Shown here in pieces: positions 1 to 63,318 of a stretch of DNA of 63,318 nt. Source of the DNA: a virus (Duplodnaviria; Caudoviricetes); IMG/VR virus record IMGVR_UViG_3300032227_001118, positions 1 through 63,318 of that record; one strand, written 5' to 3'. A program made the position numbers and the translations under genes. How positions within the stretch are numbered: the stretch's first letter is position 1; every line of letters begins with the position of its first letter. The notes below the pieces were generated by a model. The model saw nothing but the letters and a program-made list of their open reading frames with translations, had not been told where the DNA came from and did not search any database.

Positions 1-190
1 CTCCCTGTGGTCCTTGAGCACCTGCTACTCCCTGTGGTCCTTGAGCACCTGCTACTCCCTGTGGTCCTTGAGCACCTGCTACTCCCTGCGGTCCCTGCGC
101 ACCTGCTACTCCCTGTGGTCCTTGAGCACCGGCTACTCCCTGTGGTCCTTGAGCACCGGCTACTCCCTGCGGTCCCTGCGGTCCTTGTGG
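1..190 (-). repeat. 27-bp tandem coding repeat (GVAGAQGPQ collagen unit)
   Basis: Unit ctccctgtggtccttgagcacctgcta repeated in tandem; similar arrays at ~655-810, ~2140-2320, ~5800-6290. Confidence 0.9.
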
Positions 191-2584
191 ACCAACGGCA
201 CTGACTAATTGCCCATTGGTATAGATATTACCGGCATATAATGCACCACCTATGCCAACTCCGCCGCGTACTTGTAAGGCACCTGTAAGAGTAGATGTTG
301 CGGCTGTGGTTCCTAATATATAAGAATTGGATCCACCAACATACAAACTACCACCTATGCCAACGCCGCCGGCAACTATTAAAGCGCCGGTAATAGTTGA
401 ACTAGCAGCGGTATTATTGGTTGTCTGAATAACATCATCTGTTTTAACCAATGTAGTTGTAACTGTTGTGTATTCAATGGTTAATTTCTGTGCAACAATC
501 TCTCCGCCAACATACAAACTACCACCAATACCAACACCTCCTACGACCTGTAATGCACCTGTGGCAGTACTAGTTGCCACAGTACTATTATTGACTGATA
601 CAGCAGCATATGTTACCGAACTTGTAGTGTATAGATCTTGGTTGGTTCTACTCGGTCCCTGCGGTCCTTGAGCACCTGCTACTCCCTGAGGTCCTTGAGC
701 ACCTGCTACTCCCTGCGGTCCTTGAGCACCTGCGACTCCCTGTGGTCCTTGAGGTCCGGTGACGCCCTGTGGTCCTTGAGCACCTGCTACTCCCTGTGGC
801 CCTTGTGGACCAACAGCACTGACTAATTGCCCATTGGTATAGATATTACCGGCATATAATGCACCACCAATACCAACTCCGCCTGCTACAGTTAAGGCAC
901 CAGTGAGTGTACTAGTAGCAGCAAGTGTAGAAGTAATATTGGTAGTGGTAAATGTACCAGTGTTGGCGGTAATTCTGCTAACCCCAACAATATTGCCTCC
1001 AGCTAGATCAATGTCACCGCCAGTAGCTCCAGTGATAATCAATGTACCACCAACATATAGGTCTTTAGCAACTGATAATCCACCTGCTACCTGTAAAGCA
1101 CCTGTGCCAGTTGATGTAGCATTAGTTGTACCAGAAACAATGACATTGGTAGTGGTAAATGTTGTACCATTGAATGTTAATCCAGTACCAAATGTAGTGA
1201 CTCCTGGACCGCTTTGATAAGGAATTTGATCTTTCAATCCACCAATGATATTATTGGTCTTAACAGCACTGTCAACATAGATGCTGCCGGTATTAGTAAA
1301 TGCCGGAGCCGATCCAGCACCTGCACTGACCAATAACCAACCGGCCGATCCCTGTCCAAGGAAAGCAGTGGTATCGGGGGCACTTTGATATATCAATGCG
1401 CCATTTCCTGCACCGTTGCCTAATAGATTCTTTGCAAATCCAACTTGTAGAGTACTGGTACTAGTAATATAACTACTGGCAATATTACCAACAAATGAAG
1501 AGGCAGTTACAGAACCACCGGCATATAAACTGCCGCCAATACCAACACCTCCTGCTACCTGCAGTGCGCCTGTGATAGTTGATGTTGCATTGGTTGTACT
1601 ATTAATTGATAGATTTTTTGCTGAAATTACACCATTAGTAGTATTATAAGTTAGCGTGGAATCAGCATCGATAGCAGAATAATTACCATTTAAGTTATCT
1701 GCAAGTGCTAGATAATAGGTTGTATTTGGTAATACATTATTAACTAAAATATTGTCGGCATTGGTACTGCTTCCAACTATTCCGGAAATACTACTGGAAT
1801 TGATTGTACCGTCAATGATACCACCAACATATAAATTACCGCCAATGCCAACTCCTCCAGTGACAATCAATGCCCCTGTAGTAGTAGAACTAGCAGCAGT
1901 ATTATTAGTTGTTTGAATAACATCATCGGTTTTGACCAGTGTAGTTGTAACAGTGGTATACTCAATGGTTAATTTTTGTGCAACAATTTCGCCACCAACA
2001 TATAAACTACCACCGATACCAACACCACCTATTACCTGTAAGGCACCTGTAGCAGTACTATTTGCCGCAGTGTTATTACTAACTGATACAGCAGCATATG
2101 TTACTGAACTTGTAGTATATAAATCTTGGTTGGTTCTGCTCGGTCCTTGCGGTCCTTGTGGTCCTGCTACTCCTTGCGGTCCTTGTGGTCCTGCTACTCC
2201 CTGTGGTCCTTGAGCACCTGCTACTCCCTGTGGCCCTTGAGCGCCAGCTACTCCTTGCGGTCCTTGTGGTCCTGCTACTCCCTGCGGTCCCTGCGCGCCG
2301 GCTACTCCTTGTGGCCCGGCCGAACTTGTCCAAACGTAACTACTACCATTCCAACTTAGATATGTACTGGCAGTAGAAGGTGCTGTTACAAATCCAGTTG
2401 TTCCGGTATTGATTTGATATAGAATTTGATTGACAAACCCTCCTGCTATGTTAGTAGCAGTACTGACTATAATACCAGATGTTGGACTAACTCGAGTCCA
2501 AGAATTTGTGGTGGTAGAATATGTATAGGTGATGCCATTTGCTATGGTAATTTGCCCGTTAGTGGCTGGAGTTGGAAAAGACAC
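1..2584 (-). CDS. Collagen-repeat tail fibre/appendage protein, truncated at window edge (absent from ORF track)
   Basis: GTG start at 2584 after AAGGA; translates [32 protein letters not shown]...; same frame still reads GPQG at positions 2-13; contains GPQGVAGAQ collagen blocks and TGALQVxGGVGIGG modules. Confidence 0.85.
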
Positions 2585-2606
2585 TTTATAGATTCCTTAT
2601 ATAAAT

Positions 2607-2936
2607 TTATTTGGGATACTTTAATTTAACAGCCTCAATGGTCGCAGCCATTTCTGCAGGAAATAACCCTGCATGATATAGTGCATCCAGTTGATCCCCT
2701 ATTGATGGATATTCGGCGGCCCGCTTGGCTCGATAAGCCGTTGCATTGTCTGCTGCTGTCTTTGCAGCCCAGGCAGCATCTAATTGTTCTTGAGTTGGAA
2801 TCACACCAAGTCGATCTGTATTCCATTGAAGAATTTGATCTGCCTGACCTTCCGGTTGTCCTGTTTGGTAGTCGCCAGAAGAAAAGGCAATATTGTTCTG
2901 TGACAGGTATGCTTGTATTTGTTCGTTGAGTGTCAT
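2607..2936 (-). CDS. Small tail-fibre assembly/chaperone-like protein (XkdW/Tfa-like)
   Basis: 109 aa; C-terminal RAAEYPSIGDQLDAL...VKLKYPK motif typical of small proteins that follow phage fibre genes; lies directly downstream of a fibre gene. Confidence 0.6.
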   Translation of the reverse strand: MTLNEQIQAYLSQNNIAFSSGDYQTGQPEGQADQILQWNTDRLGVIPTQEQLDAAWAAKTAADNATAYRAKRAAEYPSIGDQLDALYHAGLFPAEMAATIEAVKLKYPK

Positions 2937-2945
2937 TTCGTGTCC

Positions 2946-5900
2946 TTATGAAGAAATACCGTAAAGAGATGCAGAGCCAGCAGCTATTACATAACCCGCA
3001 AAAAGTTTAATAGCAGTTTTAGCATCAGTGTTGTTCTCTAACCCACCTCCGCCCGTTATTGCAATACGACCTTCACCATAACCTAACCCATAATTTTGAT
3101 AATTCACTATTGTGTAGTAACCAGAAGTCATTCCTTCAATATATATTTGACCGCTAATCCCCCATGAAGCACTGTTAACTATTCCGGTATGAAAAAGGTT
3201 TATGTTTGAACTGTTGATTTGATTAGTCGCATATACAGTACCACTCGATATTTTGGCCGAGCTGTAATGATATCCAGTAGTAATATATGTTGGACCAGAT
3301 CCGGTTCCAAAACTTAAAAAGACACTATCTGCATTATTAGCCACAACCAAATTTTCAATTATTATTAAATATTTTTTGTAACCACTCAATCCTGTCCAAG
3401 CCAGAGTGGCACTATTACTTGCAGTCAGGGTGCTGATCAACGTCATTGCACTGCTGGCGGCACTGCCACTGGGTCCACTTGGACCCGTCGGCCCTGCTAC
3501 TGAAGATGCTGCTCCGGCCGGTCCTTGGGGTCCTTGAGCACCTGCTACGCCTTGCGGTCCTTGTGGACCAGTGTTACCAACCACTCCCTGTGGTCCCTGG
3601 GCACCTGCAACGCCTTGTGGTCCTTGAGCACCGGCTACTCCTTGCGGTCCTGCCGGTACCAGTGCTGGCCCATTTATATCTAACCAGACATTGGATCCAC
3701 TACCATTATCTGTGTATCTATAAATGGTATCTGTGCCGCTGTTGTACCAAATATCTCCTACTATAGGATTACCAGGAGGCAGAGTACTGGTTGTATTACG
3801 GACTCCGCCGCCGACAACTGCACCACCAACATGTAAACTACCACCAATACCAACTCCGCCGGCTACCTGTAGTGCTCCGGTACTGGTCGTTGTGGCATTA
3901 GTTGTACCAGAAACAATAATATTGGTAGTGGTAAATGTTGTACCATTAAATGTTAATCCACTATTAAATGTAGTGGCACCTACAGCACTTTGATATGGAA
4001 TTTGGTTAGCTGAACCACCAAGAATATTCTGTGAACTGACTGCAGAGTTAACATACATACTACCGGTGCTGGTAAATGCCGGTGCACCGTTTGTTGTTGC
4101 TTGCAGGAATTGTCCTGTTGTTCCGCTATTAATAAATGCTGTTGTACCAGCCGCACTTTGATAATGAATCTGCCCTTGAGATCCACCTACTATGTTGACC
4201 GAAGTGGTTACCAGGGTCGATGTCGAAGCGGTAGTTACTTCTTTAGTAACTGGGTTGTAATACATTATCCAAGTTGTTGCACTTGTAGTGGCATCGGAAC
4301 GAATCGGTGCAATATATAACCCAGAATTATAAACAGGGAGGTTAGAATTTTGACCACTAATAACAACAGCATTGGCCGGAATTGGTGCTCCAGATCCTGC
4401 AAAAGAACCAATTGCTACCGACCCTTGACCAATCCCGGAGGATCCTGCATTGTGTCCAATACCGATACTATATCCAAAGTTTGTATTTACAGAATTACCG
4501 ATTGCCACTGAGTTTGCAGCGATTCCGGCGACTCCGCTGCCTAATGCAATTTCGGTTGCTGGAGTTCTTAATATAGTAGCAGTGACTATACCACCAACAA
4601 ATAATCCCCCGCCTACTCCAACTCCTCCTACTACTCTTAATGCACCTGTTGTAGTACTGATTACAGCGGTCGTTCCGGTTACTAAAATAGCAGGACTAGT
4701 AACAGCACCATCGGCACTGGCTCCTAATTGACCTTTACCTAATACTAATGTATTTGCAGAAAGATACAAGGTTCTAAACGGTAAACTTGGCGATCCAAGA
4801 TCCTGTGATTCAGCCACCGATGGTAAAATATTACCACCTATATTTAGATTTCCACCGATGCCAACTCCGCCTGCTATAGTTAGCGCCCCAGTTATGGTGT
4901 TGGTAGAATCAGTTGTGCTAGGAATAGATACGTTGGTAGCAGTAAATGTAGTACCATTAAATGTTAACCCACTACTGAATGTTGTAGCACCCGCTCCACT
5001 TTGATATGGAATTTGATCTTTCAATCCACCAATGATATTATTGGCTTTAACAGCACTGTCAACATAGATGCTTCCGGTATTGGTAAATGCCGGAGCCGAT
5101 CCGCCACCTGCACTGACCAATAACCAACCAGCCGATCCCTGCCCAAGGAATGCAGTAGTATCAGGGGCACTTTGATATACCAATGCACCATTACCTGCAC
5201 CATTACCCAGTAAGTTTTTAGCAAATCCAACCTGTTGTGTTGAAGTATTGCCTGCATTTAGCACATTAGCTATAGCGGCATTACCTACGTAGATACTACC
5301 TGTGTTAGTATAAGTAGGAGCAGCAGCACCGGCACTTACCAGTATTTGTCCTGCTGTGCCCGGGCCTGCAAAATTAGTTGTACCGATACCTGTCTGATAA
5401 ACTAATTGACCAGCTGTACCACCAGTAATGTTTGTGGCTGTTGTAATACTACCTGTAATATTAGCTGCACTTAGAGCGCCGCCAACATACAAATTACCAC
5501 CAATACCAACGCCGCCTGTAACTATTAAAGCACCAGTTGTAGTTGAACTGGCAGCAGTAGAATTGGTTGTTTGAATGACATCATCTGTTTTAACCAGTGT
5601 GGTTGTAACAGTAGTGTACTCAATGGTTAATTTTTGTGCAACAATTTCGCCGCCGACATATAAACTACCACCAATACCAACTCCGCCTATTACCTGAAGT
5701 GCGCCAGTGGCAGTACTATTTGCCGCAGTATTATTATTAACTGATACAGCAGCATATGTTACTGAACTTGTAGTGTATAAATCTTGATTGGTTCTACTGG
5801 GCCCCTGTGGTCCCTGTGGTCCGATGTCGCCTTGAGGTCCTTGTGGGCCTGTAACTCCTTGTGGTCCTTGTGGGCCTGTAACTCCTTGTGGTCCTTGTGG

Positions 5901-6434
5901 GCCTGTAACTCCTTGTGGTCCTTGTGGGCCTGTAACTCCTTGTGGTCCTTGTGGGCCTGTAACTCCTTGTGGTCCTTGAGCACCTGCTACTCCTTGAGGT
6001 CCTTGAGCACCTGCTACTCCTTGAGGTCCTTGAGCACCTGCTACTCCTTGAGGTCCTTGTGGTCCAATGTCGCCTTGTGGCCCTTGAGCACCTGCTACTC
6101 CTTGAGGTCCCTGTGGTCCGATGTCGCCTTGTGGTCCTTGAGCACCTGCTACTCCTTGTGGTCCCTGTGGTCCGATGTCGCCTTGTGGTCCATCCGACCC
6201 AACATATCCATTTGCTCCACTTGGACCAGTAGGTCCCTGGGCACCCGCAACTCCCTGTGGTCCTTGAGCACCTGCTGCTCCCTGTGGCCCACCTGCAGTT
6301 ACCAGAACTCCGCCGGCTGTGGTGCCATCACCTACATATATCAATTTAGTATCAGTGGTATAAATTAATTCCCCAACAGCTGGAGTTATACCAGTTCTTG
6401 TTCCCGAAGTTCCTCGTCTTAATTGTAAAGCCAT
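2946..6434 (-). CDS. Tail fibre / receptor-binding protein (Mtd-N-like N-terminus, collagen stalks, YadA-like repeats, distinct C-terminal domain)
   Basis: 1162 aa; MALQLRRGT...[17 protein letters not shown] start; long Gly-X-Y runs; SVAIG repeats; non-repetitive C-terminal ~165 aa. Confidence 0.8.
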
Positions 6435-6450
6435 TCTGATATCCTAAATA

Positions 6451-7923
6451 TTAAAAAGATCCTAGATCTAATGTAAATCCCACTGGGTTAGAAAATGTTC
6501 CAAAATCTAAATTACCTCCTCCGCCTCCGCCTACGTTTGCTGATATTCCTGCCAACATGTCCGCTGTAAAGTTAACTACAGCAGATCCTGACATGTCTAT
6601 CCAGTAAATTTCTCCACTGCCGTCATCAGTATATCTATATACAACATCATTGACGGTATTATACCAAATATCGCCTACTACAGGATTTTGAGGTGCTGTA
6701 GAAGTGGTTGTGGTTCTCACACCTCCACCGACAATTCTACCACCTACATTTAAGTTTCCACTAATGCCTACCCCACCTTCTACTATCACAGCACCTGTGT
6801 TGGTACCAGTTGACTCTATGCCCCCAGTGACTCTAAGTCCCGGGCCCGGGCCAGTATTGGCCAATATGGTGGATACACCGATTGTTCCTACTCTGGCACC
6901 GCCCGGAGTAAGGCTAAGCTGGAACCTTGTAGGGCTTAGTACAGCAGGAACATAATAAGTTGTCCCGGAAACCAATCCAAGCCCAGATGTTTGTGGAATA
7001 ACTATTTCTCCACCAGTAAACGCATGTACACTATCTGTTAAAAAGCTAACACCATTAAAGCCCAATATGCTAATAGTGGCACTGGATCCGTTGATACTAA
7101 CACTACCGCCAACGCTGACATTATTGGTTGTTCTGGAACTGCCAGTGAGCATACCACCATTGACGTATAAATTACCGCCAATTCCCACTCCACCTGCTAC
7201 AGTTAGTGCGCCGGTATTGGTATCTGTACTAACATCGGTATTGAGTAGTTTAATTGCATAGGTGGTGGTGTTGCCTGATTGGGTAACTGTTTGAAGTGTA
7301 GCAGTGGTTAAAACAACACCACCGCTGGTATATAATGTTCCACCAACGTAGAGATCTTTAACAACATTTACGTTGTCTGCAAAAAGTTTTTGATTGTCGG
7401 CATCATAGGTCAATGCCGAGTCAGCATCTAATGGACTATAACTGCCATCTTTGAGCTCGCTCAATGTTATGTAATAGCTGGTAGTAGAAGCAGTATTAAC
7501 ATTGTTAATCAGTACATTGTCGGCATTGATACTGCCACCAACTGGACCGGAGATATTATTACCGCCAATAGTACCAAATATTGTACCACCTACATATACA
7601 TCACCGCCAATTCCTACTCCCCCTGCTACAGTTAGTGCACCGGAATCGGTACTTGTGCTGCTATCAGTATTGAGTAGTTTAATTGCATAGGTAGTGGTGT
7701 TACCTGATTGGGTAACTGTTTGAAGCGTGGAGGTAGTTAAAACAACACCACCACTGGTATATACTCTTCCGCCGACGTAGAGATCTTTGACAATAGAAGC
7801 ACCGCCTGCTATGTGGAGGGCGCCAGTTGCTGTGTCAACAGAATTGGTTGTTGATCGAATTGTGGCGGTTGTTGAAACCACCAGGCCATGTTTGACTACA
7901 AAGTCGAAATTGTTTAGAGCCAT
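6451..7923 (-). CDS. Fibre/appendage structural protein
   Basis: 490 aa; TGALxVxGGVGIGG modules; internal duplication; PQNPVVGDIWYN motif; ends LDFGTF...LDLGSF. Confidence 0.7.
   Translation of the reverse strand: MALNNFDFVVKHGLVVSTTATIRSTTNSVDTATGALHIAGGASIVKDLYVGGRVYTSGGVVLTTSTLQTVTQSGNTTTYAIKLLNTDSSTSTDSGALTVAGGVGIGGDVYVGGTIFGTIGGNNISGPVGGSINADNVLINNVNTASTTSYYITLSELKDGSYSPLDADSALTYDADNQKLFADNVNVVKDLYVGGTLYTSGGVVLTTATLQTVTQSGNTTTYAIKLLNTDVSTDTNTGALTVAGGVGIGGNLYVNGGMLTGSSRTTNNVSVGGSVSINGSSATISILGFNGVSFLTDSVHAFTGGEIVIPQTSGLGLVSGTTYYVPAVLSPTRFQLSLTPGGARVGTIGVSTILANTGPGPGLRVTGGIESTGTNTGAVIVEGGVGISGNLNVGGRIVGGGVRTTTTSTAPQNPVVGDIWYNTVNDVVYRYTDDGSGEIYWIDMSGSAVVNFTADMLAGISANVGGGGGGNLDFGTFSNPVGFTLDLGSF
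7165..7790 (-). repeat. Internal ~190-bp direct duplication within the 490-aa fibre gene
   Basis: VKDLYVGGxxYTSGGVVLTTxTLQTVTQSGNTTTYAIKLLNTD...[13 protein letters not shown] encoded twice (~7165-7362 and ~7590-7790) with near-identical DNA. Confidence 0.85.
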
Positions 7924-7965
7924 TAGCTTCCCTTTCCACTATAACGGCTTATGTTATATAAACTT

Positions 7966-7973
7966 TATTTATA
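7966..7973 (-). promoter_or_regulatory. T4-type late promoter TATAAATA
   Basis: Exact T4 late consensus ~45 nt upstream of the ATG at 7923, just after a terminator. Confidence 0.75.
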
Positions 7974-7997
7974 CGTTTGGTTGATATTATACATAGT

Positions 7998-8022
7998 AAA
8001 ACAGGACCTTTCGGTCCTGTTT
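7998..8022 (-). terminator. Rho-independent terminator
   Basis: Minus strand AAACAGGACC-GAAA-GGTCCTGTTTT downstream of the 1285-aa gene. Confidence 0.85.
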
Positions 8023-8043
8023 GTACTGCATAGCTATGCTATT

Positions 8044-11000
8044 TTAGCAATGATTTTCTACGACACTTATGATACTTTGACGTACTACTTGAATTATCAT
8101 ATTAACAGTTGAGTAATTTGGACTGAATGTTAGTTCAACATTTCCTGCATTATACCCACCGCCAAATGTTCCAAGATCCCCGTTATTGTTTACAATACCA
8201 TACTCGGTTACATAAACATTGGTACCATCGTGGATAATTATCATTTCTTGAGTGTGTATACTGGTACCATCTTTGATTTGAATCAAATACTTGGCACTGG
8301 TATATCTATCTTTATCCCAACTATCGATGATTTGTGTCCAAAGATTACCAGTAAGACCATCATAGGTACCGCCACTTTGCATGCTGTTGACAATGAATAC
8401 ACCGTCAATTGGCTTGTTATGTGGGTTTTGACCACCAGTATCGCCGCCATCGTTCATACCGGCGTATAGTACCTTACCTACTGAAACATTTCCTAAGGCC
8501 TTAATACCACCACGCACTCCTAATGATTGAGCAGTATCGGTTAGATCCTTACCATAGTAGCTTAGGTCAGTGTCGTCGGTACTGGTAATAGTCAACGAGG
8601 TAGCAGTAAATGTTCCGGTAATGCTGACATTGTTAAGATTAGCATCGCCGCTGGCTGTAACGTTGGCAAAATTACTACTTGTGCTGGACAGTACCTTTCC
8701 ACCTAAATAAATGTCGTTAGCAACATAAATGCTGGTGTTAAATGTAGCTGTTGTTCCAACATACAAGTCCTTCTCTATAGTTGCTCCGCCTGCTGTCTTA
8801 AAGGACGGAACAATGGTAGAAGTATTGGCCAGTGTAGGATTGTCTCCTGTAATATTGATATTTTCTGTATTTACAGTAACAAATGTACCTGTGCTACCAG
8901 TGATCTGGTCAACACCGTCCAGGCTGTTGCCCTGGACATACAGTGTACCTTGAACATACAAGTCTGCATTAACATAAGCATCTTGATCAACATATAGTCC
9001 ACCAGCAATACCAACACCACCTAGAACCTGTAGAGCACCGGATGCTGTTGTGTTAGTTGAACTGGCAGCAGTACTGTTAATAACAACACTATTAATTGTT
9101 AATGTGCTATTAAATGTTGAGGTACGAGTTAGTTCTTTGGTAGCTGCATTGTAAATTACCATAGTTGTTGCTGTGTTATCATCACGCAATGAGTCAACAT
9201 AGAATCTACCTGTAGCATCATAGACTTTGGTGCTGTTAGGTAGTGTTAATGCACCATCAGTTTCAAAGTTCCACTCTTTGTTGTTATTGTCAGTTTTGAT
9301 CTTAACCTTTGCTTCAGCATCGAGTATTAAATCTCTACGACCGGCGCCTACACCGTTTTCTTCACGAATATTGGAACGATCCTTAAACCAAATTGTACTG
9401 GTGGCATTGGTCATCGTTAGATGAGTTCCGATACCTATCGAGTCTCCAACCATAATACCACCATTGGGTATATGTAAGGCTGGATTGGCATCGTTGTAAT
9501 CGTTACCGCTGTCAATGTATACTTCTTTCTTGGAGAAGATACCACCGTTGGTTACTGATAACGCACCACCTGCGGATGTTCCACCATCGGATCCAGTTAG
9601 AGAAATATTAAGGGCACCAGTAAAGTCACCACCTGTCATAGTGAGGTTACCACCTGTACCGCTGACTTCGATACTACCACCAACTGTTAGTTTTTCGGTA
9701 CTGCTGTCAAAGGTTAGAGAACTGTCGTCAACTAAGTTTCCATCGGTATCGCTGAATACAACACCGCCAGTAGTAGCCAAGTTGTCTGGGCGAACATACG
9801 GTGCTTGTAGATAACCGCTGCCACTTAATACAGCATTGGTAAGGGTGTTTAATAAAAATGTAGCACCGATAACTTCCAATGAAGCACCAGCCTCAGCAGC
9901 CTTAACATAGATTTCACTATCGTGGTTCAACTGCGAAATCCCAGTAACTCCGCCAGCAGTACTACTGTATAGTTCAATATTTTGTCCAGCAGGTACAGAA
10001 ATGGAGTTAAGATTGCCATCAATGGTAATATTGTTTACTTTTAGTGCCTTATCAGTATCGTTATAAGTGAACAAGCCTGTGTCAAAAGTTGTTGTACCTG
10101 TGTTAGATTGGAACGGGATATCGTATTGTGCGCCACCAGCAATATTGGTTGCTGTTGTAGCCGCACCAACCGATGTAGCACCAGCACTGGCCCAAGTAGC
10201 AGTACTACCAGCACTTACCCAGGTTAAAACTTGATTATCTCCTGTTCCAGCTGGTAGGAATGCTGTTACGCCGTCGGCAGTTTGAATTGGAATCTGACCT
10301 GCACCACCACCATTTAGATTATCAGCTTGTTTTACTGTTCCAAAGATTGTACCTGTTACATTTAGATCAGCATCAATGTAGCTGTTGCCAGCAACACTAA
10401 ATCCACCTGCTAGATCCAATGCGTTGGTATCAGAAGTGCTAGTGCTATCAGCGGTATCTTTACCAAGGATTGAACCAATTTCCATTGTGGCATAGGTAGC
10501 AGCAGCAACGGCTGCATTGGTATTACCAGCAGCATTTGTCTTTACAATCATATGTCCGGTACTATCACGTCCAATAAACATCTGATTGTCAGCCGATGTA
10601 GCAGTGTTGTAATAGTGTAGAGCAATACCACGGTTTAGACCATCGTCGACTGATAATACAGCAGAGTTAGGACCTGTACCTAATTCAATAACTGGATCGC
10701 TGATGTTGGTAACTGTGCTGTCTACAATGGTTTGAACACCTTGAACAGTTAGTTTACCCGCAATGACCACATCCTGACCAACTTTTAGATCTTTGGCAAT
10801 GTGAGCACCACCTTCTGTGTAAAAGCTGTTGCTGGCAGCAATAGTAAGATCGCTGCTTGTATCGTTGATCTTTACTGTGCCATCTGTTTCTACATTACCA
10901 TTGCTGGCTGTAACTGTAAAATTATCGTTAACAGTTAGTGTACCTGTGGAGTTGAATGTTCCATTAACGCCCATATTGCCATCGGCATAAACATTACCAT

Positions 11001-11901
11001 TTGATGCTGTAACTGTAAACTTGTCTGTGTTAACAGATAGTGTGCCTGTGGAGTTGAATGTTCCATTAACGCCCATATTGCCATCGGCATAAACATTACC
11101 ATTTGATGCTGTAACTGTAAACTTGTCTGTGTTAACAGATAATGTACCTGTGGAATTGAATGTACCACGTACACCCATGTTGCCTTCGGCGTGAACATTA
11201 CCGTTGCTTGCGGTAACTATAAACTTGTCGGTAGCAACATCAAAATTACCGCCACTGTGTAGTGTTCCAAGGACACTGGTATTACCAGTGCTGCTGTTTA
11301 CTGTAAATTTGTCAACATTAACACTGAAGTCACCTGCTGCATTGGTATTACCACTTATTGCATCAACAGTAAACTTGTTGGTGTTGACACTCAATGTGCC
11401 TGTAGAGTTGAATGTACCACGTACACCCATGTTGCCTTCGGCGTGAACATGACCGTTTGTTGCATCAACTGTAAACTTGTCTGTGTTAACAGATAGTGTG
11501 CCTGTGGAGTTGAATGTACCACGAACACCCATGTTGCCTTCGGTGTGAACATGACCGTTTGTTGCATCAACTGTGAACTTGTCTGTGTTAACAGATAGTG
11601 TACCTGTGGAGTTGAATGTACCACGAACACCCATGTTGCCTTCGGTGTGAACATGACCGTTTGTTGCATCAACTGTAAACTTGTTATTTACGTTAGTATT
11701 ACCGCTAACACTTAGTGTGCTTTGTAAAACGGAAGGGCCGTATATAGTGGCACTACTTCCGATTAAAATGTCTTTAGCAAATGCGGCTCCACTGTTTACT
11801 TGTAGTGCACCGGTATTTTGTGTTGATGTAGTTACCGGAGTAGTTGTGCCTTGTACAACTAATCCAGATTTTACAATAAAATCTTTTGAAAGTAATGCCA
11901 T
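8044..11901 (-). CDS. Long fibre/virion structural protein with 34-aa beta repeats
   Basis: 1285 aa; T/G/N-rich; repeats DKFTVDATNGHVHTEGNMGVRGTFNSTGTLSVNT; C-terminal SAKYLIQI...VYVTEYG domain shared with the next gene. Confidence 0.75.
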   Translation of the reverse strand: MALLSKDFIVKSGLVVQGTTTPVTTSTQNTGALQVNSGAAFAKDILIGSSATIYGPSVLQSTLSVSGNTNVNNKFTVDATNGHVHTEGNMGVRGTFNSTGTLSVNTDKFTVDATNGHVHTEGNMGVRGTFNSTGTLSVNTDKFTVDATNGHVHAEGNMGVRGTFNSTGTLSVNTNKFTVDAISGNTNAAGDFSVNVDKFTVNSSTGNTSVLGTLHSGGNFDVATDKFIVTASNGNVHAEGNMGVRGTFNSTGTLSVNTDKFTVTASNGNVYADGNMGVNGTFNSTGTLSVNTDKFTVTASNGNVYADGNMGVNGTFNSTGTLTVNDNFTVTASNGNVETDGTVKINDTSSDLTIAASNSFYTEGGAHIAKDLKVGQDVVIAGKLTVQGVQTIVDSTVTNISDPVIELGTGPNSAVLSVDDGLNRGIALHYYNTATSADNQMFIGRDSTGHMIVKTNAAGNTNAAVAAATYATMEIGSILGKDTADSTSTSDTNALDLAGGFSVAGNSYIDADLNVTGTIFGTVKQADNLNGGGAGQIPIQTADGVTAFLPAGTGDNQVLTWVSAGSTATWASAGATSVGAATTATNIAGGAQYDIPFQSNTGTTTFDTGLFTYNDTDKALKVNNITIDGNLNSISVPAGQNIELYSSTAGGVTGISQLNHDSEIYVKAAEAGASLEVIGATFLLNTLTNAVLSGSGYLQAPYVRPDNLATTGGVVFSDTDGNLVDDSSLTFDSSTEKLTVGGSIEVSGTGGNLTMTGGDFTGALNISLTGSDGGTSAGGALSVTNGGIFSKKEVYIDSGNDYNDANPALHIPNGGIMVGDSIGIGTHLTMTNATSTIWFKDRSNIREENGVGAGRRDLILDAEAKVKIKTDNNNKEWNFETDGALTLPNSTKVYDATGRFYVDSLRDDNTATTMVIYNAATKELTRTSTFNSTLTINSVVINSTAASSTNTTASGALQVLGGVGIAGGLYVDQDAYVNADLYVQGTLYVQGNSLDGVDQITGSTGTFVTVNTENINITGDNPTLANTSTIVPSFKTAGGATIEKDLYVGTTATFNTSIYVANDIYLGGKVLSSTSSNFANVTASGDANLNNVSITGTFTATSLTITSTDDTDLSYYGKDLTDTAQSLGVRGGIKALGNVSVGKVLYAGMNDGGDTGGQNPHNKPIDGVFIVNSMQSGGTYDGLTGNLWTQIIDSWDKDRYTSAKYLIQIKDGTSIHTQEMIIIHDGTNVYVTEYGIVNNNGDLGTFGGGYNAGNVELTFSPNYSTVNMIIQVVRQSIISVVENHC
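10890..11685 (-). repeat. 102-bp (34-aa) tandem coding repeats
   Basis: cggtgtgaacatgaccgttt recurs at 11541 and 11643 (period 102); about 6 full units in two sub-blocks plus degenerate ones. Confidence 0.9.
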
Positions 11902-11925
11902 TTTTTAAATTCCTTTAGTTATAAA

Positions 11926-12705
11926 TTATGAGGATAATCCTGTCCTCAATACTTTAATATTTTTATCGGTGGCATAGAAAGGGGTAAAATAAAGCCTTAC
12001 TATGTCATCCACTTTTACGTCTGCTTCAAACTCCCCCATTTCCCCGTTTGTAGTCAATAATGCATATTCTGTTGCATATACTGTACCTACATTATCGACC
12101 AGTAACAGTATTTCAATAGTTTGAAAGTCTGCTGTAGGTCCTGCACCTTCGTCTATTTGTATTAGATACTTGGCCGACCTAAATTGGTCAACCGAATATG
12201 CATCTATTACAACAGTTCCAGTATTATTTACCAAAATCAGCGTAGAATCGAAGACTGCATCCATGATTTTGACTGATTCTGAATTTACCCTTCCTTCGAC
12301 CCAAATATCACCACCTACTCCTATACCACCTTCTACCAACAGTGCTCCGGTTGTGGTGCCGGTTGATTCGGTGGTGTTTAAAATTACCACTTGATTGGTA
12401 GTGGTACTACCAATATCAGTGACTCGTTGTAGATCAGGTGCTGGAGCAAATTGGTTAATGGTAGCTGTGGTAACAATTTCAGCACCACCGATAGTACTGG
12501 TTGTACCTATATTAATGCTGCCACCAATACCGACACCGCCACCAATCACCAACGCTCCGGTATTTGTACCAGTTGATTGTGCATTACCCCCCACCGATAG
12601 CGGACTGGTTTTAATCCAAGCATAGCCATTCCATACCCAGGTGTTGGTTCCAATGCTATGACTTTGCCCAAGTGTAGGGTTAGCGGGTAAATTTAATGAT
12701 GCCAT
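11926..12705 (-). CDS. Short fibre-associated structural protein
   Basis: 259 aa; N-terminal LPANPTLGQ...TWVWNGYAW; GGVGIGG modules; C-terminal SAKYLIQI...VYATEYA domain paralogous to the 1285-aa protein. Confidence 0.7.
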   Translation of the reverse strand: MASLNLPANPTLGQSHSIGTNTWVWNGYAWIKTSPLSVGGNAQSTGTNTGALVIGGGVGIGGSINIGTTSTIGGAEIVTTATINQFAPAPDLQRVTDIGSTTTNQVVILNTTESTGTTTGALLVEGGIGVGGDIWVEGRVNSESVKIMDAVFDSTLILVNNTGTVVIDAYSVDQFRSAKYLIQIDEGAGPTADFQTIEILLLVDNVGTVYATEYALLTTNGEMGEFEADVKVDDIVRLYFTPFYATDKNIKVLRTGLSS

Positions 12706-12737
12706 ATTTCTACTCTTTGTTTATTATTGTTCATGTG

Positions 12738-14843
12738 TTATATTGCCGATGTAAACTGTATCCAAAAAGTACTGGTTCCATCTCTGATAAATTGTAATTC
12801 GACACCAACATCCGGGTTAATCCAGAAATCACCTACCTTGGGTCTGTCCGGAGCTGTAGTTGATAAAGTTACTTTAGGACTGTATAGCAAATAATTTTCT
12901 TCAGGATTACCATCCACACTGTATATACTACCGGGTACATTTAACACATTGGTACCAGTGACAAAATAACTACTGGTATTTGTATCAGTGGTCACATAAG
13001 TCAACGCACTATCGCTGTCGATCGGACTATAGTCGCCTATAATTTCTGTCAGTCCTAGATAATACATCTGTAACGGAACAACATTATTGACAAAAACATT
13101 ATCACTATTGGTAGATGTATTGGACAATCCAGATGATAATGCATTGACATCAGCCCAGGTTGCTGTAGTACCATCGCTGACCAGCACAGTATTGGTGCTG
13201 CCAATTGGGATGAAATCTGTTTTTCCAGTAGCAGTTTGATATGGAATACCGCCTATTTCTCCGCCCGCTATATTTGTAGCAGTGGTGATAGTACCTGTAA
13301 TCAAGTATCTTACATTCATTCCATTGTAGAATGTGGCCATACCGGTGACCATTAAGTCTCCAGTAATACCTGTTCCGCCAAGCACAGTTAGCGCACCATA
13401 CGGAGTTAAACTGTTTATCTTACCGTCACTGACATATGTACTGTATCCGGTTCCATCGACTGGTATTGTTAATGCTTGATCGTAATAGATACTGAAAGTT
13501 GTAGTACCTAAATAACTAGCCCAGAAAATTTGATCGTTTAATTCTGTAGTTCCTACTATTTCTGTTAGTACAATTTGTGTTCCTGTACCAATTTCTCGGC
13601 TACTATCAATATGAACCACTACAGGATTAGTTTTATCTATGCTTAATATATCTGTTAGATATATAGTAGCACTTACTTCGGTTCCTAACCCAAGTCCAGT
13701 ATTGCTATTAAGCTGCATATATCCATCGCCATCATAGTATAATACACTACCTATGTTAACTTGATTGTCTAACCCATCGACTAAATTGTCGCCACCAATA
13801 CTGATGTTGGCGGTGCCGCGAGTTAAATTATTACCAACCTCGTGTCCTAATAATATATTGTAACTACCTGTGGTTAAATTAGCAGCAGTTCTGTCGCCAA
13901 GGAACAGGTTTTGTCTACCATTAATAACATTGCGTCCGGCATCGGTTCCAATAGCAATATTGTCATCCCAAACTGTATTAAAATATACAGTTCCGCTGCT
14001 TATATAACTGGAAAAATTGGTACTCGATACTGCATTACTTAGATTAATGTCCGAATATAAGGCAATTGTTGATGTACTTGGGACCTTGACATAAAAATTA
14101 CTTTCGTTAAGTTCAGTTGTGCCAATAATATGATCTAAGGTAATTAATGTGCCCGTGCTTAATCCGTGATCCGGGGCAGTAACTACTACAACAGGTCCAC
14201 TAGTTGTAATGTTAGTAATAGTTGCTGCTATTATTAAATGATATATTCCAAGATTTTTAAGAGCACTGTCACCAATAGCAATTGAATTATTAATCTGTGT
14301 ACCTGAATTAAGAGCATGGCGACCTATGGCAATACTCATATAACTTGTAGAAAGTCCGGTTAACGCATCATAACCAATAACAACACTTCCCTGTCCGGAA
14401 AATTCATTTTCTATTTGCGGACTAGCAACACCTTGTATAACAATGTTGTTAAATCCTTGCCATCCTTGCCCAATTGTTAGTCCATTAACATGTATATCTT
14501 TTTCTGCCCATAGACTATCACTAATCCCAATGCCGCCTTTGACAATTAGAGCCCCTGTGTTGGTACTGGTACTGGCTGTTCCACCAGCAACAACCACTAC
14601 TCCAGTACCAGTTCCAATCAATTGTATATCTTGGTCAGGAATATTACTGAATACTGTGCCTAAACTAAACTCTAAATTACCCAAACTGGATCTATATGTG
14701 GTACGTAGTAGGTTATCTGTAACCAATGTGTAGCCGGTACTGGTTGTCGGTGATTCTGGTAATTGGGGTTGAGCTCCCTTGAGGTCAAGGAATTCGCCGC
14801 TACCGCCCCGTCTTAGAGTTGATTTACTTAGTAATGATGGCAT
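12738..14843 (-). CDS. Fibre protein with YadA-like head repeats and two FCCH-like small beta domains
   Basis: 701 aa; SIAIG/NIAIG repeats; two I.....P.VV......L.TG..I.L..I.GTTELN units; C-terminal PDRPKVGDFWIN. Confidence 0.65.
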   Translation of the reverse strand: MPSLLSKSTLRRGGSGEFLDLKGAQPQLPESPTTSTGYTLVTDNLLRTTYRSSLGNLEFSLGTVFSNIPDQDIQLIGTGTGVVVVAGGTASTSTNTGALIVKGGIGISDSLWAEKDIHVNGLTIGQGWQGFNNIVIQGVASPQIENEFSGQGSVVIGYDALTGLSTSYMSIAIGRHALNSGTQINNSIAIGDSALKNLGIYHLIIAATITNITTSGPVVVVTAPDHGLSTGTLITLDHIIGTTELNESNFYVKVPSTSTIALYSDINLSNAVSSTNFSSYISSGTVYFNTVWDDNIAIGTDAGRNVINGRQNLFLGDRTAANLTTGSYNILLGHEVGNNLTRGTANISIGGDNLVDGLDNQVNIGSVLYYDGDGYMQLNSNTGLGLGTEVSATIYLTDILSIDKTNPVVVHIDSSREIGTGTQIVLTEIVGTTELNDQIFWASYLGTTTFSIYYDQALTIPVDGTGYSTYVSDGKINSLTPYGALTVLGGTGITGDLMVTGMATFYNGMNVRYLITGTITTATNIAGGEIGGIPYQTATGKTDFIPIGSTNTVLVSDGTTATWADVNALSSGLSNTSTNSDNVFVNNVVPLQMYYLGLTEIIGDYSPIDSDSALTYVTTDTNTSSYFVTGTNVLNVPGSIYSVDGNPEENYLLYSPKVTLSTTAPDRPKVGDFWINPDVGVELQFIRDGTSTFWIQFTSAI

Positions 14844-14857
14844 TGTGTTTCTCTATG

Positions 14858-15241
14858 TTATGCGCTAGCAGTTTCTAATATACTCAACACCAACTGCATC
14901 GAATTTTCATTCTCTGCATAAGCATATATCGCATCTAAACTTTCAATAATCATTTTACCTGTTAGTGGTGTACCGGCATCATTTTCAGGAATAGGAAAAT
15001 CTTTGACTAGAAAACTAGATGTTCTTCCTTCTTGTCTGCCAAATCCCTGTGCATCTGCCAATACCGGTCGATTTCTATAATGCTTAAAAGTAACAGTTTG
15101 TGTAGAGGTGGATATATTAGCTACCTGCGCCATTAGTACAATTGCTGTAACACCAATAGGTGCTGTATACACTGTAGCAGTAGTATTGGTAGTTAATACT
15201 GCAGTCTTGGTTAAAAATTTATTTAATGGTAATTGTGCCAT
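14858..15241 (-). CDS. Small virion structural/adaptor protein (hypothetical)
   Basis: 127 aa; TVYTAPxGxTAIVLxAQVAN pattern typical of small beta-rich proteins in fibre clusters. Confidence 0.55.
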   Translation of the reverse strand: MAQLPLNKFLTKTAVLTTNTTATVYTAPIGVTAIVLMAQVANISTSTQTVTFKHYRNRPVLADAQGFGRQEGRTSSFLVKDFPIPENDAGTPLTGKMIIESLDAIYAYAENENSMQLVLSILETASA

Positions 15242-15256
15242 TTTTTATCCTTTGCT

Positions 15257-18200
15257 TTATGTAATTGCCAATATGAACGGAGTCATATTAGCGTATAAAC
15301 TTTGTACAAATGTTCTTCCACTTAGAACACCGGTGGCTTGACTAATGACTAATCCTGGCCCTATGCGGAAATCACCATTTTGATCAGTACTGGTAAAAAA
15401 TACCTTACCACCATCTAATTGTACGGTTTCCTTGGATTGAGCTGGATCTTTAATACCTCGTTGCGGTAATGCTCCGTAATTTGTACCAGCTCCGACGTAT
15501 TCAAACAAGTATCCACTAGCACTCATATAACTACGTTGGTAGAAGTTAACCGTAGCACCATCCGGAAATAGATCAGTTCTAGAAACAGCTTCGCCTAATT
15601 CTACTACGTGATGAGTTCCTTCCCTTGACCAATAGCTTAATCCGGCCATTACACTATTATAGGTTCCGCCTGTTTCTAAATCATATATCAATCTTCGTAA
15701 TATTATCTTGGTATCTCTCTTGCATTTAGTATCAATATAATCTATTTGAGACTGTGTCAATCCGTTGAATACATCTCTTGTTAACGAATTGTCGTGTACA
15801 AATGCTGTTACTTCTTCTGCCAAGAAATTTAAATTTTCTTCAATTAATGTGATAGCACTACCGGCACCTAGTACAACTGTACCTTCTTTCTTAATGGCTA
15901 TTGGCGGAACAACTGCCTTAGCTGCATTAAGATCGACTGCTCCTATTATGCCAGTTATATATCCAAATCTTTCATTGATAAACGGTGTAGCACTGGAGCC
16001 GCCTTTAACTAGTAACTGAATAGACTGAGTAGAAGTATTTCCAACTGTAGCAGTTACCGATTGATTATCAATTACTTTATTAACTACAGATTGTAAATGA
16101 ATAATAGAAAGAATATGTTGATCTACTTGATCAGTTATTGGTCCTTGATACTTATCGCGATCGCTTGGCGGTACTAAAATATTCTTATTTGGTTCGTAAG
16201 GAGGAGTTGCAACTGTGCTGGTTATTACTGAGTAATAGCTCTTACCACAGAAATACAATGTGAAATAATTAGGGTTAGTAGGATCTCCGCCACCATGGGT
16301 CAATGCTTGATTAAATGTGATTGCGTTATAGTCAACATTAGTAACCACAGTTCCTGTAGCTGCATACCACTTTAAATAATCTGGATTTGGTATAGAGTTA
16401 CCAGAAGCATCCTTAATTTCATTACCAAAGTTATCTACCTTGTTTGGAAACTTATCATATTCAGAACCGTATTGATCTCTGATATAAACAGTATTTCCAA
16501 CAGCAACATTATTAGTATCAACATTTCTTAAAACGATTGTAGATGTCGTTAATGTACCGGTACTAGGTTGCGCATTTAAAAATCCCGGAAGACTTTGTTC
16601 GTTTAAATGCCCATCAGGAGGTATAACCTCCATCACTAAACTAATATGAGGTCTGTCCGATATATCCGGTGTGAATACTTCAACAAAGCCTTTATTGGGC
16701 CAATATCCGTTAGGGTAGTACTCATCTAATCCGTCTGGGCCTGGACTAAATGGATAGGCTCTGTCTTTAGGGTTGAATACAGTACCGCTAAATGCCCTTG
16801 ACCCATATCCTTTAGCAACCAAACAAAGATCCCCAAAGTTGCTATTACTATTGGTAACAGATGCAATACCACCGTTTTCCACCAGCACCGCGATGGAACA
16901 GAAAATTGTAAACACCGAAACCAACTGTGCATATCCGTCATTGGTAATATGAATACCTTTTCCGCCTTGATTGACCTGTGTGAATGCATCATAAACAAAA
17001 GATTGAATTGGACTAATTTTGCTAATTACAGCACCGTCGACTAAACTACCACCCATTGCTCCAATAGGATCAACTTTTCTTTGATTCCATGTGGTAGAAT
17101 CACCGGTGTATTGTAAACTTAATGCATCAACTTGAAAATCCTGTTTAGGAAATATATCGGTATTGCCAAAATATAATGTAGCATTATTTCCAAATCCCAC
17201 GGTAGATATGTCAAGACCTATAGTATAAACACCGTTGGTTCCAGTTACAGATGTTACCCTAGGAGCTAATTTGACATCTGATCCGTTAATACCGGTTAAG
17301 GCAAATACTCCTCCGCCTGCATAAATTGGAGGGGCAGCACTGGGTCCTTTTTCTATGATATCTGTAATAATTTTAAAGTTACGCTTAACTGCTTCTTGCG
17401 GCATGTAATCGCCGCCATACTGGAAGAAAGTATTAATTATTTGTGTAGATACTGTTCCAGTTTGCGGAGTCACAGGTCTATTGGCAATTATTTGCAATGC
17501 TATATCTTTGGCATAGTTTATAGCATTGGTAGTTGTTGTTATTTGAGTAGCAACATAGTTAAATCCTTGATTCCAATAACTTAAACCTGCTTCTATACTT
17601 TTTTGATTTCCACCTAATAATATATCTTGACTAACTGCATCAACAATTAAACCAGTATCTCTATAACACGATTCTTCGTTATAGTTGAAAGAATTGGGAT
17701 TATATAGTTGATCCAATCTAGCAACAACTTCTTCTTTGATAAATTCTTTATTGGCTAATAATAATTTAAAAGAATTTAAACCAGTTGAGGTAACAGAACT
17801 GGCAGTACTAATAGGAGTTAATTCCCATGTTACTGTACTAGTTCCGTTTGAAATAATACTGGTAACCGTAGAAATAGCACGATTAATTAAACTAACTTCA
17901 GCGTTTGAACCCGCATCCGGTAATGTTACCTGCTTGACTCTGGTTTGATATGTACTGGTATTTTGATTCTTAACAATATAATTTGCCAATTCGGCAATAT
18001 AATCAAAAGATGCTATGGTCGCTGCTCTTTCACTGTCTCTAATATTTCTAGTGGAATTATATCTGTAATAGTTTAAACCAGATTGAACACTTTGTCTATT
18101 ACCACCATGTAATAGATCAAACCCGATACTGTCAACAATGTAACCAACATCCCGTTTGCATTTATCGACATCATAGGCAGTAAAGGTAGGATGTACTGTA

Positions 18201-20800
18201 TTAATATATGCTATAATCTCGTCGGCAAAATAACCATTTTCTTTATTGGCCTTGAGTAAAGCCACAGCATTACGAACACCTAATAAATTACTCGGGGGTC
18301 CATTACTGACAATTTTGTCAGACCATCCCAGGTTATTTCCCTTGATAATTTCTATAACTGTATTAAAATTTTTATTAATTATTTTGACTTCGTCGATGCT
18401 GGCAGGTTCTAAACTGGTATCTTGAATTCCTGTACCATATCGAAGAATCAAGTCGTCAGTTGGAGTTATATTTTGTATTATTTTTACAGCTAAATCTCTT
18501 AGATATACAATAGCAGCAGTAGTGGTTGTAATTTCGTTTGGAATAGTGCCTGTATAACTGCTTTGAGTATAGTATTGTAATCCAGCAAATGTACTTTGAC
18601 TATGATTAGGTGTAGGATATAGCATGTCTAATGCTACACTATCTAAAATTAACCCTGTGTCTCTTTTGCATTTAATTTTATTAAATTTGAGATTTTTAGG
18701 TGGAATTGCTAAATCATTATTAATATAATTAATTACATTTTCTTGAATAAATGTTCTGTTGGCCTGCATTAATATTTCAGCACTGACAAAAGCAGCATCG
18801 GGCCCTGTACTTCGGTAAACTGCAGGAGAATTAGCAGGGTTGGCAATAGTGGCTGTAACAATACCATACAAAGACCTAATTGACGAAGTGCTAATTTCAC
18901 CACCTGTTAGAACCCAGTTAATAACTTGATTAGCAGGTACAGTTGGATAGGTGTTTGTACAAGGAATATTTTTAACAATTTCGAGACTGCGATCTCTTAG
19001 ATATTCAATTGCTGCTGTTGTTTGAGTTTCTTGGCCGGCAATGAGACTGACTACACCGTCATAATAAGCCAACCCACTTTCTACAGATTTTTCATTGCCG
19101 CCAAATGCAGCATCATATGCAGTGTTTTCTACGAGAATACCTACATCTCTATAACATTTTTCTCTGCTGTATTCAAACCCAGGAAATCGATCATCAATAT
19201 AAGCAACAACCTGACCTTGTAGGAATGGTTTATTGGCCAGCAACAATGTGCGAGCATTAAAGAATCCAGGATTTTGTTGCCCAGCATTTACAGCCATACC
19301 CCTGGTAATTGTTCCGGTGCTGACACTCACTGTTAATGTTGTTGTATTGATAACCCAAGTTCCTGTTCCTACAGCAGCAGGTACCTGCACAGTTTGGTTA
19401 GGTATAAACATTGTACCATCTCTTAACCAAGGGCCACTTTGATTTGTACAGTTTTGAATATAAGGACTGTGGAATAAATTAATTCTATCTTCACCTTCTA
19501 ACGGTGGAAATGCTGTGGCATATGCTCCCCTATTGAATCCAGGAGCATAATCGCCCTCTAATAGTCCACTACGACCATTTAAGAACTGCATGCCTGTTAA
19601 ATAGCATCCAGAATTCACATGGAATAAGTCTTGTGTTTTGTTAATGGGTTCAATACTGCAAGTTCTTAAGTCTGCCCCTACGATGCTGGTATAGGGTTTT
19701 AGTTGTAGTGGATTATCTTCTAAATAAAGGCCGGGCGCTACACGAATTTGTGTACCAGATTGATAATAGGGACTATTGATTGCTCCACCAATGGTACGGC
19801 AAGCACGGCTGGTATCCATGGCACGCCCGTCATTGGTATCATCCCCGTCCGTGGTAACATACAGTATATTAGTTACTACAGGAGCAGTTCCTATGGGATT
19901 ATTTCCCCTTACTCGCAAATCACCAAAAATATCAACCTGACCGGCACCCAATGCCAATGTACTGGTTCTTGAACTAGAATCTAAATAACGAGCATAGATG
20001 GTTTCTAAATAGGAATCTGTAAAATCATTAATGGAATAAACTTCTCCCCCGAGTAGAATATTTTCTGTAATTGCCGCTCCACCTTTTACTACCAATGGAG
20101 CAGTATCAAGATCTCTTGCAGGTTCTCTAGATACAACTTCTACTATTTCACTTTGAAGTATTCCACGGAATGGATTATAGGATAGTCCTTCAGGATTGTC
20201 AAGTGCTACTTGGCCTTCCTTGTCAATATACAAGTAAGAATTACCACTGTTTTCAGTAAATGTTAAGTAATAAGGTTTATCATCATTGATTGGTTGAATT
20301 AATAACTGTGTAGATGTAGTTGCTGTCAAGGCTTCTGATATTCTACCATAGATAAATCCGCCTACTGCTAGATCTTTTTCTATACCAACACCGCCAGAAA
20401 AGAACGCACCGGCTTTTTGACGTTGTTCCGTAGTGCTATATTCCGTTTGATCGGGCCAATTAGGTCTAGGGTCATCAAGCCCGTCGGGATTAAGAATGTT
20501 TCCTACGTTTTTTTCAGATGGGTTATCACCTCCTACTTCACCGACAATAACTCGTCCGCCCTTAACAATAACATTACCGTTTTCAAGGGTAACATCACCG
20601 TCTTTGACTGTGACGTCACCTTTTTCAACTGAGACGTCACCTTCTTTAACGTTAACATCACCCTTATTAACGTTAACATCACCTTCGGTTATATCGACTT
20701 TCCCGCCCGTCTGTGGCGATATGTTTATATCGCCGTCGGGGGTGCTAATAGTTTGATCACCAGAAGATTTTACGTTTTTACTACCGGTAGTGCGGGCCAT
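15257..20800 (-). CDS. Large virion appendage protein: beta-helix scaffold with inserted phycobiliprotein/globin-like CxRD repeats
   Basis: 1847 aa; N-terminal 7-aa GDVxVxx repeats; YVTTDGDDTNDG...RTI...IRVAPGLYLE..P....YTSIVGADLR beta-helix start; five helical repeats with (K/S)CxRD. Confidence 0.7.
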   Translation of the reverse strand: MARTTGSKNVKSSGDQTISTPDGDINISPQTGGKVDITEGDVNVNKGDVNVKEGDVSVEKGDVTVKDGDVTLENGNVIVKGGRVIVGEVGGDNPSEKNVGNILNPDGLDDPRPNWPDQTEYSTTEQRQKAGAFFSGGVGIEKDLAVGGFIYGRISEALTATTSTQLLIQPINDDKPYYLTFTENSGNSYLYIDKEGQVALDNPEGLSYNPFRGILQSEIVEVVSREPARDLDTAPLVVKGGAAITENILLGGEVYSINDFTDSYLETIYARYLDSSSRTSTLALGAGQVDIFGDLRVRGNNPIGTAPVVTNILYVTTDGDDTNDGRAMDTSRACRTIGGAINSPYYQSGTQIRVAPGLYLEDNPLQLKPYTSIVGADLRTCSIEPINKTQDLFHVNSGCYLTGMQFLNGRSGLLEGDYAPGFNRGAYATAFPPLEGEDRINLFHSPYIQNCTNQSGPWLRDGTMFIPNQTVQVPAAVGTGTWVINTTTLTVSVSTGTITRGMAVNAGQQNPGFFNARTLLLANKPFLQGQVVAYIDDRFPGFEYSREKCYRDVGILVENTAYDAAFGGNEKSVESGLAYYDGVVSLIAGQETQTTAAIEYLRDRSLEIVKNIPCTNTYPTVPANQVINWVLTGGEISTSSIRSLYGIVTATIANPANSPAVYRSTGPDAAFVSAEILMQANRTFIQENVINYINNDLAIPPKNLKFNKIKCKRDTGLILDSVALDMLYPTPNHSQSTFAGLQYYTQSSYTGTIPNEITTTTAAIVYLRDLAVKIIQNITPTDDLILRYGTGIQDTSLEPASIDEVKIINKNFNTVIEIIKGNNLGWSDKIVSNGPPSNLLGVRNAVALLKANKENGYFADEIIAYINTVHPTFTAYDVDKCKRDVGYIVDSIGFDLLHGGNRQSVQSGLNYYRYNSTRNIRDSERAATIASFDYIAELANYIVKNQNTSTYQTRVKQVTLPDAGSNAEVSLINRAISTVTSIISNGTSTVTWELTPISTASSVTSTGLNSFKLLLANKEFIKEEVVARLDQLYNPNSFNYNEESCYRDTGLIVDAVSQDILLGGNQKSIEAGLSYWNQGFNYVATQITTTTNAINYAKDIALQIIANRPVTPQTGTVSTQIINTFFQYGGDYMPQEAVKRNFKIITDIIEKGPSAAPPIYAGGGVFALTGINGSDVKLAPRVTSVTGTNGVYTIGLDISTVGFGNNATLYFGNTDIFPKQDFQVDALSLQYTGDSTTWNQRKVDPIGAMGGSLVDGAVISKISPIQSFVYDAFTQVNQGGKGIHITNDGYAQLVSVFTIFCSIAVLVENGGIASVTNSNSNFGDLCLVAKGYGSRAFSGTVFNPKDRAYPFSPGPDGLDEYYPNGYWPNKGFVEVFTPDISDRPHISLVMEVIPPDGHLNEQSLPGFLNAQPSTGTLTTSTIVLRNVDTNNVAVGNTVYIRDQYGSEYDKFPNKVDNFGNEIKDASGNSIPNPDYLKWYAATGTVVTNVDYNAITFNQALTHGGGDPTNPNYFTLYFCGKSYYSVITSTVATPPYEPNKNILVPPSDRDKYQGPITDQVDQHILSIIHLQSVVNKVIDNQSVTATVGNTSTQSIQLLVKGGSSATPFINERFGYITGIIGAVDLNAAKAVVPPIAIKKEGTVVLGAGSAITLIEENLNFLAEEVTAFVHDNSLTRDVFNGLTQSQIDYIDTKCKRDTKIILRRLIYDLETGGTYNSVMAGLSYWSREGTHHVVELGEAVSRTDLFPDGATVNFYQRSYMSASGYLFEYVGAGTNYGALPQRGIKDPAQSKETVQLDGGKVFFTSTDQNGDFRIGPGLVISQATGVLSGRTFVQSLYANMTPFILAIT
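17330..19265 (-). repeat. Four tandem ~165-aa helical protein repeats with CxRD motif
   Basis: Cys codons at 19154-56, 18668-70, 18158-60, 17666-68 (residues 549, 711, 881, 1045; spacing 162, 170, 164 aa); fifth copy at 15722-24 (residue 1693). Confidence 0.85.
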
Positions 20801-20821
20801 AGGTATATTTTTCCTTTGATG

Positions 20822-20829
20822 TATTTATC
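20822..20829 (-). promoter_or_regulatory. Late promoter GATAAATA
   Basis: NATAAATA motif ~22 nt upstream of the ATG at 20800, followed by an AAGGA RBS. Confidence 0.65.
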
Positions 20830-20832
20830 GGT

Positions 20833-21360
20833 TTAATGTATTCGCATACGAACACCGCCAATTATTACCGGATCTCTATGTGGCCAATGTGGATGACTGC
20901 AAAATCTTATTGCAACCCCAAACGAAGAATCCTGTAAATCATTAACGGACAAATTTTTAGCATTCCATAAATTAGTTGGACTACCGTAGATTTTCTCCGG
21001 AGAGATACCGGATGATGCTTGATTTTCCCCAAGAGACTCACCGCCAAGCACAAGTTCCACAGTGTCATCCGTTACTCTACCATATCGAGTGACCAATAAC
21101 AGCAATTCAATTCCTGATAATACCTCAGGTAGATTGTGAAAATTAAATCCAGTGGCACGAATATAATAGGTTTTATTTAAGATATCATGCTTGGGACTGC
21201 GAGAGATATGCGATAAACGACCAAGACTACGCACTCCTCTGACATCAGCACTTTTTAACACATCAAATCCGTGACTGTCATCCCAAGGTATATGTACTGA
21301 CTCACCACCAGGCTCGGCATATTGTATTATATTGGCAGGAACAGTCCATTCTGTAGTCAT
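20833..21360 (-). CDS. Hypothetical protein, likely virion-associated
   Basis: 175-aa ORF within the late structural cluster with its own late promoter; no recognised motif. Confidence 0.6.
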   Translation of the reverse strand: MTTEWTVPANIIQYAEPGGESVHIPWDDSHGFDVLKSADVRGVRSLGRLSHISRSPKHDILNKTYYIRATGFNFHNLPEVLSGIELLLLVTRYGRVTDDTVELVLGGESLGENQASSGISPEKIYGSPTNLWNAKNLSVNDLQDSSFGVAIRFCSHPHWPHRDPVIIGGVRMRIH

Positions 21361-21365
21361 ACTAC

Positions 21366-21373
21366 TATTTATG
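21366..21373 (-). promoter_or_regulatory. Late promoter CATAAATA (near-leaderless transcript)
   Basis: Motif ends 5 nt before the ATG at 21360; no room for an SD. Confidence 0.55.
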
Positions 21374-21389
21374 TAATACTACAGACAAG

Positions 21390-21412
21390 AAAGGGCCCCG
21401 TAGGACCCTTTT
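21390..21412 (-). terminator. Rho-independent terminator
   Basis: Minus strand AAAGGGTCC-TACG-GGGCCCTTTCTT after the 406-aa gene. Confidence 0.75.
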
Positions 21413-21435
21413 GATTGTGTCAAAGATTTTATCTT

Positions 21436-22656
21436 TTAAACATTGGCAATGCTAACAACTCCAGTTGACGCAGCACTGATAGTCCACCCTGCGGAAGATC
21501 CGTCGGCAAATCTATATCCTGCTCCGGCACTGGTTTTACGAGTTAGATAAGCTCTACGTGCCGTTAACTTATTAACATAATAAGTACAACCTTCTGTATC
21601 GGTGGCAATTAAACACATTTCACCAGCCGATAAACTTCCAGCATCTTTGGCCACTAAACGACACTGTCCAACAAGACCACTATTACTTCTAGTCTTAACT
21701 AGATAACGACGACTAGATTCTTGCTTCATAATATCAGCAAGAACACCAGTTGACCCACCGGCAATATGAACATAAACTGCTATACCCGACTGATACAAAC
21801 TGGTTAATACAGATGTACCGGCTGCTGTTCCACCACTAAATGCAACGGCAGCATCGGCTACGTTAATATAGTGACTTCCGGCATTAGTGATCTCAACACC
21901 ACTTACTCCAAAAGTAATTGTTGCGGCTGCACCTGTACCAGAGCCTCCCGTGAAGCCGGCTGGGTTAGATGGCATTACTGTGTAATCACCCTGAACAGCA
22001 ACATTACCAAAGGAATAAACACCCCAGTTAGCACCGGTAAAACTAAGCACTAGGCCGTTACCGTTGTCATCAACTGGACCCCCCGATGTTGTAGCAGTGA
22101 AACCATTTACACCATCTGCCATGCTTGTCGGAAAAGCACCTGTACCTGTCCATACACCTTGTTGCTCAACTACGATTGAAGTTGCAATACCACCACCAGC
22201 AGCAGCAGTAACTCTAACTCTCAAGGGAGTTGACAAGTAAATGTGTGTGAAAGTAACTCTATCACCGTTAGATCCAGTACCAGGATCATAAATTGTACCA
22301 CCGTTGGTAATACCAGGTGTACCAAGACCTACGATAGCAGCCACTGGGAAAGTTGCAGCTGAAGTTCTTGTGCCGCCTGCTACTGTCAGCACATCTCCCA
22401 CACGATACCCGGTACCGTTGGAAGTGGTGGCCGCCGACAATGCATTACCGTGAACAATACCTGTGGCCTGTACACCCAACGCTAAATCAGGTATACCAAA
22501 TGACACTGTAGGTAATCCTGATGTATATGAACCAACTGTGTTGATTGTTACACTGGCAACACCTTCACCACCTTCACCAGTTGCACCACCTGTGGCCTGA
22601 TTTTGGTAAGGCGAGTTTAAATTCGCAAAAAATCTCTTTTTAATTGGACGTCCCAT
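21436..22656 (-). CDS. Virion structural protein (Gly/Thr-rich beta repeats; possible head decoration/head fibre)
   Basis: 406 aa; MGRPIKK start; repeated V.ITNxGSxY units; immediately downstream of MCP with its own promoter and strong AAGGAG RBS. Confidence 0.6.
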   Translation of the reverse strand: MGRPIKKRFFANLNSPYQNQATGGATGEGGEGVASVTINTVGSYTSGLPTVSFGIPDLALGVQATGIVHGNALSAATTSNGTGYRVGDVLTVAGGTRTSAATFPVAAIVGLGTPGITNGGTIYDPGTGSNGDRVTFTHIYLSTPLRVRVTAAAGGGIATSIVVEQQGVWTGTGAFPTSMADGVNGFTATTSGGPVDDNGNGLVLSFTGANWGVYSFGNVAVQGDYTVMPSNPAGFTGGSGTGAAATITFGVSGVEITNAGSHYINVADAAVAFSGGTAAGTSVLTSLYQSGIAVYVHIAGGSTGVLADIMKQESSRRYLVKTRSNSGLVGQCRLVAKDAGSLSAGEMCLIATDTEGCTYYVNKLTARRAYLTRKTSAGAGYRFADGSSAGWTISAASTGVVSIANV

Positions 22657-22737
22657 TTTATTTCTCCTTATGAAATGTAGCGTTCAATGCTCTACGCGGC
22701 GGGGACCGCATAAACCCCCTGTCGGGGCGAACATTAT
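22657..22737 (-). promoter_or_regulatory. Structured 5' leader (candidate cis-regulatory RNA)
   Basis: GC-rich 80 nt between promoter and RBS: CCCC-GACA-GGGG hairpin, UAUGCGG/CCGCGUA hairpin, GUUC/GAAC closing stem. Confidence 0.5.
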
Positions 22738-22745
22738 TATTTATA
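22738..22745 (-). promoter_or_regulatory. T4-type late promoter TATAAATA
   Basis: Exact consensus directly after the MCP terminator. Confidence 0.75.
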
Positions 22746-22751
22746 ACATCA

Positions 22752-22777
22752 ACAAAAAACGCCCCGGAGGGCGTTTT
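22752..22777 (-). terminator. Rho-independent terminator after MCP
   Basis: Minus strand AAAACGCCC-TCCG-GGGCGTTTTTTGTT. Confidence 0.9.
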
Positions 22778-22806
22778 CTGTTTGTTGCTTTTGTGTTGCT
22801 TTCTGA

Positions 22807-23982
22807 TTATTTGAAAGAAACGTTAGCCGAAGTAATGGCCACTTTTCCTAAATAATCTGCAGCATTTCCAAGGCTCGATGCAGTATTTGTCAATTCGACG
22901 TACCCATAGCGAGTTAAGAAACCAACGACTGGTTCAAAAGTAGCTGGGTCAAGAACAACACCACTGCTCATTAACGGAATATAAGGGCAGTAGAACGCGG
23001 CAGCATCTGCCTCGCTTGTGCCTTTGTAACCAATTAGAACCTGGTCGGAGTCGGTTGTATCGCTTAGATAAGCGTCAACGTAGATCTTCATCGCGCCGTT
23101 TAGTGTACCAACAAACTTGGTGTTTGTAGGTGCTTCGAATGTACCTTCAGTGGTACGAGCAAAAGCACTGGTAGTGGCACTTTGTAGGATTGTTAGAGCC
23201 TGGTTGCTAACAACGGCCCAGTTACCAGAACCACGACGTGTACGTTGAGCAATCAAGTTGCTGACACGGTTGATCTGAATAGCTAGAGCAGCGTGTTCGT
23301 CACCAACGAATGTAGCTGTACCGCTGACCAATGACTGGTCATAAGTTTCCTCAACAGTTGCTAAACCACGTAGGCTTGCGAGGATCTCTTGATCGATCTC
23401 AGCTGTGATTTCCTGCGCTAGAGCAGCCATGATTTCAGCTTCGATGTCAATACCCTGTTGAGCTTGTGCATCCTGAGCGGCCTCAAATGTCCAACGAGCT
23501 GAGAGCTTGCGGCTCTTGGCTTCGACCGGAGTCTTGAGGATCTGGATGCTCATACGCTTACCAGGACGACCTTCTAAGTTTGCTGTTGTATCAGCTTTAG
23601 GTGCGCTGTTTACATTGTTACCACTGTAAGCAGCAGCAATCTTGAATGGGCTTAGTGCCTCTTCACCTGCTACCACGTTGTCGCCGCTGTCAGCATAGCG
23701 AACACGTAGTGTGTGGATCTGAGCAACAGGTCCAGTCATAGGCTGTACGCCAACGATCTCGTTAGCAATAACAGTAGGCATAACTCGACGGATAACTGGT
23801 AGAATTACACGGTTTAGTGTAGCAATGTTACCAGCACTGGTTGCACCAGCAGTTGCGCTCTCAGCCAAGTGGCGACGTGTATTTTCTAAGCATACGCCCA
23901 TACTAGCACGACGGTTTCCTTGTAGGCCTTCAAGCAGAGCTTCTTTGGTCTCGGACCATCTTTCATTTAAAAGTTTTGACAT
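22807..23982 (-). CDS. gp23: Major capsid protein (T4 gp23 family)
   Basis: RRVMPTVIANEIVGVQPMTGP, VEAKSRKLSARWTFEAAQD, EITAEIDQEI, AAFYCPYIPL, FEPVVGFLTRYG motifs. Confidence 0.97.
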   Translation of the reverse strand: MSKLLNERWSETKEALLEGLQGNRRASMGVCLENTRRHLAESATAGATSAGNIATLNRVILPVIRRVMPTVIANEIVGVQPMTGPVAQIHTLRVRYADSGDNVVAGEEALSPFKIAAAYSGNNVNSAPKADTTANLEGRPGKRMSIQILKTPVEAKSRKLSARWTFEAAQDAQAQQGIDIEAEIMAALAQEITAEIDQEILASLRGLATVEETYDQSLVSGTATFVGDEHAALAIQINRVSNLIAQRTRRGSGNWAVVSNQALTILQSATTSAFARTTEGTFEAPTNTKFVGTLNGAMKIYVDAYLSDTTDSDQVLIGYKGTSEADAAAFYCPYIPLMSSGVVLDPATFEPVVGFLTRYGYVELTNTASSLGNAADYLGKVAITSANVSFK

Positions 23983-24000
23983 TTCATGTCTCCTTGAATA

Positions 24001-25089
24001 TTATTTTAGACCCGCTAACTTGCGGATATCTAAGATATTGTCTAAGCCTACCTCAGGCTTCATTTCACGATCACCAGTAACTTCTGTGCTTTCTGTTAGG
24101 GTAGTTTTGGCTACTTTTCTCTTCTCGCCATCCATAACTGTGGGTAGGTACTTGTCATATGCATCAGCAAGTTTCTTGGTCTGAACAGACTCAAGAAGTT
24201 GTTGCATCAGCGCTCTTTTGTCAGCACTTAAAGGTGCTAATAACTCGCCCATGACTTGTTTGCGTTCCATTAGGTCTTTAGTAATACGAATCTCGCGTTC
24301 CTTAGATTCCACAATGGTAGCCTTTTCTTCTAGGGCTTGTTGGGTTTCAGCAAGTTCAGTATCTTTCTTTTGAATAATCTTTAGCAGTTTTGCTGTTTCA
24401 GATTTTTCATTTAAGTAAGATCCTGCGAACTCCTGAGCAAACGCTTCATAAATCTTACGACCAAAGCTGTTGTTACGACTGCTGTCAATATCTTCTTTCA
24501 ATTGCTTGATTTCAGATGTTAATTTACGTGTAACAGTGGCTTCGACGACCTTGGCAGATCGTTTAATGAAGGTTTGTTTGATAGTCTCAAATTTGTCTTT
24601 GGCTTCACGAACTAATTTAACTTTAGTTTCAGCTAGGTCACGTTTGTCCTGAGCAAATTCTTTGATTTCTCCAGCTAAAGCATGTACTACGAATTGCTCT
24701 AGTTTAGCAAAGTTCTCGCTAACTTTCTTACGATCGTTTTGGAACTCCACTAGTTCTTTACCAAGTTGGTTGATTACGAAACCTTCTAGCTTTTTGCCAT
24801 CTTTAGACATTTTTTCTTTATATGCCTTTTTAGCTTCTGCTAAATCTGTTCTATCACTATGCAACTCGGCCATTTCTACGGCCAATCTGTCGCTCAACAT
24901 CTTGTCGATTGCCTCAACCATAACAGTCTTGTCGTGACTGTATTTTTGTGCAAATTCTTCACGAAGTTCAGCGGTGACTTGGTCGCGATTCTCTTGTAAT
25001 TTTTGGGCAAAGGCAGTTTCTAACTCAGATCTAACATCTTCGTTAATTAAGCCACTTTCGACCAATTGTTTGAATGCGTCCATTTTCAT
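24001..25089 (-). CDS. gp22: Prohead core scaffolding protein (gp22-like)
   Basis: Coiled-coil E/K-rich 362 aa between protease and MCP; GRKIYEAFAQE; the true start may be the second ATG at 25083. Confidence 0.85.
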   Translation of the reverse strand: MKMDAFKQLVESGLINEDVRSELETAFAQKLQENRDQVTAELREEFAQKYSHDKTVMVEAIDKMLSDRLAVEMAELHSDRTDLAEAKKAYKEKMSKDGKKLEGFVINQLGKELVEFQNDRKKVSENFAKLEQFVVHALAGEIKEFAQDKRDLAETKVKLVREAKDKFETIKQTFIKRSAKVVEATVTRKLTSEIKQLKEDIDSSRNNSFGRKIYEAFAQEFAGSYLNEKSETAKLLKIIQKKDTELAETQQALEEKATIVESKEREIRITKDLMERKQVMGELLAPLSADKRALMQQLLESVQTKKLADAYDKYLPTVMDGEKRKVAKTTLTESTEVTGDREMKPEVGLDNILDIRKLAGLK

Positions 25090-25101
25090 TTCTCCTCGGG
25101 C

Positions 25102-25731
25102 TTATTTTAGACCTTTAATAATTTTCAGGAGACTTTCCTTCAAATATTTCTGGGCCTTTGGATCTTCTTTCGTTTCTTGTGCAACCTTAAATGCTTTATT
25201 CCCGCCACGAGCATTCATTAAATGTTCGTAAACTGGAGTAGGATAAGCACCAGGAGCACTGGGCTGGGCAACCACATCTACCGTGATAATCTCAAAATCG
25301 GATACATGGCCGTTCATGTCGTTGACATTGCCGCTACCACGAGAACTTACGCCAAGTTTTACACCGCTTTCAAGCATAGTACGAATTAAATTACCCATTG
25401 GTGTAGGAAGGATTTTCATCTTTCCATATCCATTAGGACCTTCCATCCACATATGAGTAATCATATGAGACACACGATCCAAGTTCACTTTTAAATCATC
25501 GGGATGATCAACTTCGCCCAACACTGAATAACCATTTTGAATCTGATCATTCAGTGTTTTTACAGCACGTTCAATTTCATCCACTGGATAAACACGTTGA
25601 TTGGCATTGCGAATACCACCCTGGATGGTAATGCCTTTCAAGTAAAGGTTCTTACCATCCTTGTCGTCACTTTCCAAAACGATGCCGCTTTGGTCGAAAC
25701 TCAGGTGTTCTCTTAGATATGCCAATTTCAT
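25102..25731 (-). CDS. gp21: Prohead protease (gp21)
   Basis: NANQRVYP, LGEVDHP, VSHMIT, ILPTPMG, LGVSSRGSG, DVVAQPSAPGA motifs. Confidence 0.95.
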   Translation of the reverse strand: MKLAYLREHLSFDQSGIVLESDDKDGKNLYLKGITIQGGIRNANQRVYPVDEIERAVKTLNDQIQNGYSVLGEVDHPDDLKVNLDRVSHMITHMWMEGPNGYGKMKILPTPMGNLIRTMLESGVKLGVSSRGSGNVNDMNGHVSDFEIITVDVVAQPSAPGAYPTPVYEHLMNARGGNKAFKVAQETKEDPKAQKYLKESLLKIIKGLK

Positions 25732-25743
25732 CCTGTTTCTCTA

Positions 25744-26775
25744 TTAGGCGTTGCGATTAGGAGCACCGTTTAGCGGGCTCTTAACTTGACCAACACTGGT
25801 CTGGCCAGCCTTGTCGCCTGTTCCACTTCCAACCGGACCTGGGGTCTTGTTGTTGCCTGGGTATCCAGAACCTTGCTTGTTTAGAGCAGCACCATCTTTC
25901 ATGCTGGCTTTTGCGCTACTGGCAATATTCTTTTCAACACCTTTAGTAAACTGACCGCCACTCTTAAGTAGACCGCCAACTTTACCACGTGGTGTTGTAC
26001 CGTCTTCGTCTGCTGTAGCACTCTTACCTAGGATGTTTTTAGCATCGGCGCCAGTTGTTGGCTTGCCTTTACCGCTGCTTACAATACTCTTGGTATTGGT
26101 ACCACTGGGCATTTTCTCGCCTGTGTTAGCACCTGCGATACCGCCTTCGGCAGCACCTTTCTTTTCAGCACCGTGACCGGCAGGGACAGCTTCGCGATAT
26201 TCACGTAAACGACGTCCTTCAAAAAAGCCCATTTCAAGCTCTTCATCACCTTCTTCGTCGCCAAACTCGTCGCCGCCCATTTCTTCGTCGCCAAACTCGT
26301 CGCCGCCCATTTCTCCACCTTGAGCTGCTTCTAATTCAGCAAAGGCTGCTTCTAGTTCTTCAATGGCGTTTTTGATGTCAAACATGGCCTGTTCTTCGCC
26401 ACCTTCTTCACCGTCCATTTCGTCGCCCATGGTGTCCATGCCTAAATCGTCTGTGGCATCACCGGCTGCAAAACCGTTATCGTCTTCTTCGTCATCGGCT
26501 TCCATTGAAAAACTATCTTCTAGTTCTTCGTCACCTTCGTCCATTTCTTCATCGGCACCTTCGTCGACTTCATCGTCCATAGACTCATCCATCTCGTCGT
26601 CGGCACCTTCGTCCATTTCCTCGTCCTTCATGGACTCATCCATTTCCTCATCGGCAATGAGGTTCTCATAAATTGTTCTTGACTTTTCTACAACGATTTC
26701 ATGGAAAAGCTCATTGGCCTTATCCATTTCTTCGTTTACTAGATAGTCTAATAGTTGTTCAAATTTCGTAGACAT
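25744..26775 (-). CDS. Prohead core/internal protein (acidic N-half, basic Gly/Lys C-half)
   Basis: ATG at 26775 after GGAG; lies between portal and protease like T4 gp67/gp68; D/E/M-rich repeats. Confidence 0.65.
   Translation of the reverse strand: MSTKFEQLLDYLVNEEMDKANELFHEIVVEKSRTIYENLIADEEMDESMKDEEMDEGADDEMDESMDDEVDEGADEEMDEGDEELEDSFSMEADDEEDDNGFAAGDATDDLGMDTMGDEMDGEEGGEEQAMFDIKNAIEELEAAFAELEAAQGGEMGGDEFGDEEMGGDEFGDEEGDEELEMGFFEGRRLREYREAVPAGHGAEKKGAAEGGIAGANTGEKMPSGTNTKSIVSSGKGKPTTGADAKNILGKSATADEDGTTPRGKVGGLLKSGGQFTKGVEKNIASSAKASMKDGAALNKQGSGYPGNNKTPGPVGSGTGDKAGQTSVGQVKSPLNGAPNRNA
26251..26310 (-). repeat. Exact 30-bp tandem duplication (MGGDEFGDEE)
   Basis: ttcttcgtcgccaaactcgtcgccgcccat x2. 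Confidence 0.9.
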
Positions 26776-26954
26776 TTGCAAATTCTCCTATAGGGTAGCG
26801 GCAAGGCTATACTATATTTAAGATCATTACAAATATGCTACAGGAAATAGGCCAAAAACACGCAATTTTGGTCCTGAGAGGTAGAATTTAATAAATTCTG
26901 TTGTGGTTTCGTTTAAAATATTTAGCTTTAAAAAATCAAAGTTATATACATAGT

Positions 26955-27200
26955 TTATGCTGGTGCTGCATCAGCCGGCGGAGCAGCATACATTTTTCTA
27001 ACTAATCCCAATTCTTTTTTAACTTCTTTACTGTGAGATTCAGCTGCTTTGCGTATGGTATTGATCATACGCAATGTCAATCTGCTTTTACGTAGGTCGC
27101 CTTGCCGCAACACCGTAGTATCATTTTGACTGAGATATCTGCCGTCCTCTTGTGGATCTGCATGATCCTTATCAAAATAAATGAATTCTCGCAGTATCAT
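26955..27200 (-). CDS. Small prohead core-like protein (81 aa, MILREF...)
   Basis: ATG at 27200 lies right after a GATAAATA promoter (27206-27213) and avoids overlap with portal; RKSRLTLRMINTIRK motif. Confidence 0.65.
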   Translation of the reverse strand: MILREFIYFDKDHADPQEDGRYLSQNDTTVLRQGDLRKSRLTLRMINTIRKAAESHSKEVKKELGLVRKMYAAPPADAAPA

Positions 27201-27205
27201 AGCAT

Positions 27206-27213
27206 TATTTATC
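27206..27213 (-). promoter_or_regulatory. Late promoter GATAAATA
   Basis: NATAAATA immediately after the portal stop codon, 5 nt before the ATG. Confidence 0.6.
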
Positions 27214-28953
27214 TCAAGCTGCAGGAGCAGCACCGCCGGGTGCAGGAGGTGCTGGCCCACCTGCTGTAGGAGCACCTTCTTCACCTGCAGATGCCGGCTC
27301 TGCTGTATTGGCACCCAGGCTGCTTAAATCGCCGGCCATGGTATTGGCAGTAACTCCAGCACTACGCATTTCGGCACTGGCACTGAGCTTGGTATCTTCA
27401 TCTATATTTTCTTCGTTCCACATGCGTTCATTCTCTGCCACCTCCTCCGCAGTCATTCCTAAGAAACGTTTCATAGCAAATCTCTTACTAACAAAAGGTA
27501 CAGCTACCATAACATTAAATGTGTTGACACGGGCTGTATCCATTTCTGCTTGACGATAACTAGCAAAATTCTGCGGGGGATTAAACTTAACATCAAAAAT
27601 ATTACTATCAATGTTAATACCTTTATTATTTAAATATCGTTTGAATTCAGTATCGAATGCTTCGTGCATGAGACTTTGTAGTCGTTTACAGTATTCGTTA
27701 AATCGCAATTCTTGAATATATGCTGTGCCTACTCTACCGTCATTGAAGTTGCTGCCACCGTCATCGCTACCAGTAGGCAAATAGCTGCTAGGTATTCTAA
27801 GAGCTCTAAACAATTTGTTTGTGAAGTATTTGAGGTCATCAATTTCTCCCAGATTTTGTCCACCTTGAAGAATTTCTACTTTACTACCACGGCCCTCTGC
27901 TGTCTGTGGAAAGAAGTAATCTTCATTGATACTAAGTGGATTATACCCTGCATCTACTACAGTTTGACTACCTCCAGTAGTACTGGGTATACGACGTTGA
28001 TTAACTTCGTTCTTGACACGCTCAACAAAACTCATGGCCAAATGACTGGGCATGTTGCCCACGTCAATGTAAAATACACGACGTTCCGGAGCACGTTGAA
28101 TACGATAGATTAGAATACTGTCTTCAAGTAGTTCTTTTTGTTTGAATACTTTGAAGATGCTTTCCATCAAGCTGTTACCAAAAGGGTAGTTGTTGTCCAA
28201 CCCTTCACTCATGCTGATATGTATTACATGCTTGGCGTCAATGGCATATTGATTTTGATTTTGTTGGAATCTACTGCTGTTGGTGCTGGTAGGAAATGCC
28301 CCAACCATGCCACGACTTCCGCCGGCACCGCCTTGTCCTGTGCCATAACTACCGCCGACTTGACTGCCCCCGGCATGCAGGTTACTGGGATTAATGGCAG
28401 TGGTGGCCAGTGTTTCCAAATTGGGATTAAAGTCTCTAATGATATATTGTTCGGGTTTTTTACCTTCGCTTTCGTTTACAATGACTTTATCAACTTTGGC
28501 AGGATCAATATACATCCATGCTTGTGTTTCTGGGTCTCTTACAAAGAATGTGTCACCGTATTTGAAAGCATTACGAACTATTTTAAAAATTCTAGTATGA
28601 AACTTGTTTAGTTTAGTCCATTGTTGCAGATATTTTTTAATGATCTTGATTTCAGTACCGGTGGCAGATTCTTTAAAGAATACCTGAAAAGGTGTACCAT
28701 TTTCTTCGTTGGCTTGTGTACAGAATTCTGCCAGAATATCCAATGCAGCGTTGACTTCGCTGTCCCAGTCCATGGTATCGTATTGACCATAGCGTTCAAG
28801 ACGATTAGGATGACCAGAATATACATCAGGCAAGTAGCTGGAATAGTTAGTTCTGCTAGGGTTAGCCGAGCTGTTTCCAGCCATCGATCCGCTAACCGGA
28901 CTTAGTCGTCCGCCAGTGTTAACGGGAGTAAAATACTTACGCCACCCTGCCAT
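27214..28953 (-). CDS. gp20: Portal vertex protein (gp20)
   Basis: LLEDSILIYRIQRAPERRVFYIDVGNMP, EDYFFPQ..GRGSKVEIL.GGQNLGEIDDLKYF..KL..ALRIP.S, ELRF motifs. Confidence 0.97.
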   Translation of the reverse strand: MAGWRKYFTPVNTGGRLSPVSGSMAGNSSANPSRTNYSSYLPDVYSGHPNRLERYGQYDTMDWDSEVNAALDILAEFCTQANEENGTPFQVFFKESATGTEIKIIKKYLQQWTKLNKFHTRIFKIVRNAFKYGDTFFVRDPETQAWMYIDPAKVDKVIVNESEGKKPEQYIIRDFNPNLETLATTAINPSNLHAGGSQVGGSYGTGQGGAGGSRGMVGAFPTSTNSSRFQQNQNQYAIDAKHVIHISMSEGLDNNYPFGNSLMESIFKVFKQKELLEDSILIYRIQRAPERRVFYIDVGNMPSHLAMSFVERVKNEVNQRRIPSTTGGSQTVVDAGYNPLSINEDYFFPQTAEGRGSKVEILQGGQNLGEIDDLKYFTNKLFRALRIPSSYLPTGSDDGGSNFNDGRVGTAYIQELRFNEYCKRLQSLMHEAFDTEFKRYLNNKGINIDSNIFDVKFNPPQNFASYRQAEMDTARVNTFNVMVAVPFVSKRFAMKRFLGMTAEEVAENERMWNEENIDEDTKLSASAEMRSAGVTANTMAGDLSSLGANTAEPASAGEEGAPTAGGPAPPAPGGAAPAA

Positions 28954-28990
28954 TAGAGTTCCCTGCTACTGAATTGTTTGTTTGACATAG

Positions 28991-31042
28991 TTAAGCCGCA
29001 AATAGGTTTCCGTTTAGGCCCTTTGTAGCAGTTAGTGTTCGTTTGCTGACTTCTACCAATTCTCGAACTGCTGACAGCATTTGACCGTTAATGCTATTTA
29101 ACTGATCTATACTTTCTTTCATGCCGTTCTGATTAGTCATTGATGCTACCATTGCTGTGAGATTGTCATTGTTAATAACATCACCACGAGTTCCAAGATT
29201 TAATACTTCAGGTCCTTCTTCCCCAACTAGATAAGATCCAGGCGTTGTTTCACCACCTTCTGCTTTACCTTTAGGATTAGCAGGAACGCTCGAAGTTTTT
29301 GTCTTTGTTGGGTCACCCCAAAATGAATTGCCTATCCTATCTCCTAATGCCTCTCCTTGTTTTACTATACCGTCTACTATTTGATCTACCAAGGGTTTTT
29401 CAGATTTAGATGATGTTGCTGCTCCGGGTTTGGTTGACGATCCTCCAAAAAAAGATGATAATGACGGAATTGATTCTTTAATATATTTCATTACCCCGTC
29501 CCACCCTGATCTTAAATCTGTAAAGAATCTTTTTTGTGCATCTTTATCACCAAATAATGTTTTTGTTCCATCTTCTATCACACTGCCTGCTTTGTCTATC
29601 CATCCTCCAAGTTTTTTCATCAGCTCATCTGAAGACATGGTTGCTCCTATCACAGTTTCTACAGCAGGACCTATTTGTTCCGCGGTGTTTTTAACATAAC
29701 TAATTATTGCCGGTAGTTTTTCAGATATTGCCGTAGCAGTACCATTTAGTACTCCAGAGATTTCAGTTCCCGCTTTTAAGGCCGAATCGAGAATAGGTTG
29801 CATCGATCTCAAAATATCATTTGAAGATTTTATTATTGCCCGTTGCTGATCCATGCCTATGGTAGCCTCGGATGTTTGAGGTGCAGTTATTCTATGTTTT
29901 GAAAGCATTTCATTTATTTCTGCAACACTTTTTCCGTATGTGGTGTTTAACAATTTGGTAATTGCTTCAACAGATTTACTAAGATCCTCTCCACCTTTTA
30001 GCGCCATGGCCATGAGAACAGGTCCTATTCGTTTTTGATCTTCCTTCATACCTTCTAACGAGTTTGCTAATATTTGTTTTGATTGACTTCGGAAAGTATC
30101 AAGATCCACACTGGAGTCTTTTATTTTGCTCATCAATTCTCGTTGTCTTTCTACACTGGCTTCTTGCGTGGCAGTAAACATCTGCGAGGCCTTTGTCATC
30201 GGTGGGAACCCAGCGGCACTGGCTTTTAATGCGTCGGCTCCTGCTTTCCCTGTTGCCGCAAATTCCAGTGCCACAGCCTCTTGAAGTTTCGCGGCTTCCT
30301 TAGGATCAAGTGTATTAAGGAAATTCTGAAACTGTGCTTCGGCCATTTCTTCGTTGACTTTTTCAGCTAATGCTTTTCTACTTTGCCCTGTTAAATCGCT
30401 AAGTCCAGTTAACTCCGCAGCATAGTCAGCAGTGGCTTTTGCCAATTGGTCAGCACTCATCTGCCCTGTTCTATTCATATTGCCTTGGCCGCGCATGAAT
30501 TGTGCGGTCAGTTGTGCTGCTTCTTCAAATCCAATACCAAGATTGGCCAACATGTTGCCAGTTTCTTTTCCGTTTTGTAAACTTGCCAACACATTAGAAA
30601 AGGCTTTGGTTCCTCCTTCTACGCCTCCTTTAAATGATGCCAATACATCTGCATTTGCACCAACTACTTTTCCAAATTGATCCATGCTGAGATAAGTTTT
30701 ATTGGCAGTCTCTCGTAGAGTAGAGAGGCTTCCGCCAAATGTGGCACCAACATTGCTAAGGGCCTGCTGTGTTGTTATGTTCTTTTCTAAAGTTGATATA
30801 GCAGTGTTTAAAACCGAAGCAAATGCTGCTCCCAATCCAGGAAACAGACTTGCAACCTGTCCAACAGCCGCTCCCATATCGGTAAGGCTGGCTGCTCCAC
30901 TGGTAGCAGCCTTGGACATGCTAAAAGAAGAAGAAACAAATGTATTAATTACGTTGGAAGCACTGCCGTTAAATTTACCAAGGACAGCTACGGCGCCGGT
31001 GACTGCAGCAGTAAATGCCAATGTTTGTGCTGTTTCATCCAT
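28991..31042 (-). CDS. Tape-measure-like protein
   Basis: 683 aa; Ala/Gly-rich helical; L.GLS.LTG.SRK pattern; C-terminal A.GG.....YLVGEEGPE motif typical of tape measure proteins. Confidence 0.7.
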   Translation of the reverse strand: MDETAQTLAFTAAVTGAVAVLGKFNGSASNVINTFVSSSFSMSKAATSGAASLTDMGAAVGQVASLFPGLGAAFASVLNTAISTLEKNITTQQALSNVGATFGGSLSTLRETANKTYLSMDQFGKVVGANADVLASFKGGVEGGTKAFSNVLASLQNGKETGNMLANLGIGFEEAAQLTAQFMRGQGNMNRTGQMSADQLAKATADYAAELTGLSDLTGQSRKALAEKVNEEMAEAQFQNFLNTLDPKEAAKLQEAVALEFAATGKAGADALKASAAGFPPMTKASQMFTATQEASVERQRELMSKIKDSSVDLDTFRSQSKQILANSLEGMKEDQKRIGPVLMAMALKGGEDLSKSVEAITKLLNTTYGKSVAEINEMLSKHRITAPQTSEATIGMDQQRAIIKSSNDILRSMQPILDSALKAGTEISGVLNGTATAISEKLPAIISYVKNTAEQIGPAVETVIGATMSSDELMKKLGGWIDKAGSVIEDGTKTLFGDKDAQKRFFTDLRSGWDGVMKYIKESIPSLSSFFGGSSTKPGAATSSKSEKPLVDQIVDGIVKQGEALGDRIGNSFWGDPTKTKTSSVPANPKGKAEGGETTPGSYLVGEEGPEVLNLGTRGDVINNDNLTAMVASMTNQNGMKESIDQLNSINGQMLSAVRELVEVSKRTLTATKGLNGNLFAA

Positions 31043-31066
31043 TTAGTTTTTCCAATAAAATGCTCA

Positions 31067-31074
31067 TATAAATA
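31067..31074 (+). promoter_or_regulatory. Late promoter TATAAATA for the gp26-like gene
   Basis: Exact consensus upstream of a GGAG RBS and the ATG at 31107. Confidence 0.7.
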
Positions 31075-31087
31075 TATCTATAATATG

Positions 31088-31095
31088 TATTTATT
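31088..31095 (-). promoter_or_regulatory. Late promoter AATAAATA for the tape-measure gene
   Basis: NATAAATA on the minus strand upstream of the ATG at 31042. Confidence 0.6.
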
Positions 31096-31106
31096 GGAGA
31101 CAAGAT

Positions 31107-31979
31107 ATGACTATTCAAGCAAAAGTAAATCCCTTACTTGGCTACATGAGACAACCAAAGATCTATGTTCGATTACCGAGTAATGGTCTTTTTTGGGAAG
31201 AAGGCAGTATTGACATGCCAGAGAATAGCGAACTTCCAGTATATTCAATGTCAGCAAAAGACGAATTAACATTTAAAACTCCTGATGCATTAATGAATGG
31301 TCAAGCAGTTGTTGATGTTATTCAAAGTTGTATTCCTAATATAAAAGATGCATGGCGGTGTCCGGGCATAGATGTAGACCTTATATTAATTGCAATTAGG
31401 ATTGCGACCTATGGAGGTATGATGACAATCTCTCATCGAGTCCCTGGAACCGACGATACAGTTGATCACGAGATCGACCTTACCGCAGTAATGGATCAGA
31501 TTTTATCTACAACTCAATGGAACGAAACGGTAGAAATTAGTCCAGGCATTATATGTGGTGTTAAACCGTTATCTTATAGGCTCATGACAGATGTTAGTAT
31601 TAGGACGTTTGAATCACAAAAAACCATACAGTCTATTGCCGACTCTGATCTAACAGATGAACAAAAATTGGAATTTTTTAATCAAGGAATATCAAAACTA
31701 ACCGATCTCACAGTGGAAATGATTGCAGAAAGTGTGTTCTATGTAAAGACCCCAGATAACTTTGTTGAAGATAAGACATTTATCCAAGAGTTTATTAAAA
31801 ATGCAGATGCAGGTCTCATACAGAAAATTCAAGACCTTATCAATGAAAATAAAAAGACTATAGGTATCTTACCGCTAACTGTTCATGCTACAGAAGAACA
31901 GATTCTTGCCGGAGTACCCGAATCTTATGAGTTACCTATTACCATGGACAACTCTAATTTTTTCGTTCGCGGCTCTTAA
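31107..31979 (+). CDS. gp26: Baseplate hub assembly protein (T4 gp26-like) / tail assembly chaperone
   Basis: RQPKIYVRLPS.G, MSAKDEL, IQSCIP, DVDLILIAIRIATYG motifs; ends ...SNFFVRGS. Confidence 0.75.
   Translation: MTIQAKVNPLLGYMRQPKIYVRLPSNGLFWEEGSIDMPENSELPVYSMSAKDELTFKTPDALMNGQAVVDVIQSCIPNIKDAWRCPGIDVDLILIAIRIATYGGMMTISHRVPGTDDTVDHEIDLTAVMDQILSTTQWNETVEISPGIICGVKPLSYRLMTDVSIRTFESQKTIQSIADSDLTDEQKLEFFNQGISKLTDLTVEMIAESVFYVKTPDNFVEDKTFIQEFIKNADAGLIQKIQDLINENKKTIGILPLTVHATEEQILAGVPESYELPITMDNSNFFVRGS
31958..31964 (+). other. Candidate -1 ribosomal frameshift heptamer T_TTT_TTC
   Basis: X_XXY_YYZ pattern in the correct phase (AAT TTT TTC), 4 codons before the stop; -1 frame opens exactly here. 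Confidence 0.75.
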
Positions 31980-32194
31980 CATTATCTAACGATGAAATTA
32001 TCAAACTAGTTGAGAGCCTTGAAAAAGAATCAAAATCATTGAAGAAAGAATTATTTAGATTATGTTGGTACATGAGAGGATCTATTACTATAGAGCAAGC
32101 CTTTCAATTAGATTTTGAAAACAGAGAAATCATTAACGGTATTATTAGTGAGAACTTAGAAACAACGAAGGAAAGCGGACTTCCTTTCTTTTAA
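31958..32194 (+). CDS. -1 frame extension of gp26-like gene (gp51-like / 'T' ORF); absent from ORF track
   Basis: FFRSRLLTLSNDEIIKLVESLEKESKSLKKELFRLCWYMRGSITIEQAFQLDFENREIINGIISENLETTKESGLPFF*; preceded by in-frame TAA at 31955-57; no start codon near its 5' end. Confidence 0.75.
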   Translation, partial: FFRSRLLTLSNDEIIKLVESLEKESKSLKKELFRLCWYMRGSITIEQAFQLDFENREIINGIISENLETTKESGLPFF

Positions 32195-32625
32195 TACTGA
32201 GAAGTGAACTACGTTCACTTGATATTTCGCGCGAAGCGCTCATATCCTATGGTCTTCTTCGAAGAAGATAATAATATTATCCAGATTCAATGGTCACACT
32301 TCGCCCGCACAGGGCAAAGAGTGTTGAACATTATCCGAGTTCTTACGTTCACTTAGTGTTAGAGCGTTACAGAGGCGGTCATCCGGTACCTCGAGCTCCG
32401 TCTTCGATATGACGGCAGCATAACAATATACACTAACATATTGGTATGCCCAGGGTTTCTCTCCCTTCTTTTGGCCTGTTAATCCTTTTCAAACAACCAA
32501 ATAGCGGCATTTTGCTATCCTCATCCTTGCGGGTAGTGGTTGAGTCCTCCTAACGGCTGGAGTTTTTCATCCCTGTGACACGCATGTCCAGGTTTAGAAT
32601 CGCATGAAATTAGCCTGCGATAGCC
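32195..32625 (-). ncRNA. Candidate large (~430 nt) structured non-coding RNA, unassigned
   Basis: ORF-free, GC-richer than flanks, at least 10 hairpins/long-range stems; a G-U wobble and a GNRA loop favour the minus strand. Confidence 0.55.
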
Positions 32626-33462
32626 TTAACCGTTAAATTGCCAATCTAAAATTTTATTACAGGATTTTACTATTGTTATTATGTCTTTTTGATTATTATA
32701 TTGTTTGTTATTAATGGTTTTTAATTTGCCTAAGTTGATATATCCAACAGCCAGTTTAGGATCTTCTAATTTATAGGGCCATGATAATTTGCTAGTATTA
32801 TAAAAGTTTTTAAATATTTCGGATAAGTTTGGTATAGTAAAAAATCTTAATGTATGATATGATGAATATTGGTACTGTGGTATTATTTGATCTTTTGGAC
32901 AATCTATATCATTAGATAAAAACAATTCTATAGGGTGTCTACCTACATGGCAATATTGTAATGTTAAATCTCCAAAATTAACATATGGTTTAAAAAATTT
33001 AAAATCTTCATCATCTATTTTTATTTTATGGGAATTATCACAACATAATAGTAGGTATATATTTTCTTTTCTAGATTTATTTAAAATTTGTTGCAACCCG
33101 TGAATCAAATCATTAAATCTTGTAAACTGATTTCTTTTTATAGGATCTAATTCTTCTTTTTCTAATTCAGGAAAATGTATGTGTAAACAATTTAAACTTT
33201 TAATAGGATCATTTATTTGCCACTTATTTTCTATTTTTACAGGCAACCAACAGTTTAATTCATCAATTACTTCATTAAAGTCATTTACTAAATCATTATA
33301 TGTTGATAATATACCTCTCCAAGGATTTAAACTTTTTCTAAGATCTATAGGTGATGTTTCTTTAGATAGGTTTACCCAATTTTTAGTAGGAGCATCGTCA
33401 TTTAGTTCATACGAAAATATAAACTGTTCTAATCCATTAGAAAGTATAATTTCATAGTTCAT
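32626..33462 (-). CDS. AT-rich hypothetical protein
   Basis: Probable ATG at 33462 (MNYEIILSNG...) overlapping the end of the GIY-YIG gene; composition far more AT-rich than neighbours; no family recognised. Confidence 0.7.
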   Translation of the reverse strand: MNYEIILSNGLEQFIFSYELNDDAPTKNWVNLSKETSPIDLRKSLNPWRGILSTYNDLVNDFNEVIDELNCWLPVKIENKWQINDPIKSLNCLHIHFPELEKEELDPIKRNQFTRFNDLIHGLQQILNKSRKENIYLLLCCDNSHKIKIDDEDFKFFKPYVNFGDLTLQYCHVGRHPIELFLSNDIDCPKDQIIPQYQYSSYHTLRFFTIPNLSEIFKNFYNTSKLSWPYKLEDPKLAVGYINLGKLKTINNKQYNNQKDIITIVKSCNKILDWQFNG

Positions 33463-33889
33463 TAAATTTTCCGTTAATATGTTTGCCATGTATGCGACAG
33501 TTTATAATGCCATTGTAATAATCATCTGATTCTAATACTCGACGTTCAAACTGTTCGCGTGCCTCAACGTAGCTGGTTTCTGCCTTGCTGCCACAATAAT
33601 GAATTATTTCTCTGGTGAAATTTTCTTTGCCTAATTTTTCTATATCTTCATGGAGGTTAGGACTACTGCCCCAATATTCTTTCCAATCACTGTCTATTTT
33701 GCCTTTAATTCGCTTTCGCTTTTTTGTGCCGTTTTTTAATTTAATTGTTTTATATGTGATTTTACTGAACTTGGCTAGTTTTTTGCCTATGTATTTTCTG
33801 CCTGTAGGAATACATGTGATAATATACACATATCCAACACACTCCTCGGGCAGTTCTTCAATGACTGTACCTTGATAGGTCCAAGTCAT
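33452..33889 (-). CDS. GIY-YIG endonuclease (Seg/EndoII-like, single domain)
   Basis: GYVYIIT....GRKYIGKK, YWGSS, F.REII, catalytic-type E (YVE) and YYN motifs. Confidence 0.85.
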   Translation of the reverse strand: MTWTYQGTVIEELPEECVGYVYIITCIPTGRKYIGKKLAKFSKITYKTIKLKNGTKKRKRIKGKIDSDWKEYWGSSPNLHEDIEKLGKENFTREIIHYCGSKAETSYVEAREQFERRVLESDDYYNGIINCRIHGKHINGKFNEL

Positions 33890-33892
33890 TGA

Positions 33893-34120
33893 TTATTCTT
33901 TAGCGGCTTTCGCTGGTGCTGCTTTTGCTGCGTCTTTCTCTGCTTTGCGAGCATTCTTTTCGGCGGTAATTTCATTACGGCGAGCTTTGACCAGCTTGCT
34001 GATCTCTGCTAATGCTTTGCGAGCACGGGTACCGGCTGCGGCATTTCCCCCGGTGAATTTAGCATCCTCACTGAGGAACTCGTTAAATGCTGCTTGTAAA
34101 TTTTCAACTGTCGATTCCAT
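33893..34120 (-). CDS. Histone H1-like (Hc1-family) DNA-binding protein
   Basis: KF..GN.AAGTRARKAL.EI.KL.K..R core plus K/A-rich tail. Confidence 0.75.
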   Translation of the reverse strand: MESTVENLQAAFNEFLSEDAKFTGGNAAAGTRARKALAEISKLVKARRNEITAEKNARKAEKDAAKAAPAKAAKE

Positions 34121-34418
34121 TTTTTCTTCCTTTTGGTCTTCCGCCAGGCTTGATCCTGGGTTTTGCTTTTGCTCTCATTTCTTTGAGACGTTGTCTTTGA
34201 ACTTTAGTGTTTTCTTGATTTTCTTTATAACATTCCAGTGCCAACATCGCCATTGCTTTTTCAAGTTTGATCATTGAATAAAGACTGGTTCTAACCTGAG
34301 CACTGGATTCTTTACCCCTGTTCTCCATAAACACGTTATGATAGTTATGCAAAGTTACAAAGTGCTTGACATATTCTGAGTACAGCACTCTATAACGATC
34401 AATTTTTTCAGTTGACAT
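34104..34418 (-). CDS. Hypothetical basic protein
   Basis: 104 aa; translationally coupled between gp46 and the Hc1-like gene; K/R-rich C-terminus. Confidence 0.6.
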   Translation of the reverse strand: MSTEKIDRYRVLYSEYVKHFVTLHNYHNVFMENRGKESSAQVRTSLYSMIKLEKAMAMLALECYKENQENTKVQRQRLKEMRAKAKPRIKPGGRPKGRKNGIDS

Positions 34419-36198
34419 AATCTAAACTGTTGGAATATGAAGTAAAGCCGCCTTCCTTAACTACTCTAAGCACATTATTTACACGACCGATTAATTCATC
34501 CTTGTGGCTAATCAAGTATATATTCTTATTTCGTTCTCTGGCCATCTTTTTTAGAACTGCTAATCCGGCCTCGACTCCTGCCGAATCCATTCCAGAATCC
34601 ATGAGCTCGTCCACAAACAATAAATTGATATGCTGATATAGTCCCTCCCATACATCTCGGAAGGCAAAACTCATACTTAAAATTAATCTATTGCGTTCTC
34701 CACGAGACAAATTATCAAAGTCTAATTCCTGACCTAACTGTGTGATCTCTACGGTTAGATCATTTTGAAACACAACAGTATGTGGTAAACCAAGTTTGTC
34801 AATATAATAACTTAACCTCTTGTTGAGATAGGACAAGTTCTGATCAATGATACGTTTTCGTATGAAACTGTCTTTATTGGTTAACAGTTTGTGTAGGAAA
34901 TCTTGATGATCTCGCAAGCGAATAAGATCATTAATGGTACCCCATGATATTTCTTGAATGGCAGTTTTCTTTAGTTCTTCAATTTGTTCATCATAAGGGT
35001 TTGATTCTAATACTTTACCCTCTAAAGATCGAGTCAACTGGTCAAGATTGTTCTTATGTCCTAATGCTTCTGCTTCTGTGTCGTAGAACGGTTCTGGTCT
35101 ACGACCTTGTTCCCCAATGTCTGCTAATTCTTGTAGTACTGAGTCATAGTTGGTCTGACAAGTATCGAGATATACAACAGAATCTTCCAGGTTTTTAGTC
35201 GCTGTTGCAGTCATTTCCTCATGCTTGTGATCATGAATATGCTGTTCGCATGCCGGGCACTTTTTATCCAACAGTGATTCTAATGCCTTGCGATGTCTAT
35301 CAACTGCTTTTTCGGCCTGTGTCACTGCTGTTTCGTAAGTGGCTTTTTGTTTATTCAGGTCTCTGACGCGGTTAGAATTGTCCAACCACTGCTTTAGTGT
35401 AGCATGAAGTAGTAATTCTGCATCAATGTCTACTGATTCAAGGCTGACAATAGCAGCACCTATTCGTTCGATCTCTTCCGTTTTCTTTTTTTCCCATGCC
35501 GAACTTTTGATACCCAAACTGTCAATGCTTTTTTGAACATTTTCATTGGCGGATCTAACAGCCTCGATGCGAAATTGTTCAGCACTGATTAGATCCTTGG
35601 TTTCTTTAACACGAGTTTTTAGTAACTCTGCTTTTTCACTCAGCAATGTAATACCCAATAACTGCTCAATTACTTCACGTTGGTCGGCAGCTCTCATGGC
35701 CAGGAACGGTTCTGTATAGGTATTCAAGGCAACTAAATGCTTAAACATGGTATGTGTCATGTCTAACATTTGTTCAATGGATTTTTGTGTTTCTCTACTA
35801 TCGCCTTGGCTTTCGTCTTCGCCTTGATTATCTGCGGTAATTTCTTGATTGTCTACATACAGTCTCAACAAGTTAGGCTTGCGCCCCCGTTCAATGCGAT
35901 AGTTTAAACCATTCTTTTCAAATTCCACGGTAACCAACATGTTCTTACCGTTGATCTTGTTGATCAAGTTTTCTTTGCGTATGTTGGTTAATGCTTGCCC
36001 GTATAGAGCATAGCTTAATGCGTTGATGATTGTTGTCTTACCAGTTCCGTTACGTGATCCAGTATCATCACCACCCAGATCTAAGTTACTGCCTAGTACC
36101 AGTGTAAGAGATTCTTGATCAAAATTTACAGCCTGGGACACATTGCCCACGCTCATAAAATTCTTAACTGTGAGATTTTTAATGGAAAATTGACTCAT
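34408..36198 (-). CDS. gp46: Recombination endonuclease ATPase subunit (gp46; Rad50/SbcC-like)
   Basis: KNFMSVGN, Walker A NGTGKTT, zinc hook CPAC, signature LSRGE, Walker B LLFVDE, ISHK. Confidence 0.95.
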   Translation of the reverse strand: MSQFSIKNLTVKNFMSVGNVSQAVNFDQESLTLVLGSNLDLGGDDTGSRNGTGKTTIINALSYALYGQALTNIRKENLINKINGKNMLVTVEFEKNGLNYRIERGRKPNLLRLYVDNQEITADNQGEDESQGDSRETQKSIEQMLDMTHTMFKHLVALNTYTEPFLAMRAADQREVIEQLLGITLLSEKAELLKTRVKETKDLISAEQFRIEAVRSANENVQKSIDSLGIKSSAWEKKKTEEIERIGAAIVSLESVDIDAELLLHATLKQWLDNSNRVRDLNKQKATYETAVTQAEKAVDRHRKALESLLDKKCPACEQHIHDHKHEEMTATATKNLEDSVVYLDTCQTNYDSVLQELADIGEQGRRPEPFYDTEAEALGHKNNLDQLTRSLEGKVLESNPYDEQIEELKKTAIQEISWGTINDLIRLRDHQDFLHKLLTNKDSFIRKRIIDQNLSYLNKRLSYYIDKLGLPHTVVFQNDLTVEITQLGQELDFDNLSRGERNRLILSMSFAFRDVWEGLYQHINLLFVDELMDSGMDSAGVEAGLAVLKKMARERNKNIYLISHKDELIGRVNNVLRVVKEGGFTSYSNSLDYVN

Positions 36199-37208
36199 AG
36201 ATCGTTGTAGATATCTAGTAGGATTTTTTTATCAAATTGATCGCTGTCAATATTGATCAATTGTTCAGTTACAATGGCATCAATGCTTTCAAATTTAGTA
36301 TCGGGGTTGTCTTCATAGGTGCCTTCGAGATTGCTTTTGTCTTGAACAAGACTGATTTCTCTAATGTCATAGTCTTTGATAAATGTTTCTTTAATATAGT
36401 TGGCTTCTTCAAAACTGATGTCAATATCTAAGTTAACACGTAGATACATTTTACTCAGCATGATCTCATCTTTGCGATCAATTAATTCGCTGAGTTTGAT
36501 AGTTCTAAACTTGGGAGCATCGGGCCAATTGCGATATTCTGGTTGCCCTCCCCACTCCATCATCATCATACCGCGTTCGTCGTCCCAACTATCGGAGAAG
36601 TTGTGCGGGAAAGCATTGCCGATATAGATTACATTGTTATTTTGTTGTCGTTTATGGAAGTGCCCGCTGAACACATATTCAGGACCAATAAAGTCTTCTG
36701 CTCGCAATTCTCCATGGTCTGGCATCTGTACCATGGCGTTCATAAAGAATTTTGGCAGTTCAAAGTGTCCAAACACATAGCGGCTTTTGACATTACGCAT
36801 AGCCTTCCACTCATCACCTACCAACCAAGGAACTAAAGTAACATTGTCCAGCGTGGTCACGCCTTCCACAACAGTTACCCCGGGGATATGCTTGCCAAAT
36901 ATACTGCTATGAATGTCGCGTTTATCTTTGTAAAACAAATCGTGATTACCTGGAAACCAGAAAAACTGTTCAAAGGCAGCACCTAGTTTCTCTAAACACC
37001 TGATACTGGTGTCTAGAGTATAAAGATTCATGCTGTTTCTATGATGTGACCAGTCGCCTAAGAAGATGGCTGTTTCGCAGCCGGCCGCTTGTGCCTGGGC
37101 AATAAACCAATCAACAAACTCTTCGCAGTCACGTAGATGAACTGTGCTATTGGACTTGGCCCCCACATGGAGGTCTGTAAAACACGCAACTTTTTTAAAT
37201 AATGCCAT
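36195..37208 (-). CDS. gp47: Recombination endonuclease nuclease subunit (gp47; Mre11/SbcD-like)
   Basis: Phosphoesterase motifs TDLH, LGD, GNHD, GHFEL, SGHFH. Confidence 0.95.
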   Translation of the reverse strand: MALFKKVACFTDLHVGAKSNSTVHLRDCEEFVDWFIAQAQAAGCETAIFLGDWSHHRNSMNLYTLDTSIRCLEKLGAAFEQFFWFPGNHDLFYKDKRDIHSSIFGKHIPGVTVVEGVTTLDNVTLVPWLVGDEWKAMRNVKSRYVFGHFELPKFFMNAMVQMPDHGELRAEDFIGPEYVFSGHFHKRQQNNNVIYIGNAFPHNFSDSWDDERGMMMMEWGGQPEYRNWPDAPKFRTIKLSELIDRKDEIMLSKMYLRVNLDIDISFEEANYIKETFIKDYDIREISLVQDKSNLEGTYEDNPDTKFESIDAIVTEQLINIDSDQFDKKILLDIYNDL

Positions 37209-37225
37209 TAAATCTCTCCCTCTCT

Positions 37226-37254
37226 ATTATAGCAGAGTATTGTTTAATAGTCAA
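37226..37254 (-). promoter_or_regulatory. Sigma70-type promoter for gp47 operon
   Basis: TTGACT-17 nt-TATAAT with extended -10 TG. Confidence 0.8.
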
Positions 37255-37256
37255 TA

Positions 37257-38171
37257 TTATACTTCCTCTTCGGGCGATTCTTCTTCTTCGGGGCTGTCAT
37301 CACGTTTAGGTAGGCGAATATTTTTATATAATTCGGCCTGCCTTGCAGTTTCTTCGGCATATTCGTGAGCATGTTGTCGAGTCGAACTAGGAGTTAAGCC
37401 ATTTTCTTCCAGCATGTCGTCTCTGATATTTTGATTTTTCTTTTCAAGATTTAGCACACGAGTAAATGAGTTGGTTACTGCTGCGGTATAATAGGCAAAC
37501 GGATTTTCACTTTTGCTTTCGTCAAATTGTAATCCAATCTGGCTCAGTTGAAGTATGGCCTGTCCCCGCATTTCTTCCACATAGGTATACCCTCTCCAGT
37601 TGCTGCGTTGTGCATAACGTTCGCTAAGTTTGATATACATGCGACCCAAGTTTTCGGTAATGCGGCCATGATCCTTGTTGAACTTTCCTGTATCGAGTGC
37701 TCCTTTCCAGTGACTCTTGCCAACGCAAAATAGCTGATCTTGATCGTCATATTTCCAATGTTGAAATGGTGGAAAATTTACTTTCTCATGCCCGTCTGCT
37801 GTGGTCTTGTTGGTTTTCTTTCTACCAGGAGCAAGTGGTATATGATCAAAAGTCATTATGCGAATAATGAGATCAATTTTATCAACAGTGTTAGGATCTT
37901 GTACACATTCGGCCAGTTTGATTTTTTTATCTCCTGCAGCCCTGGCTGTATTAAATGCTTCTAACCCCAATCGTTTAGCACGATTTTTTTTAGCCTCGTC
38001 GATGGTAGATTGATCAATTTTATTTAAATCTGCTACGATAATATCGTATTGATGGTATTCTTTTTTAACAAAACTGGAGTATGAACATTTACTTTTATGA
38101 ATTTCTGCTAACAGGTCTCGATTATTTAGGTATTTTACTTTTCGGCCAGTGGTTCCTAAGTCGGTTATCAT
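37257..38171 (-). CDS. gp55: Late transcription sigma factor (gp55-like)
   Basis: YLNNRDLL, NWRGYTY.EEM, FDESKSENPFAYYT, F.R.L..EKK motifs; adjacent to gp47/gp46 as in T4-like phages. Confidence 0.9.
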   Translation of the reverse strand: MITDLGTTGRKVKYLNNRDLLAEIHKSKCSYSSFVKKEYHQYDIIVADLNKIDQSTIDEAKKNRAKRLGLEAFNTARAAGDKKIKLAECVQDPNTVDKIDLIIRIMTFDHIPLAPGRKKTNKTTADGHEKVNFPPFQHWKYDDQDQLFCVGKSHWKGALDTGKFNKDHGRITENLGRMYIKLSERYAQRSNWRGYTYVEEMRGQAILQLSQIGLQFDESKSENPFAYYTAAVTNSFTRVLNLEKKNQNIRDDMLEENGLTPSSTRQHAHEYAEETARQAELYKNIRLPKRDDSPEEEESPEEEV

Positions 38172-38196
38172 ATTTTTTATATTTTCCTTATGATTT

Positions 38197-38225
38197 ATAA
38201 TAGCACAATAAAGTGTTTATGTCAA
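38197..38225 (-). promoter_or_regulatory. Sigma70-type promoter for gp55
   Basis: TTGACA-17 nt-TATTAT with extended -10 TG. Confidence 0.75.
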
Positions 38226-38259
38226 ACTTGCGAGTTATTAAGTTAGCACTTTATTTAAC

Positions 38260-38267
38260 GATAAATA
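38260..38267 (+). promoter_or_regulatory. Late promoter GATAAATA for the baseplate operon
   Basis: NATAAATA followed by AAGGAG and the ATG at 38287. Confidence 0.7.
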
Positions 38268-38286
38268 CACAGTAAAGGAGTGGTTT

Positions 38287-39063
38287 ATGGCTACCAGTGA
38301 TGAAATTGTAGGCACGATTGACAAGTTCGGTGGACCGGCATTGGGCGATGCTGCTAGAAATGTTCAAGGTCTTGTTCGTGGCGCCAAAGCTCTAGTTGAT
38401 AAAATCAAGGGAATAGGGCGGCCAAAAACCAAAGTCAATGTCACCGGATTGTCGGGTAAACCGTTGGGGCAAGATATGAGGGTAAGGATCAAGATCCCCT
38501 CTGAATATTTTCCTGTTCAGACCAGCGAATTTGGAGATTTTTCGATATCTAATATTGGTGGAATAATTTTTCCATATACTCCGCAGATTTCATACGATAA
38601 TAAAGCAGATTATGCAGCAGTAACTCCTACACATAGTAATTATACGCAGTATTTTTATAAAAATAGTTCGGTAACTGATATTAATATTATGGGAAAATTC
38701 ACTGTTCAAAATGAAGCAGATGCAAATATATTATTATCTACAATCCATATATTAAAAGCCCTAACCAAAATGCGAGCAGGTGGAGAGCCCAACAGCGGAG
38801 CACCGCCACCTGTTTGCAGACTATATGCTTATGGACAGCAAATGTTGGACGAAACACCAATTGTAATCAAGTCTTTTAGAATGGAATTACCGGATTCAGT
38901 GGATTATTTTACTGTAAATAAAATTTCAGGATATCAGATATCATCTGTGCCTACATCTTGTACTATTACAGTGGTTTGTGCTGTAGCATATAGCAGGAAT
39001 GAAATACAAAAATTCACAGTTCAAAATTGGATAAACAACGGCAGAACCGGGGGATATCTATAA
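38287..39063 (+). CDS. Baseplate tail-tube initiator/cap-like protein (gp48/gp54-like)
   Basis: IFPYTPQI...PTHSNY, G.PPPVCRL...P.VI.SF motifs; directly precedes the gp53-like gene. Confidence 0.6.
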   Translation: MATSDEIVGTIDKFGGPALGDAARNVQGLVRGAKALVDKIKGIGRPKTKVNVTGLSGKPLGQDMRVRIKIPSEYFPVQTSEFGDFSISNIGGIIFPYTPQISYDNKADYAAVTPTHSNYTQYFYKNSSVTDINIMGKFTVQNEADANILLSTIHILKALTKMRAGGEPNSGAPPPVCRLYAYGQQMLDETPIVIKSFRMELPDSVDYFTVNKISGYQISSVPTSCTITVVCAVAYSRNEIQKFTVQNWINNGRTGGYL

Positions 39064-39362
39064 TGGCATTATATGATAATAATAGTCCCTATGCTAAGAC
39101 TGATTATTCATTAGGCTATTTAGATGTTCAAGTACATAGAAATATTCCCAACTCTGTAGATGATGTGTTATTCACCGTGGGAAAAGAATATGAAAATCGC
39201 CCAGATTTGTTAGCATATGATCTTTATCAAACAGCCAGTCTGTGGTGGATATTCAGTGTGAGAAATAAAGACATACTAAAAGATCCTGTGTTTGATTTGG
39301 TAGCTGGGATAAAAATTTACGTTCCTACACAACAAACCCTTCGACTCGCCCTGGGAAATTAG
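39063..39362 (+). CDS. gp53: Baseplate wedge LysM-like protein (gp53-like)
   Basis: YENRPDLLAYDLY....LWWIF..RN...L.DP......G..IYVP; probable ATG at 39063 (TAATG coupling). Confidence 0.8.
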   Translation: MALYDNNSPYAKTDYSLGYLDVQVHRNIPNSVDDVLFTVGKEYENRPDLLAYDLYQTASLWWIFSVRNKDILKDPVFDLVAGIKIYVPTQQTLRLALGN

Positions 39363-39363
39363 T

Positions 39364-41586
39364 ATGTCTAGCGAGCCAATTTATGCCGAGGACGGGTCGT
39401 TATCCAATACTCGACGCAATACCGAAACCGGTGATTTATATACCCCAGTGGGCGATAATGCTACTAGAAAAGTAACAGGCAATAACAATATTTTAAATAT
39501 TGAATCTTCAGGTAAGGTCAATGTTCTCAACAGTTATAGATCCTATACTTATAATTTTACATTATCTGCTGTTAACATTAAACAGGCAAATAATCCTGAG
39601 AATTATAGAGAAAGTTCCAAAGATTTTGTAATTTTAAAATCAGGAGGAAAAGGGGCTACAGGATTAAGTGGTAATATAACGGGCTCTCCTCTTTATCGAA
39701 CAGAAACATCGACCTCGGCGGGGGTTAGCGATGGAGATGGATTTCAAGTTAATAATGTTTCTAAACGAGTTCTTTCAGGATATGATAAGGAAGCAGCTCA
39801 AAATTTAGTTAAGGGGTTTAACAGCAAAAGCCCTGGCAGATTTGACATGTATATTGACAATGTTGAAATTGGAACCATTATGGCTCCTAGCAAAGCAGGC
39901 GGACTTACCTTGCCAACTAACATATCTTTTGATGTTTTTGAACCATATAGTATTAATGGATTTATTGAAGCATTACAGGTATCATCACAGGCTGCCGGAT
40001 ACGATGTTTATTCTAATGCCAGCTTTTTATTAAAGGTTGAATTTATTGGATACAAAGACGATCGAGCTTTACCTATGCCGGCGCCTATTTCTAATACATC
40101 AAGATATTTCTTAATTCGATTTACAGGAATGAGTATTGAATTAACTGAAAATGGAACTAAGTATGCCTGTACCGCTGTTCCATTTGCTGACAAAGGATTT
40201 GGCGAGGAGGGAAAATTGCAAACTTCTACATCGATGTCAGGAGTTAAAGTAGGATCTGCCTTAAAAAGTTTCATGGCCGATTTAAATGGGAAAATTAAAA
40301 ACCCTAACTATGCCACCGACTCGGATGATACAGAATCTGATACATATGAAATAAAATTTCCTCGATGGAACGGCAGTGCAGGATGGGTGCTCGATGATCC
40401 CGCAGAAAATGAAATAGCGCAAGCTGATATATCATACAGTCATAAGGGCGGGGATTTAGTTAGATTGGTTCGGCATGATGCTGTTAGCACCACCACTTCT
40501 CTAGCCGAGGCATTAGGAACATCTGCTGCTCAACCAACAATACAATTTAAAGAAGGTGATAATATTCACGATATTATTACAGCTACCATAAGAGACAGCG
40601 CCTATGTCAGAAAAAAATTAGAAACCATAGGGGAGGCAGGCAATCCTGATACCAATGGACGAATCAAATATTTTCTCATTAGACTTCATGTTGAAAATAA
40701 AGAAAAAATTAATTCGCCAAAAGGAAGACCTTACCAGAAATTTACATACATAGTCACTGAGCATTATGTTCATTATACTTTTATCCCTACCTATGCAACT
40801 AGCCAAAAGATAGATAAAAGCACATTAAAAACTTTAGTATTACGGGAGTATAACTATCTCTACACAGGAAAAAATGTAGATATAACTGCTTTTAAATTAG
40901 ATTATAATTATCTATACTTTGAAGCTATTCCTAGAGCGTTAGGAAGAAATAATGATAAAGGATTATCTAACACAATCAATAGCAATAATGCAATAGAAAG
41001 AAACGATACAAATCCTATTGATTCAACGGATGGACGACCAGAGACTCAAGCTGATTCAAGACAAAGTGCTGTTCAACCAAGTGGGCTAATAAATGCTGGT
41101 CAACCTAACTCTGATCCTTATACTGCCATGGCAAAAAACATGCACTTGGCATTGGTAAGTTCTGTTAGTAGAGTAACCGGGGATTTGGATATCATTGGGG
41201 ATCCTTTTTATCTTGTCACAGGAGGAGTTGGAAATTATAATCCCAAACCAAGTGAAACTCAACAGGGTGCTACCAAGGACGACGAAGCTGATAGATTTTA
41301 TGGACAGGTACTAATATCTTTGACATTTAGAAATCCAGTTGATATTGATGAAAAAACTGGTTCTCTCAAATTTGAGCCCAGTTCTGCTGATGCCAGCGGA
41401 GTTTTTATGGTAACAGAAGTTGCTAGCTCATTTAAGGACGGTGTATTTAAACAAAGATTAAAACTAGTTCGAGTCCCGGGACAACTGCCTGATAACATCA
41501 AGCCTACAAAAGCAATAGACTCAAATGTAAATGTTCAGGATTCGGATAAAATATCCGCAGAAGTCACAGTAACAAAAGCGTCTTAA
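39364..41586 (+). CDS. Baseplate hub protein (gp27/VgrG-hub-like)
   Basis: 740 aa; between gp53 and gp5; C-terminal L.IIGDPFY...GVFMV.EV.S.F.DG.F.Q.L.L.R. Confidence 0.65.
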   Translation: MSSEPIYAEDGSLSNTRRNTETGDLYTPVGDNATRKVTGNNNILNIESSGKVNVLNSYRSYTYNFTLSAVNIKQANNPENYRESSKDFVILKSGGKGATGLSGNITGSPLYRTETSTSAGVSDGDGFQVNNVSKRVLSGYDKEAAQNLVKGFNSKSPGRFDMYIDNVEIGTIMAPSKAGGLTLPTNISFDVFEPYSINGFIEALQVSSQAAGYDVYSNASFLLKVEFIGYKDDRALPMPAPISNTSRYFLIRFTGMSIELTENGTKYACTAVPFADKGFGEEGKLQTSTSMSGVKVGSALKSFMADLNGKIKNPNYATDSDDTESDTYEIKFPRWNGSAGWVLDDPAENEIAQADISYSHKGGDLVRLVRHDAVSTTTSLAEALGTSAAQPTIQFKEGDNIHDIITATIRDSAYVRKKLETIGEAGNPDTNGRIKYFLIRLHVENKEKINSPKGRPYQKFTYIVTEHYVHYTFIPTYATSQKIDKSTLKTLVLREYNYLYTGKNVDITAFKLDYNYLYFEAIPRALGRNNDKGLSNTINSNNAIERNDTNPIDSTDGRPETQADSRQSAVQPSGLINAGQPNSDPYTAMAKNMHLALVSSVSRVTGDLDIIGDPFYLVTGGVGNYNPKPSETQQGATKDDEADRFYGQVLISLTFRNPVDIDEKTGSLKFEPSSADASGVFMVTEVASSFKDGVFKQRLKLVRVPGQLPDNIKPTKAIDSNVNVQDSDKISAEVTVTKAS

Positions 41587-41590
41587 TATT

Positions 41591-43132
41591 ATGGATTTCG
41601 TAGACACTAGAACTGGATCAAAATTGGGCTCGCCGGGCCCATTTATTGGTATAATAACAAATAATTTAGACCCTACTTTTATGGGCAGATTAGAGGTGGG
41701 ATTAATCAAGGGCTTATATCCTGATACCACTGACCAATCAAACACATACATTGTAAAATATCTCAGCCCGTTCTATGGGATAACTTCGGACAAATATCAA
41801 GGTGCTAATAGTGATAAGTTCGACGATGTTCAAAAAAGTTATGGCATGTGGATGGTTCCTCCTGATATAGGAACCAGAGTGTTGGTTATATTCATCGATG
41901 GTGATCCTAATCAAGGTTACTGGATTGGGTGTGTTATGGACCAATTTCAAAATCACATGGTCCCGGGCATTGCCGCTAGTGACACAGTATTTGTATCTCC
42001 GGAGCAAAAAAGACAATACACAGATGGCCCACTACCTGTAGGAGAATTTCTTAAATCTGCACAGATTGAAAATGCCGGCCCTAATGTTAATAAATTTAAG
42101 AAACCACTACATCACCCATTTGCCAAACGACTGCGAGATCAAGGCCTACTAGCAGATGACATTAGGGGAGTAACATCCAGTTCGGCAAGACGTGAAGCAC
42201 CAAGTAAGGTGTTTGGTATTAGTACACCGGGTCCATTAGATCCCGATGGTAAAAAAGGCAATGTTGGCTACAAGGGAGCCAGTAAATTTCAACCTGTTAG
42301 TCGGCTTGGGGGTACAACCTTTGTCATGGACGACGGTGATAACAATGGTGACAACGAATTGGTAAGAATTCGCACCAGAACCGGCCATCAAATTTTGTTA
42401 CATAACACTCATGATTTAATTTACATTGCCAATAGCCGAGGCACAGCTTGGATAGAACTAACCAGCGACGGCAAGATTGACATTTATTCACGAGATTCGA
42501 TCAGTATACATTCCGAGGCTGATTTTAATTTCAGGGCCGATAGGGACATTAATTTAGAAGCAGGCAGGAATATTAATATATATTCTGCGGAAAGTTTTAG
42601 CATTAATGCAGATAAGGATTATACGGTTATAGCGGGCAAGGATGGTAAAATTCAATTCAAAGGTAATTTAGATCAATCGGTAACCGGCGGTATGAAATTA
42701 AAAGTAGATGCTGGGTTTGACCTCAAGGTAACTGGGGATGTTAAACAAACAGCCTCCGGCAATTTTAATATTGCGGCCGGAGCAAATAATAATTTTTCAG
42801 CCAATGGTAATACCAATATTTCTACACAAGGACAACATCTAGAGTCTGCTAAGGCAATTCACATGAACGGTCCTAAAGCAGCTTCGGCCACTCCTGCTGA
42901 TGCGGCCTTGGTTCCTGATCCATTATCCAAGTTTGTTCTTCCCAACACCAAATATGTAGAAGATAAATGGACCAATGAAGATAGATATAAAACAGATGAT
43001 TTACAAAGTATTATGCAGCGTGTTCCGGTACACGAACCGTGGATTCAACATGAAAACAATACAACACGAGCAAGTTTTGCTACGGACAAGACCGATGTGG
43101 TTGCCGGAACAGCAAATAAAAAAGCTGAATAA
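41591..43132 (+). CDS. gp5: Baseplate central spike (gp5/VgrG-like; OB-fold + beta-helix)
   Basis: DP..MGRL.V, SYGMWMVPPDIG..V.V.F..GD....YWIG, RTRTGHQI, beta-helix repeats, IHMNG; no lysozyme domain seen. Confidence 0.8.
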   Translation: MDFVDTRTGSKLGSPGPFIGIITNNLDPTFMGRLEVGLIKGLYPDTTDQSNTYIVKYLSPFYGITSDKYQGANSDKFDDVQKSYGMWMVPPDIGTRVLVIFIDGDPNQGYWIGCVMDQFQNHMVPGIAASDTVFVSPEQKRQYTDGPLPVGEFLKSAQIENAGPNVNKFKKPLHHPFAKRLRDQGLLADDIRGVTSSSARREAPSKVFGISTPGPLDPDGKKGNVGYKGASKFQPVSRLGGTTFVMDDGDNNGDNELVRIRTRTGHQILLHNTHDLIYIANSRGTAWIELTSDGKIDIYSRDSISIHSEADFNFRADRDINLEAGRNINIYSAESFSINADKDYTVIAGKDGKIQFKGNLDQSVTGGMKLKVDAGFDLKVTGDVKQTASGNFNIAAGANNNFSANGNTNISTQGQHLESAKAIHMNGPKAASATPADAALVPDPLSKFVLPNTKYVEDKWTNEDRYKTDDLQSIMQRVPVHEPWIQHENNTTRASFATDKTDVVAGTANKKAE

Positions 43133-43135
43133 ATA
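43128..43135 (+). promoter_or_regulatory. Late promoter AATAAATA
   Basis: Overlaps the gp5 stop codon, 5 nt before the gp25 ATG. Confidence 0.5.
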
Positions 43136-43140
43136 TTATT

Positions 43141-43578
43141 ATGGCATATAAAACATTAGTAATTACCAATCAAGACTCGATATATCAACAGGCTACTAAA
43201 CAGGACCATTTTTATAAAGGTTTTAGTACAGTTGATCCTGCTCAAGAAGGTAATAATCTTTTTGATATTGAGTTGATTAAACAGGATATTATAAATCATT
43301 TTAATACCAGGCGCGGCGAGCGTGTTATGAAACCGGAGTTTGGAAGTATTATTTGGGACTTAATTATGGAGCCATTGACTGATGATACTACAGAACTTCT
43401 TAAAAATGACATTAAAACAATATGCACAGCAGATCCTAGAGTAATACCAACACAGATGGATTTAACCGAATACCAGGAAGGGTATCTATTAGAGCTAACA
43501 TTACAAGTGGTAGGAACTGATCAGTCAGATGATATGCGGATATCTTTTAATCGAACAACTGGCATATCGGTTCAATAA
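43141..43578 (+). CDS. gp25: Baseplate wedge protein gp25
   Basis: IKQDIINHFNTRRGERVMKPEFGS.IW.L..EP...DPRV. Confidence 0.9.
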   Translation: MAYKTLVITNQDSIYQQATKQDHFYKGFSTVDPAQEGNNLFDIELIKQDIINHFNTRRGERVMKPEFGSIIWDLIMEPLTDDTTELLKNDIKTICTADPRVIPTQMDLTEYQEGYLLELTLQVVGTDQSDDMRISFNRTTGISVQ

Positions 43579-43598
43579 TATATACAGTTTATTGCACC

Positions 43599-43606
43599 AA
43601 TAAATA
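43599..43606 (+). promoter_or_regulatory. Late promoter AATAAATA
   Basis: NATAAATA ~20 nt upstream of the gp6 ATG. Confidence 0.55.
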
Positions 43607-43626
43607 CGATATCTACTGTTAAAATC

Positions 43627-46600
43627 ATGATCCCATCAACTAATACAAAACTACTAGTAAGCGAAGATTGGAAAAAAATATACCAATCTTTCAGAAATGC
43701 TGATTTCAAAAGCTATGATTTTGAAACCTTACGAAGAACAATGATTGCTTATCTTCAGGAAAATTATCCTGAAGATTTCAATGATTATATTGAAAGTAGC
43801 GAATATATTGCGTTAATTGATGTTATTGCGTATCTTGGTCAAAATTTAAGTTTTCGTATTGATCTAAATGCCCGTGAAAACTTTTTAGAAACTGCTCAGC
43901 GACGCGATAGTATTTTACGATTAGCACAATTAGTTAGCTATGTTCCTACACGTAACGTACCTGCTTCTGGATTTCTCAAATTAAACTCAGTTTCTACTAC
44001 TGATAATGTATTCGACGGCAATGGTAATAATTTAGCTAACACAACAGTCTTATGGAATGATTCAACGAATTCAAATTGGTACCAACAATTTATTGGCATT
44101 ATAAATTCTGCTATACCTGGTTCATTTATATTTGGAAAACCTTACGACAGAAAAACAATCAATGGAGTTTTAACTGAACAGTATAGAATATCTAGTATCA
44201 ATAGTGATGTTCCGCTTTATAGTTTTACTAAAAACATAAATGGAACTGCTATGAATTTTGAAATTGTTCCGGCGAGCTTTTCTGGAACAACATCAATTTA
44301 TGAAGAACCTCCTCGTCCGGCCAATACTTTTAGTTTTTTATATCGCAACGATAATCAAGGATTTAACAGTGCCAATACAGGATTTTTTGTTCAGTTCTGC
44401 CAAGGTAGTTTGAATAGATCTACATTTAGTTTGGATCGCCCTGTGGCCAATGAAATTATTGGAATAAATTCTCCCAATATCAACAACTCAGACATATGGT
44501 TATGGCAGTTAGATGGTAATGGCGGGTATTCTACTCTATGGACAAGGGTTCCTGATATTGTTGGAAATAATATTATCTACAATAGTATTTCTAAATCCGA
44601 AAGAAACATATACAGTGTTACTTCTAGAGATCAGGATCAAATTGATTTAAATTTTGCCGATGGTAGTTTTGGTAATTTGCCAAAAGGACAATTTGTAATT
44701 TATTATCGACAAAGTAATGGACTTACTTACGTTATTAAACCAGAACAGATGGGCGGTGTTGTAGTTGAAATTCCTTATACCAACAAGCAAGGACAAAGTC
44801 ATTCATTAACACTGAATATGGGTCTTCGCTATACAGTTACCAATAGTGCTGCTGCAGAAACCAATGCCAGCATTCAAAGTAAAGCACCACAGGCATTTTA
44901 CACACAGAACAGAATGATTACTGCTGAGGATTATAACATTGCTCCTCTCACATTGGGTAGCGATATATTAAAAGTTAAAAGTGTTAATAGGATCAGCAGC
45001 GGATTAAGTAAGTATTTTGACCTTAGTGATGTTAGTGGAAAATACAGTAAGACAAATATTTTTGCAGCAGATGGTGTGATTTATAAAAATAATCATGAAC
45101 AAATTTTTGAATTCAATGTTACCAATAGAAATGAAGTACTGGTAATTTTAAAACAAAAACTAGAACCAATTGTGGCATCGAATGCTTTACGATCATTTTA
45201 TTTTGACCAATATGACAGACCAAGTTTAGTCGGATACGGAATATGGAAAGCACCAGTTGCTGGTCAGTCGCGAGGATATTTTTTAGGTCAAACAGAGGAA
45301 TTATCGGGGCCCTTAAATGTAGGAATTTCTACATCAAATAATTTATCGTACATTACCACTGGTGCATTGGTAAAATTTTCAGCACCGACCGGTAAGTATT
45401 TTTCTTCTACTGGTAGGTTGGTCTCTTATCCTGGAAGCAATACTACTAACTATATATGGGCTAGAGTTTTACAAGTAACTGGCAATGGATCCAACGACGG
45501 GCAAGGAGAATTAAACGACGGAACGGGTCCTATAATTCTCAGTAATTATGTTGATAGTGATGCTATTCCTGTTGAGATTATTCCTAATTTTATCAATGTA
45601 TTAAGTAATTCTTTTGAAAATGAACTGGTAAGCCTATGTATTAATAAAAGAAATTTTGGGTTAAGTTTTGACAAATTAACAAGAGTATGGACCATCATTG
45701 TAGATACCAATATAGATTTAATAAATTCTTTTAGTTTAATATATCAAGGTAATGCAGAAAATTCTAATAGAGATGCTAGCTGGCTAATAGCATTTACCTG
45801 GACCGGAAGTAACTATAAAGTTAGATATAGAATAACAGATTATATTTTTGAAAGTGAAAAAGAAACTGCATTCTTTATAGACACCGATTCTATAAATTAT
45901 GATTTTGTCAGCAATACTGTTATAAAAGATCAAATTAATGTACTATCTGTTAATACAATTAGCACAGGCACTTCTTCTTTGAATAAAGACTATAGGTGGC
46001 AGATTGATGGAGCCGTCGTTGAGCCAGATGGATATGTTGAACCTAAAAAAGTGAGAGTAAGTTTTTATGATTATGATAATTCTGGACAAATAACAGACCC
46101 TGACACATTTACTAATATTGTGGAGCCTACCACAACTAACATAGACGGCAATTTAGATAAATTTGTTTATTTTAAACTTTCTTCTGATGGACTAAGATAC
46201 CAACTGCAAGATAGCAATTTATTTTACCCTTTTCCTAGACCTAATAACGTTACAGAGACTCCAAACGACGGGGATCTTTATTATTTTTATGATCAAAATT
46301 ACAATGTTATAAAAAGTTATTCGGCCGAACTAGCCGATACATCGGATCCATGGATATATGAACCAAATTATTTTGCTTATCCTGGGAGATCAGGTTTAAA
46401 ATTTCATTACACACATAATAGTGGAGAGGATCGTAGAATTGATCCTAGTAAAAGTAACATTATAGATGTATACTTGCTAACTGCGTCTTATGATATTGCT
46501 TACAGATCTTGGTTGATAAATGGAACAGGCACAGAACCCATAGCACCTACTAGCCAAAGTTTAGAACAAAATTTTGGTGGAAAGCTGGATTTAATCAAAT

Positions 46601-47028
46601 CTATTAGTGATGAAATTGTTTTTCAGCCTGTAAAATATAAAGTATTATTTGGGGATTTGGCAGATATCAATCTTCGGGCAAAATTTAAGGCAGTAAAAAA
46701 TCCAGCAATACCAGTTAGTGATAATGAATTAAAGAGTCGTATATTAATTGCCATACAAAATTTCTTTGGTTTAGAAAATTGGGATTTTGGTCAGAGTTTT
46801 TATTTCAGTGAATTAGCAACATATATAATGAATATAATGACTCCGGATATCACAAACTTTGTAATTGTCCCTACATCTAACAATAATTTTGGAAGTCTAT
46901 ATGAAGTGGCTTGTTTAACTAATGAACTGTTTATCAATGGTGCTACTGCCAATGATATAGAAATAATTTCAGCAATAACAGCCAATCAGCTAAAAACCAG
47001 TTCGATAGTAACCGATAGTGGAAGTTAA
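43627..47028 (+). CDS. gp6: Baseplate wedge protein gp6
   Basis: DFETLR..MI.YL, ENFLETAQRRDSILRLA..VSY.P.R, FADG.FGNLP, AP..FYTQNRMITAEDY motifs. Confidence 0.9.
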   Translation: MIPSTNTKLLVSEDWKKIYQSFRNADFKSYDFETLRRTMIAYLQENYPEDFNDYIESSEYIALIDVIAYLGQNLSFRIDLNARENFLETAQRRDSILRLAQLVSYVPTRNVPASGFLKLNSVSTTDNVFDGNGNNLANTTVLWNDSTNSNWYQQFIGIINSAIPGSFIFGKPYDRKTINGVLTEQYRISSINSDVPLYSFTKNINGTAMNFEIVPASFSGTTSIYEEPPRPANTFSFLYRNDNQGFNSANTGFFVQFCQGSLNRSTFSLDRPVANEIIGINSPNINNSDIWLWQLDGNGGYSTLWTRVPDIVGNNIIYNSISKSERNIYSVTSRDQDQIDLNFADGSFGNLPKGQFVIYYRQSNGLTYVIKPEQMGGVVVEIPYTNKQGQSHSLTLNMGLRYTVTNSAAAETNASIQSKAPQAFYTQNRMITAEDYNIAPLTLGSDILKVKSVNRISSGLSKYFDLSDVSGKYSKTNIFAADGVIYKNNHEQIFEFNVTNRNEVLVILKQKLEPIVASNALRSFYFDQYDRPSLVGYGIWKAPVAGQSRGYFLGQTEELSGPLNVGISTSNNLSYITTGALVKFSAPTGKYFSSTGRLVSYPGSNTTNYIWARVLQVTGNGSNDGQGELNDGTGPIILSNYVDSDAIPVEIIPNFINVLSNSFENELVSLCINKRNFGLSFDKLTRVWTIIVDTNIDLINSFSLIYQGNAENSNRDASWLIAFTWTGSNYKVRYRITDYIFESEKETAFFIDTDSINYDFVSNTVIKDQINVLSVNTISTGTSSLNKDYRWQIDGAVVEPDGYVEPKKVRVSFYDYDNSGQITDPDTFTNIVEPTTTNIDGNLDKFVYFKLSSDGLRYQLQDSNLFYPFPRPNNVTETPNDGDLYYFYDQNYNVIKSYSAELADTSDPWIYEPNYFAYPGRSGLKFHYTHNSGEDRRIDPSKSNIIDVYLLTASYDIAYRSWLINGTGTEPIAPTSQSLEQNFGGKLDLIKSISDEIVFQPVKYKVLFGDLADINLRAKFKAVKNPAIPVSDNELKSRILIAIQNFFGLENWDFGQSFYFSELATYIMNIMTPDITNFVIVPTSNNNFGSLYEVACLTNELFINGATANDIEIISAITANQLKTSSIVTDSGS

Positions 47029-47030
47029 CA

Positions 47031-50000
47031 ATGGCCGCTAAAGATATTAAATCAATTAATTTATTACCTGAGTTTTTAAAAACTGACAAGAATTCTAAAT
47101 TTTTAGCCAGCACACTTGATCAATTAATTAATCCTGCTCAACTAGAAAGAATAGATGGATACATAGGATCTACGCAAACTGTTAATTATAATGCCTCTTC
47201 GGATATCTATATTTCTGAAACAACACAGTTACGTAGAAATTATCAATTAGAACCGGCCTGTGTCATTAAAGATAGTTTAGGAACAGTTAACGATGTAATA
47301 GGTATAGATGATCTTACCAACGAGATTGTGTTGAATGGTGGTTATTCCGATAATTTTGATAGATTATACAGAAGTAATTTTTATTCATATAATCCTCACA
47401 TCGACTGGGACAAATTTTTAAATTATCAAAATTATTATTGGTTAGTGAACGGCCCCGATGATGTGGTCATTAATAACACCGGCACACAGGCATTGAATAT
47501 TGCAACTAATATTCTTACAACATCCAGTTATATCTATAACGGTATTAATCTGTTAAATGGAATGAAGGTGAGATTCTTAGGAAATATTTTTCCCGAGTAT
47601 TATCGAGATCAAGACTTTTTTGTCGAAGGTGTTGGGTATCAAATAAAATTAATACCTTATGTTGACCTATATTCGTCCGAGGACATCACAACTCTCTATA
47701 TTGAACAGTTTGATGCTACCCCGTTTGATGAATATCCTTTTGACGGTTATAAAAATCTACCTGAAAATATTGAATATGTTACAATCAATAGAGCCAGCAA
47801 AGATCTAAATTCTTGGTCAAGATATAATCGGTGGGTTCATAAAGATGTTATTACGGCCAGTGCCAGGTCTACCGGGCAGCAACCAGTATACCCATCTGAT
47901 AAAAGAGCCAGACGCCCTATTATTGAATTTAATGCAGATTTAAAATTATTTAATTATGGTAGTATAGGAATTTCTGATATTGATTTAATTGATACAACTA
48001 CCACCGATGTGTTTAGTACTGCAGAAGGATCTCCTGGATATTATGTTGACGGAGTTTTATTAGAACAGGGGCATAAGGTTATCTTTGCTGCCGATACTGA
48101 TAGTACAGTTCGTAATAAAATCTATCAGGTTAATTATATTGTTATTCAAAATAAAACAAGATTAACTCTTAAAGAAATAATAGCACCTGCAACAGGGGCG
48201 GTAACTAGCATTGTTCTTGGCAACAATCATGCCGGCACCAGTTGGTGGTATGATGGAGATAAATGGATATACGCCCAGCAACATACCACTATAAATCAAG
48301 CACCGTTATTTGATCTTTTTGATAATCAAGGACATAGTTATAGCGATATCAATTTTTATAAAAGTAATTTTGCCGGAAATAAAATATTTGGATACGAAAT
48401 AGGAACTAACTACGATCCTATCTTACAGTTTAACATAAAGTATAGAAACAGTGTAGGAACTGGTAGTTATCTATTCAAGAATTATTTTATGACCGATACA
48501 ATTTCAATATCGGTTAATAGTTTAACTACTGAAATAATTTCCACAGGTATTACATATTTTAAATTTGGCAATCAGTATGTTAATGTTTGGTCAGCGACCG
48601 ATCATTATCCTATTCCAAAATTGATATCTTCTGAAACCGGCGATACTTATTATGAACCTCCATTAGGATTAACTAATAATCCGTTAAATGGACCAATTGA
48701 CAGTTTTACATTGAGCGAGATAGAAGATCACCTTAATAATAGTCAGCGTAGACTAATTTCAAATATAAATCCGTTGGTCTTTGCCCAAATATTTATTGGT
48801 AAAAAAGAACATAGTTTAATTGATGCATTAGATGGTGCAGCAAAACAATATAACCAATACAAGATGGCCTTCTTAAGAAAGATAGCACAGATTGACAATC
48901 AGACCGATCCTATTGCTGCTGTAGATCAAGTTCTTAAAGAATTAAATGCTGAGAAAGATACACTAAGCCCTTATTATCTATCAGATATGGCTCCGTACGG
49001 CACAGACAAAATTGTAAGAACATGGACAGTTAATAACAATAGAAATAAGATTTATCCAATCACATCTGATTATGATCCAACCGCTCTATCCATGCGATCA
49101 GTGTTGGTATATCTCAATGGAGTACAATTAATCCGTGATAATGAATATCAGTTTGAAATCAATGATTCCAGTATTAAGATATTGGTTGATTTAGCAGTTG
49201 GCGACACTATTGTTGTAAATGATTACACAAATACTATTGGTAATTTTGTTCCGTCTACTCCTACTAAATTAGGTCTTTATCCTAAGTATGTTCCTGCAAT
49301 TTTTAATGATCCAACCTATGTGGATGAAGACATAAAGGTTATTCAAGGACACGACGGTAGCCTAATGGTTGCCTATAATGACTATAGAGATGATATTATT
49401 TTAGAATTTGAAAAGCGTATTTTTAATAATATCAAAGCTGCTTATCGCAAAGAGTTATTAGATTATAACACTGTTATTCCTGGTGCATTTAGAACTACTC
49501 AATATAGTGCCGATGAAGTAAAAGGCATAATTACTGGTGATTTTAACAACTGGGCAGGGCAATATGGTATAGAAATTACCAATAATTCTGCATTTGGTGA
49601 AGATAATCCTTTTAGTTGGAATTATACAAATACCTATAATTCAACAGTGAATATCAACCTAACAGGTAGTTGGCGTGCAGTTTACAAATATTTTTATGAT
49701 ACAGATCGCCCGCATTCACATCCTTGGGAAATGCTTGGTTATACTGAAAAGCCAACCGGGTGGGATTTAAATTACAGTTGGATCGATCCGGTTAAAAGAT
49801 CTGCGTTAATTAGTGCAATTACACGAGGTAGCTTATCAAGTTCTGCCAATTCAATTTATGCTCGTCCTGGATTTAGTTCAATAGTTCCGGTTGATGAGTT
49901 TGGTGATTTATTAGATCCTACAGAATTGATTGTTCAACCTAATAGCATAACTCCTACTAAAATTAGAAGTGTATGGGCATTTAATCAACAAGGACCTGCG

Positions 50001-53000
50001 GAAACTGCATGGCGCCGTAGTAGCTATTGGCCATTTGTATTACAGAAATTATTGGCATTAACTCGCCCTGCTGACTATGCTGCTTTGTTATATGATCCCA
50101 TTAGACTTACAAAAAATATCGCCGGTCAATGGACCTATGGCAATAATTATCAGTTCCTAAGTCCTACTATAGTTAAAATACACGGCGACGAAAGCAACCT
50201 AACAACTGGATATTCTGTGTTTGTCAGCGAGCACGGACGATCAAGAACTGGAAACTACATACAAGAATTAAAAAGCGATCTAAAGTATCTCGACTTTAAT
50301 TTATTCTACAAGGTCGGAGGATTTATCAGCAAAAATAAAATGCAGATTATTATCGATGCCATTGATCCTACCAGTTCCAGTTCAGGAGCAATATTGCCAC
50401 CTGAAGATTATAATCTCATTTTAAACACCAGTAATCCTGTTAAGACAACATCAATCTCGGGTATTATTGTTCAAAAGTCTAATGGAAAGTTTATAGTTAG
50501 AGGGTATGATAATTATAGACCGTACTTTAATATCTATCCTGCAGTTCGTAATGCCACCACTCCTACTATCACTATAGGTGGAGTTTCTCAGCCTTATGTT
50601 TTATGGAAATCAAGTTCGTCGGGTGGCAATACTGGATTAAACGATGCCGATGTTACTACAGCACAATCGGCAACCTACGGAGTATTTTATCAAGTAGGTC
50701 AAATAGTTTCATACGGTGATAGATTTTACAGAGTAAAAATTAATCACAAAAGCGGAGATACATTCAACCCTAATTATTTCCAGTTACTTCCATCATTGCC
50801 AATCGACGGCGGAGTCAGTGTTCAAACTGCCATTAGATATGACAAAGTTGTTGTTCAAGTTCCTTATGGAAAAGAATTTGATAGAATCCAGGAAGTTTAT
50901 GATCTTATTGTTGGATATGGAGCATGGTTAGAGGATCAAGGATTTATTTTTGATCAATTCAATGACGATCTTCAAGTAATATTAGATTGGAAATTTTCAG
51001 GCAATGAATTTTTATTTTGGACCACACAAAATTGGGCAGATAACAGTGTAATTACACTAAGCCCATTTGCTGACCAAGTTAAATTTTATTCAGCCGATAG
51101 CATGGTTGATAATATTTTTGACAAGTTTTATCGCCGTTCGGTATTACAGGTCAATGGAAAATCTATTAGGCCAAGCAATTTAAGTGTGAATAGGGATAAT
51201 GGTATATGTACCATTCGAACCAGTAATACCCCACAGGGTATATATTTTGCTGTGCTTAATAATGTTCAGAAAGAACATGCTATGTTATTTAATAACACTA
51301 CAATGTTCAATGATACTATCTACGACATAGAAACCGGATACCGCCAGCGCAGAATGAGATTGGTTGGATTTAGAACAGCCGGGTGGAACGGTGATTATTT
51401 TAGTCCGGGATTTATCTATGATGCTGCTGTAGTTAACAATTGGAAAACCTATACTGATTATAGACATGCCGATATTGCTATATTTAATGGAAATTATTAT
51501 TCGGCCAATCAAAATATTGTAGGTGCTGCCGAATTTGATTTTAATAAATGGACTTTGCTGAGGTCCAAGCCTACTGCCGATCTTATTCCTAATTTTGATT
51601 ATAAAATCAGTCAGTTTGAGGATTTTTATAGTTCAGATATTGATAATTTCGATCCAGCACAACAGAAGATGGCCCAACATCTTACTGGTTATACTCCTAG
51701 AGTTTATCTAAACAATATCTTTACCAACCCTATTAGTCAATATAAGTTTTATCAAGGCTATATTAAAGAAAAGGGCACTCGCAATTCTATTGCTAAATTG
51801 GCCAAAGCCAGTATTCATAATCTGCAAGGCGAAATTGATTATACAGAAGAGTGGGCATTTAGAGTAGGGCACTATGGGTCTTATGAAACATTTAAGGAAT
51901 TAGAAATACCCTTAGTAGAAGGGAAATTTATAGAAAATCCACAAATTATTAAATTTACCGACGAAGTCCCGGCAGTTCCTAATGATTTAATCTATTATAG
52001 TACAGCAACCAGCTGGTCCATTATCCCTACGGATTACGTTGCTACTTCAACCTTTGTCACTACTCTTGGTACTGATATTTTTCAATTGCCCATTGCTGGC
52101 TATGTGAATTTTGATGATATTGATTATACAGCATATAATGAAGATGATGTATTATCTATTTTAAATTCTGGTACAAGTATAAAACGTGGAGATACGGTTT
52201 GGGTAGCAGCCAAAAAGAATAATGATTGGGGTGTGTTTAGATATGCGTTATCCAGTTCTAGAATAATCGGAGTCAGAGCGGAATCGGGAACTACTGGCGA
52301 ACTCACGATAATAACAGATAAAACTCATTATCTATCTAAGGGGGATATTATCTCCATTTACGAATGTGATAGCAGAATTGATGGAATTTATATGGTAAAA
52401 TCCGTCAGTAATAATGTTACAGAGTTTGCCATTGATTACCCAACTCCTGCAGTAATTACAAAATTGGAATCAACTGGATTGCTTTTTAAATTTGTTAATT
52501 CTCGATATAATTCTTATGACGAATTACCGGCTGATAACACACTATTACAATTTCCGATTAAAACAAAAGTATGGGTAGATAATGACGGAACTGGCGATTG
52601 GGTTGTTTATGAAAAAGTAAAGAATTACAATAGATATTCAGTTTATGGATCAAGCTCGATGGCCAATGAAAAATTAGGATGGAGTTTAACCAAGGCTAAA
52701 CGCTCAAATATCTTCATGGTTGGTGCTCCTGGATATAAAACTACCAATAACACAGGAACAGTATTTGTCTATGCTGAAAAAGATAACAGTATCGAAGTTA
52801 AAATTCGATATAGTCTTAATACAAATTCTCTAACTTATCATGTGCCAGGGGGCAATGCTGAATTTGGTTATTCTTTGGCATATGACGATAGGGAATTTAT
52901 AGGTGCTACAGGGCCGTCTGGATATGGATTATTTTTTGCCGGAGCTCCGGGTGCTAGTGGAACCAAATCTAATGATCCTAACGGTAATGTTAGATATGCA

Positions 53001-56000
53001 TATAATACAGGAACTATAAGCACTTTTATACAAGAAGGCGCAGTAAAAATCAGTGTAATTGATCCCTTCTCGGACGAAGAATATACCAAACATGTTTTAT
53101 TGAGCCCTAATCCGTCAAGTTACGAAAGATTTGGACACAGCCTTTATCTTCAACAAACAACGATCGATTTTACAAAATTGCTGCTTGTTGGAGCACCACA
53201 GATTTATAATCGAGGAACCGGGAATGTTTATGCGTATTTTATAAGTGATTATACTGATATTGTTGATGGAACAATTACTGAGTTATATTTTGAATACCAT
53301 GTATCAGTTGTTGCTTCGGGTATAACATTAGCACCCGGGGATCGATGGGGATATTCGATCAGCGGGTCTGATGATGCTGGAATTGTGGCGATCAGTGCCC
53401 CGGGACATTTAAACAATGCTGGAGTAGTTTCAATCTTCGCCGGAACATATCTGGATCATGTTCAGAATATTAATTCGCCATTTGGTAAACATGGTAAGTT
53501 TGGGGAAGTTGTTAAAGTTTCCCCAGATGGCTCATATTTGTTTGTTTCGGCAATAGATGCCAGGGGAGTTGATCAATCCTATGGTAAAGTTGCCGTATAT
53601 ACAATGACCAATAGCCTATTTGTATTGGATAGTATTTTAGAAAATCCATTACCGACTGTTGGAATGAAGTTTGGTCGGGCAATCGATATCAACGATAGTA
53701 ATACAGAATTGGTCATTTCTGCCATAGGTAAAAATAAACAAATTGTTACAACGTTTGATACCTATAAAGATCTTTTACCATTAGCTGATCAACCAGATCC
53801 TACTACACTGTATGCTAAAAATCCAGATAGTATTATTCTTGCCGAACCTACAATATTTGATGCTGATTCTACAGCTTTCTATGATTCTGCTGTCGAGTCG
53901 GGTTCTGTGTATATCTACAATAGAAAAACAAATAAATTTAGATTAACCTATGATCTTGCTCCTGTAAATGTTAGTGCTGGGACCAATTATGGATATAGTG
54001 TAGCTGTTAATACCAATAGTATCTACGTTGGTGCTCCTGCCTATAGTAGTAATACGCCGAGTGCTGTTCATCAATTTTATAAAATAAATAAAGAGTCCGA
54101 TAGTCTTCGAGCAATTAGAAATCAAAATCGATTAATAGATTCGAATACTATACAGAAAATTTCTATAATTGATTCTTTCAATGAAGAAGTGATTGATTAT
54201 ATCGATATCATTGACCCAGTAAAAGGTAAGATTGCTGGACAAGCAGATCAAGACATAAGATACAAATCTTCAATTGATCCTGCAATATATTCAACGGGTA
54301 CTAATGCTACAGTTAATGACATTAATAACAATTGGTTAGATAGTCATGTCGGGGAGTTATGGTGGGATCTTGGCACAGTAAAATATATTTGGTATGAACA
54401 GGGCGATGTAACCTATAGAAAAAATAACTGGGGTAGAGTATTTCCCGGTTCTAGTATTGATATATATGAATGGGTAGGAACCCCATACTTACCTAGTGAA
54501 TGGGCTCAACTTGCTGACACGGTAGCAGGCTTATCGCAAGACATCAGTGGTCAACCTAAATACCCCGACAATTCTGTAGTGTCTGTTAAACAAGTTTATA
54601 ATTCTGCTACCTTATCATTTGAAAACAGATACTATTTTTGGGTAAAGAATAAAGTAACATTACCTAATGTAAAAAATAGAAGAATAACTGCTAACCAGAT
54701 TACAAAAATTATAGTTGATCCAACTTTGTATGGATTAAAATACGCTGCAATCATCGATCGCGATTCTATGATATTATCTAACTTGGGCGATACTTTAATT
54801 GATGATAGAATACATATTAATATTACCAGTGATATTATTAATAATCCTATTCCCCTACATACCGAATGGTTATTACTACAAGAAGGATTAGCTACCAGTA
54901 GACCAAATACTTTGTTAGAGAAAAAACTATTTGACAGTTTATTAGGACATGATAGTTTAGGTAATCCTGTTCCTGATCCTGTATTATCGCCTCGAGCCAG
55001 ATATGGAATTAGCATACGACCGCGGCAGACATTATTTAAAAATAGATTTGAAGCTATTAGAAATATTGTTGAATTTGCCAACAGTGTATTGATTACCAAA
55101 TGTATTATTGGTAATTATAGTTTTACTAATTTAAATAAGCAAGAAACTGTTCCATATCAAGAAATTAACAGATATGATGAAATAGTTGAGGACAACGAAG
55201 GATTATTACTTGTTAATACCAGAAATTTTGTAAAGGCCCAACTTTCGTGCAAAATAACAAATGGTAAAATAATTACTGTTAGTATTGTTAATCCTGGGCG
55301 AGGTTATAAAACAGCCCCTATAGTTAAAATATCAAATAATACAGATTCTTTGGCAGAAATTAAAACAGTTATTAATGAGTCTGGCAGTGTAATTAATACT
55401 GAAATAGTCAATGCTGGGTCTAAATTTACAACAGCACCCGAATTGGAAGTTAGATCTTATACAGTAATTGTGTTAGCAGATAATGAAAATAATGGCAAGT
55501 GGAGCGAGTTTGTCTATGATGTTTCAAATAAACTATGGGCAAGGTTACATACGCAACAGTATAATACAACGCTATATTGGGAATATCGAGATTGGATTAG
55601 TCCTGATTATAATCCATTTATAGATTATTACTATACTGTTGACGAAATATACGAATTAGAATTATTAGAAGATATACAAGCCGGCGACTATGTTAAAGTT
55701 AAAAATGGTGGATTGGGATATTATATTATTCTGGAAAAAACTGCTAATGGTACAATAGGCGATTTCAGCAAACAATTTAATATTCTTTACAGTGAAAATG
55801 GAACAATTCAGATATTAGATACTGTATGGAATGTTGTTAATAGCAATCTTAATTTTGACCAAAATCGTAGTTATGATCAAACATTATATGATCAAACTCC
55901 TGATACTGAATTAAATTATATTCTCATAGCATTAAGAGATGATTTGTTTATTAATGAATTAAAAATAAATTGGAATTTACTATTTTTTAAAGCGGTAAAA

Positions 56001-59000
56001 TATGCGTTGAGCGAGCAGAAGTTATTAGACTGGGCATTTAAAACATCTTTCATTAATGTAGTAAACAATGCTGGAAGTTTAGATCAACGTTCAGTTTACA
56101 AGTTACAAAATGCCAAATATTTTGAAGATTATATCAAAGAAGTAAAACCCTATCATACCAACATTAGAAGTTTTACAGCAAAATATAGTGTATTAGAATC
56201 CAGTGGATCTTATGTTACTGATTTTGACCTCCCTTCATACTACGATCGGGATACTAACGAATTTACCAGTATAGAAATTCGTGCCAGCGAAAGTTCCTCT
56301 ACATTTACCATAACCAATACATTGACTAATGTTTACCCATGGAAGGCATGGACAGACAATTATCTAACCAGTGGAACTGTTAGAACCAATCTTATTGGGG
56401 TGAAATTTGATAGAATCAGTAGAGGTCCGGAGATTGATAACCTTCGAAAAGTTGATAATTTTGTTTGTAATGGTTCGAATACTTCATTTGTATTGAGTTG
56501 GGAAGCAGAACCTGATAAATCTTTAATTACCATTACAGTAGGGGGTGCTTTGGTATTGGCATCGGACTACTCAATAACTTATTATGAAGAAGATTATGGA
56601 CAATTTCCTGGGGAGTATCGTAAAAATAGGTGCAAAATTGTATTTTTAAATTATGCTCCGCCAGATGATCAAATTTTAACGGTATCTTATTATAAGAAAA
56701 CTAGTTTATTAAATGCCACTGATAGAATTTTAAATTTTTACACAGCAACATCTGGCATGCCGGGACTTGATCTTGGCCAACTAATGACTGGAATTGTTTA
56801 TCCAAAGACTCGAGTCGAAGGATTAATGTTTGATTACACTACCGATTGGGACATATACCCTGGTTATGGGGCGTCCTCGTATGCTGATAGTGTTGGGTTT
56901 TATACCAGCACAACTTCGACCTCTGCTTCTACTCAAAGCGGAACATGGACATCAATTCAATTATCTGATTTAACCGGAATTTCAGTAGGTCAGTATGTCA
57001 ATGTATCCAGCATGTTAACACAAATATTTACAACTGCTACAGTTAGAGTAATTAATATAAACACAACAACTAATGTTGTTACCTTTAATACTACAACCTT
57101 TGAGACAATTACAACCGGTTCTAATATAGAATTCTGGACATTAGATTCTGATATGAGTATTCTTGATAGTGCTATTGTAGGCGGAACATGGAATTCTTTT
57201 AATAGAGTTGATGCACTAGGAATCAATCCTGAAGATATCACAATCGATGGCGAAGGATTTATTACAGCTAATACCAGTCATGCACCTGAAGAATTAATAC
57301 CTGGAGAAGTTAACGAGAGTGTAGGTATAAATGTTTATACTAAAAATCCTCAAGGTGCTCCTGTTGTATTAAGCTCGAACATCGATATTGTTGCCGGTAC
57401 AACTTCTACTCAAACATTAGGAATAGTTCCGCCTAGCATTGATAATATTATAGTAACATTTAACAATAATATCTTTACATATATTACAGGCACCAATTTT
57501 ACTACCAGCACCTATACCATCGATTGGGCTACCAATCAAATTATTATACCTCCTCAGCCAGTGAGTGGTAATTTAGGTTATACTATTGTTAGTATCGGCG
57601 GTGGAAGACCGGATAGGGAAGCCGGGGTGATAGATTCAGCCAGTATTTCTATAATAGGAACTTCCACAGTTCAAGTACAGAGTTTATCTTCTTACCAAAC
57701 AATAAAAAGTGCTTATGTAACAGTTAATGGACAAAAGATTGAATCTACTGGAACAACTGGGATATATTATCAATTAACTTATGCTAGTTCAATTAATCGT
57801 AGAGCTGCTGTTAATGTATACAATCTTCCGGTAAATAAAACTAATACTGTAACAGCATGGTTCTTTGGCACCTTTAATAAGTATTTCAATGAAGTCAGGG
57901 AAGAAACATTCCCAATTACTGGCGGCACTTATTATACATTATCATACCCGCCCGGGGATATTGAACCTGTGGCCGAACAAGCAATTGTAGAATTATACGA
58001 CCCTGCTACAGGACAACGCAATATTCTCAGACCGCCTCATGCTGAATATCATACGGTACTTAATGATTACAGCACCACATTCTCAATTAACAATATAGGA
58101 ACTTATTCTTTAGGAAGTAAACTACGAGTATATGTTAATGAAGTAGAACTTAAACCGGGATTTGAATATAGTGTAATCGGCGGTACACAGATTGCCATTA
58201 ACTTTGGTATTTGCCGGGTCGGTGATGTGGTTGCTATACTATCAAAGCCGACACCTCCTAATTATGATTACGACATTGTTGGTAATATATTAGCATTGGA
58301 GCCGGGTTTCCCTACTAGTAAACAGATTAAAGTCATCACCTATAATAATCATGACGATATGTTTATCAGAACCGAGCAGTTTATAGGGTTAGCCGGTCGT
58401 AGGTATCAAATTAGCAGACCTGCTCTTAATAACAATTATGTTTGGGTCATTGTCAACGGAATTCCTCTTGTTAACATAATAGATTATGAAATATTGGACG
58501 ACATGGTCACTATTCAAATAAGTTCTAAATTTGAGCATACAGCAAGTGATAAAATAACAATTATTTCTATTAGCGATTCACCGTTAGCTACTACTATACT
58601 AGGTTATAGATTATTCAACGATATTTTTAATAGAACACATTTCAAGAGATTAAGTAAACAAAATACTACCTATCTAACAAGACCATTATCATTTACTGAT
58701 ATCGAAATACATGTAGCAGATGCTAGCGTATTAACTCCTCCTTTTGTAGCCAAAAATATGCCGGGCGTAGTAATTATCGACGGAGAAAGAATAGAGTTTT
58801 TTACTATAACAAATAATATTCTTGGACAACTACGTAGATCAACATTAGGAACAGCACCTAGTTTTTATAGTGAAGAAAATACCAAGGTTATTGATCAAGG
58901 ACTAGATCAAACTGTGCCTTACAGAGAAAACATCTACAAACAAATATTATTAACCTCTGCATCGACAAATACCTATTCTATCAGTGCCATTGATTATGTT

Positions 59001-59621
59001 GTGAATACCGGAACATCTCATCAGTTTATGAATGATGGGATAACCTTTGCCAATGGGACATTGGCTGTAGATCAAATAGAAGTTAATTATGGAGGTAGAA
59101 AATTAAGTAAGGTAGGAACTTTCCATCAAGATACTACCATGTCCTATGATAGTCCACAGTTAAAATATCAAGGAACTATTACTTCGGTAAGTCTATTACC
59201 TGTTACAACAGTAATAGGCACGGGGTATACTGTAACTGATACCAATCAAGTATGGGTTTATGAAAATTCGATTGAAGAAGAGTCTGTAAACGGTTATGTT
59301 TATCACGGATTAGATTATAGAGATCCTGAGTTTACCGTAGATGTCGACTCTCAGGAGATTACGTTAAATATTGAAAATGGTGTTCGGGAAGGTATTGAAC
59401 TTACCTTGGTTAAGCGCGAAATTGTTTCGGTATGGAATGACATAGTAAATTCCGAAAAAACCAAATCGTTAATGGAGAGTACTACAGCGCAGGCCAAGTT
59501 TTTACAGTCTCGTCCTGCTGAATTACCAGATAAGTATTACTACGGTGGTGATACAGCGTTATATGGAAATGACGGATATGCCATAACTACCAATGAAGAT
59601 CAGCCGTTAGAAGGATATTAA
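47031..59621 (+). CDS. Giant baseplate wedge/appendage protein (gp7-like position; FG-GAP-like propeller region)
   Basis: 4196 aa following gp6; LLPEFLKT start, YIKEKGT motif, EVKPYHT motif; repeats FGxSLA...VGAP...GxVYxY. Confidence 0.7.
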   Translation: MAAKDIKSINLLPEFLKTDKNSKFLASTLDQLINPAQLERIDGYIGSTQTVNYNASSDIYISETTQLRRNYQLEPACVIKDSLGTVNDVIGIDDLTNEIVLNGGYSDNFDRLYRSNFYSYNPHIDWDKFLNYQNYYWLVNGPDDVVINNTGTQALNIATNILTTSSYIYNGINLLNGMKVRFLGNIFPEYYRDQDFFVEGVGYQIKLIPYVDLYSSEDITTLYIEQFDATPFDEYPFDGYKNLPENIEYVTINRASKDLNSWSRYNRWVHKDVITASARSTGQQPVYPSDKRARRPIIEFNADLKLFNYGSIGISDIDLIDTTTTDVFSTAEGSPGYYVDGVLLEQGHKVIFAADTDSTVRNKIYQVNYIVIQNKTRLTLKEIIAPATGAVTSIVLGNNHAGTSWWYDGDKWIYAQQHTTINQAPLFDLFDNQGHSYSDINFYKSNFAGNKIFGYEIGTNYDPILQFNIKYRNSVGTGSYLFKNYFMTDTISISVNSLTTEIISTGITYFKFGNQYVNVWSATDHYPIPKLISSETGDTYYEPPLGLTNNPLNGPIDSFTLSEIEDHLNNSQRRLISNINPLVFAQIFIGKKEHSLIDALDGAAKQYNQYKMAFLRKIAQIDNQTDPIAAVDQVLKELNAEKDTLSPYYLSDMAPYGTDKIVRTWTVNNNRNKIYPITSDYDPTALSMRSVLVYLNGVQLIRDNEYQFEINDSSIKILVDLAVGDTIVVNDYTNTIGNFVPSTPTKLGLYPKYVPAIFNDPTYVDEDIKVIQGHDGSLMVAYNDYRDDIILEFEKRIFNNIKAAYRKELLDYNTVIPGAFRTTQYSADEVKGIITGDFNNWAGQYGIEITNNSAFGEDNPFSWNYTNTYNSTVNINLTGSWRAVYKYFYDTDRPHSHPWEMLGYTEKPTGWDLNYSWIDPVKRSALISAITRGSLSSSANSIYARPGFSSIVPVDEFGDLLDPTELIVQPNSITPTKIRSVWAFNQQGPAETAWRRSSYWPFVLQKLLALTRPADYAALLYDPIRLTKNIAGQWTYGNNYQFLSPTIVKIHGDESNLTTGYSVFVSEHGRSRTGNYIQELKSDLKYLDFNLFYKVGGFISKNKMQIIIDAIDPTSSSSGAILPPEDYNLILNTSNPVKTTSISGIIVQKSNGKFIVRGYDNYRPYFNIYPAVRNATTPTITIGGVSQPYVLWKSSSSGGNTGLNDADVTTAQSATYGVFYQVGQIVSYGDRFYRVKINHKSGDTFNPNYFQLLPSLPIDGGVSVQTAIRYDKVVVQVPYGKEFDRIQEVYDLIVGYGAWLEDQGFIFDQFNDDLQVILDWKFSGNEFLFWTTQNWADNSVITLSPFADQVKFYSADSMVDNIFDKFYRRSVLQVNGKSIRPSNLSVNRDNGICTIRTSNTPQGIYFAVLNNVQKEHAMLFNNTTMFNDTIYDIETGYRQRRMRLVGFRTAGWNGDYFSPGFIYDAAVVNNWKTYTDYRHADIAIFNGNYYSANQNIVGAAEFDFNKWTLLRSKPTADLIPNFDYKISQFEDFYSSDIDNFDPAQQKMAQHLTGYTPRVYLNNIFTNPISQYKFYQGYIKEKGTRNSIAKLAKASIHNLQGEIDYTEEWAFRVGHYGSYETFKELEIPLVEGKFIENPQIIKFTDEVPAVPNDLIYYSTATSWSIIPTDYVATSTFVTTLGTDIFQLPIAGYVNFDDIDYTAYNEDDVLSILNSGTSIKRGDTVWVAAKKNNDWGVFRYALSSSRIIGVRAESGTTGELTIITDKTHYLSKGDIISIYECDSRIDGIYMVKSVSNNVTEFAIDYPTPAVITKLESTGLLFKFVNSRYNSYDELPADNTLLQFPIKTKVWVDNDGTGDWVVYEKVKNYNRYSVYGSSSMANEKLGWSLTKAKRSNIFMVGAPGYKTTNNTGTVFVYAEKDNSIEVKIRYSLNTNSLTYHVPGGNAEFGYSLAYDDREFIGATGPSGYGLFFAGAPGASGTKSNDPNGNVRYAYNTGTISTFIQEGAVKISVIDPFSDEEYTKHVLLSPNPSSYERFGHSLYLQQTTIDFTKLLLVGAPQIYNRGTGNVYAYFISDYTDIVDGTITELYFEYHVSVVASGITLAPGDRWGYSISGSDDAGIVAISAPGHLNNAGVVSIFAGTYLDHVQNINSPFGKHGKFGEVVKVSPDGSYLFVSAIDARGVDQSYGKVAVYTMTNSLFVLDSILENPLPTVGMKFGRAIDINDSNTELVISAIGKNKQIVTTFDTYKDLLPLADQPDPTTLYAKNPDSIILAEPTIFDADSTAFYDSAVESGSVYIYNRKTNKFRLTYDLAPVNVSAGTNYGYSVAVNTNSIYVGAPAYSSNTPSAVHQFYKINKESDSLRAIRNQNRLIDSNTIQKISIIDSFNEEVIDYIDIIDPVKGKIAGQADQDIRYKSSIDPAIYSTGTNATVNDINNNWLDSHVGELWWDLGTVKYIWYEQGDVTYRKNNWGRVFPGSSIDIYEWVGTPYLPSEWAQLADTVAGLSQDISGQPKYPDNSVVSVKQVYNSATLSFENRYYFWVKNKVTLPNVKNRRITANQITKIIVDPTLYGLKYAAIIDRDSMILSNLGDTLIDDRIHINITSDIINNPIPLHTEWLLLQEGLATSRPNTLLEKKLFDSLLGHDSLGNPVPDPVLSPRARYGISIRPRQTLFKNRFEAIRNIVEFANSVLITKCIIGNYSFTNLNKQETVPYQEINRYDEIVEDNEGLLLVNTRNFVKAQLSCKITNGKIITVSIVNPGRGYKTAPIVKISNNTDSLAEIKTVINESGSVINTEIVNAGSKFTTAPELEVRSYTVIVLADNENNGKWSEFVYDVSNKLWARLHTQQYNTTLYWEYRDWISPDYNPFIDYYYTVDEIYELELLEDIQAGDYVKVKNGGLGYYIILEKTANGTIGDFSKQFNILYSENGTIQILDTVWNVVNSNLNFDQNRSYDQTLYDQTPDTELNYILIALRDDLFINELKINWNLLFFKAVKYALSEQKLLDWAFKTSFINVVNNAGSLDQRSVYKLQNAKYFEDYIKEVKPYHTNIRSFTAKYSVLESSGSYVTDFDLPSYYDRDTNEFTSIEIRASESSSTFTITNTLTNVYPWKAWTDNYLTSGTVRTNLIGVKFDRISRGPEIDNLRKVDNFVCNGSNTSFVLSWEAEPDKSLITITVGGALVLASDYSITYYEEDYGQFPGEYRKNRCKIVFLNYAPPDDQILTVSYYKKTSLLNATDRILNFYTATSGMPGLDLGQLMTGIVYPKTRVEGLMFDYTTDWDIYPGYGASSYADSVGFYTSTTSTSASTQSGTWTSIQLSDLTGISVGQYVNVSSMLTQIFTTATVRVININTTTNVVTFNTTTFETITTGSNIEFWTLDSDMSILDSAIVGGTWNSFNRVDALGINPEDITIDGEGFITANTSHAPEELIPGEVNESVGINVYTKNPQGAPVVLSSNIDIVAGTTSTQTLGIVPPSIDNIIVTFNNNIFTYITGTNFTTSTYTIDWATNQIIIPPQPVSGNLGYTIVSIGGGRPDREAGVIDSASISIIGTSTVQVQSLSSYQTIKSAYVTVNGQKIESTGTTGIYYQLTYASSINRRAAVNVYNLPVNKTNTVTAWFFGTFNKYFNEVREETFPITGGTYYTLSYPPGDIEPVAEQAIVELYDPATGQRNILRPPHAEYHTVLNDYSTTFSINNIGTYSLGSKLRVYVNEVELKPGFEYSVIGGTQIAINFGICRVGDVVAILSKPTPPNYDYDIVGNILALEPGFPTSKQIKVITYNNHDDMFIRTEQFIGLAGRRYQISRPALNNNYVWVIVNGIPLVNIIDYEILDDMVTIQISSKFEHTASDKITIISISDSPLATTILGYRLFNDIFNRTHFKRLSKQNTTYLTRPLSFTDIEIHVADASVLTPPFVAKNMPGVVIIDGERIEFFTITNNILGQLRRSTLGTAPSFYSEENTKVIDQGLDQTVPYRENIYKQILLTSASTNTYSISAIDYVVNTGTSHQFMNDGITFANGTLAVDQIEVNYGGRKLSKVGTFHQDTTMSYDSPQLKYQGTITSVSLLPVTTVIGTGYTVTDTNQVWVYENSIEEESVNGYVYHGLDYRDPEFTVDVDSQEITLNIENGVREGIELTLVKREIVSVWNDIVNSEKTKSLMESTTAQAKFLQSRPAELPDKYYYGGDTALYGNDGYAITTNEDQPLEGY

Positions 59622-59622
59622 C

Positions 59623-60453
59623 ATGCCAAAGATTTCGCAATTACCTGTTATTACAACAGCAACAGATGAGACATATTTTATTGTTGAAGACCGACGGCTG
59701 GCCAAACGTGCTGCATATCGAGATGTTTTAGCTCAAATATCTCGCGGTCCTAGTGGCCCAGCTGGACCAAGCGGAACCGGCCCGCAGGGTCCTAGTGGAC
59801 CGAGCGGTGTAAATGGTACTAACGGAGTAACTGGTCCGCAAGGACCGCAAGGACCAAGCGGACCACAAGGTTCTATTGGTTTTACAGGATTTACTGGAGC
59901 TACTGGCCCTCAAGGAGTAGCCGGTCCTCAAGGACCAAGCGGACCCAGTGGTTTTAGTAATGTAGCAGGTCCACAAGGCCCGCAAGGAGTTGTCGGAGCA
60001 CAGGGACCTCAGGGATCTCAAGGACCACAGGGTTTACAAGGCCCAAGCGGGCCCAGTGGCGTACAAGGACCTAGTGGTGTTAGCAATGTATCGGGTCCAC
60101 TAGGACCTCGTGGTTTTACTGGTCCTCAGGGAGTACAAGGACCCAGTGGTGTTAGCAATGTACCCGGACCGCAAGGACCACAGGGCGATGTTGGACCACA
60201 GGGAGTATCGGGCCCACAGGGAGTATCGGGCCCACAGGGAGTATCGGGTCCTCAAGGAGTATCGGGTCCTCAAGGAGTATCCGGCCCAAGTGGGCCCAGC
60301 GGAGCCAACGGTATAACAGTAGTGGCAGTTCCTACTACCAGTACCAGTCCTGGTGTAGTTGGCCAAATAGCATATTCGGGCGATTTTGTCTACATATGTG
60401 TTGCTACCGATACATGGCGTAGACTCTATGCCACTACCTTTACTGCAACATAA
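59623..60453 (+). CDS. Collagen-like short fibre
   Basis: MPKISQLP start; ~190 aa Gly-X-Y; C-terminal [13 protein letters not shown]....[12 protein letters not shown]. Confidence 0.8.
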
Positions 60454-60456
60454 ATA
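60449..60456 (+). promoter_or_regulatory. Late promoter CATAAATA
   Basis: Overlaps the upstream stop codon, 5 nt before the ATG at 60462. Confidence 0.5.
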
Positions 60457-60461
60457 CCACT

Positions 60462-61091
60462 ATGAACAACACAGCAACCATAAGAAAACCCGACGAGCAA
60501 GGCTCTATCAGTATTCAAGGTCATATTAAGATTTTTGATCCGATATCTAACGACGTGTTTATTGACAAGCGTAATGCTATTCATTATGAAAATTTTTCAC
60601 TGGCACTTGCAAGAAGTTTAAGTAGTCAGGGATTTGGCACCATTGCAGAAATGGCGTTTGGTAATGGCGGAACACGGGTAGGGGAAACTGGTATCATCAC
60701 TTATCTAACCCCTAATACCGTAGGTGTTAATAGCACATTATACAACGAAACATACAGTAAAATTGTTGATCCTAAGTTATTCGGAAGTTTAGATCCGGCT
60801 AGAAACTTTATGGAAGTACGCCATATATTGGGTACTGCATATACCGATATATTGGTCAGTTGTTTGTTAGATTTTGGTGAGCCGTCTGGTCAAGCAGCAT
60901 TTGACAATGCTACCAATACAGATGGAGAGTTTGTTTTTGATGAGTTAGGTCTCAGGACATATAGTCCTGAAGGTCCGGGATTAGGAGACTTATTAACTCA
61001 TGTAATATTTCATCCTGTTCAGAAATCATTGAACAGGATGATACAAATTGATTATACAGTAAGAGTTCAAAGTCTTACCAATGGAATTTAA
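60462..61091 (+). CDS. Baseplate/tail-collar structural protein
   Basis: GHIKI.D......DKRNAIH, MAFGNGG, FDELGL, LLTHVIFHPVQKS.NR.I.I.YT pattern of fibre-anchor baseplate proteins. Confidence 0.6.
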   Translation: MNNTATIRKPDEQGSISIQGHIKIFDPISNDVFIDKRNAIHYENFSLALARSLSSQGFGTIAEMAFGNGGTRVGETGIITYLTPNTVGVNSTLYNETYSKIVDPKLFGSLDPARNFMEVRHILGTAYTDILVSCLLDFGEPSGQAAFDNATNTDGEFVFDELGLRTYSPEGPGLGDLLTHVIFHPVQKSLNRMIQIDYTVRVQSLTNGI

Positions 61092-61093
61092 AC

Positions 61094-63318
61094 ATGTCTT
61101 ATTTATTGAAATTTTCCGATGATAATAAGAACGATATTATAGTTCCTGCTATGCCGCCCGGCATCAATGCAGTTGATACAAGTTTAAGTTTGGTAGGTAG
61201 AGGATATCCCAACTATGGTGAAAAAATAGCAGAAAATTTTTTACACCTATTAGAAAATTTTGCCAAATATGCTTCTCCTGAAAATCCTATAGAGGGACAG
61301 TTATGGTACGATACCAGTGACCCCGATAATAAAGTATTGAGAGTTATGGATGGAACAAGTTGGCCAAGTGTAAGTGGAATATACCGACAGCCATCTGATC
61401 CAAAGTTAGGAACCAATTCGGGGTTAAAAGACGGCGATATTTGGGTCGATACTGACAAGTCTCAACTTAAAATTTATAGGTCTGGAAATTGGAACACTGT
61501 AGGTCCTACTACTTCGACAAATACTGGACCCGTTGTTGCCACATTGTCGGCATTATCTGGTGGAACACACGATGTCATATTAAACAAAGCGGAAGGCAAT
61601 GTTATATCTATTGTAACAAATAGTGCTTTTACGATCGGTCCGGATATACCACAAGAAGTTGAAGGATTTAGAACATTAACTACCGGAACAAATTTAGCCA
61701 CTGGATCTATTCTCAATGGAACGGCATTGACTGCGTTGAATTTATCTATTGACGATTTTACCTATCGTGCTTCGACCTTTTTAAGAAAGGATAATCCAGG
61801 CGGAGAAATAATTACAGGCAAAGTTCGTTTTGTTGGAAGTTATGGTGTAACAATCTCTTCTAATTCCGGGGATAATACTCCTATTCAGTTTTATAAGAAT
61901 ATTAATGATGCGGTAGTTCTTAATAATACACCCGGTGGGAAATTAATATTTAGAACTGTAGGTACTACACCCGGAATATCAGATTCTATGTATATAGAAA
62001 AAGATCTGGTAAAAGTTAATATCACTACCGAGGCCACTAGTCCTAGAAGAGGTGCTTTAGTAGTTGCTGGAGGATTAGCAGTCGGCGGGAATCTTCACGT
62101 AGGTAAGGAATTATATGTTAATACATTTACTTTTAATACATTGATATTAAGGAGTACAACAATATCGGTATCTACTAATACAGGTGCATTACAAGTGCGC
62201 GGTGGAGTTGGTATTGGTGGTAATTTAAATGTTGGCAGAATCTTAAAGATTTTTGGTACAAATAATTCCACATCAACTGCCACTGGTTCATTACAGGTAA
62301 TAGGAGGGGTTGGTATTGGTGGTAGATTGAATGTTGGTAATACCGCAACAATCTATAGTATAGCCGTATCAACCTCTACAACCACCGGTGCTTTGACTGT
62401 TGTTGGCGGAGTTGGTATCGGTGGTAGATTGAATATTGGTAATACCGCAACTATCTATAGTACAGCCGCATCAATATCGACCAACACAGGTGCTTTACAA
62501 GTAGCAGGAGGTGTTGGTATTGGTGATAGATTGAATATTGGTAATACCGCAACTATCTATAGTACAGCCGCATCAACATCAACTACCACTGGCGCTTTAC
62601 AAGTAGTAGGAGGTGTTGGTATCGGTGGTAATTTAAATGTTGGTAGTACATCGTCGGTTTTTGGTAATTCGTATATTGGTGAAAATACATCAACAACTTA
62701 TATTGGTGGTTATAATAAATGGCTTGTTCTTGATGGAATTCCAAAAGAAACAACCGTGGGTATAGCCGGAATTGAACTTAGAGGAGGTTCTTTTTCCGGC
62801 AACGGCATACAAAGCCAAATTAATTTTGTTGCTCGTACAACAGGCGGAACCGATGCCAACTCGGGTAGAATAGAACTTACCAACAGTGCAAACAAGACTA
62901 ACACCGGTATAATGAAAATATATACTGCCGGGTTTACGAGCGGGTTAGTTGAAGCATTACGAATTGATGATTCTCAAATAGTTTCAGTTCGAAGTAATGA
63001 AATTTCAACATCAACTACCACTGGCGCTTTACAAGTAGTAGGAGGTGTTGGTATCGGTGGTAGTTTAAATGTAGGTGGTCTGGCCAATAACACTTCTTCC
63101 TATATTGTTTACTATAACACATCTACTGGTGCATTCAGCTACGGTGCTAATACCGGAGGAGTGGCCGGCGGACCAAGTGGCGTAGGAAGTCCCGGGCCAA
63201 CTGGACCAAGTGGACCAAGTGGCGTAGGAAGTCCCGGGCCAACTGGACCAAGTGGACCAAGTGGCCCTGCTAACGGTCCATCCGGACCAAGTGGACCAAG
63301 TGGATCAAGTGGACCAAG
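61094..63318 (+). CDS. Baseplate-attached tail fibre protein, truncated at window end (absent from ORF track)
   Basis: ATG at 61094: MSYLLKFSDD...SLSLVGRGYPNYGEKIAENFLHLLENFA..PENPIEGQLWYD; GGVGIGG repeats; collagen at the end in the same frame. Confidence 0.85.
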   Translation, partial: MSYLLKFSDDNKNDIIVPAMPPGINAVDTSLSLVGRGYPNYGEKIAENFLHLLENFAKYASPENPIEGQLWYDTSDPDNKVLRVMDGTSWPSVSGIYRQPSDPKLGTNSGLKDGDIWVDTDKSQLKIYRSGNWNTVGPTTSTNTGPVVATLSALSGGTHDVILNKAEGNVISIVTNSAFTIGPDIPQEVEGFRTLTTGTNLATGSILNGTALTALNLSIDDFTYRASTFLRKDNPGGEIITGKVRFVGSYGVTISSNSGDNTPIQFYKNINDAVVLNNTPGGKLIFRTVGTTPGISDSMYIEKDLVKVNITTEATSPRRGALVVAGGLAVGGNLHVGKELYVNTFTFNTLILRSTTISVSTNTGALQVRGGVGIGGNLNVGRILKIFGTNNSTSTATGSLQVIGGVGIGGRLNVGNTATIYSIAVSTSTTTGALTVVGGVGIGGRLNIGNTATIYSTAASISTNTGALQVAGGVGIGDRLNIGNTATIYSTAASTSTTTGALQVVGGVGIGGNLNVGSTSSVFGNSYIGENTSTTYIGGYNKWLVLDGIPKETTVGIAGIELRGGSFSGNGIQSQINFVARTTGGTDANSGRIELTNSANKTNTGIMKIYTAGFTSGLVEALRIDDSQIVSVRSNEISTSTTTGALQVVGGVGIGGSLNVGGLANNTSSYIVYYNTSTGAFSYGANTGGVAGGPSGVGSPGPTGPSGPSGVGSPGPTGPSGPSGPANGPSGPSGPSGSSGP
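62150..62650 (+). repeat. 102-bp (34-aa) tandem coding repeats GALQVxGGVGIGGxLNxGNTATIYSTAASTSTTT
   Basis: aataccgcaac recurs at 62339, 62441, 62543. Confidence 0.85.

Follow-up and report, generated by a model that had tools for sequence, protein, structure and literature searches.

The window analysed here, by which we mean the whole 63,318-nucleotide stretch of viral DNA, is an 18%-complete genome fragment. The gene for protein P0001 lies in it between the major capsid gene on one side and tail-spike-like genes on the other, in a structural block of tail-spike-like, capsid, protease, portal and baseplate genes. P0001 matches the tail-fibre families phrog_5342 (6e-76), phrog_17885 (1e-64), phrog_4527 and others, and by family match and gene position we assign it as a tail-fibre/virion structural protein and a predicted component of the particle; the earlier note had likewise placed it on a virion appendage. 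The features of the gene are given below, with repeats located using a profile (A1) built from 103 repeats and run over the whole window.

15257 to 20800, minus strand: P0001 gene, a stop-free frame with PHROG matches, for a predicted 1847-residue tail-fibre/virion protein; all repeats lie inside it.
19421 to 19903, minus strand: conserved fibre core segment ahead of the repeat array (residues ~300-460); in tblastn, cyanophage tail-fibre proteins align from residues 301-309 onwards.
18911 to 19411, minus strand: repeat 1 (residues ~464-630), Cys549 codon at 19154-19156; profile A1, 174.5 bits.
18425 to 18934, minus strand: repeat 2 (residues ~623-792), Cys711 codon at 18668-18670; profile A1, 165.0 bits.
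17903 to 18427, minus strand: repeat 3 (residues ~792-966), Cys881 codon at 18158-18160; profile A1, 183.5 bits.
17414 to 17914, minus strand: repeat 4 (residues ~963-1129), Cys1045 codon at 17666-17668; profile A1, 187.1 bits; PF00502 match at residues 1031-1108.
16766 to 17203, minus strand: conserved fibre core segment behind the tandem array (residues ~1200-1345); phrog_29288 at residues 1210-1340 and phrog_5342 at residues 1267-1338.
16010 to 16156, minus strand: partial repeat copy, C-terminal third only (profile positions 128-176); profile A1, 17.2 bits, E 2e-5.
15488 to 16039, minus strand: repeat 5 (residues ~1588-1771), apart from the tandem four, Cys1693 codon at 15722-15724; profile A1, 122.9 bits.
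15263 to 15559, minus strand: conserved C-terminal tail-fibre domain (residues 1748-1846); matches to the C-termini of phrog_17885 and phrog_3442, and tblastn matches that reach residues 1846-1847.

The core segment at residues ~300-460 reads as a putative beta-helix. Proteins of cyanophages that are without the repeats, such as that of P-SSM2, resemble P0001 in the core parts and the C-terminus only, and the four tandem repeats look like an insertion between two fibre core segments. Collagen repeats are present in three fibre genes near P0001 in the window. Megablast of the P0001 gene against 50,697 phage records returned no matches; the gp23-type major capsid protein encoded in the window is 68-71% identical to the capsids of 350-470-kb phages and 90% identical to that of a complete 322.5-kb record with terminal repeats (G001). 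Judged by this capsid and by the genomes of more than 200 kb of its relatives, the source phage is an uncultured jumbo T4-like myovirus of the GAP32/Rak2 type.

The motif C-x-R-D occurs exactly five times in P0001, with cysteines at residues 549, 711, 881, 1045 and 1693. The earlier note had described an 1847-residue protein with five helical repeats carrying these same cysteines, and both the translation and the motif count bear this out; the peptides that it quoted are present. The cysteines of the four tandem copies are spaced by 162, 170 and 164 residues, in agreement with its tandem period of 162-170. The region that it assigned to the repeats, 15600 to 19265, does contain them, but the first and last copies are slightly clipped there, the profile limits being 19411 and 15488, and the term 'polyprotein' does not hold, as P0001 is a single multidomain chain with no sign of cleavage. 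Across the 63-kb window the profile finds the five copies and one C-terminal fragment, with no further match. Homologues of P0001 have up to 15 C-x-R-D copies with the period unchanged, and a profile search of a library of 1.84 billion proteins yields 1569 clusters (50% identity) at E<=1e-3; the matches listed include proteins with up to 38 copies, and the best 150 listed are all phage-type giants. Because both the homologues and this large library share the multi-copy motif, the repeat pattern of P0001 is not a chance occurrence. The number of copies per protein ranges from 2 to 38, and in some homologues the period is as short as 108-115 residues.

The repeat is a ~165-residue, six-helix, globin-type domain that constitutes a divergent branch of the phycobiliprotein (PBP) family, as is evident from both homology and fold. 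Whole P0001 matches the Pfam family PF00502 with 26.3 bits (E 8.2e-6) and passes the cut-off of 22.2 bits. When the repeats of P0001 are taken singly, repeat 4 is the only one with a Pfam match, at 18.9-19 bits and under the cut-off; among the 103 single repeats, 16 match PF00502 at E<=0.01 while every other family matches at most one, and about half of the homologues listed have a precomputed PF00502 match. A search of PDB sequences with the repeat profile gives 43 matches, all 43 of them phycobiliproteins (best E 1.3e-5), with the repeat cysteine on alpha-Cys84; phmmer with whole P0001 against the same sequences gives only marginal matches (E >= 0.1). Alignment of the repeats with 50 genuine CpcA/CpcB sequences by hhalign (Prob 92.8%, E 4.1e-7) puts the C, R and D of the motif on C84, R86 and D87 of CpcA and a GGN on the GGT. 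This similarity is confined to the helix B-E half of the domain (56 columns) and ends after helix E, and the C-terminal half of the repeat aligns with PBPs by structure only.

An AF2 model of repeat 4 has six helices, a pLDDT of 89.1 and a pTM of 0.86. When this model was searched against 48,161 representative chains the best nine were all of the PBP family, with Z of 7.8-9.8, in a range (below about 13) that can also arise between unrelated helical bundles. The best of these is PE-beta (Z 9.8, 130 residues, 3.4 A), and the rest are APC-like chains, the ApcE bilin-binding domain and three whole ApcE chains, photocobilin and PE-alpha; globin-coupled sensors and RsbR follow at Z 6-7.4. PBPs likewise make up nearly all of the ~50 best rows from Foldseek, with probabilities up to 1.0, TM ~0.5 and E ~0.06. 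The resemblance to PBPs could in principle be convergent or a statistical accident, the domain being an unrelated helical bundle, as might be argued from the lone repeats that fall below the Pfam cut-off and from the modest Foldseek E and TM values. We consider this highly improbable, because four independent methods (Pfam, the PDB profile search, hhalign and the structure search) agree, the Cys, Arg, Asp and GG turn fall exactly on their PBP counterparts, and the matches are exclusively to PBPs in every search. The same four lines uphold the proposal of the earlier note that these are PBP-like globin domains whose cysteine is equivalent to Cys82/84. The repeats are a new branch of the PBP superfamily and a testable candidate bilin acceptor on virions. 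A literature search for an earlier description of PBP-like repeats in phage fibres, subscription journals and supplements possibly excepted, found none.

Conservation of the candidate bilin-anchoring site was examined in 1,314 profile-detected repeats (~1314-1315 per column) from 120 homologues. Although pairwise identity among repeats is only ~20-30%, the Cys is kept in 1281 of them (97.5%), the Arg in 1296 (98.6%) and the Asp in 1308 (99.5%), so that the cysteine on which the earlier note's reading depends is conserved. By alignment, the near-invariant Lys-Cys-x-Arg-Asp occupies the position of the phycocyanin Cys82/84-Arg-Asp, where the bilin is anchored. Thirty-three repeats have lost the Cys, 13 of them to Ser and 18 to the bulky residues Phe, Tyr or Trp, and the Arg is missing from 11 of these 33 compared with 7 of the 1281 Cys-bearing repeats (Fisher p 1e-14, uncorrected for relatedness). 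Two further positions stand out: a Tyr at Cys+30 is near-invariant, and an Asp at Cys+14 is present in 100% of repeats but is absent as a feature of PBPs.

Because Asp(+14) is fully conserved yet foreign to PBPs, the site could bind something else. The Cys, the two Asp and the Tyr might instead hold a metal ion, a ligand from the host surface, or a cyclic tetrapyrrole such as haem; alternatively, the fibre trimer might be locked by disulfides that the Cys forms between chains. Metal coordination is possible with these residues, phage fibres commonly have metal sites and disulfides, and ligands are varied within the globin superfamily, of which the globin-coupled sensors and RsbR rank next after the PBPs in the structure search. 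Against this, the sequence signal points specifically to PBPs, with no haem globin among the 43 PDB matches, the 1,314-repeat alignment contains no conserved His, and K-C-x-R-D is, residue for residue, the bilin-binding block of phycocyanin. We judge a non-bilin role of the site to be improbable.

A second alternative, to which we give a modest chance, is that an ancestral phage captured a phycobiliprotein gene and that the domain now serves only as a pigment-free spacer. It would be a rigid helical bead that can be duplicated and so determines how long the fibre is, and the conserved residues (Cys, Arg, Asp, Asp(+14) and Tyr(+30)) would be maintained because folding, or contact between domains or chains, depends on them. 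A freely varying copy number (2-38) and a period that can shrink to 108-115 residues are typical of length-setting modules, adjacent fibre genes employ collagen repeats in a like manner, and Asp(+14), although among the most conserved residues, is no residue of the PBP pocket. The AF2 model of two repeats (which includes repeat 3) has the look of beads on a string, with a pTM of 0.56. It is nonetheless unusual for a structural residue of an extracellular protein that a lone Cys is kept at 97.5% among repeats as dissimilar as these, and its replacements are bulky aromatics, not Ala or Val, and are coupled with loss of the Arg. A spacer also leaves unexplained the distribution of pigment genes among the phages with the repeat, both in the jumbo relatives and in the cultured cyanophages.

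Within the 63-kb window there are no bilin-synthesis genes. The check for such genes that the earlier note suggested is positive in a close relative: the complete G001 (322.5 kb) encodes haem oxygenase (HO) and a ferredoxin-dependent bilin reductase (FDBR) side by side, as does the fragment G003. The fibre gene of G001 spans ~189-204 kb and the FDBR lies at ~32 kb, so that about 160 kb separates HO-FDBR from the fibre; the neighbours of the HO-FDBR pair are genes for ClpS, Hsp20 and a collagen-like protein. The repeats are also present in five of another 28 viral fragments with an FDBR. No FDBR was found in 49 other fibre-bearing fragments, a result of little weight because these are 6-51% complete and the two loci are ~160 kb apart in G001. 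The Pelagibacter phage Mosig has HO and FDBR and is without the repeat; this and the wide spacing of the loci in G001 count against bilin loading of the repeats. Neither CpeT nor CpeS lyase was found in the window, the complete G001, G003, G055 or G059, a result that favours the spacer, and psbA is present in none of five jumbo records, in which respect these records are unlike typical cyanophages.

Among cultured phages the repeat region matches 51 of 50,697 records, and all 51 are cyanophages. Among 22 complete myovirus genomes, all 16 that encode CpeT have the repeats and all four without the repeats are without CpeT (Fisher p 0.002), although the genome panels are small, their members are phylogenetically non-independent, and the 13 blind-chosen genomes alone give p 0.08; S-ShM2 and P-SSM7 have the repeats and no CpeT. 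In S-CAM4, ACG-2014i, S-CAM1, S-PM2, S-H9-1, Syn1 and S-RSM4 the gene directly upstream of the repeat gene, in the same orientation, is cpeT; CpeT was found in none of 23 divergent repeat-bearing fragments. According to a review, T-type lyases serve Cys-153, not Cys-82, which counts against the bilin reading. A pigment-free spacer does not account for the finding that all repeat-bearing cultured phages are cyanophages, for the occurrence of cpeT together with and next to the repeat gene, or for the HO and FDBR genes of the jumbo relatives.

Light-dependent adsorption of cyanomyoviruses has been known for decades and is independent of host photosynthesis; S-PM2, P-HM1 and P-HM2 adsorb in the light only, and P-SSM2 and P-SSP7 adsorb in the dark. 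In this small set the first three phages have both the repeats and cpeT, and the latter two have no repeats. One extension of these observations is that the fibre arrays, charged with bilin, act as the virion's own photoreceptors, in which absorbed light alters the fibres and so enables attachment, providing both the mechanism of light-dependent cyanomyovirus adsorption and the real reason for the phage genes cpeT, ho1, pebS, pcyA and pcyX; we regard this as something of a long shot. We know of no report of coloured cyanophage preparations.

The reading that we favour is a simpler one, in which P0001 is a tail fibre of a jumbo myovirus with five divergent PBP domains, each a candidate for loading with bilin at its conserved Cys, and we think the chances of its being correct are about evenly balanced. 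In the infected cell each repeat would receive a linear tetrapyrrole, joined to the conserved Cys by a thioether link. The bilin would come from the phage's own haem oxygenase and FDBR in the jumbo phages, and from the host or from phage ho1, pebS or pcyA in the cyanophages; each domain would either take up its bilin autocatalytically, in the manner of the ApcE domain, or, in the cyanophages, do so with the aid of the phage CpeT-like lyase. The finished virion would then have arrays of pigment along its fibres, where, speculatively, the pigment might stabilise the domains, quench light or reactive oxygen, or sense light for adsorption. Phage particles with PBP-like arrays may thus carry bilin pigments, and such virion bilins could explain both phage bilin synthesis and the light-only attachment of some phages.

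In 2010 the purpose of the phage bilin genes was reportedly termed 'a mystery'. Genes for bilin synthesis and bilin lyases also occur in phages that infect Prochlorococcus or heterotrophs, hosts that do not need them. What hemO and FDBR are for in the phages of heterotrophs is described as 'still enigmatic' in a 2024 paper (PMC11480375). Bilin-charged fibres offer a testable candidate answer to this question, and to that of how adsorption can require light without host photosynthesis. If virions do carry bilins, these would be the first pigment cofactor in a phage particle, and 'auxiliary metabolic genes' in ocean viromes would have to be reread; if they are bilin-free, it is still striking that a host antenna protein has been turned into a building block of fibres. 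Phycobiliproteins have been regarded as the antenna proteins of cyanobacteria and algae, and it was only in 2023 that relatives in heterotrophic bacteria, the BBAGs (bilin biosynthesis-associated globins), came to be recognised. We find a large, unrecognised branch of them, the 1569 clusters noted above, arranged in tandem within tail-fibre and baseplate proteins of phages, and hardly any of its repeats lack the pigment-binding residues.

Among the close comparisons are the phycocyanin and phycoerythrin subunits (PF00502), with which the phage repeats share the globin-type fold, the similarity through helices B-E, the K-C-x-R-D block and the GG turn that follows helix E. These subunits, however, are free proteins of 160-175 residues encoded in alpha/beta operons, whereas the phage domains occur as 2-38 tandem copies in virion proteins of 1,000-6,000 residues. 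PBPs assemble as (alpha-beta)3 rings through their N-terminal X-Y helices, while the phage repeat has six helices with no evident X-Y hairpin and is not a free subunit; it also differs in its extra invariant Asp(+14) and in a C-terminal half that cannot be aligned by sequence.

The bilin-binding domain of ApcE attaches its bilin without a separate lyase, and its bilin Cys is at a different position. Like the repeats of P0001, it is a PBP-type domain within a far larger multidomain chain (PDB 4xxi; Z 9.3, 96 residues, 2.5 A), and the jumbo phages, in which no lyase was found, would require lyase-less attachment of this kind. ApcE has a single such domain and is an intracellular protein of the antenna core, whereas P0001 has five copies in a fibre.

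The BBAGs of heterotrophic bacteria are PBP paralogues outside antennae, and the genomes that contain them also encode FDBR, as set out in Rockwell et al. 2023 (PMC10151467); in the 2024 paper (PMC11480375) they are proposed as a possible partner of phage-made bilin. Compared by description only, BBAGs are small cellular proteins beside pre-PcyA genes, whereas the phage repeats are virion modules that lie about 160 kb from HO-FDBR in G001, and we do not class them as BBAGs. The photocobilins and photoglobins, which are bilin-type globin photosensors (PDB 8j2y; PMC8717448), also contain a PBP-related globin domain (Z 8.8), and theirs is for sensing, not light harvesting; they act in signalling in the cytoplasm, are fused to B12 or output domains, and have neither tandem arrays nor a virion setting. 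In their architecture the phage repeats resemble the collagen, Ig-like and FN3 modules, which are similarly tandem units of variable number in fibres; those modules, however, have neither the invariant residues of a cofactor-binding type nor a link to pigment genes.

The repeats are encoded by a single gene within the structural block of the window:

15257-20800, minus strand: fibre gene, an open reading frame of 1847 residues.

The five C-x-R-D copies described in the earlier note are borne out, with cysteines at residues 549, 711, 881, 1045 and 1693, and the PHROG hits of the protein are all tail-fibre families, the best at 6e-76. We excised 402 repeats (Cys-85 to Cys+84) from 74 related viral loci, leaving 120 at 60% identity; repeats from three shorter-period loci were left out, and the remaining 98 together with the window's five form a profile of 103 rows (A1). 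This profile finds the five copies at 123-187 bits and one partial copy, with no further match anywhere in the 63-kb window. In a two-repeat model (pLDDT 80, pTM 0.56) each period holds six helices, and long coils join the bundles in a beads-on-a-string appearance. Repeat-less cyanophage proteins, such as that of P-SSM2, align only to residues ∼230-460 and ∼1200-1345 and to the C-terminus, which makes the tandem array look like an insert in a conserved fibre core; the core itself may be a beta-helix, as both the earlier note and our own reading of its sequence suggest.

The earlier note had also proposed kinship with phycobiliproteins, and this is supported by several comparisons. The Pfam phycobilisome family PF00502 matches the whole protein at 26.3 bits (cut-off 22.2); one window repeat alone scores under the cut-off, and 16 of the 103 single repeats match the family at E≤0.01, every other family being matched by at most one. 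Searched against 177,635 distinct PDB sequences, A1 gives 43 matches at E≤1 (best E 1.3e-5), all of them phycocyanin, phycoerythrin or phycoerythrocyanin chains, with the K-C-x-R-D of the repeat falling on K-C84-x-R-D of phycocyanin alpha. Alignment by hhalign of A1 with A3, a set of 30 alpha and 20 beta subunits from real cpcB/cpcA genes of cyanobacterial genomes, has a probability of 92.8% (E 4.1e-7) over 56 columns, a similarity that spans only half the domain; it extends between helix B and the GG turn past helix E and places Cys, Arg and Asp on Cys84, Arg86 and Asp87. The AlphaFold2 model of repeat 4 made with A1 is all helical (pLDDT 89.1, pTM 0.86). Among 48,161 representative chains its closest match is phycoerythrin beta (Z 9.8, 130 residues, 3.4 Å), followed by an allophycocyanin-type chain (Z 9.3), the ApcE bilin-binding domain (Z 9.3), far-red allophycocyanin (Z 9.2), and, at ranks 5-9, photocobilin (Z 8.8), three whole ApcE chains and phycoerythrin alpha (Z 7.8); haem globin sensors come next, from Z 7.4 down, although for helical bundles Z values under ∼13 are not conclusive. 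Foldseek gives the same ranking with weak E-values (∼0.06, TM ∼0.5). The four methods – PF00502, the PDB profile search, hhalign and the structure search – agree on both family and register.

The repeat is widespread. In one collection at least 1322 sequences scored as homologues of the repeat region, and a library of 1.84 billion proteins yields 1569 matching clusters at 50% identity, with up to 38 copies per protein among the matches listed. Some proteins have a shorter period that retains C-x-R-D in runs of up to 38 copies, and which may be a minimal B-E-F-G helical core:

Loci L046, L067, L072 and L078, proteins P0130 and P0134: short-form repeat, 108-115-aa period.

Among cultured phages, 51 of 50,697 records match the repeat region, all of them phages of Synechococcus or Prochlorococcus; the genes hit bear the annotations tail fibre, short tail fibre, gp7 baseplate wedge or virion structural protein. 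By profile, K-C-x-R-D copies are present in S-PM2 (p091 and the 'short tail fibre'), S-CAM1, S-CAM4, ACG-2014i, S-H9-1 and P-HM2 gp7. The predicted viral structures that match the repeat model are likewise cyanophage tail and structural proteins, none of them named phycobiliprotein-like, and we found no earlier description of such fibre repeats in the full-text literature, a coverage that largely excludes subscription journals. The S-PM2 'short tail fiber protein' coding sequence (L173, NC_006820.1 165928-177267) is overlain by ∼16 tRNA features, which probably reflects wrong coordinates for the annotated tRNAs; its frame is open for 3792 residues.

The window (an IMG/VR virus record of 63,318 bases, rated 18% complete) carries a T4-like myovirus structural block with a gp23-type capsid protein, prohead protease and gp20-type portal, gp5-, gp25- and gp6-like baseplate parts and a giant virion protein. 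Also encoded are several fibres with collagen repeats, a late sigma factor and SbcCD. Further features are as follows:

47031-59621, plus strand: 4196-aa giant virion protein, after the gp6-like baseplate gene in a gp7-like position; matches phrog_10938.
2-2584 (minus), 2946-6434 (minus) and 59623-60453 (plus): three fibre-like genes with collagen triple-helix repeats.
12738-14843, minus strand: 701-aa tail-spike-like protein with a significant match to the ubiquitin-activating enzyme E1 FCCH domain (PF16190, 45.8 bits).
33452-33889, minus strand: SegE-type GIY-YIG homing endonuclease gene, between the structural block and the SbcCD genes.

The giant protein has no Pfam domain and, unlike P-HM2 gp7, no phycobiliprotein-like repeat. 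The 1162-aa collagen-repeat fibre starts with an Mtd_N (major tropism determinant N-terminal) domain, and the E1 FCCH domain is odd for a phage. The capsid protein shares 68-71% identity with its counterparts in jumbo phages of 350-470 kb (such as GAP32, CBB, Serratia phage BF and Sinorhizobium phage Phosso) and 90% with that of G001, a complete viral record of 322,512 bases with terminal repeats, in which an orthologous fibre gene adjoins the capsid gene as it does in the window. None of five jumbo records contains psbA, and the host is therefore probably not a typical picocyanobacterium.

No haem oxygenase (HO), bilin reductase or lyase is encoded in the window fragment, but the wider search that the earlier note called for recovered HO and a ferredoxin-dependent bilin reductase (FDBR) side by side in G001 (60 bits each), and the same block is present in G003, a related jumbo-phage fragment, where a DnaK-type Hsp70 gene adjoins it:

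L084 (G001:24000-42000), 8227-10224, and L085 (G003:23000-41000), 8070-10036: Hsp20-ClpS-HO-FDBR block, the HO and FDBR frames overlapping slightly.

Three other long fragments have neither gene, and FDBR is absent from all of 49 more; because these fragments are 6-51% complete and the fibre and HO-FDBR loci lie ∼160 kb apart in G001, such absences carry little weight. Conversely, repeats occur in 5 of the 28 longest viral fragments that bear an FDBR. The closest cultured relative of the FDBR (40% identity) is in Pelagibacter phage Mosig, where it adjoins an HO gene; since A1 finds no repeat in the Mosig genome, the fibre repeat cannot be the sole reason that phages carry these genes. In Mosig (L177, record 39650-44735) the pair directly follows four 2OG-Fe(II) oxygenase genes and a ferrochelatase-like gene, and the neck genes come immediately after it. 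ho1 genes adjacent to pcyX-like ones are known from large freshwater phages (bioRxiv 10.1101/2020.02.13.942896). The purpose of bilin genes in phages of heterotrophs was described in 2024 as 'still enigmatic' (PMC11480375), with phytochromes or bilin biosynthesis-associated globins suggested as possibilities; the word 'tail' does not occur in that paper.

Cyanophages provide a second association. In S-CAM4, ACG-2014i, S-CAM1 and S-PM2 an annotated gene similar to that for the bilin lyase CpeT lies 0.3-1.5 kb upstream of the giant repeat-bearing gene on the same strand, the coordinates of Syn1 and S-RSM4 show the same order, and S-H9-1 has an unannotated match at the equivalent place:

L169, NC_070961.1 record 32008-32511, minus strand: strong CpeT match of 144 bits in a 181-aa open frame, no gene annotated there.

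In S-CAM1, S-PM2 and S-H9-1, cpeT and the repeat gene have a 2OG-Fe(II) oxygenase gene between them. Scoring repeats by A1 (E≤1e-3) and CpeT by PF06206 in 22 complete myovirus genomes, we find both in 16, repeats only in two (S-ShM2, P-SSM7), CpeT only in none, and neither in four (P-SSM2, S-SM2, S-SSM7, Mosig); the one-sided Fisher p of 0.002, and that of 0.08 for a blind-chosen subset of 13 (9, 2, 0 and 2, respectively), overstate the evidence because the genomes are related to one another. T-type lyases are reported to serve Cys-153, not Cys-82 (review PMC10452541), and CpeT is found in 0 of 23 divergent repeat-bearing viral fragments, both of which argue against a simple lyase-substrate reading. 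P-SSM4, from which a 2010 review text states cpeT to be absent, has a 148-aa open frame that Pfam scores as CpeT-like, over the family cut-off (NC_006884.2 16642-17064).

There is also a hint from adsorption. P-HM1 and P-HM2 are reported not to adsorb in the dark, while P-SSM2 adsorbs in the dark, though more poorly, and P-SSP7 both adsorbs and replicates (Liu et al. 2019). S-PM2, too, adsorbs only in light. By profile P-HM1 and P-HM2 have four repeat matches each and S-PM2 has ten; P-SSM2 and P-SSP7 have no A1 match. This comparison, three of three versus none of two, includes the near-identical P-HM1 and P-HM2, with P-GSP1 and AS-1 outside the set, and the tie is a lead, not a result.

As the first alignment had been selected by motif, the residue census was redone without it, applying A1 to 120 listed homologues with ∼1,314 complete repeats. 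Of 1314 repeats, 1281 carry the Cys and 1296 the Arg, and the Asp is kept in 1308 of 1315, with Asp at Cys+14 in all 1316 and Tyr at Cys+30 in 1314 of 1322; the entire C-R-D-D-Y signature is intact in 1274 of 1314. In phycobiliproteins the bilin is held by the Cys, an Asp three residues on and a Tyr ∼35 residues on (PMC8717448), and the Tyr at Cys+30 is a candidate counterpart of the last. Where the Cys is lost (33 repeats), it is replaced by Ser (13), by Phe, Tyr or Trp (18), or otherwise by Val or Arg, and the Arg is missing in 11 of these 33 versus 7 of the 1281 Cys-bearing repeats, counts that ignore kinship. Bulky substitutes and coupled loss of Arg are what a decaying ligand pocket would show. 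The main rival is that the repeats are a spacer that carries no pigment; nonetheless, because of the residue conservation, the pattern of loss, the host range and the co-occurrence with bilin genes, we consider bilin binding the best explanation, with its chances of being correct about evenly balanced.

Canonical phycobiliproteins are free alpha and beta subunits that build rings, a defining feature that the phage domain fails. It is therefore a new branch of the phycobiliprotein superfamily in a new setting, rather than a phycobiliprotein proper.

Follow-up and report, generated by a model that had tools for sequence, protein, structure and literature searches.

We asked what is encoded by the longest stretch without open reading frames in a DNA of 63,318 nucleotides from a tailed phage (the window, an 18%-complete genome fragment), on which strand it acts, and whether it belongs to a catalogued family. 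With ORFs of at least 60 aa counted, the stretch spans positions 31980-32625 (646 nt; the runner-up measures 173 nt), and its GC content of 0.45-0.465 is higher than that of the left (0.31-0.36) and right (0.24-0.29) flanks, both as a preliminary description of the locus had noted. Within it, positions 32039-32194 hold a conserved 51-aa ORF, which leaves about 32195-32625 as truly non-coding, the interval given in that description. The next gene, on the plus strand, is convergent, the flanking genes are complete, and the locus adjoins a match to PF12322 (baseplate-hub gene cluster) at 31107-31979.

Homologues were collected with an nhmmer profile, and the element was present in 188 of the 225 sequences searched. 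The 135 full-length copies formed 71 clusters at 90% identity, and the cluster representatives made up the alignment used for covariation, the test on homologues that the preliminary description had suggested. Over a curated structure with 67 pairs, two pseudoknots included (4714 cells in 71 relatives), 96.2% of cells were paired, compared with 81.9% after shuffling, where none of 500 shuffles attained the observed level, and with 36.7-43.5% in slid alignments. Compensatory changes on both sides of a pair were found in 48 of 67 pairs and in 624 cells, against 158 cells in the shuffles. Moreover, 47 positions were invariant in the 71 sequences, and many unpaired bases were invariant. G-U or U-G cells numbered 317 across the 67 pairs and A-C or C-A cells only 55, an excess indicating that the minus strand is the RNA strand.

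By contrast, single-sequence folding energy gave a weak and unremarkable signal (z of -2.18 on the minus strand and -1.83 on the plus strand), so the case for an RNA rests on comparison with relatives. An energy barely better than that of shuffled sequences, and similar on both strands, would favour an element working at the DNA level, or hairpins clustered by chance. This view has next to no probability: the compensatory changes, the G-U asymmetry and a covariance-model score of 114.5 bits all oppose it, and it is already refuted as far as sequence comparison goes. On the comparative evidence, positions 32200-32625 of the minus strand encode a structured non-coding RNA of about 425 nt. This agrees with the large, densely structured RNA that the preliminary description had placed on the minus strand at the end of a gp55-gp47-gp46-Hc1-GIY-YIG run, and it is conserved and covarying in many related phage contigs. 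Its 5' end (32625) was fixed by the match to the Rfam family RF01718, and its 3' end was placed, presumptively, by the last conserved hairpin. Its parts are as follows.

32200-32625, minus strand: whole RNA gene, about 425 nt, with a 5' domain, a knotted 3' domain and tail hairpins (nhmmer and covariation)
32491-32625, minus strand: 5' domain, equal to RF01718, with helices P1, P2, P3, P4, P4a and P4b (135 nt, cmscan)
32452-32466, minus strand: P5 hairpin (AGGG/CCCU in the window), folding at least 3 pairs in 71/71 relatives with differing stem sequences
32417-32450, minus strand: P6 long hairpin, whose loop (32430-32436) is the 5' strand of pseudoknot PK; all 7 counted pairs change on both sides
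32409-32413, minus strand: P7 5' strand (GUCAU), second pseudoknot; covariation sum 2.18, with 3/5 pairs changing on both sides
32361-32399, minus strand: P8 (32395-32399 with 32361-32365; 4/5 pairs change on both sides) enclosing P9 (32389-32393 with 32370-32375)
32378-32382, minus strand: P7 3' strand (AUGAC), within the P9 loop, covarying with 32409-32413
32353-32359, minus strand: PK 3' strand, partner of the P6 loop at 32430-32436; highest covariation sum of all helices
32299-32319, minus strand: P10 hairpin between the twin words; 98.8% paired, with 4/8 pairs changing on both sides
32254-32267, minus strand: P11 small hairpin, with a UUCG-type loop in relatives; found in relatives' tails with differing stems, outside the formal count
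32221-32246, minus strand: P12, a variable 5-bp stem with the conserved loop GAGCG-N-(A)GCGAA; strict pattern in 34/71 tails
32202-32220, minus strand: P13 terminal hairpin, at a position conserved in relatives; likely 3' end

The preliminary description had drawn eleven helices from the letters of the window, and covariation in the 71 relatives bears out nine of them. These comprise P1 (AUCGCA/UGCGAU), P2 (CCUGGACA/UGUCaCAGG), P3 (CUCC/GGAG), P4 (CAACCA/UGGUUG) with its GCAA-loop stem and a UAGC/GCUA stem, the long P6 hairpin (GCAUA..CAAUAU), and P10 (CUUUGCCC/GGGCGAAG), which has G-U pairs on the minus strand only. They also include the proposed pseudoknot between the P6 loop (32430-32436) and 32353-32359, where every one of the 7 pairs shows double-sided changes, with 96.7% of cells paired. 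Two other proposals came out differently. The GAGG part of the nested GAGG-CGG stems holds in part, as P9 (CGAGG/CCUCUG), and the columns of the inner CGG stem never vary, so that covariation says nothing of it. A local CCGUC/GACGG hairpin is unsupported; GUCAU (32413-32409) covaries with AUGAC (32382-32378) instead, forming a second pseudoknot. Pair 309/327 of P9 switches between A-U (50) and U-A (19). P5, being out of register in the alignment, was left out of the curated count of 67 pairs, and the outer part of the P6 stem is poorly aligned. Looser variants of the P12 pattern are found in other tails, and the same loop occurs in the bacterial copies described below. A consensus scan for a canonical terminator at P13 gave none; this hairpin is possibly a two-way terminator common to the RNA and the convergent plus-strand gene.

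As to family membership, cmscan matched RF01718 (Polynucleobacter-1) at full length, over model positions 1-141 of 141, with 114.5 bits against a gathering score of 37 (E 4.1e-24), and a search for RF01718 in the element's own genome had the same outcome. The helices of this family (1-6 of the curated set) were 94.1-100% paired, with changes on both sides in 21 of 30 pairs. The preliminary description had recognised no known RNA at the locus and had made its novelty conditional on the lack of an Rfam match. That novelty is lost for the 5' third, one third of the element, and stands for the remaining 290 nt or so, which are uncatalogued and as conserved as the catalogued part. Between 31900 and 32900, at E-values up to 10, no other Rfam family was matched except in two chance-level miRNA rows; this covers group I and group II introns, tRNA, tmRNA, RNase P RNA, GOLLD, ROOL, HEARO and other catalogued large RNAs, and the self-cleaving ribozyme classes. 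An Rfam E-value scan of the 3' part likewise gave no match, and ARAGORN returned 0 tRNA or tmRNA genes in the window. With regard to introns, the genes on either side are also intact and convergent. The label "ribozyme-sized" in the preliminary description fits the length, and the analysis gave no sign of catalysis.

The conserved unit measures 400-470 nt, not about 140 nt, in phages and in Polynucleobacter copies. The 3' domain was never seen without the 5' domain, partial matches sat at locus ends, and in 14/14 loci where nhmmer had missed the 5' part RF01718 was present at 58-90 bits. The RNA, as these matches have it, is a member of a known family in its 5' third and an uncatalogued domain in its 3' two thirds. 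A search of the literature for Polynucleobacter-1 or RF01718 found no description of a 3' extension, and the 2010 survey by Weinberg et al. was the sole return by name. The available text of that survey (Genome Biol 11:R31, PMC2864571) treats Polynucleobacter-1 as a probable RNA that is probably cis-regulatory, with riboswitch status open, and gives its habitat as fresh water and Burkholderiales, which resembles the lake-water runs and Polynucleobacter genomes encountered here. By contrast, the catalogued motif has 141 positions, to which the present RNA adds two pseudoknots, twin words and three tail hairpins, and the convergent next gene in the window does not fit the cis-regulatory judgement in the part of that survey available (PMC2864571). 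What was catalogued in 2010 as a probable leader of 141 nt turns out to open a longer RNA, of 400-470 nt and with two knots, a finding that for the databases corrects both the boundaries of RF01718 and its presumed mode of action. In a 2023 survey of IMG/VR (PMC10690425), the available text lists candidates of 29-151 nt and states that regions overlapping Rfam were discarded; its supplementary tables may hold pieces of the 3' domain.

The preliminary description took the element for a phage RNA. It does occur in many phages, and it is also found in mobile elements of Polynucleobacter, where RF01718 scored above cut-off in 17 of 151 genomes. All 14 chromosomal copies examined have the whole RNA architecture and lie within integrative elements. 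Their neighbours (14/14) are a divergent DUF6641 gene, a gene for a 188-aa integrase-fold protein, an AAA ATPase gene and one for a 423-aa integrase, with no nuclease gene. ORFs on the same strand follow the bacterial RNA, and the one directly downstream differs between copies. Fourteen stretches of 14-16 kb around these loci held no tRNA gene adjoining the RNA, the sole one being about 4.5 kb away (in L379). No DUF6641 gene was seen in the window, which is far from a complete genome, and control genomes gave no signal either. Neither the locus nor a typical relative had a blastn match in a collection of 50,697 phage records. Judging from the loci collected, many uncultured T4-like phages of lakes have the RNA, and it is conserved as a single unit in them and in the integrative elements of Polynucleobacter, an abundant freshwater bacterium. 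A pattern scan of genome contigs returned mostly chance matches, with 1 full copy among the 120 stretches listed.

Metatranscriptome contigs offer weak evidence of transcription. Contigs 90-95% like the RNA region were present in four lake-water runs from four studies; such contigs give neither strand nor ends, and DNA carry-over is possible. They cover the RNA region and little else, and their source is relatives aligning only at the most conserved DNA, so that uncovered flanks were not read as silent.

We next consider the genes upstream of the RNA, two of which lie in the window.

33452-33889, minus strand: gene for a minimal GIY-YIG nuclease, 145 aa (PF19835, E 3.8e-32)
32626-33489, minus strand: 287-aa ORF that separates the nuclease gene from the RNA and lies outside the latter (GC 0.23-0.29)

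Among 145 phage loci with enough flank, the GIY-YIG gene was upstream of the RNA in 142, at most 300 nt away in 135 and further in 7. In the remaining 3 loci its place is taken by a 171-aa ORF that ends 12-15 nt before the RNA; a scan of two of these ORFs identified each as a PD-(D/E)XK nuclease (PF24608, E about 1e-25). A nuclease gene of either fold directly precedes the RNA in 138/145 phage loci, and in 7, the window included, inserted genes of 0.7-1.8 kb intervene. The phage RNA begins 0-17 nt past the upstream stop codon. For the 287-aa ORF, no Pfam or PHROG family was found and a homologue occurs in only 2/188 loci, the window counted; the contig of one relative joins the GIY-YIG gene to the RNA without it. 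The GIY-YIG proteins have 134-162 aa, of which residues 3-129 form the domain, and the catalytic motifs are conserved in 129 distinct homologues; no sequence relative was found among solved structures. A free-standing, seg-like homing endonuclease does not agree with these features, as the protein has no room for a DNA-binding domain and the gene is near-fixed (142/145), not patchy. A GIY-YIG homologue is also encoded in 232 phage records, and two whole genomes checked, both of cultured phages, were without RF01718. Obligate co-occurrence of RNA and nuclease therefore fails in both directions, with cultured phages that have the nuclease and no RNA, and bacterial copies of the RNA that have no adjacent nuclease (14/14).

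A further feature of the 3' domain is a short word that is written twice, once on either side of P10.

32330-32337, minus strand: twin word copy 1 (CGGAUAAU), sharing mutual information with copy 2
32276-32283, minus strand: twin word copy 2 (UGGAUAAU), sharing mutual information with copy 1

At all 4 variable positions, mutual information between the copies equalled the column entropy (71 sequences), a measure that shared ancestry can inflate for identical copies; the same variants recur in dissimilar sequences. The phage 7-mers were identical in 170/188 loci and came in 8 variants. Exactly two copies of the word were present in 172 loci, and four more had a third occurrence, in the 5' domain. 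Bacterial words differ from those of phages (AUCAAAAG, AGAGAAAG, AGCGAAAG, AACAAAAG and GGAGAAAG); as 8-mers, the two copies were identical in 8 of 14 bacterial RNAs and 1-2 letters apart in 6. Two genomes (G111 and G020) each have two RNA copies, with different words.

The twin words are probably single-stranded, as suggested by the lack of a covarying partner in an alignment whose quality around them is low. Several pairings were tried and rejected: local hairpins presenting the words, pairing between the two linkers around the words, and pairing of the words with a U-rich stretch ending the 5' domain. None of these showed covariation, and mismatches fell exactly where the words vary. The idea that the stretch between the words is coding or a rolling template was discarded on its spacing of 47-58 nt, which divides over the three remainders modulo 3 as 18, 31 and 22 of the 71 sequences. 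Slippage or copy-number variation of the word-flanked unit was dismissed too, there being no locus with one unit or three. Phages have 8 variants of the word and bacteria 5 or more, and the flanks examined contained no target: within 3 kb of 170 phage loci neither the word nor its complement was enriched at any position, and within 8 kb of the 14 bacterial elements there was no consistent partner site, a weak cluster 5.8-6.6 kb downstream in 4/14 loci being distrusted. As a dispersed motif in the 63-kb window the word is not in excess (5+7 occurrences versus 5.8+6.7 expected). Two of its occurrences, near 61.8 kb, fall inside a coding ORF, and AAGUG(U)GAC look-alikes at the contig end were set aside as collagen-like coding repeats.

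The reading that we favour, and to which we give about an even chance of being right, is that mobile elements encode a stand-alone RNA which acts in trans and presents a single word, specific to the element, in two copies to a reader. In phages, the RNA would be the final segment of the leftward nuclease operon to be transcribed and would end at the terminal hairpin; in the bacterial elements it would have room for a promoter of its own. Its knotted core would most likely act in trans as a rigid scaffold, holding two unpaired copies of a purine-rich word of 7-8 nt about 50-60 nt apart, on either side of P10. A two-fold reader would then bind both copies at once, in the form of two copies of a complementary nucleic-acid word or of a dimeric protein. 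Such a reader would be specific to the element, since both copies always vary in step and different words occur in two elements of a single bacterial genome. The flanking nuclease gene would be a long-standing neighbour and not a required partner, and the output could be control of the element's replication, recombination or expression. Two observations sit uneasily with the stand-alone reading: a neutral neighbour does not explain a nuclease gene directly before the RNA in so large a share of phage loci, and no reader was found in the phage flanks (3 kb), the bacterial flanks (8 kb) or the 63-kb window.

The constancy of that neighbour, together with the swap between unrelated folds in which PD-(D/E)XK replaces GIY-YIG (3 loci, two of them scanned) and the small size and conserved catalytic motifs of a GIY-YIG protein lacking space for its own DNA-binding domain, would suit an RNA that is the partner of the upstream nuclease, in an RNA-guided or RNA-regulated particle whose target choice is given by the twin words. 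We consider this unlikely, however, since the whole RNA exists without an adjacent nuclease gene in every bacterial copy, insertions of up to 1.8 kb are tolerated between the two in 7 loci, and the nuclease is found in many phage records in a collection where blastn finds no RNA, two whole genomes among them being without RF01718. Nor was a variable, guide-like segment seen, the words having only 8 variants in 170 loci. A related idea is that of an addressing device for DNA enzymes without a targeting domain of their own, in which the two words would each pair with a short sequence shared by two DNA partners or sites, such as a pair of recombination sites with identical crossover cores or a pair of origin marks. 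Specificity would thereby be given to the minimal GIY-YIG or PD-(D/E)XK nuclease in phages and to the 188-aa integrase-fold protein in Polynucleobacter. We regard it as a long shot; were it true, it would amount to a DNA transaction programmed by RNA in a new way, with a scaffold that has no relation to CRISPR, omega or bridge RNAs.

It is as improbable as the nuclease partnership, in our estimate, that the RNA is a replication element, a structured transcript that primes or licenses DNA synthesis (as an R-loop or primer RNA) with the words as iteron-like marks for the element's own initiator. The RNA is confined to self-replicating mobile elements (phages and integrative elements), its words are specific to the element, with different ones in two elements sharing a genome, and its locus is beside the baseplate-hub cluster, near which one T4 origin is presumably located. 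By contrast, 96% pair conservation, two pseudoknots and many invariant unpaired bases exceed the known needs of a primer transcript, iterons usually come in larger arrays than two short words, and the G-U asymmetry implies selection on the RNA, not only on DNA. A cis-acting element of an mRNA, either a leader or riboswitch for the downstream gene or a 3' UTR stabiliser of the nuclease message, is quite improbable. The grading of Polynucleobacter-1 as probably cis-regulatory in the available text of PMC2864571, the start of the phage RNA so soon after a stop codon and the same-strand ORFs after the bacterial RNA all speak for it. The 2010 judgement, however, had 141 nt to go by, and neither the 290-nt remainder nor the terminal hairpins. 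In addition, the next gene is convergent in the window and many relatives, which leaves no downstream gene to regulate; the following ORF differs between bacterial copies, and upstream genes differ as well (GIY-YIG, PD-(D/E)XK, inserted ORFs or none). We hold it very improbable that the RNA is self-processing, with the words as two identical cleavage or ligation sites at which a segment of about 50-60 nt, P10 included, is cut free or closed into a circle. Two identical sites do flank a conserved hairpin, 47-58 nt apart in phages, and a ribozyme-like size, a pseudoknotted core and the 47 invariant positions agree with the idea. Against this, no self-cleaving class or intron is matched at E up to 10, no RNA contig has an end or joint at the words (contigs being poor evidence here), and known ribozyme cleavage sites need no joint variation between lineages.

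Compared with other systems, the stand-alone RNA that we favour resembles GOLLD, ROOL, OLE and HEARO in its length of several hundred nucleotides, heavy covariation, many invariant unpaired bases and frequent phage or mobile-element context. The functions of those four were unknown when they were discovered. They differ from it in that the locus has no Rfam match to them, and to our knowledge none has twin identical words. For three of these families, the available part of a preprint reports multimers (bioRxiv 10.1101/2024.12.08.627333). Bacteria and phages have few large RNAs with such elaborate folds and without a known function, and those later explained have led to new biochemistry. Here, the most unusual trait, a word that is written twice, whose copies co-mutate and which differs between two elements in one genome, makes the question of the reader directly testable, and the length of the RNA suits it to in vitro transcription, probing, pull-downs and cryo-EM. 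A likeness by analogy, not membership, exists to the c4 antisense RNA of phages P1 and P7, also a phage RNA with short element-specific recognition sequences, whose way of working corresponds to one option of the reading that we favour. At a much smaller size, c4 has two short sequences that are unlike each other and whose pairing sites, in its own operon, are known. By contrast, the words here are identical and have no complementary site within 3-8 kb. The name of the c4 family is itself listed in a table in the available text of the 2010 survey (PMC2864571).

The element lies in 31980-32625, at 646 nt the window's longest stretch lacking ORFs of at least 60 aa (the next longest is 173 nt); GC content there is 0.45-0.465 as against 0.24-0.36 in the flanks. 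The preliminary description had started from this length and this contrast, and its raw observation was therefore correct. The viral contig of 63,318 bases is rated about 18% complete, and its genes are arranged around the gap as follows.

Leftward, up to the 287-aa ORF: gp55-, gp47- and gp46-like proteins, a 104-aa ORF, an Hc1-like protein and a 145-aa GIY-YIG protein (PF19835)
32626-33489, minus strand: 287-aa ORF, its stop side at 32626 bordering the gap
31107-31979: baseplate gene (PF12322), converging on the gap from the other side
32039-32194, plus strand: 51-aa ORF 3' of the baseplate gene, converging on the same gap

With homologues at 89 of 188 loci, the 51-aa ORF is probably a real small gene; neither Pfam nor PHROG has a family for it. 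The 287-aa ORF, situated between the RNA and the GIY-YIG gene, is very low in GC (0.23-0.29) and likewise matches no family in Pfam or PHROG. Its start overlaps the GIY-YIG gene end by 38 nt, and just two of the 188 loci, one of them the window, have a homologue; it looks like a recent insertion.

With gathering thresholds applied, an Rfam scan of the window recovered RF01718 (Polynucleobacter-1) over its full model length at 32491-32625, minus strand, scoring 114.5 bits where 37 would suffice. Beyond RF01718, a permissive scan of 31900-32900 returned nothing except two chance-level miRNA rows. The earlier claim that no known RNA matches thus fails for the 5' third; judging by these scans, the known family covers only one third of the RNA. 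In the 2010 defining paper (PMC2864571), Polynucleobacter-1 is listed as a probable RNA with a probable cis-regulatory role, occurring in Burkholderiales and in fresh water or estuary. A full-text literature search by family name or accession gave nothing besides that paper.

Next, we investigated the extent of the conserved unit. A pattern of the 5' domain matched six viral contigs, and RF01718 is present in five of these; conservation along the aligned RNA strands of the six extends about 250 nt past the Rfam model. At least about 120 viral stretches were matched by a pattern of the 3' part, and at least about 120 by an independent pattern of the 5' part. By profile search the element is present in 188 of 225 sequences (224 loci and the window), and the 135 full-length copies form 71 clusters at 90% identity. 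Partial profile matches were situated at locus ends. The profile missed the 5' part in 16 loci, and a complete RF01718 was located directly upstream in all 14 of these that were scanned. No 3' domain without a 5' domain was seen among the collected loci. The conserved unit, as delimited by these comparisons, is about three times as long as the catalogued motif.

RNAalifold applied to an alignment of 71 representatives (A1) gave 54 pairs, 37 with compensatory changes, and a covariation scan of A1 added two pseudoknots. The curated structure, counted on the same representatives, comprises 67 pairs in 13 helices. Its cells are paired in 96.2% of cases, compared with 81.9% after shuffling (none of 500 shuffles reached 96.2%) and 36.7-43.5% with the partners slid. 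Changes on both sides affect 48 of the 67 pairs and 624 cells, compared with 33.3 pairs and 158 cells in the shuffled control, and the covariation score is 0.428 as against 0.164. The covariation among relatives that had been put forward as a check is thus present. The best-supported helix is a pseudoknot already proposed in the preliminary description, between the P6 loop (32430-36) and 32353-59, with all seven pairs changing on both sides. A CCGUC/GACGG hairpin suggested there is replaced by the second pseudoknot, GUCAU (32413-09) with AUGAC (32382-78), whose 3' strand is within the P9 loop. The P5 hairpin folds in 71 of 71 sequences, though A1 has it out of register. There are 317 G-U cells as against 55 A-C cells, indicating that the RNA strand is the minus strand, as originally read. 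Single-sequence folding energy is unremarkable (z = -2.18 for the minus strand, -1.83 for the plus strand). As far as comparing sequences can establish an RNA gene, this one is established. Four lake-water metatranscriptome runs, each of a different study, contain contigs 90-95% similar to the RNA region; belonging to relatives, these contigs indicate presence in RNA libraries, not strand, ends or level. One of them joins the GIY-YIG gene end to the 5' domain, without the 287-aa insert of the window.

The 3' domain holds one short word twice.

32337-30 and 32283-76, minus strand: twin words of 8 nt each, flanking hairpin P10

Downstream of the second word, relatives keep a small UUCG-type hairpin, a stem (P12) with a conserved GAGCG-N-AGCGAA loop and a terminal hairpin (P13), so that the RNA of the window spans about 32200-32625. 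The words vary at four positions, and the copies agree at each in 71 of 71 sequences; mutual information between them equals the column entropy at these positions, with no other column near. Twin 7-mers are identical in 170 of 188 loci (GGAUAAU 66, GCAUAAU 52, GGAUGAU 15, AGAUAAU 12, GAAUAAU 10, GGAUGAA 8, AGAUGAA 6, AGAUGAU 1). Exactly two copies are found in 172 loci, and four more have a third copy in the 5' domain; fewer than two are present in 12 loci, 11 of which are cut by a locus end. In a few relatives (L104, L022 and L097) P2 is remodelled and its loop holds the same 7-letter word as a third copy, which may be chance. The spacing between the words is 47-58 nt, not in multiples of three. 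No complementary partner was found in the RNA, the flanks or the window, nor any convincing local hairpin presenting the words.

Upstream neighbours were counted in the 145 loci whose upstream flank measures 700 nt or more. A GIY-YIG homologue ends within 300 nt of the RNA in 135; in seven, including the window, inserted ORFs separate it from the RNA and place it 0.7-1.8 kb upstream, and these ORFs include one for a radical-SAM/B12 protein. Three loci carry a 171-aa ORF instead, ending 12-15 nt 5' of the RNA.

L190, 4127-4642: 171-aa ORF directly before the RNA
L154, 1257-1772: the same
L210, 5439-5954: the same

In both of the loci scanned among these three, this ORF is a PD-(D/E)XK nuclease (PF24608); by family assignment, unrelated nuclease folds are swapped at one position. 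The GIY-YIG proteins (134-162 aa) have conserved motifs and no sequence relative among solved structures. Among cultured phages, 232 records contain a homologue; most are of cyanophages, and the closest homologue is that of Methylophilales phage Melnitz (49% identity). In Melnitz and Synechococcus phage BUCT-ZZ01 the gene has a different context, and RF01718 is absent from both whole genomes. At the other end of the RNA, tails of many relatives (e.g. L159, L173, L084) show ATAAATAA directly 3' of the terminal hairpin and then a same-strand gene. This sequence resembles the T4 late-promoter consensus, and the RNA end may double as an operon boundary.

Among the listed genome-collection matches there was one full copy, on a 9.2-kb contig (L348; contig C80 of G001) of a Polynucleobacter-labelled MAG. 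This contig also encodes gp46 and a GIY-YIG gene, and its RNA is of phage type; most likely, binning has grouped a T4-like phage contig with the genome of its host, a hint that phages of this group infect Polynucleobacter. The same MAG contains a second, divergent copy. RF01718 scored above the cut-off in 17 of 151 Polynucleobacter genomes and in 4 of 151 sampled across the order, the starting genome counted among the four. Fourteen chromosomal copies (L372-L384 and L349) align over about 470 nt and retain the 3' domain, the twin words and the P12 loop, which is common to phage and bacterial copies. Their words are unlike those of phages (AUCAAAAG, AGAGAAAG, AGCGAAAG, AACAAAAG, GGAGAAAG); the twin 8-mers are identical in eight copies and one or two letters apart in six. 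Two genomes (G111 and G020) have two copies, or modules, each, with different twin words. One module is common to all 14, with a divergent DUF6641 gene 100-190 nt upstream of the RNA.

Bacterial module: DUF6641, RNA, variable ORF, 188-aa integrase-fold gene, two unknown genes, AAA ATPase, 423-aa integrase

The AAA ATPase is present in 13 of 14 modules and the 423-aa integrase in most; the 188-aa protein is an integrase catalytic domain alone. No nuclease gene adjoins the RNA in the 14 bacterial copies.

We ask whether the nuclease could be the partner of the RNA. The swap of two nuclease folds at the same spot would fit a partnership, but bacterial copies lack an adjoining nuclease and inserts between nuclease and RNA are tolerated, and we consider this unlikely. 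The same two observations, together with the occurrence of the RNA in two unrelated kinds of mobile element, suggest that it works alone, with the nuclease as a neighbour of long standing. The lack of a same-strand downstream gene in phages argues for this as well, and a cis-acting role, which the 2010 description favoured, seems very unlikely.

The twin words, in turn, point to an element-specific reader, since without one the copies should diverge and a single cell should not harbour two elements with different words. The words would be read by something that differs between elements, and a two-fold reader could be a nucleic acid or a dimeric protein. Our preferred reading, with about even chances, is that the RNA acts in trans as a scaffold and presents the same word twice to such a reader. 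A function in replication control is improbable, and self-processing of the RNA is very unlikely.

Elsewhere in the window, RF02980 (freshwater-2 RNA) matches 22654-22729 on the minus strand with 52.8 bits (cut-off, 49.9), in a 150-nt ORF-free gap (22657-22806). Look-alikes of one RNA motif near the contig end were rejected; they are produced by collagen-like Gly-Pro-Ser coding repeats, especially at 63150-63318, that end an ORF of at least 741 aa (61094-63316, plus strand) running off the contig. A 345-aa ORF (25744-26781, minus strand) includes an extended low-complexity segment that is extremely acidic and enriched in Asp, Glu and Met.
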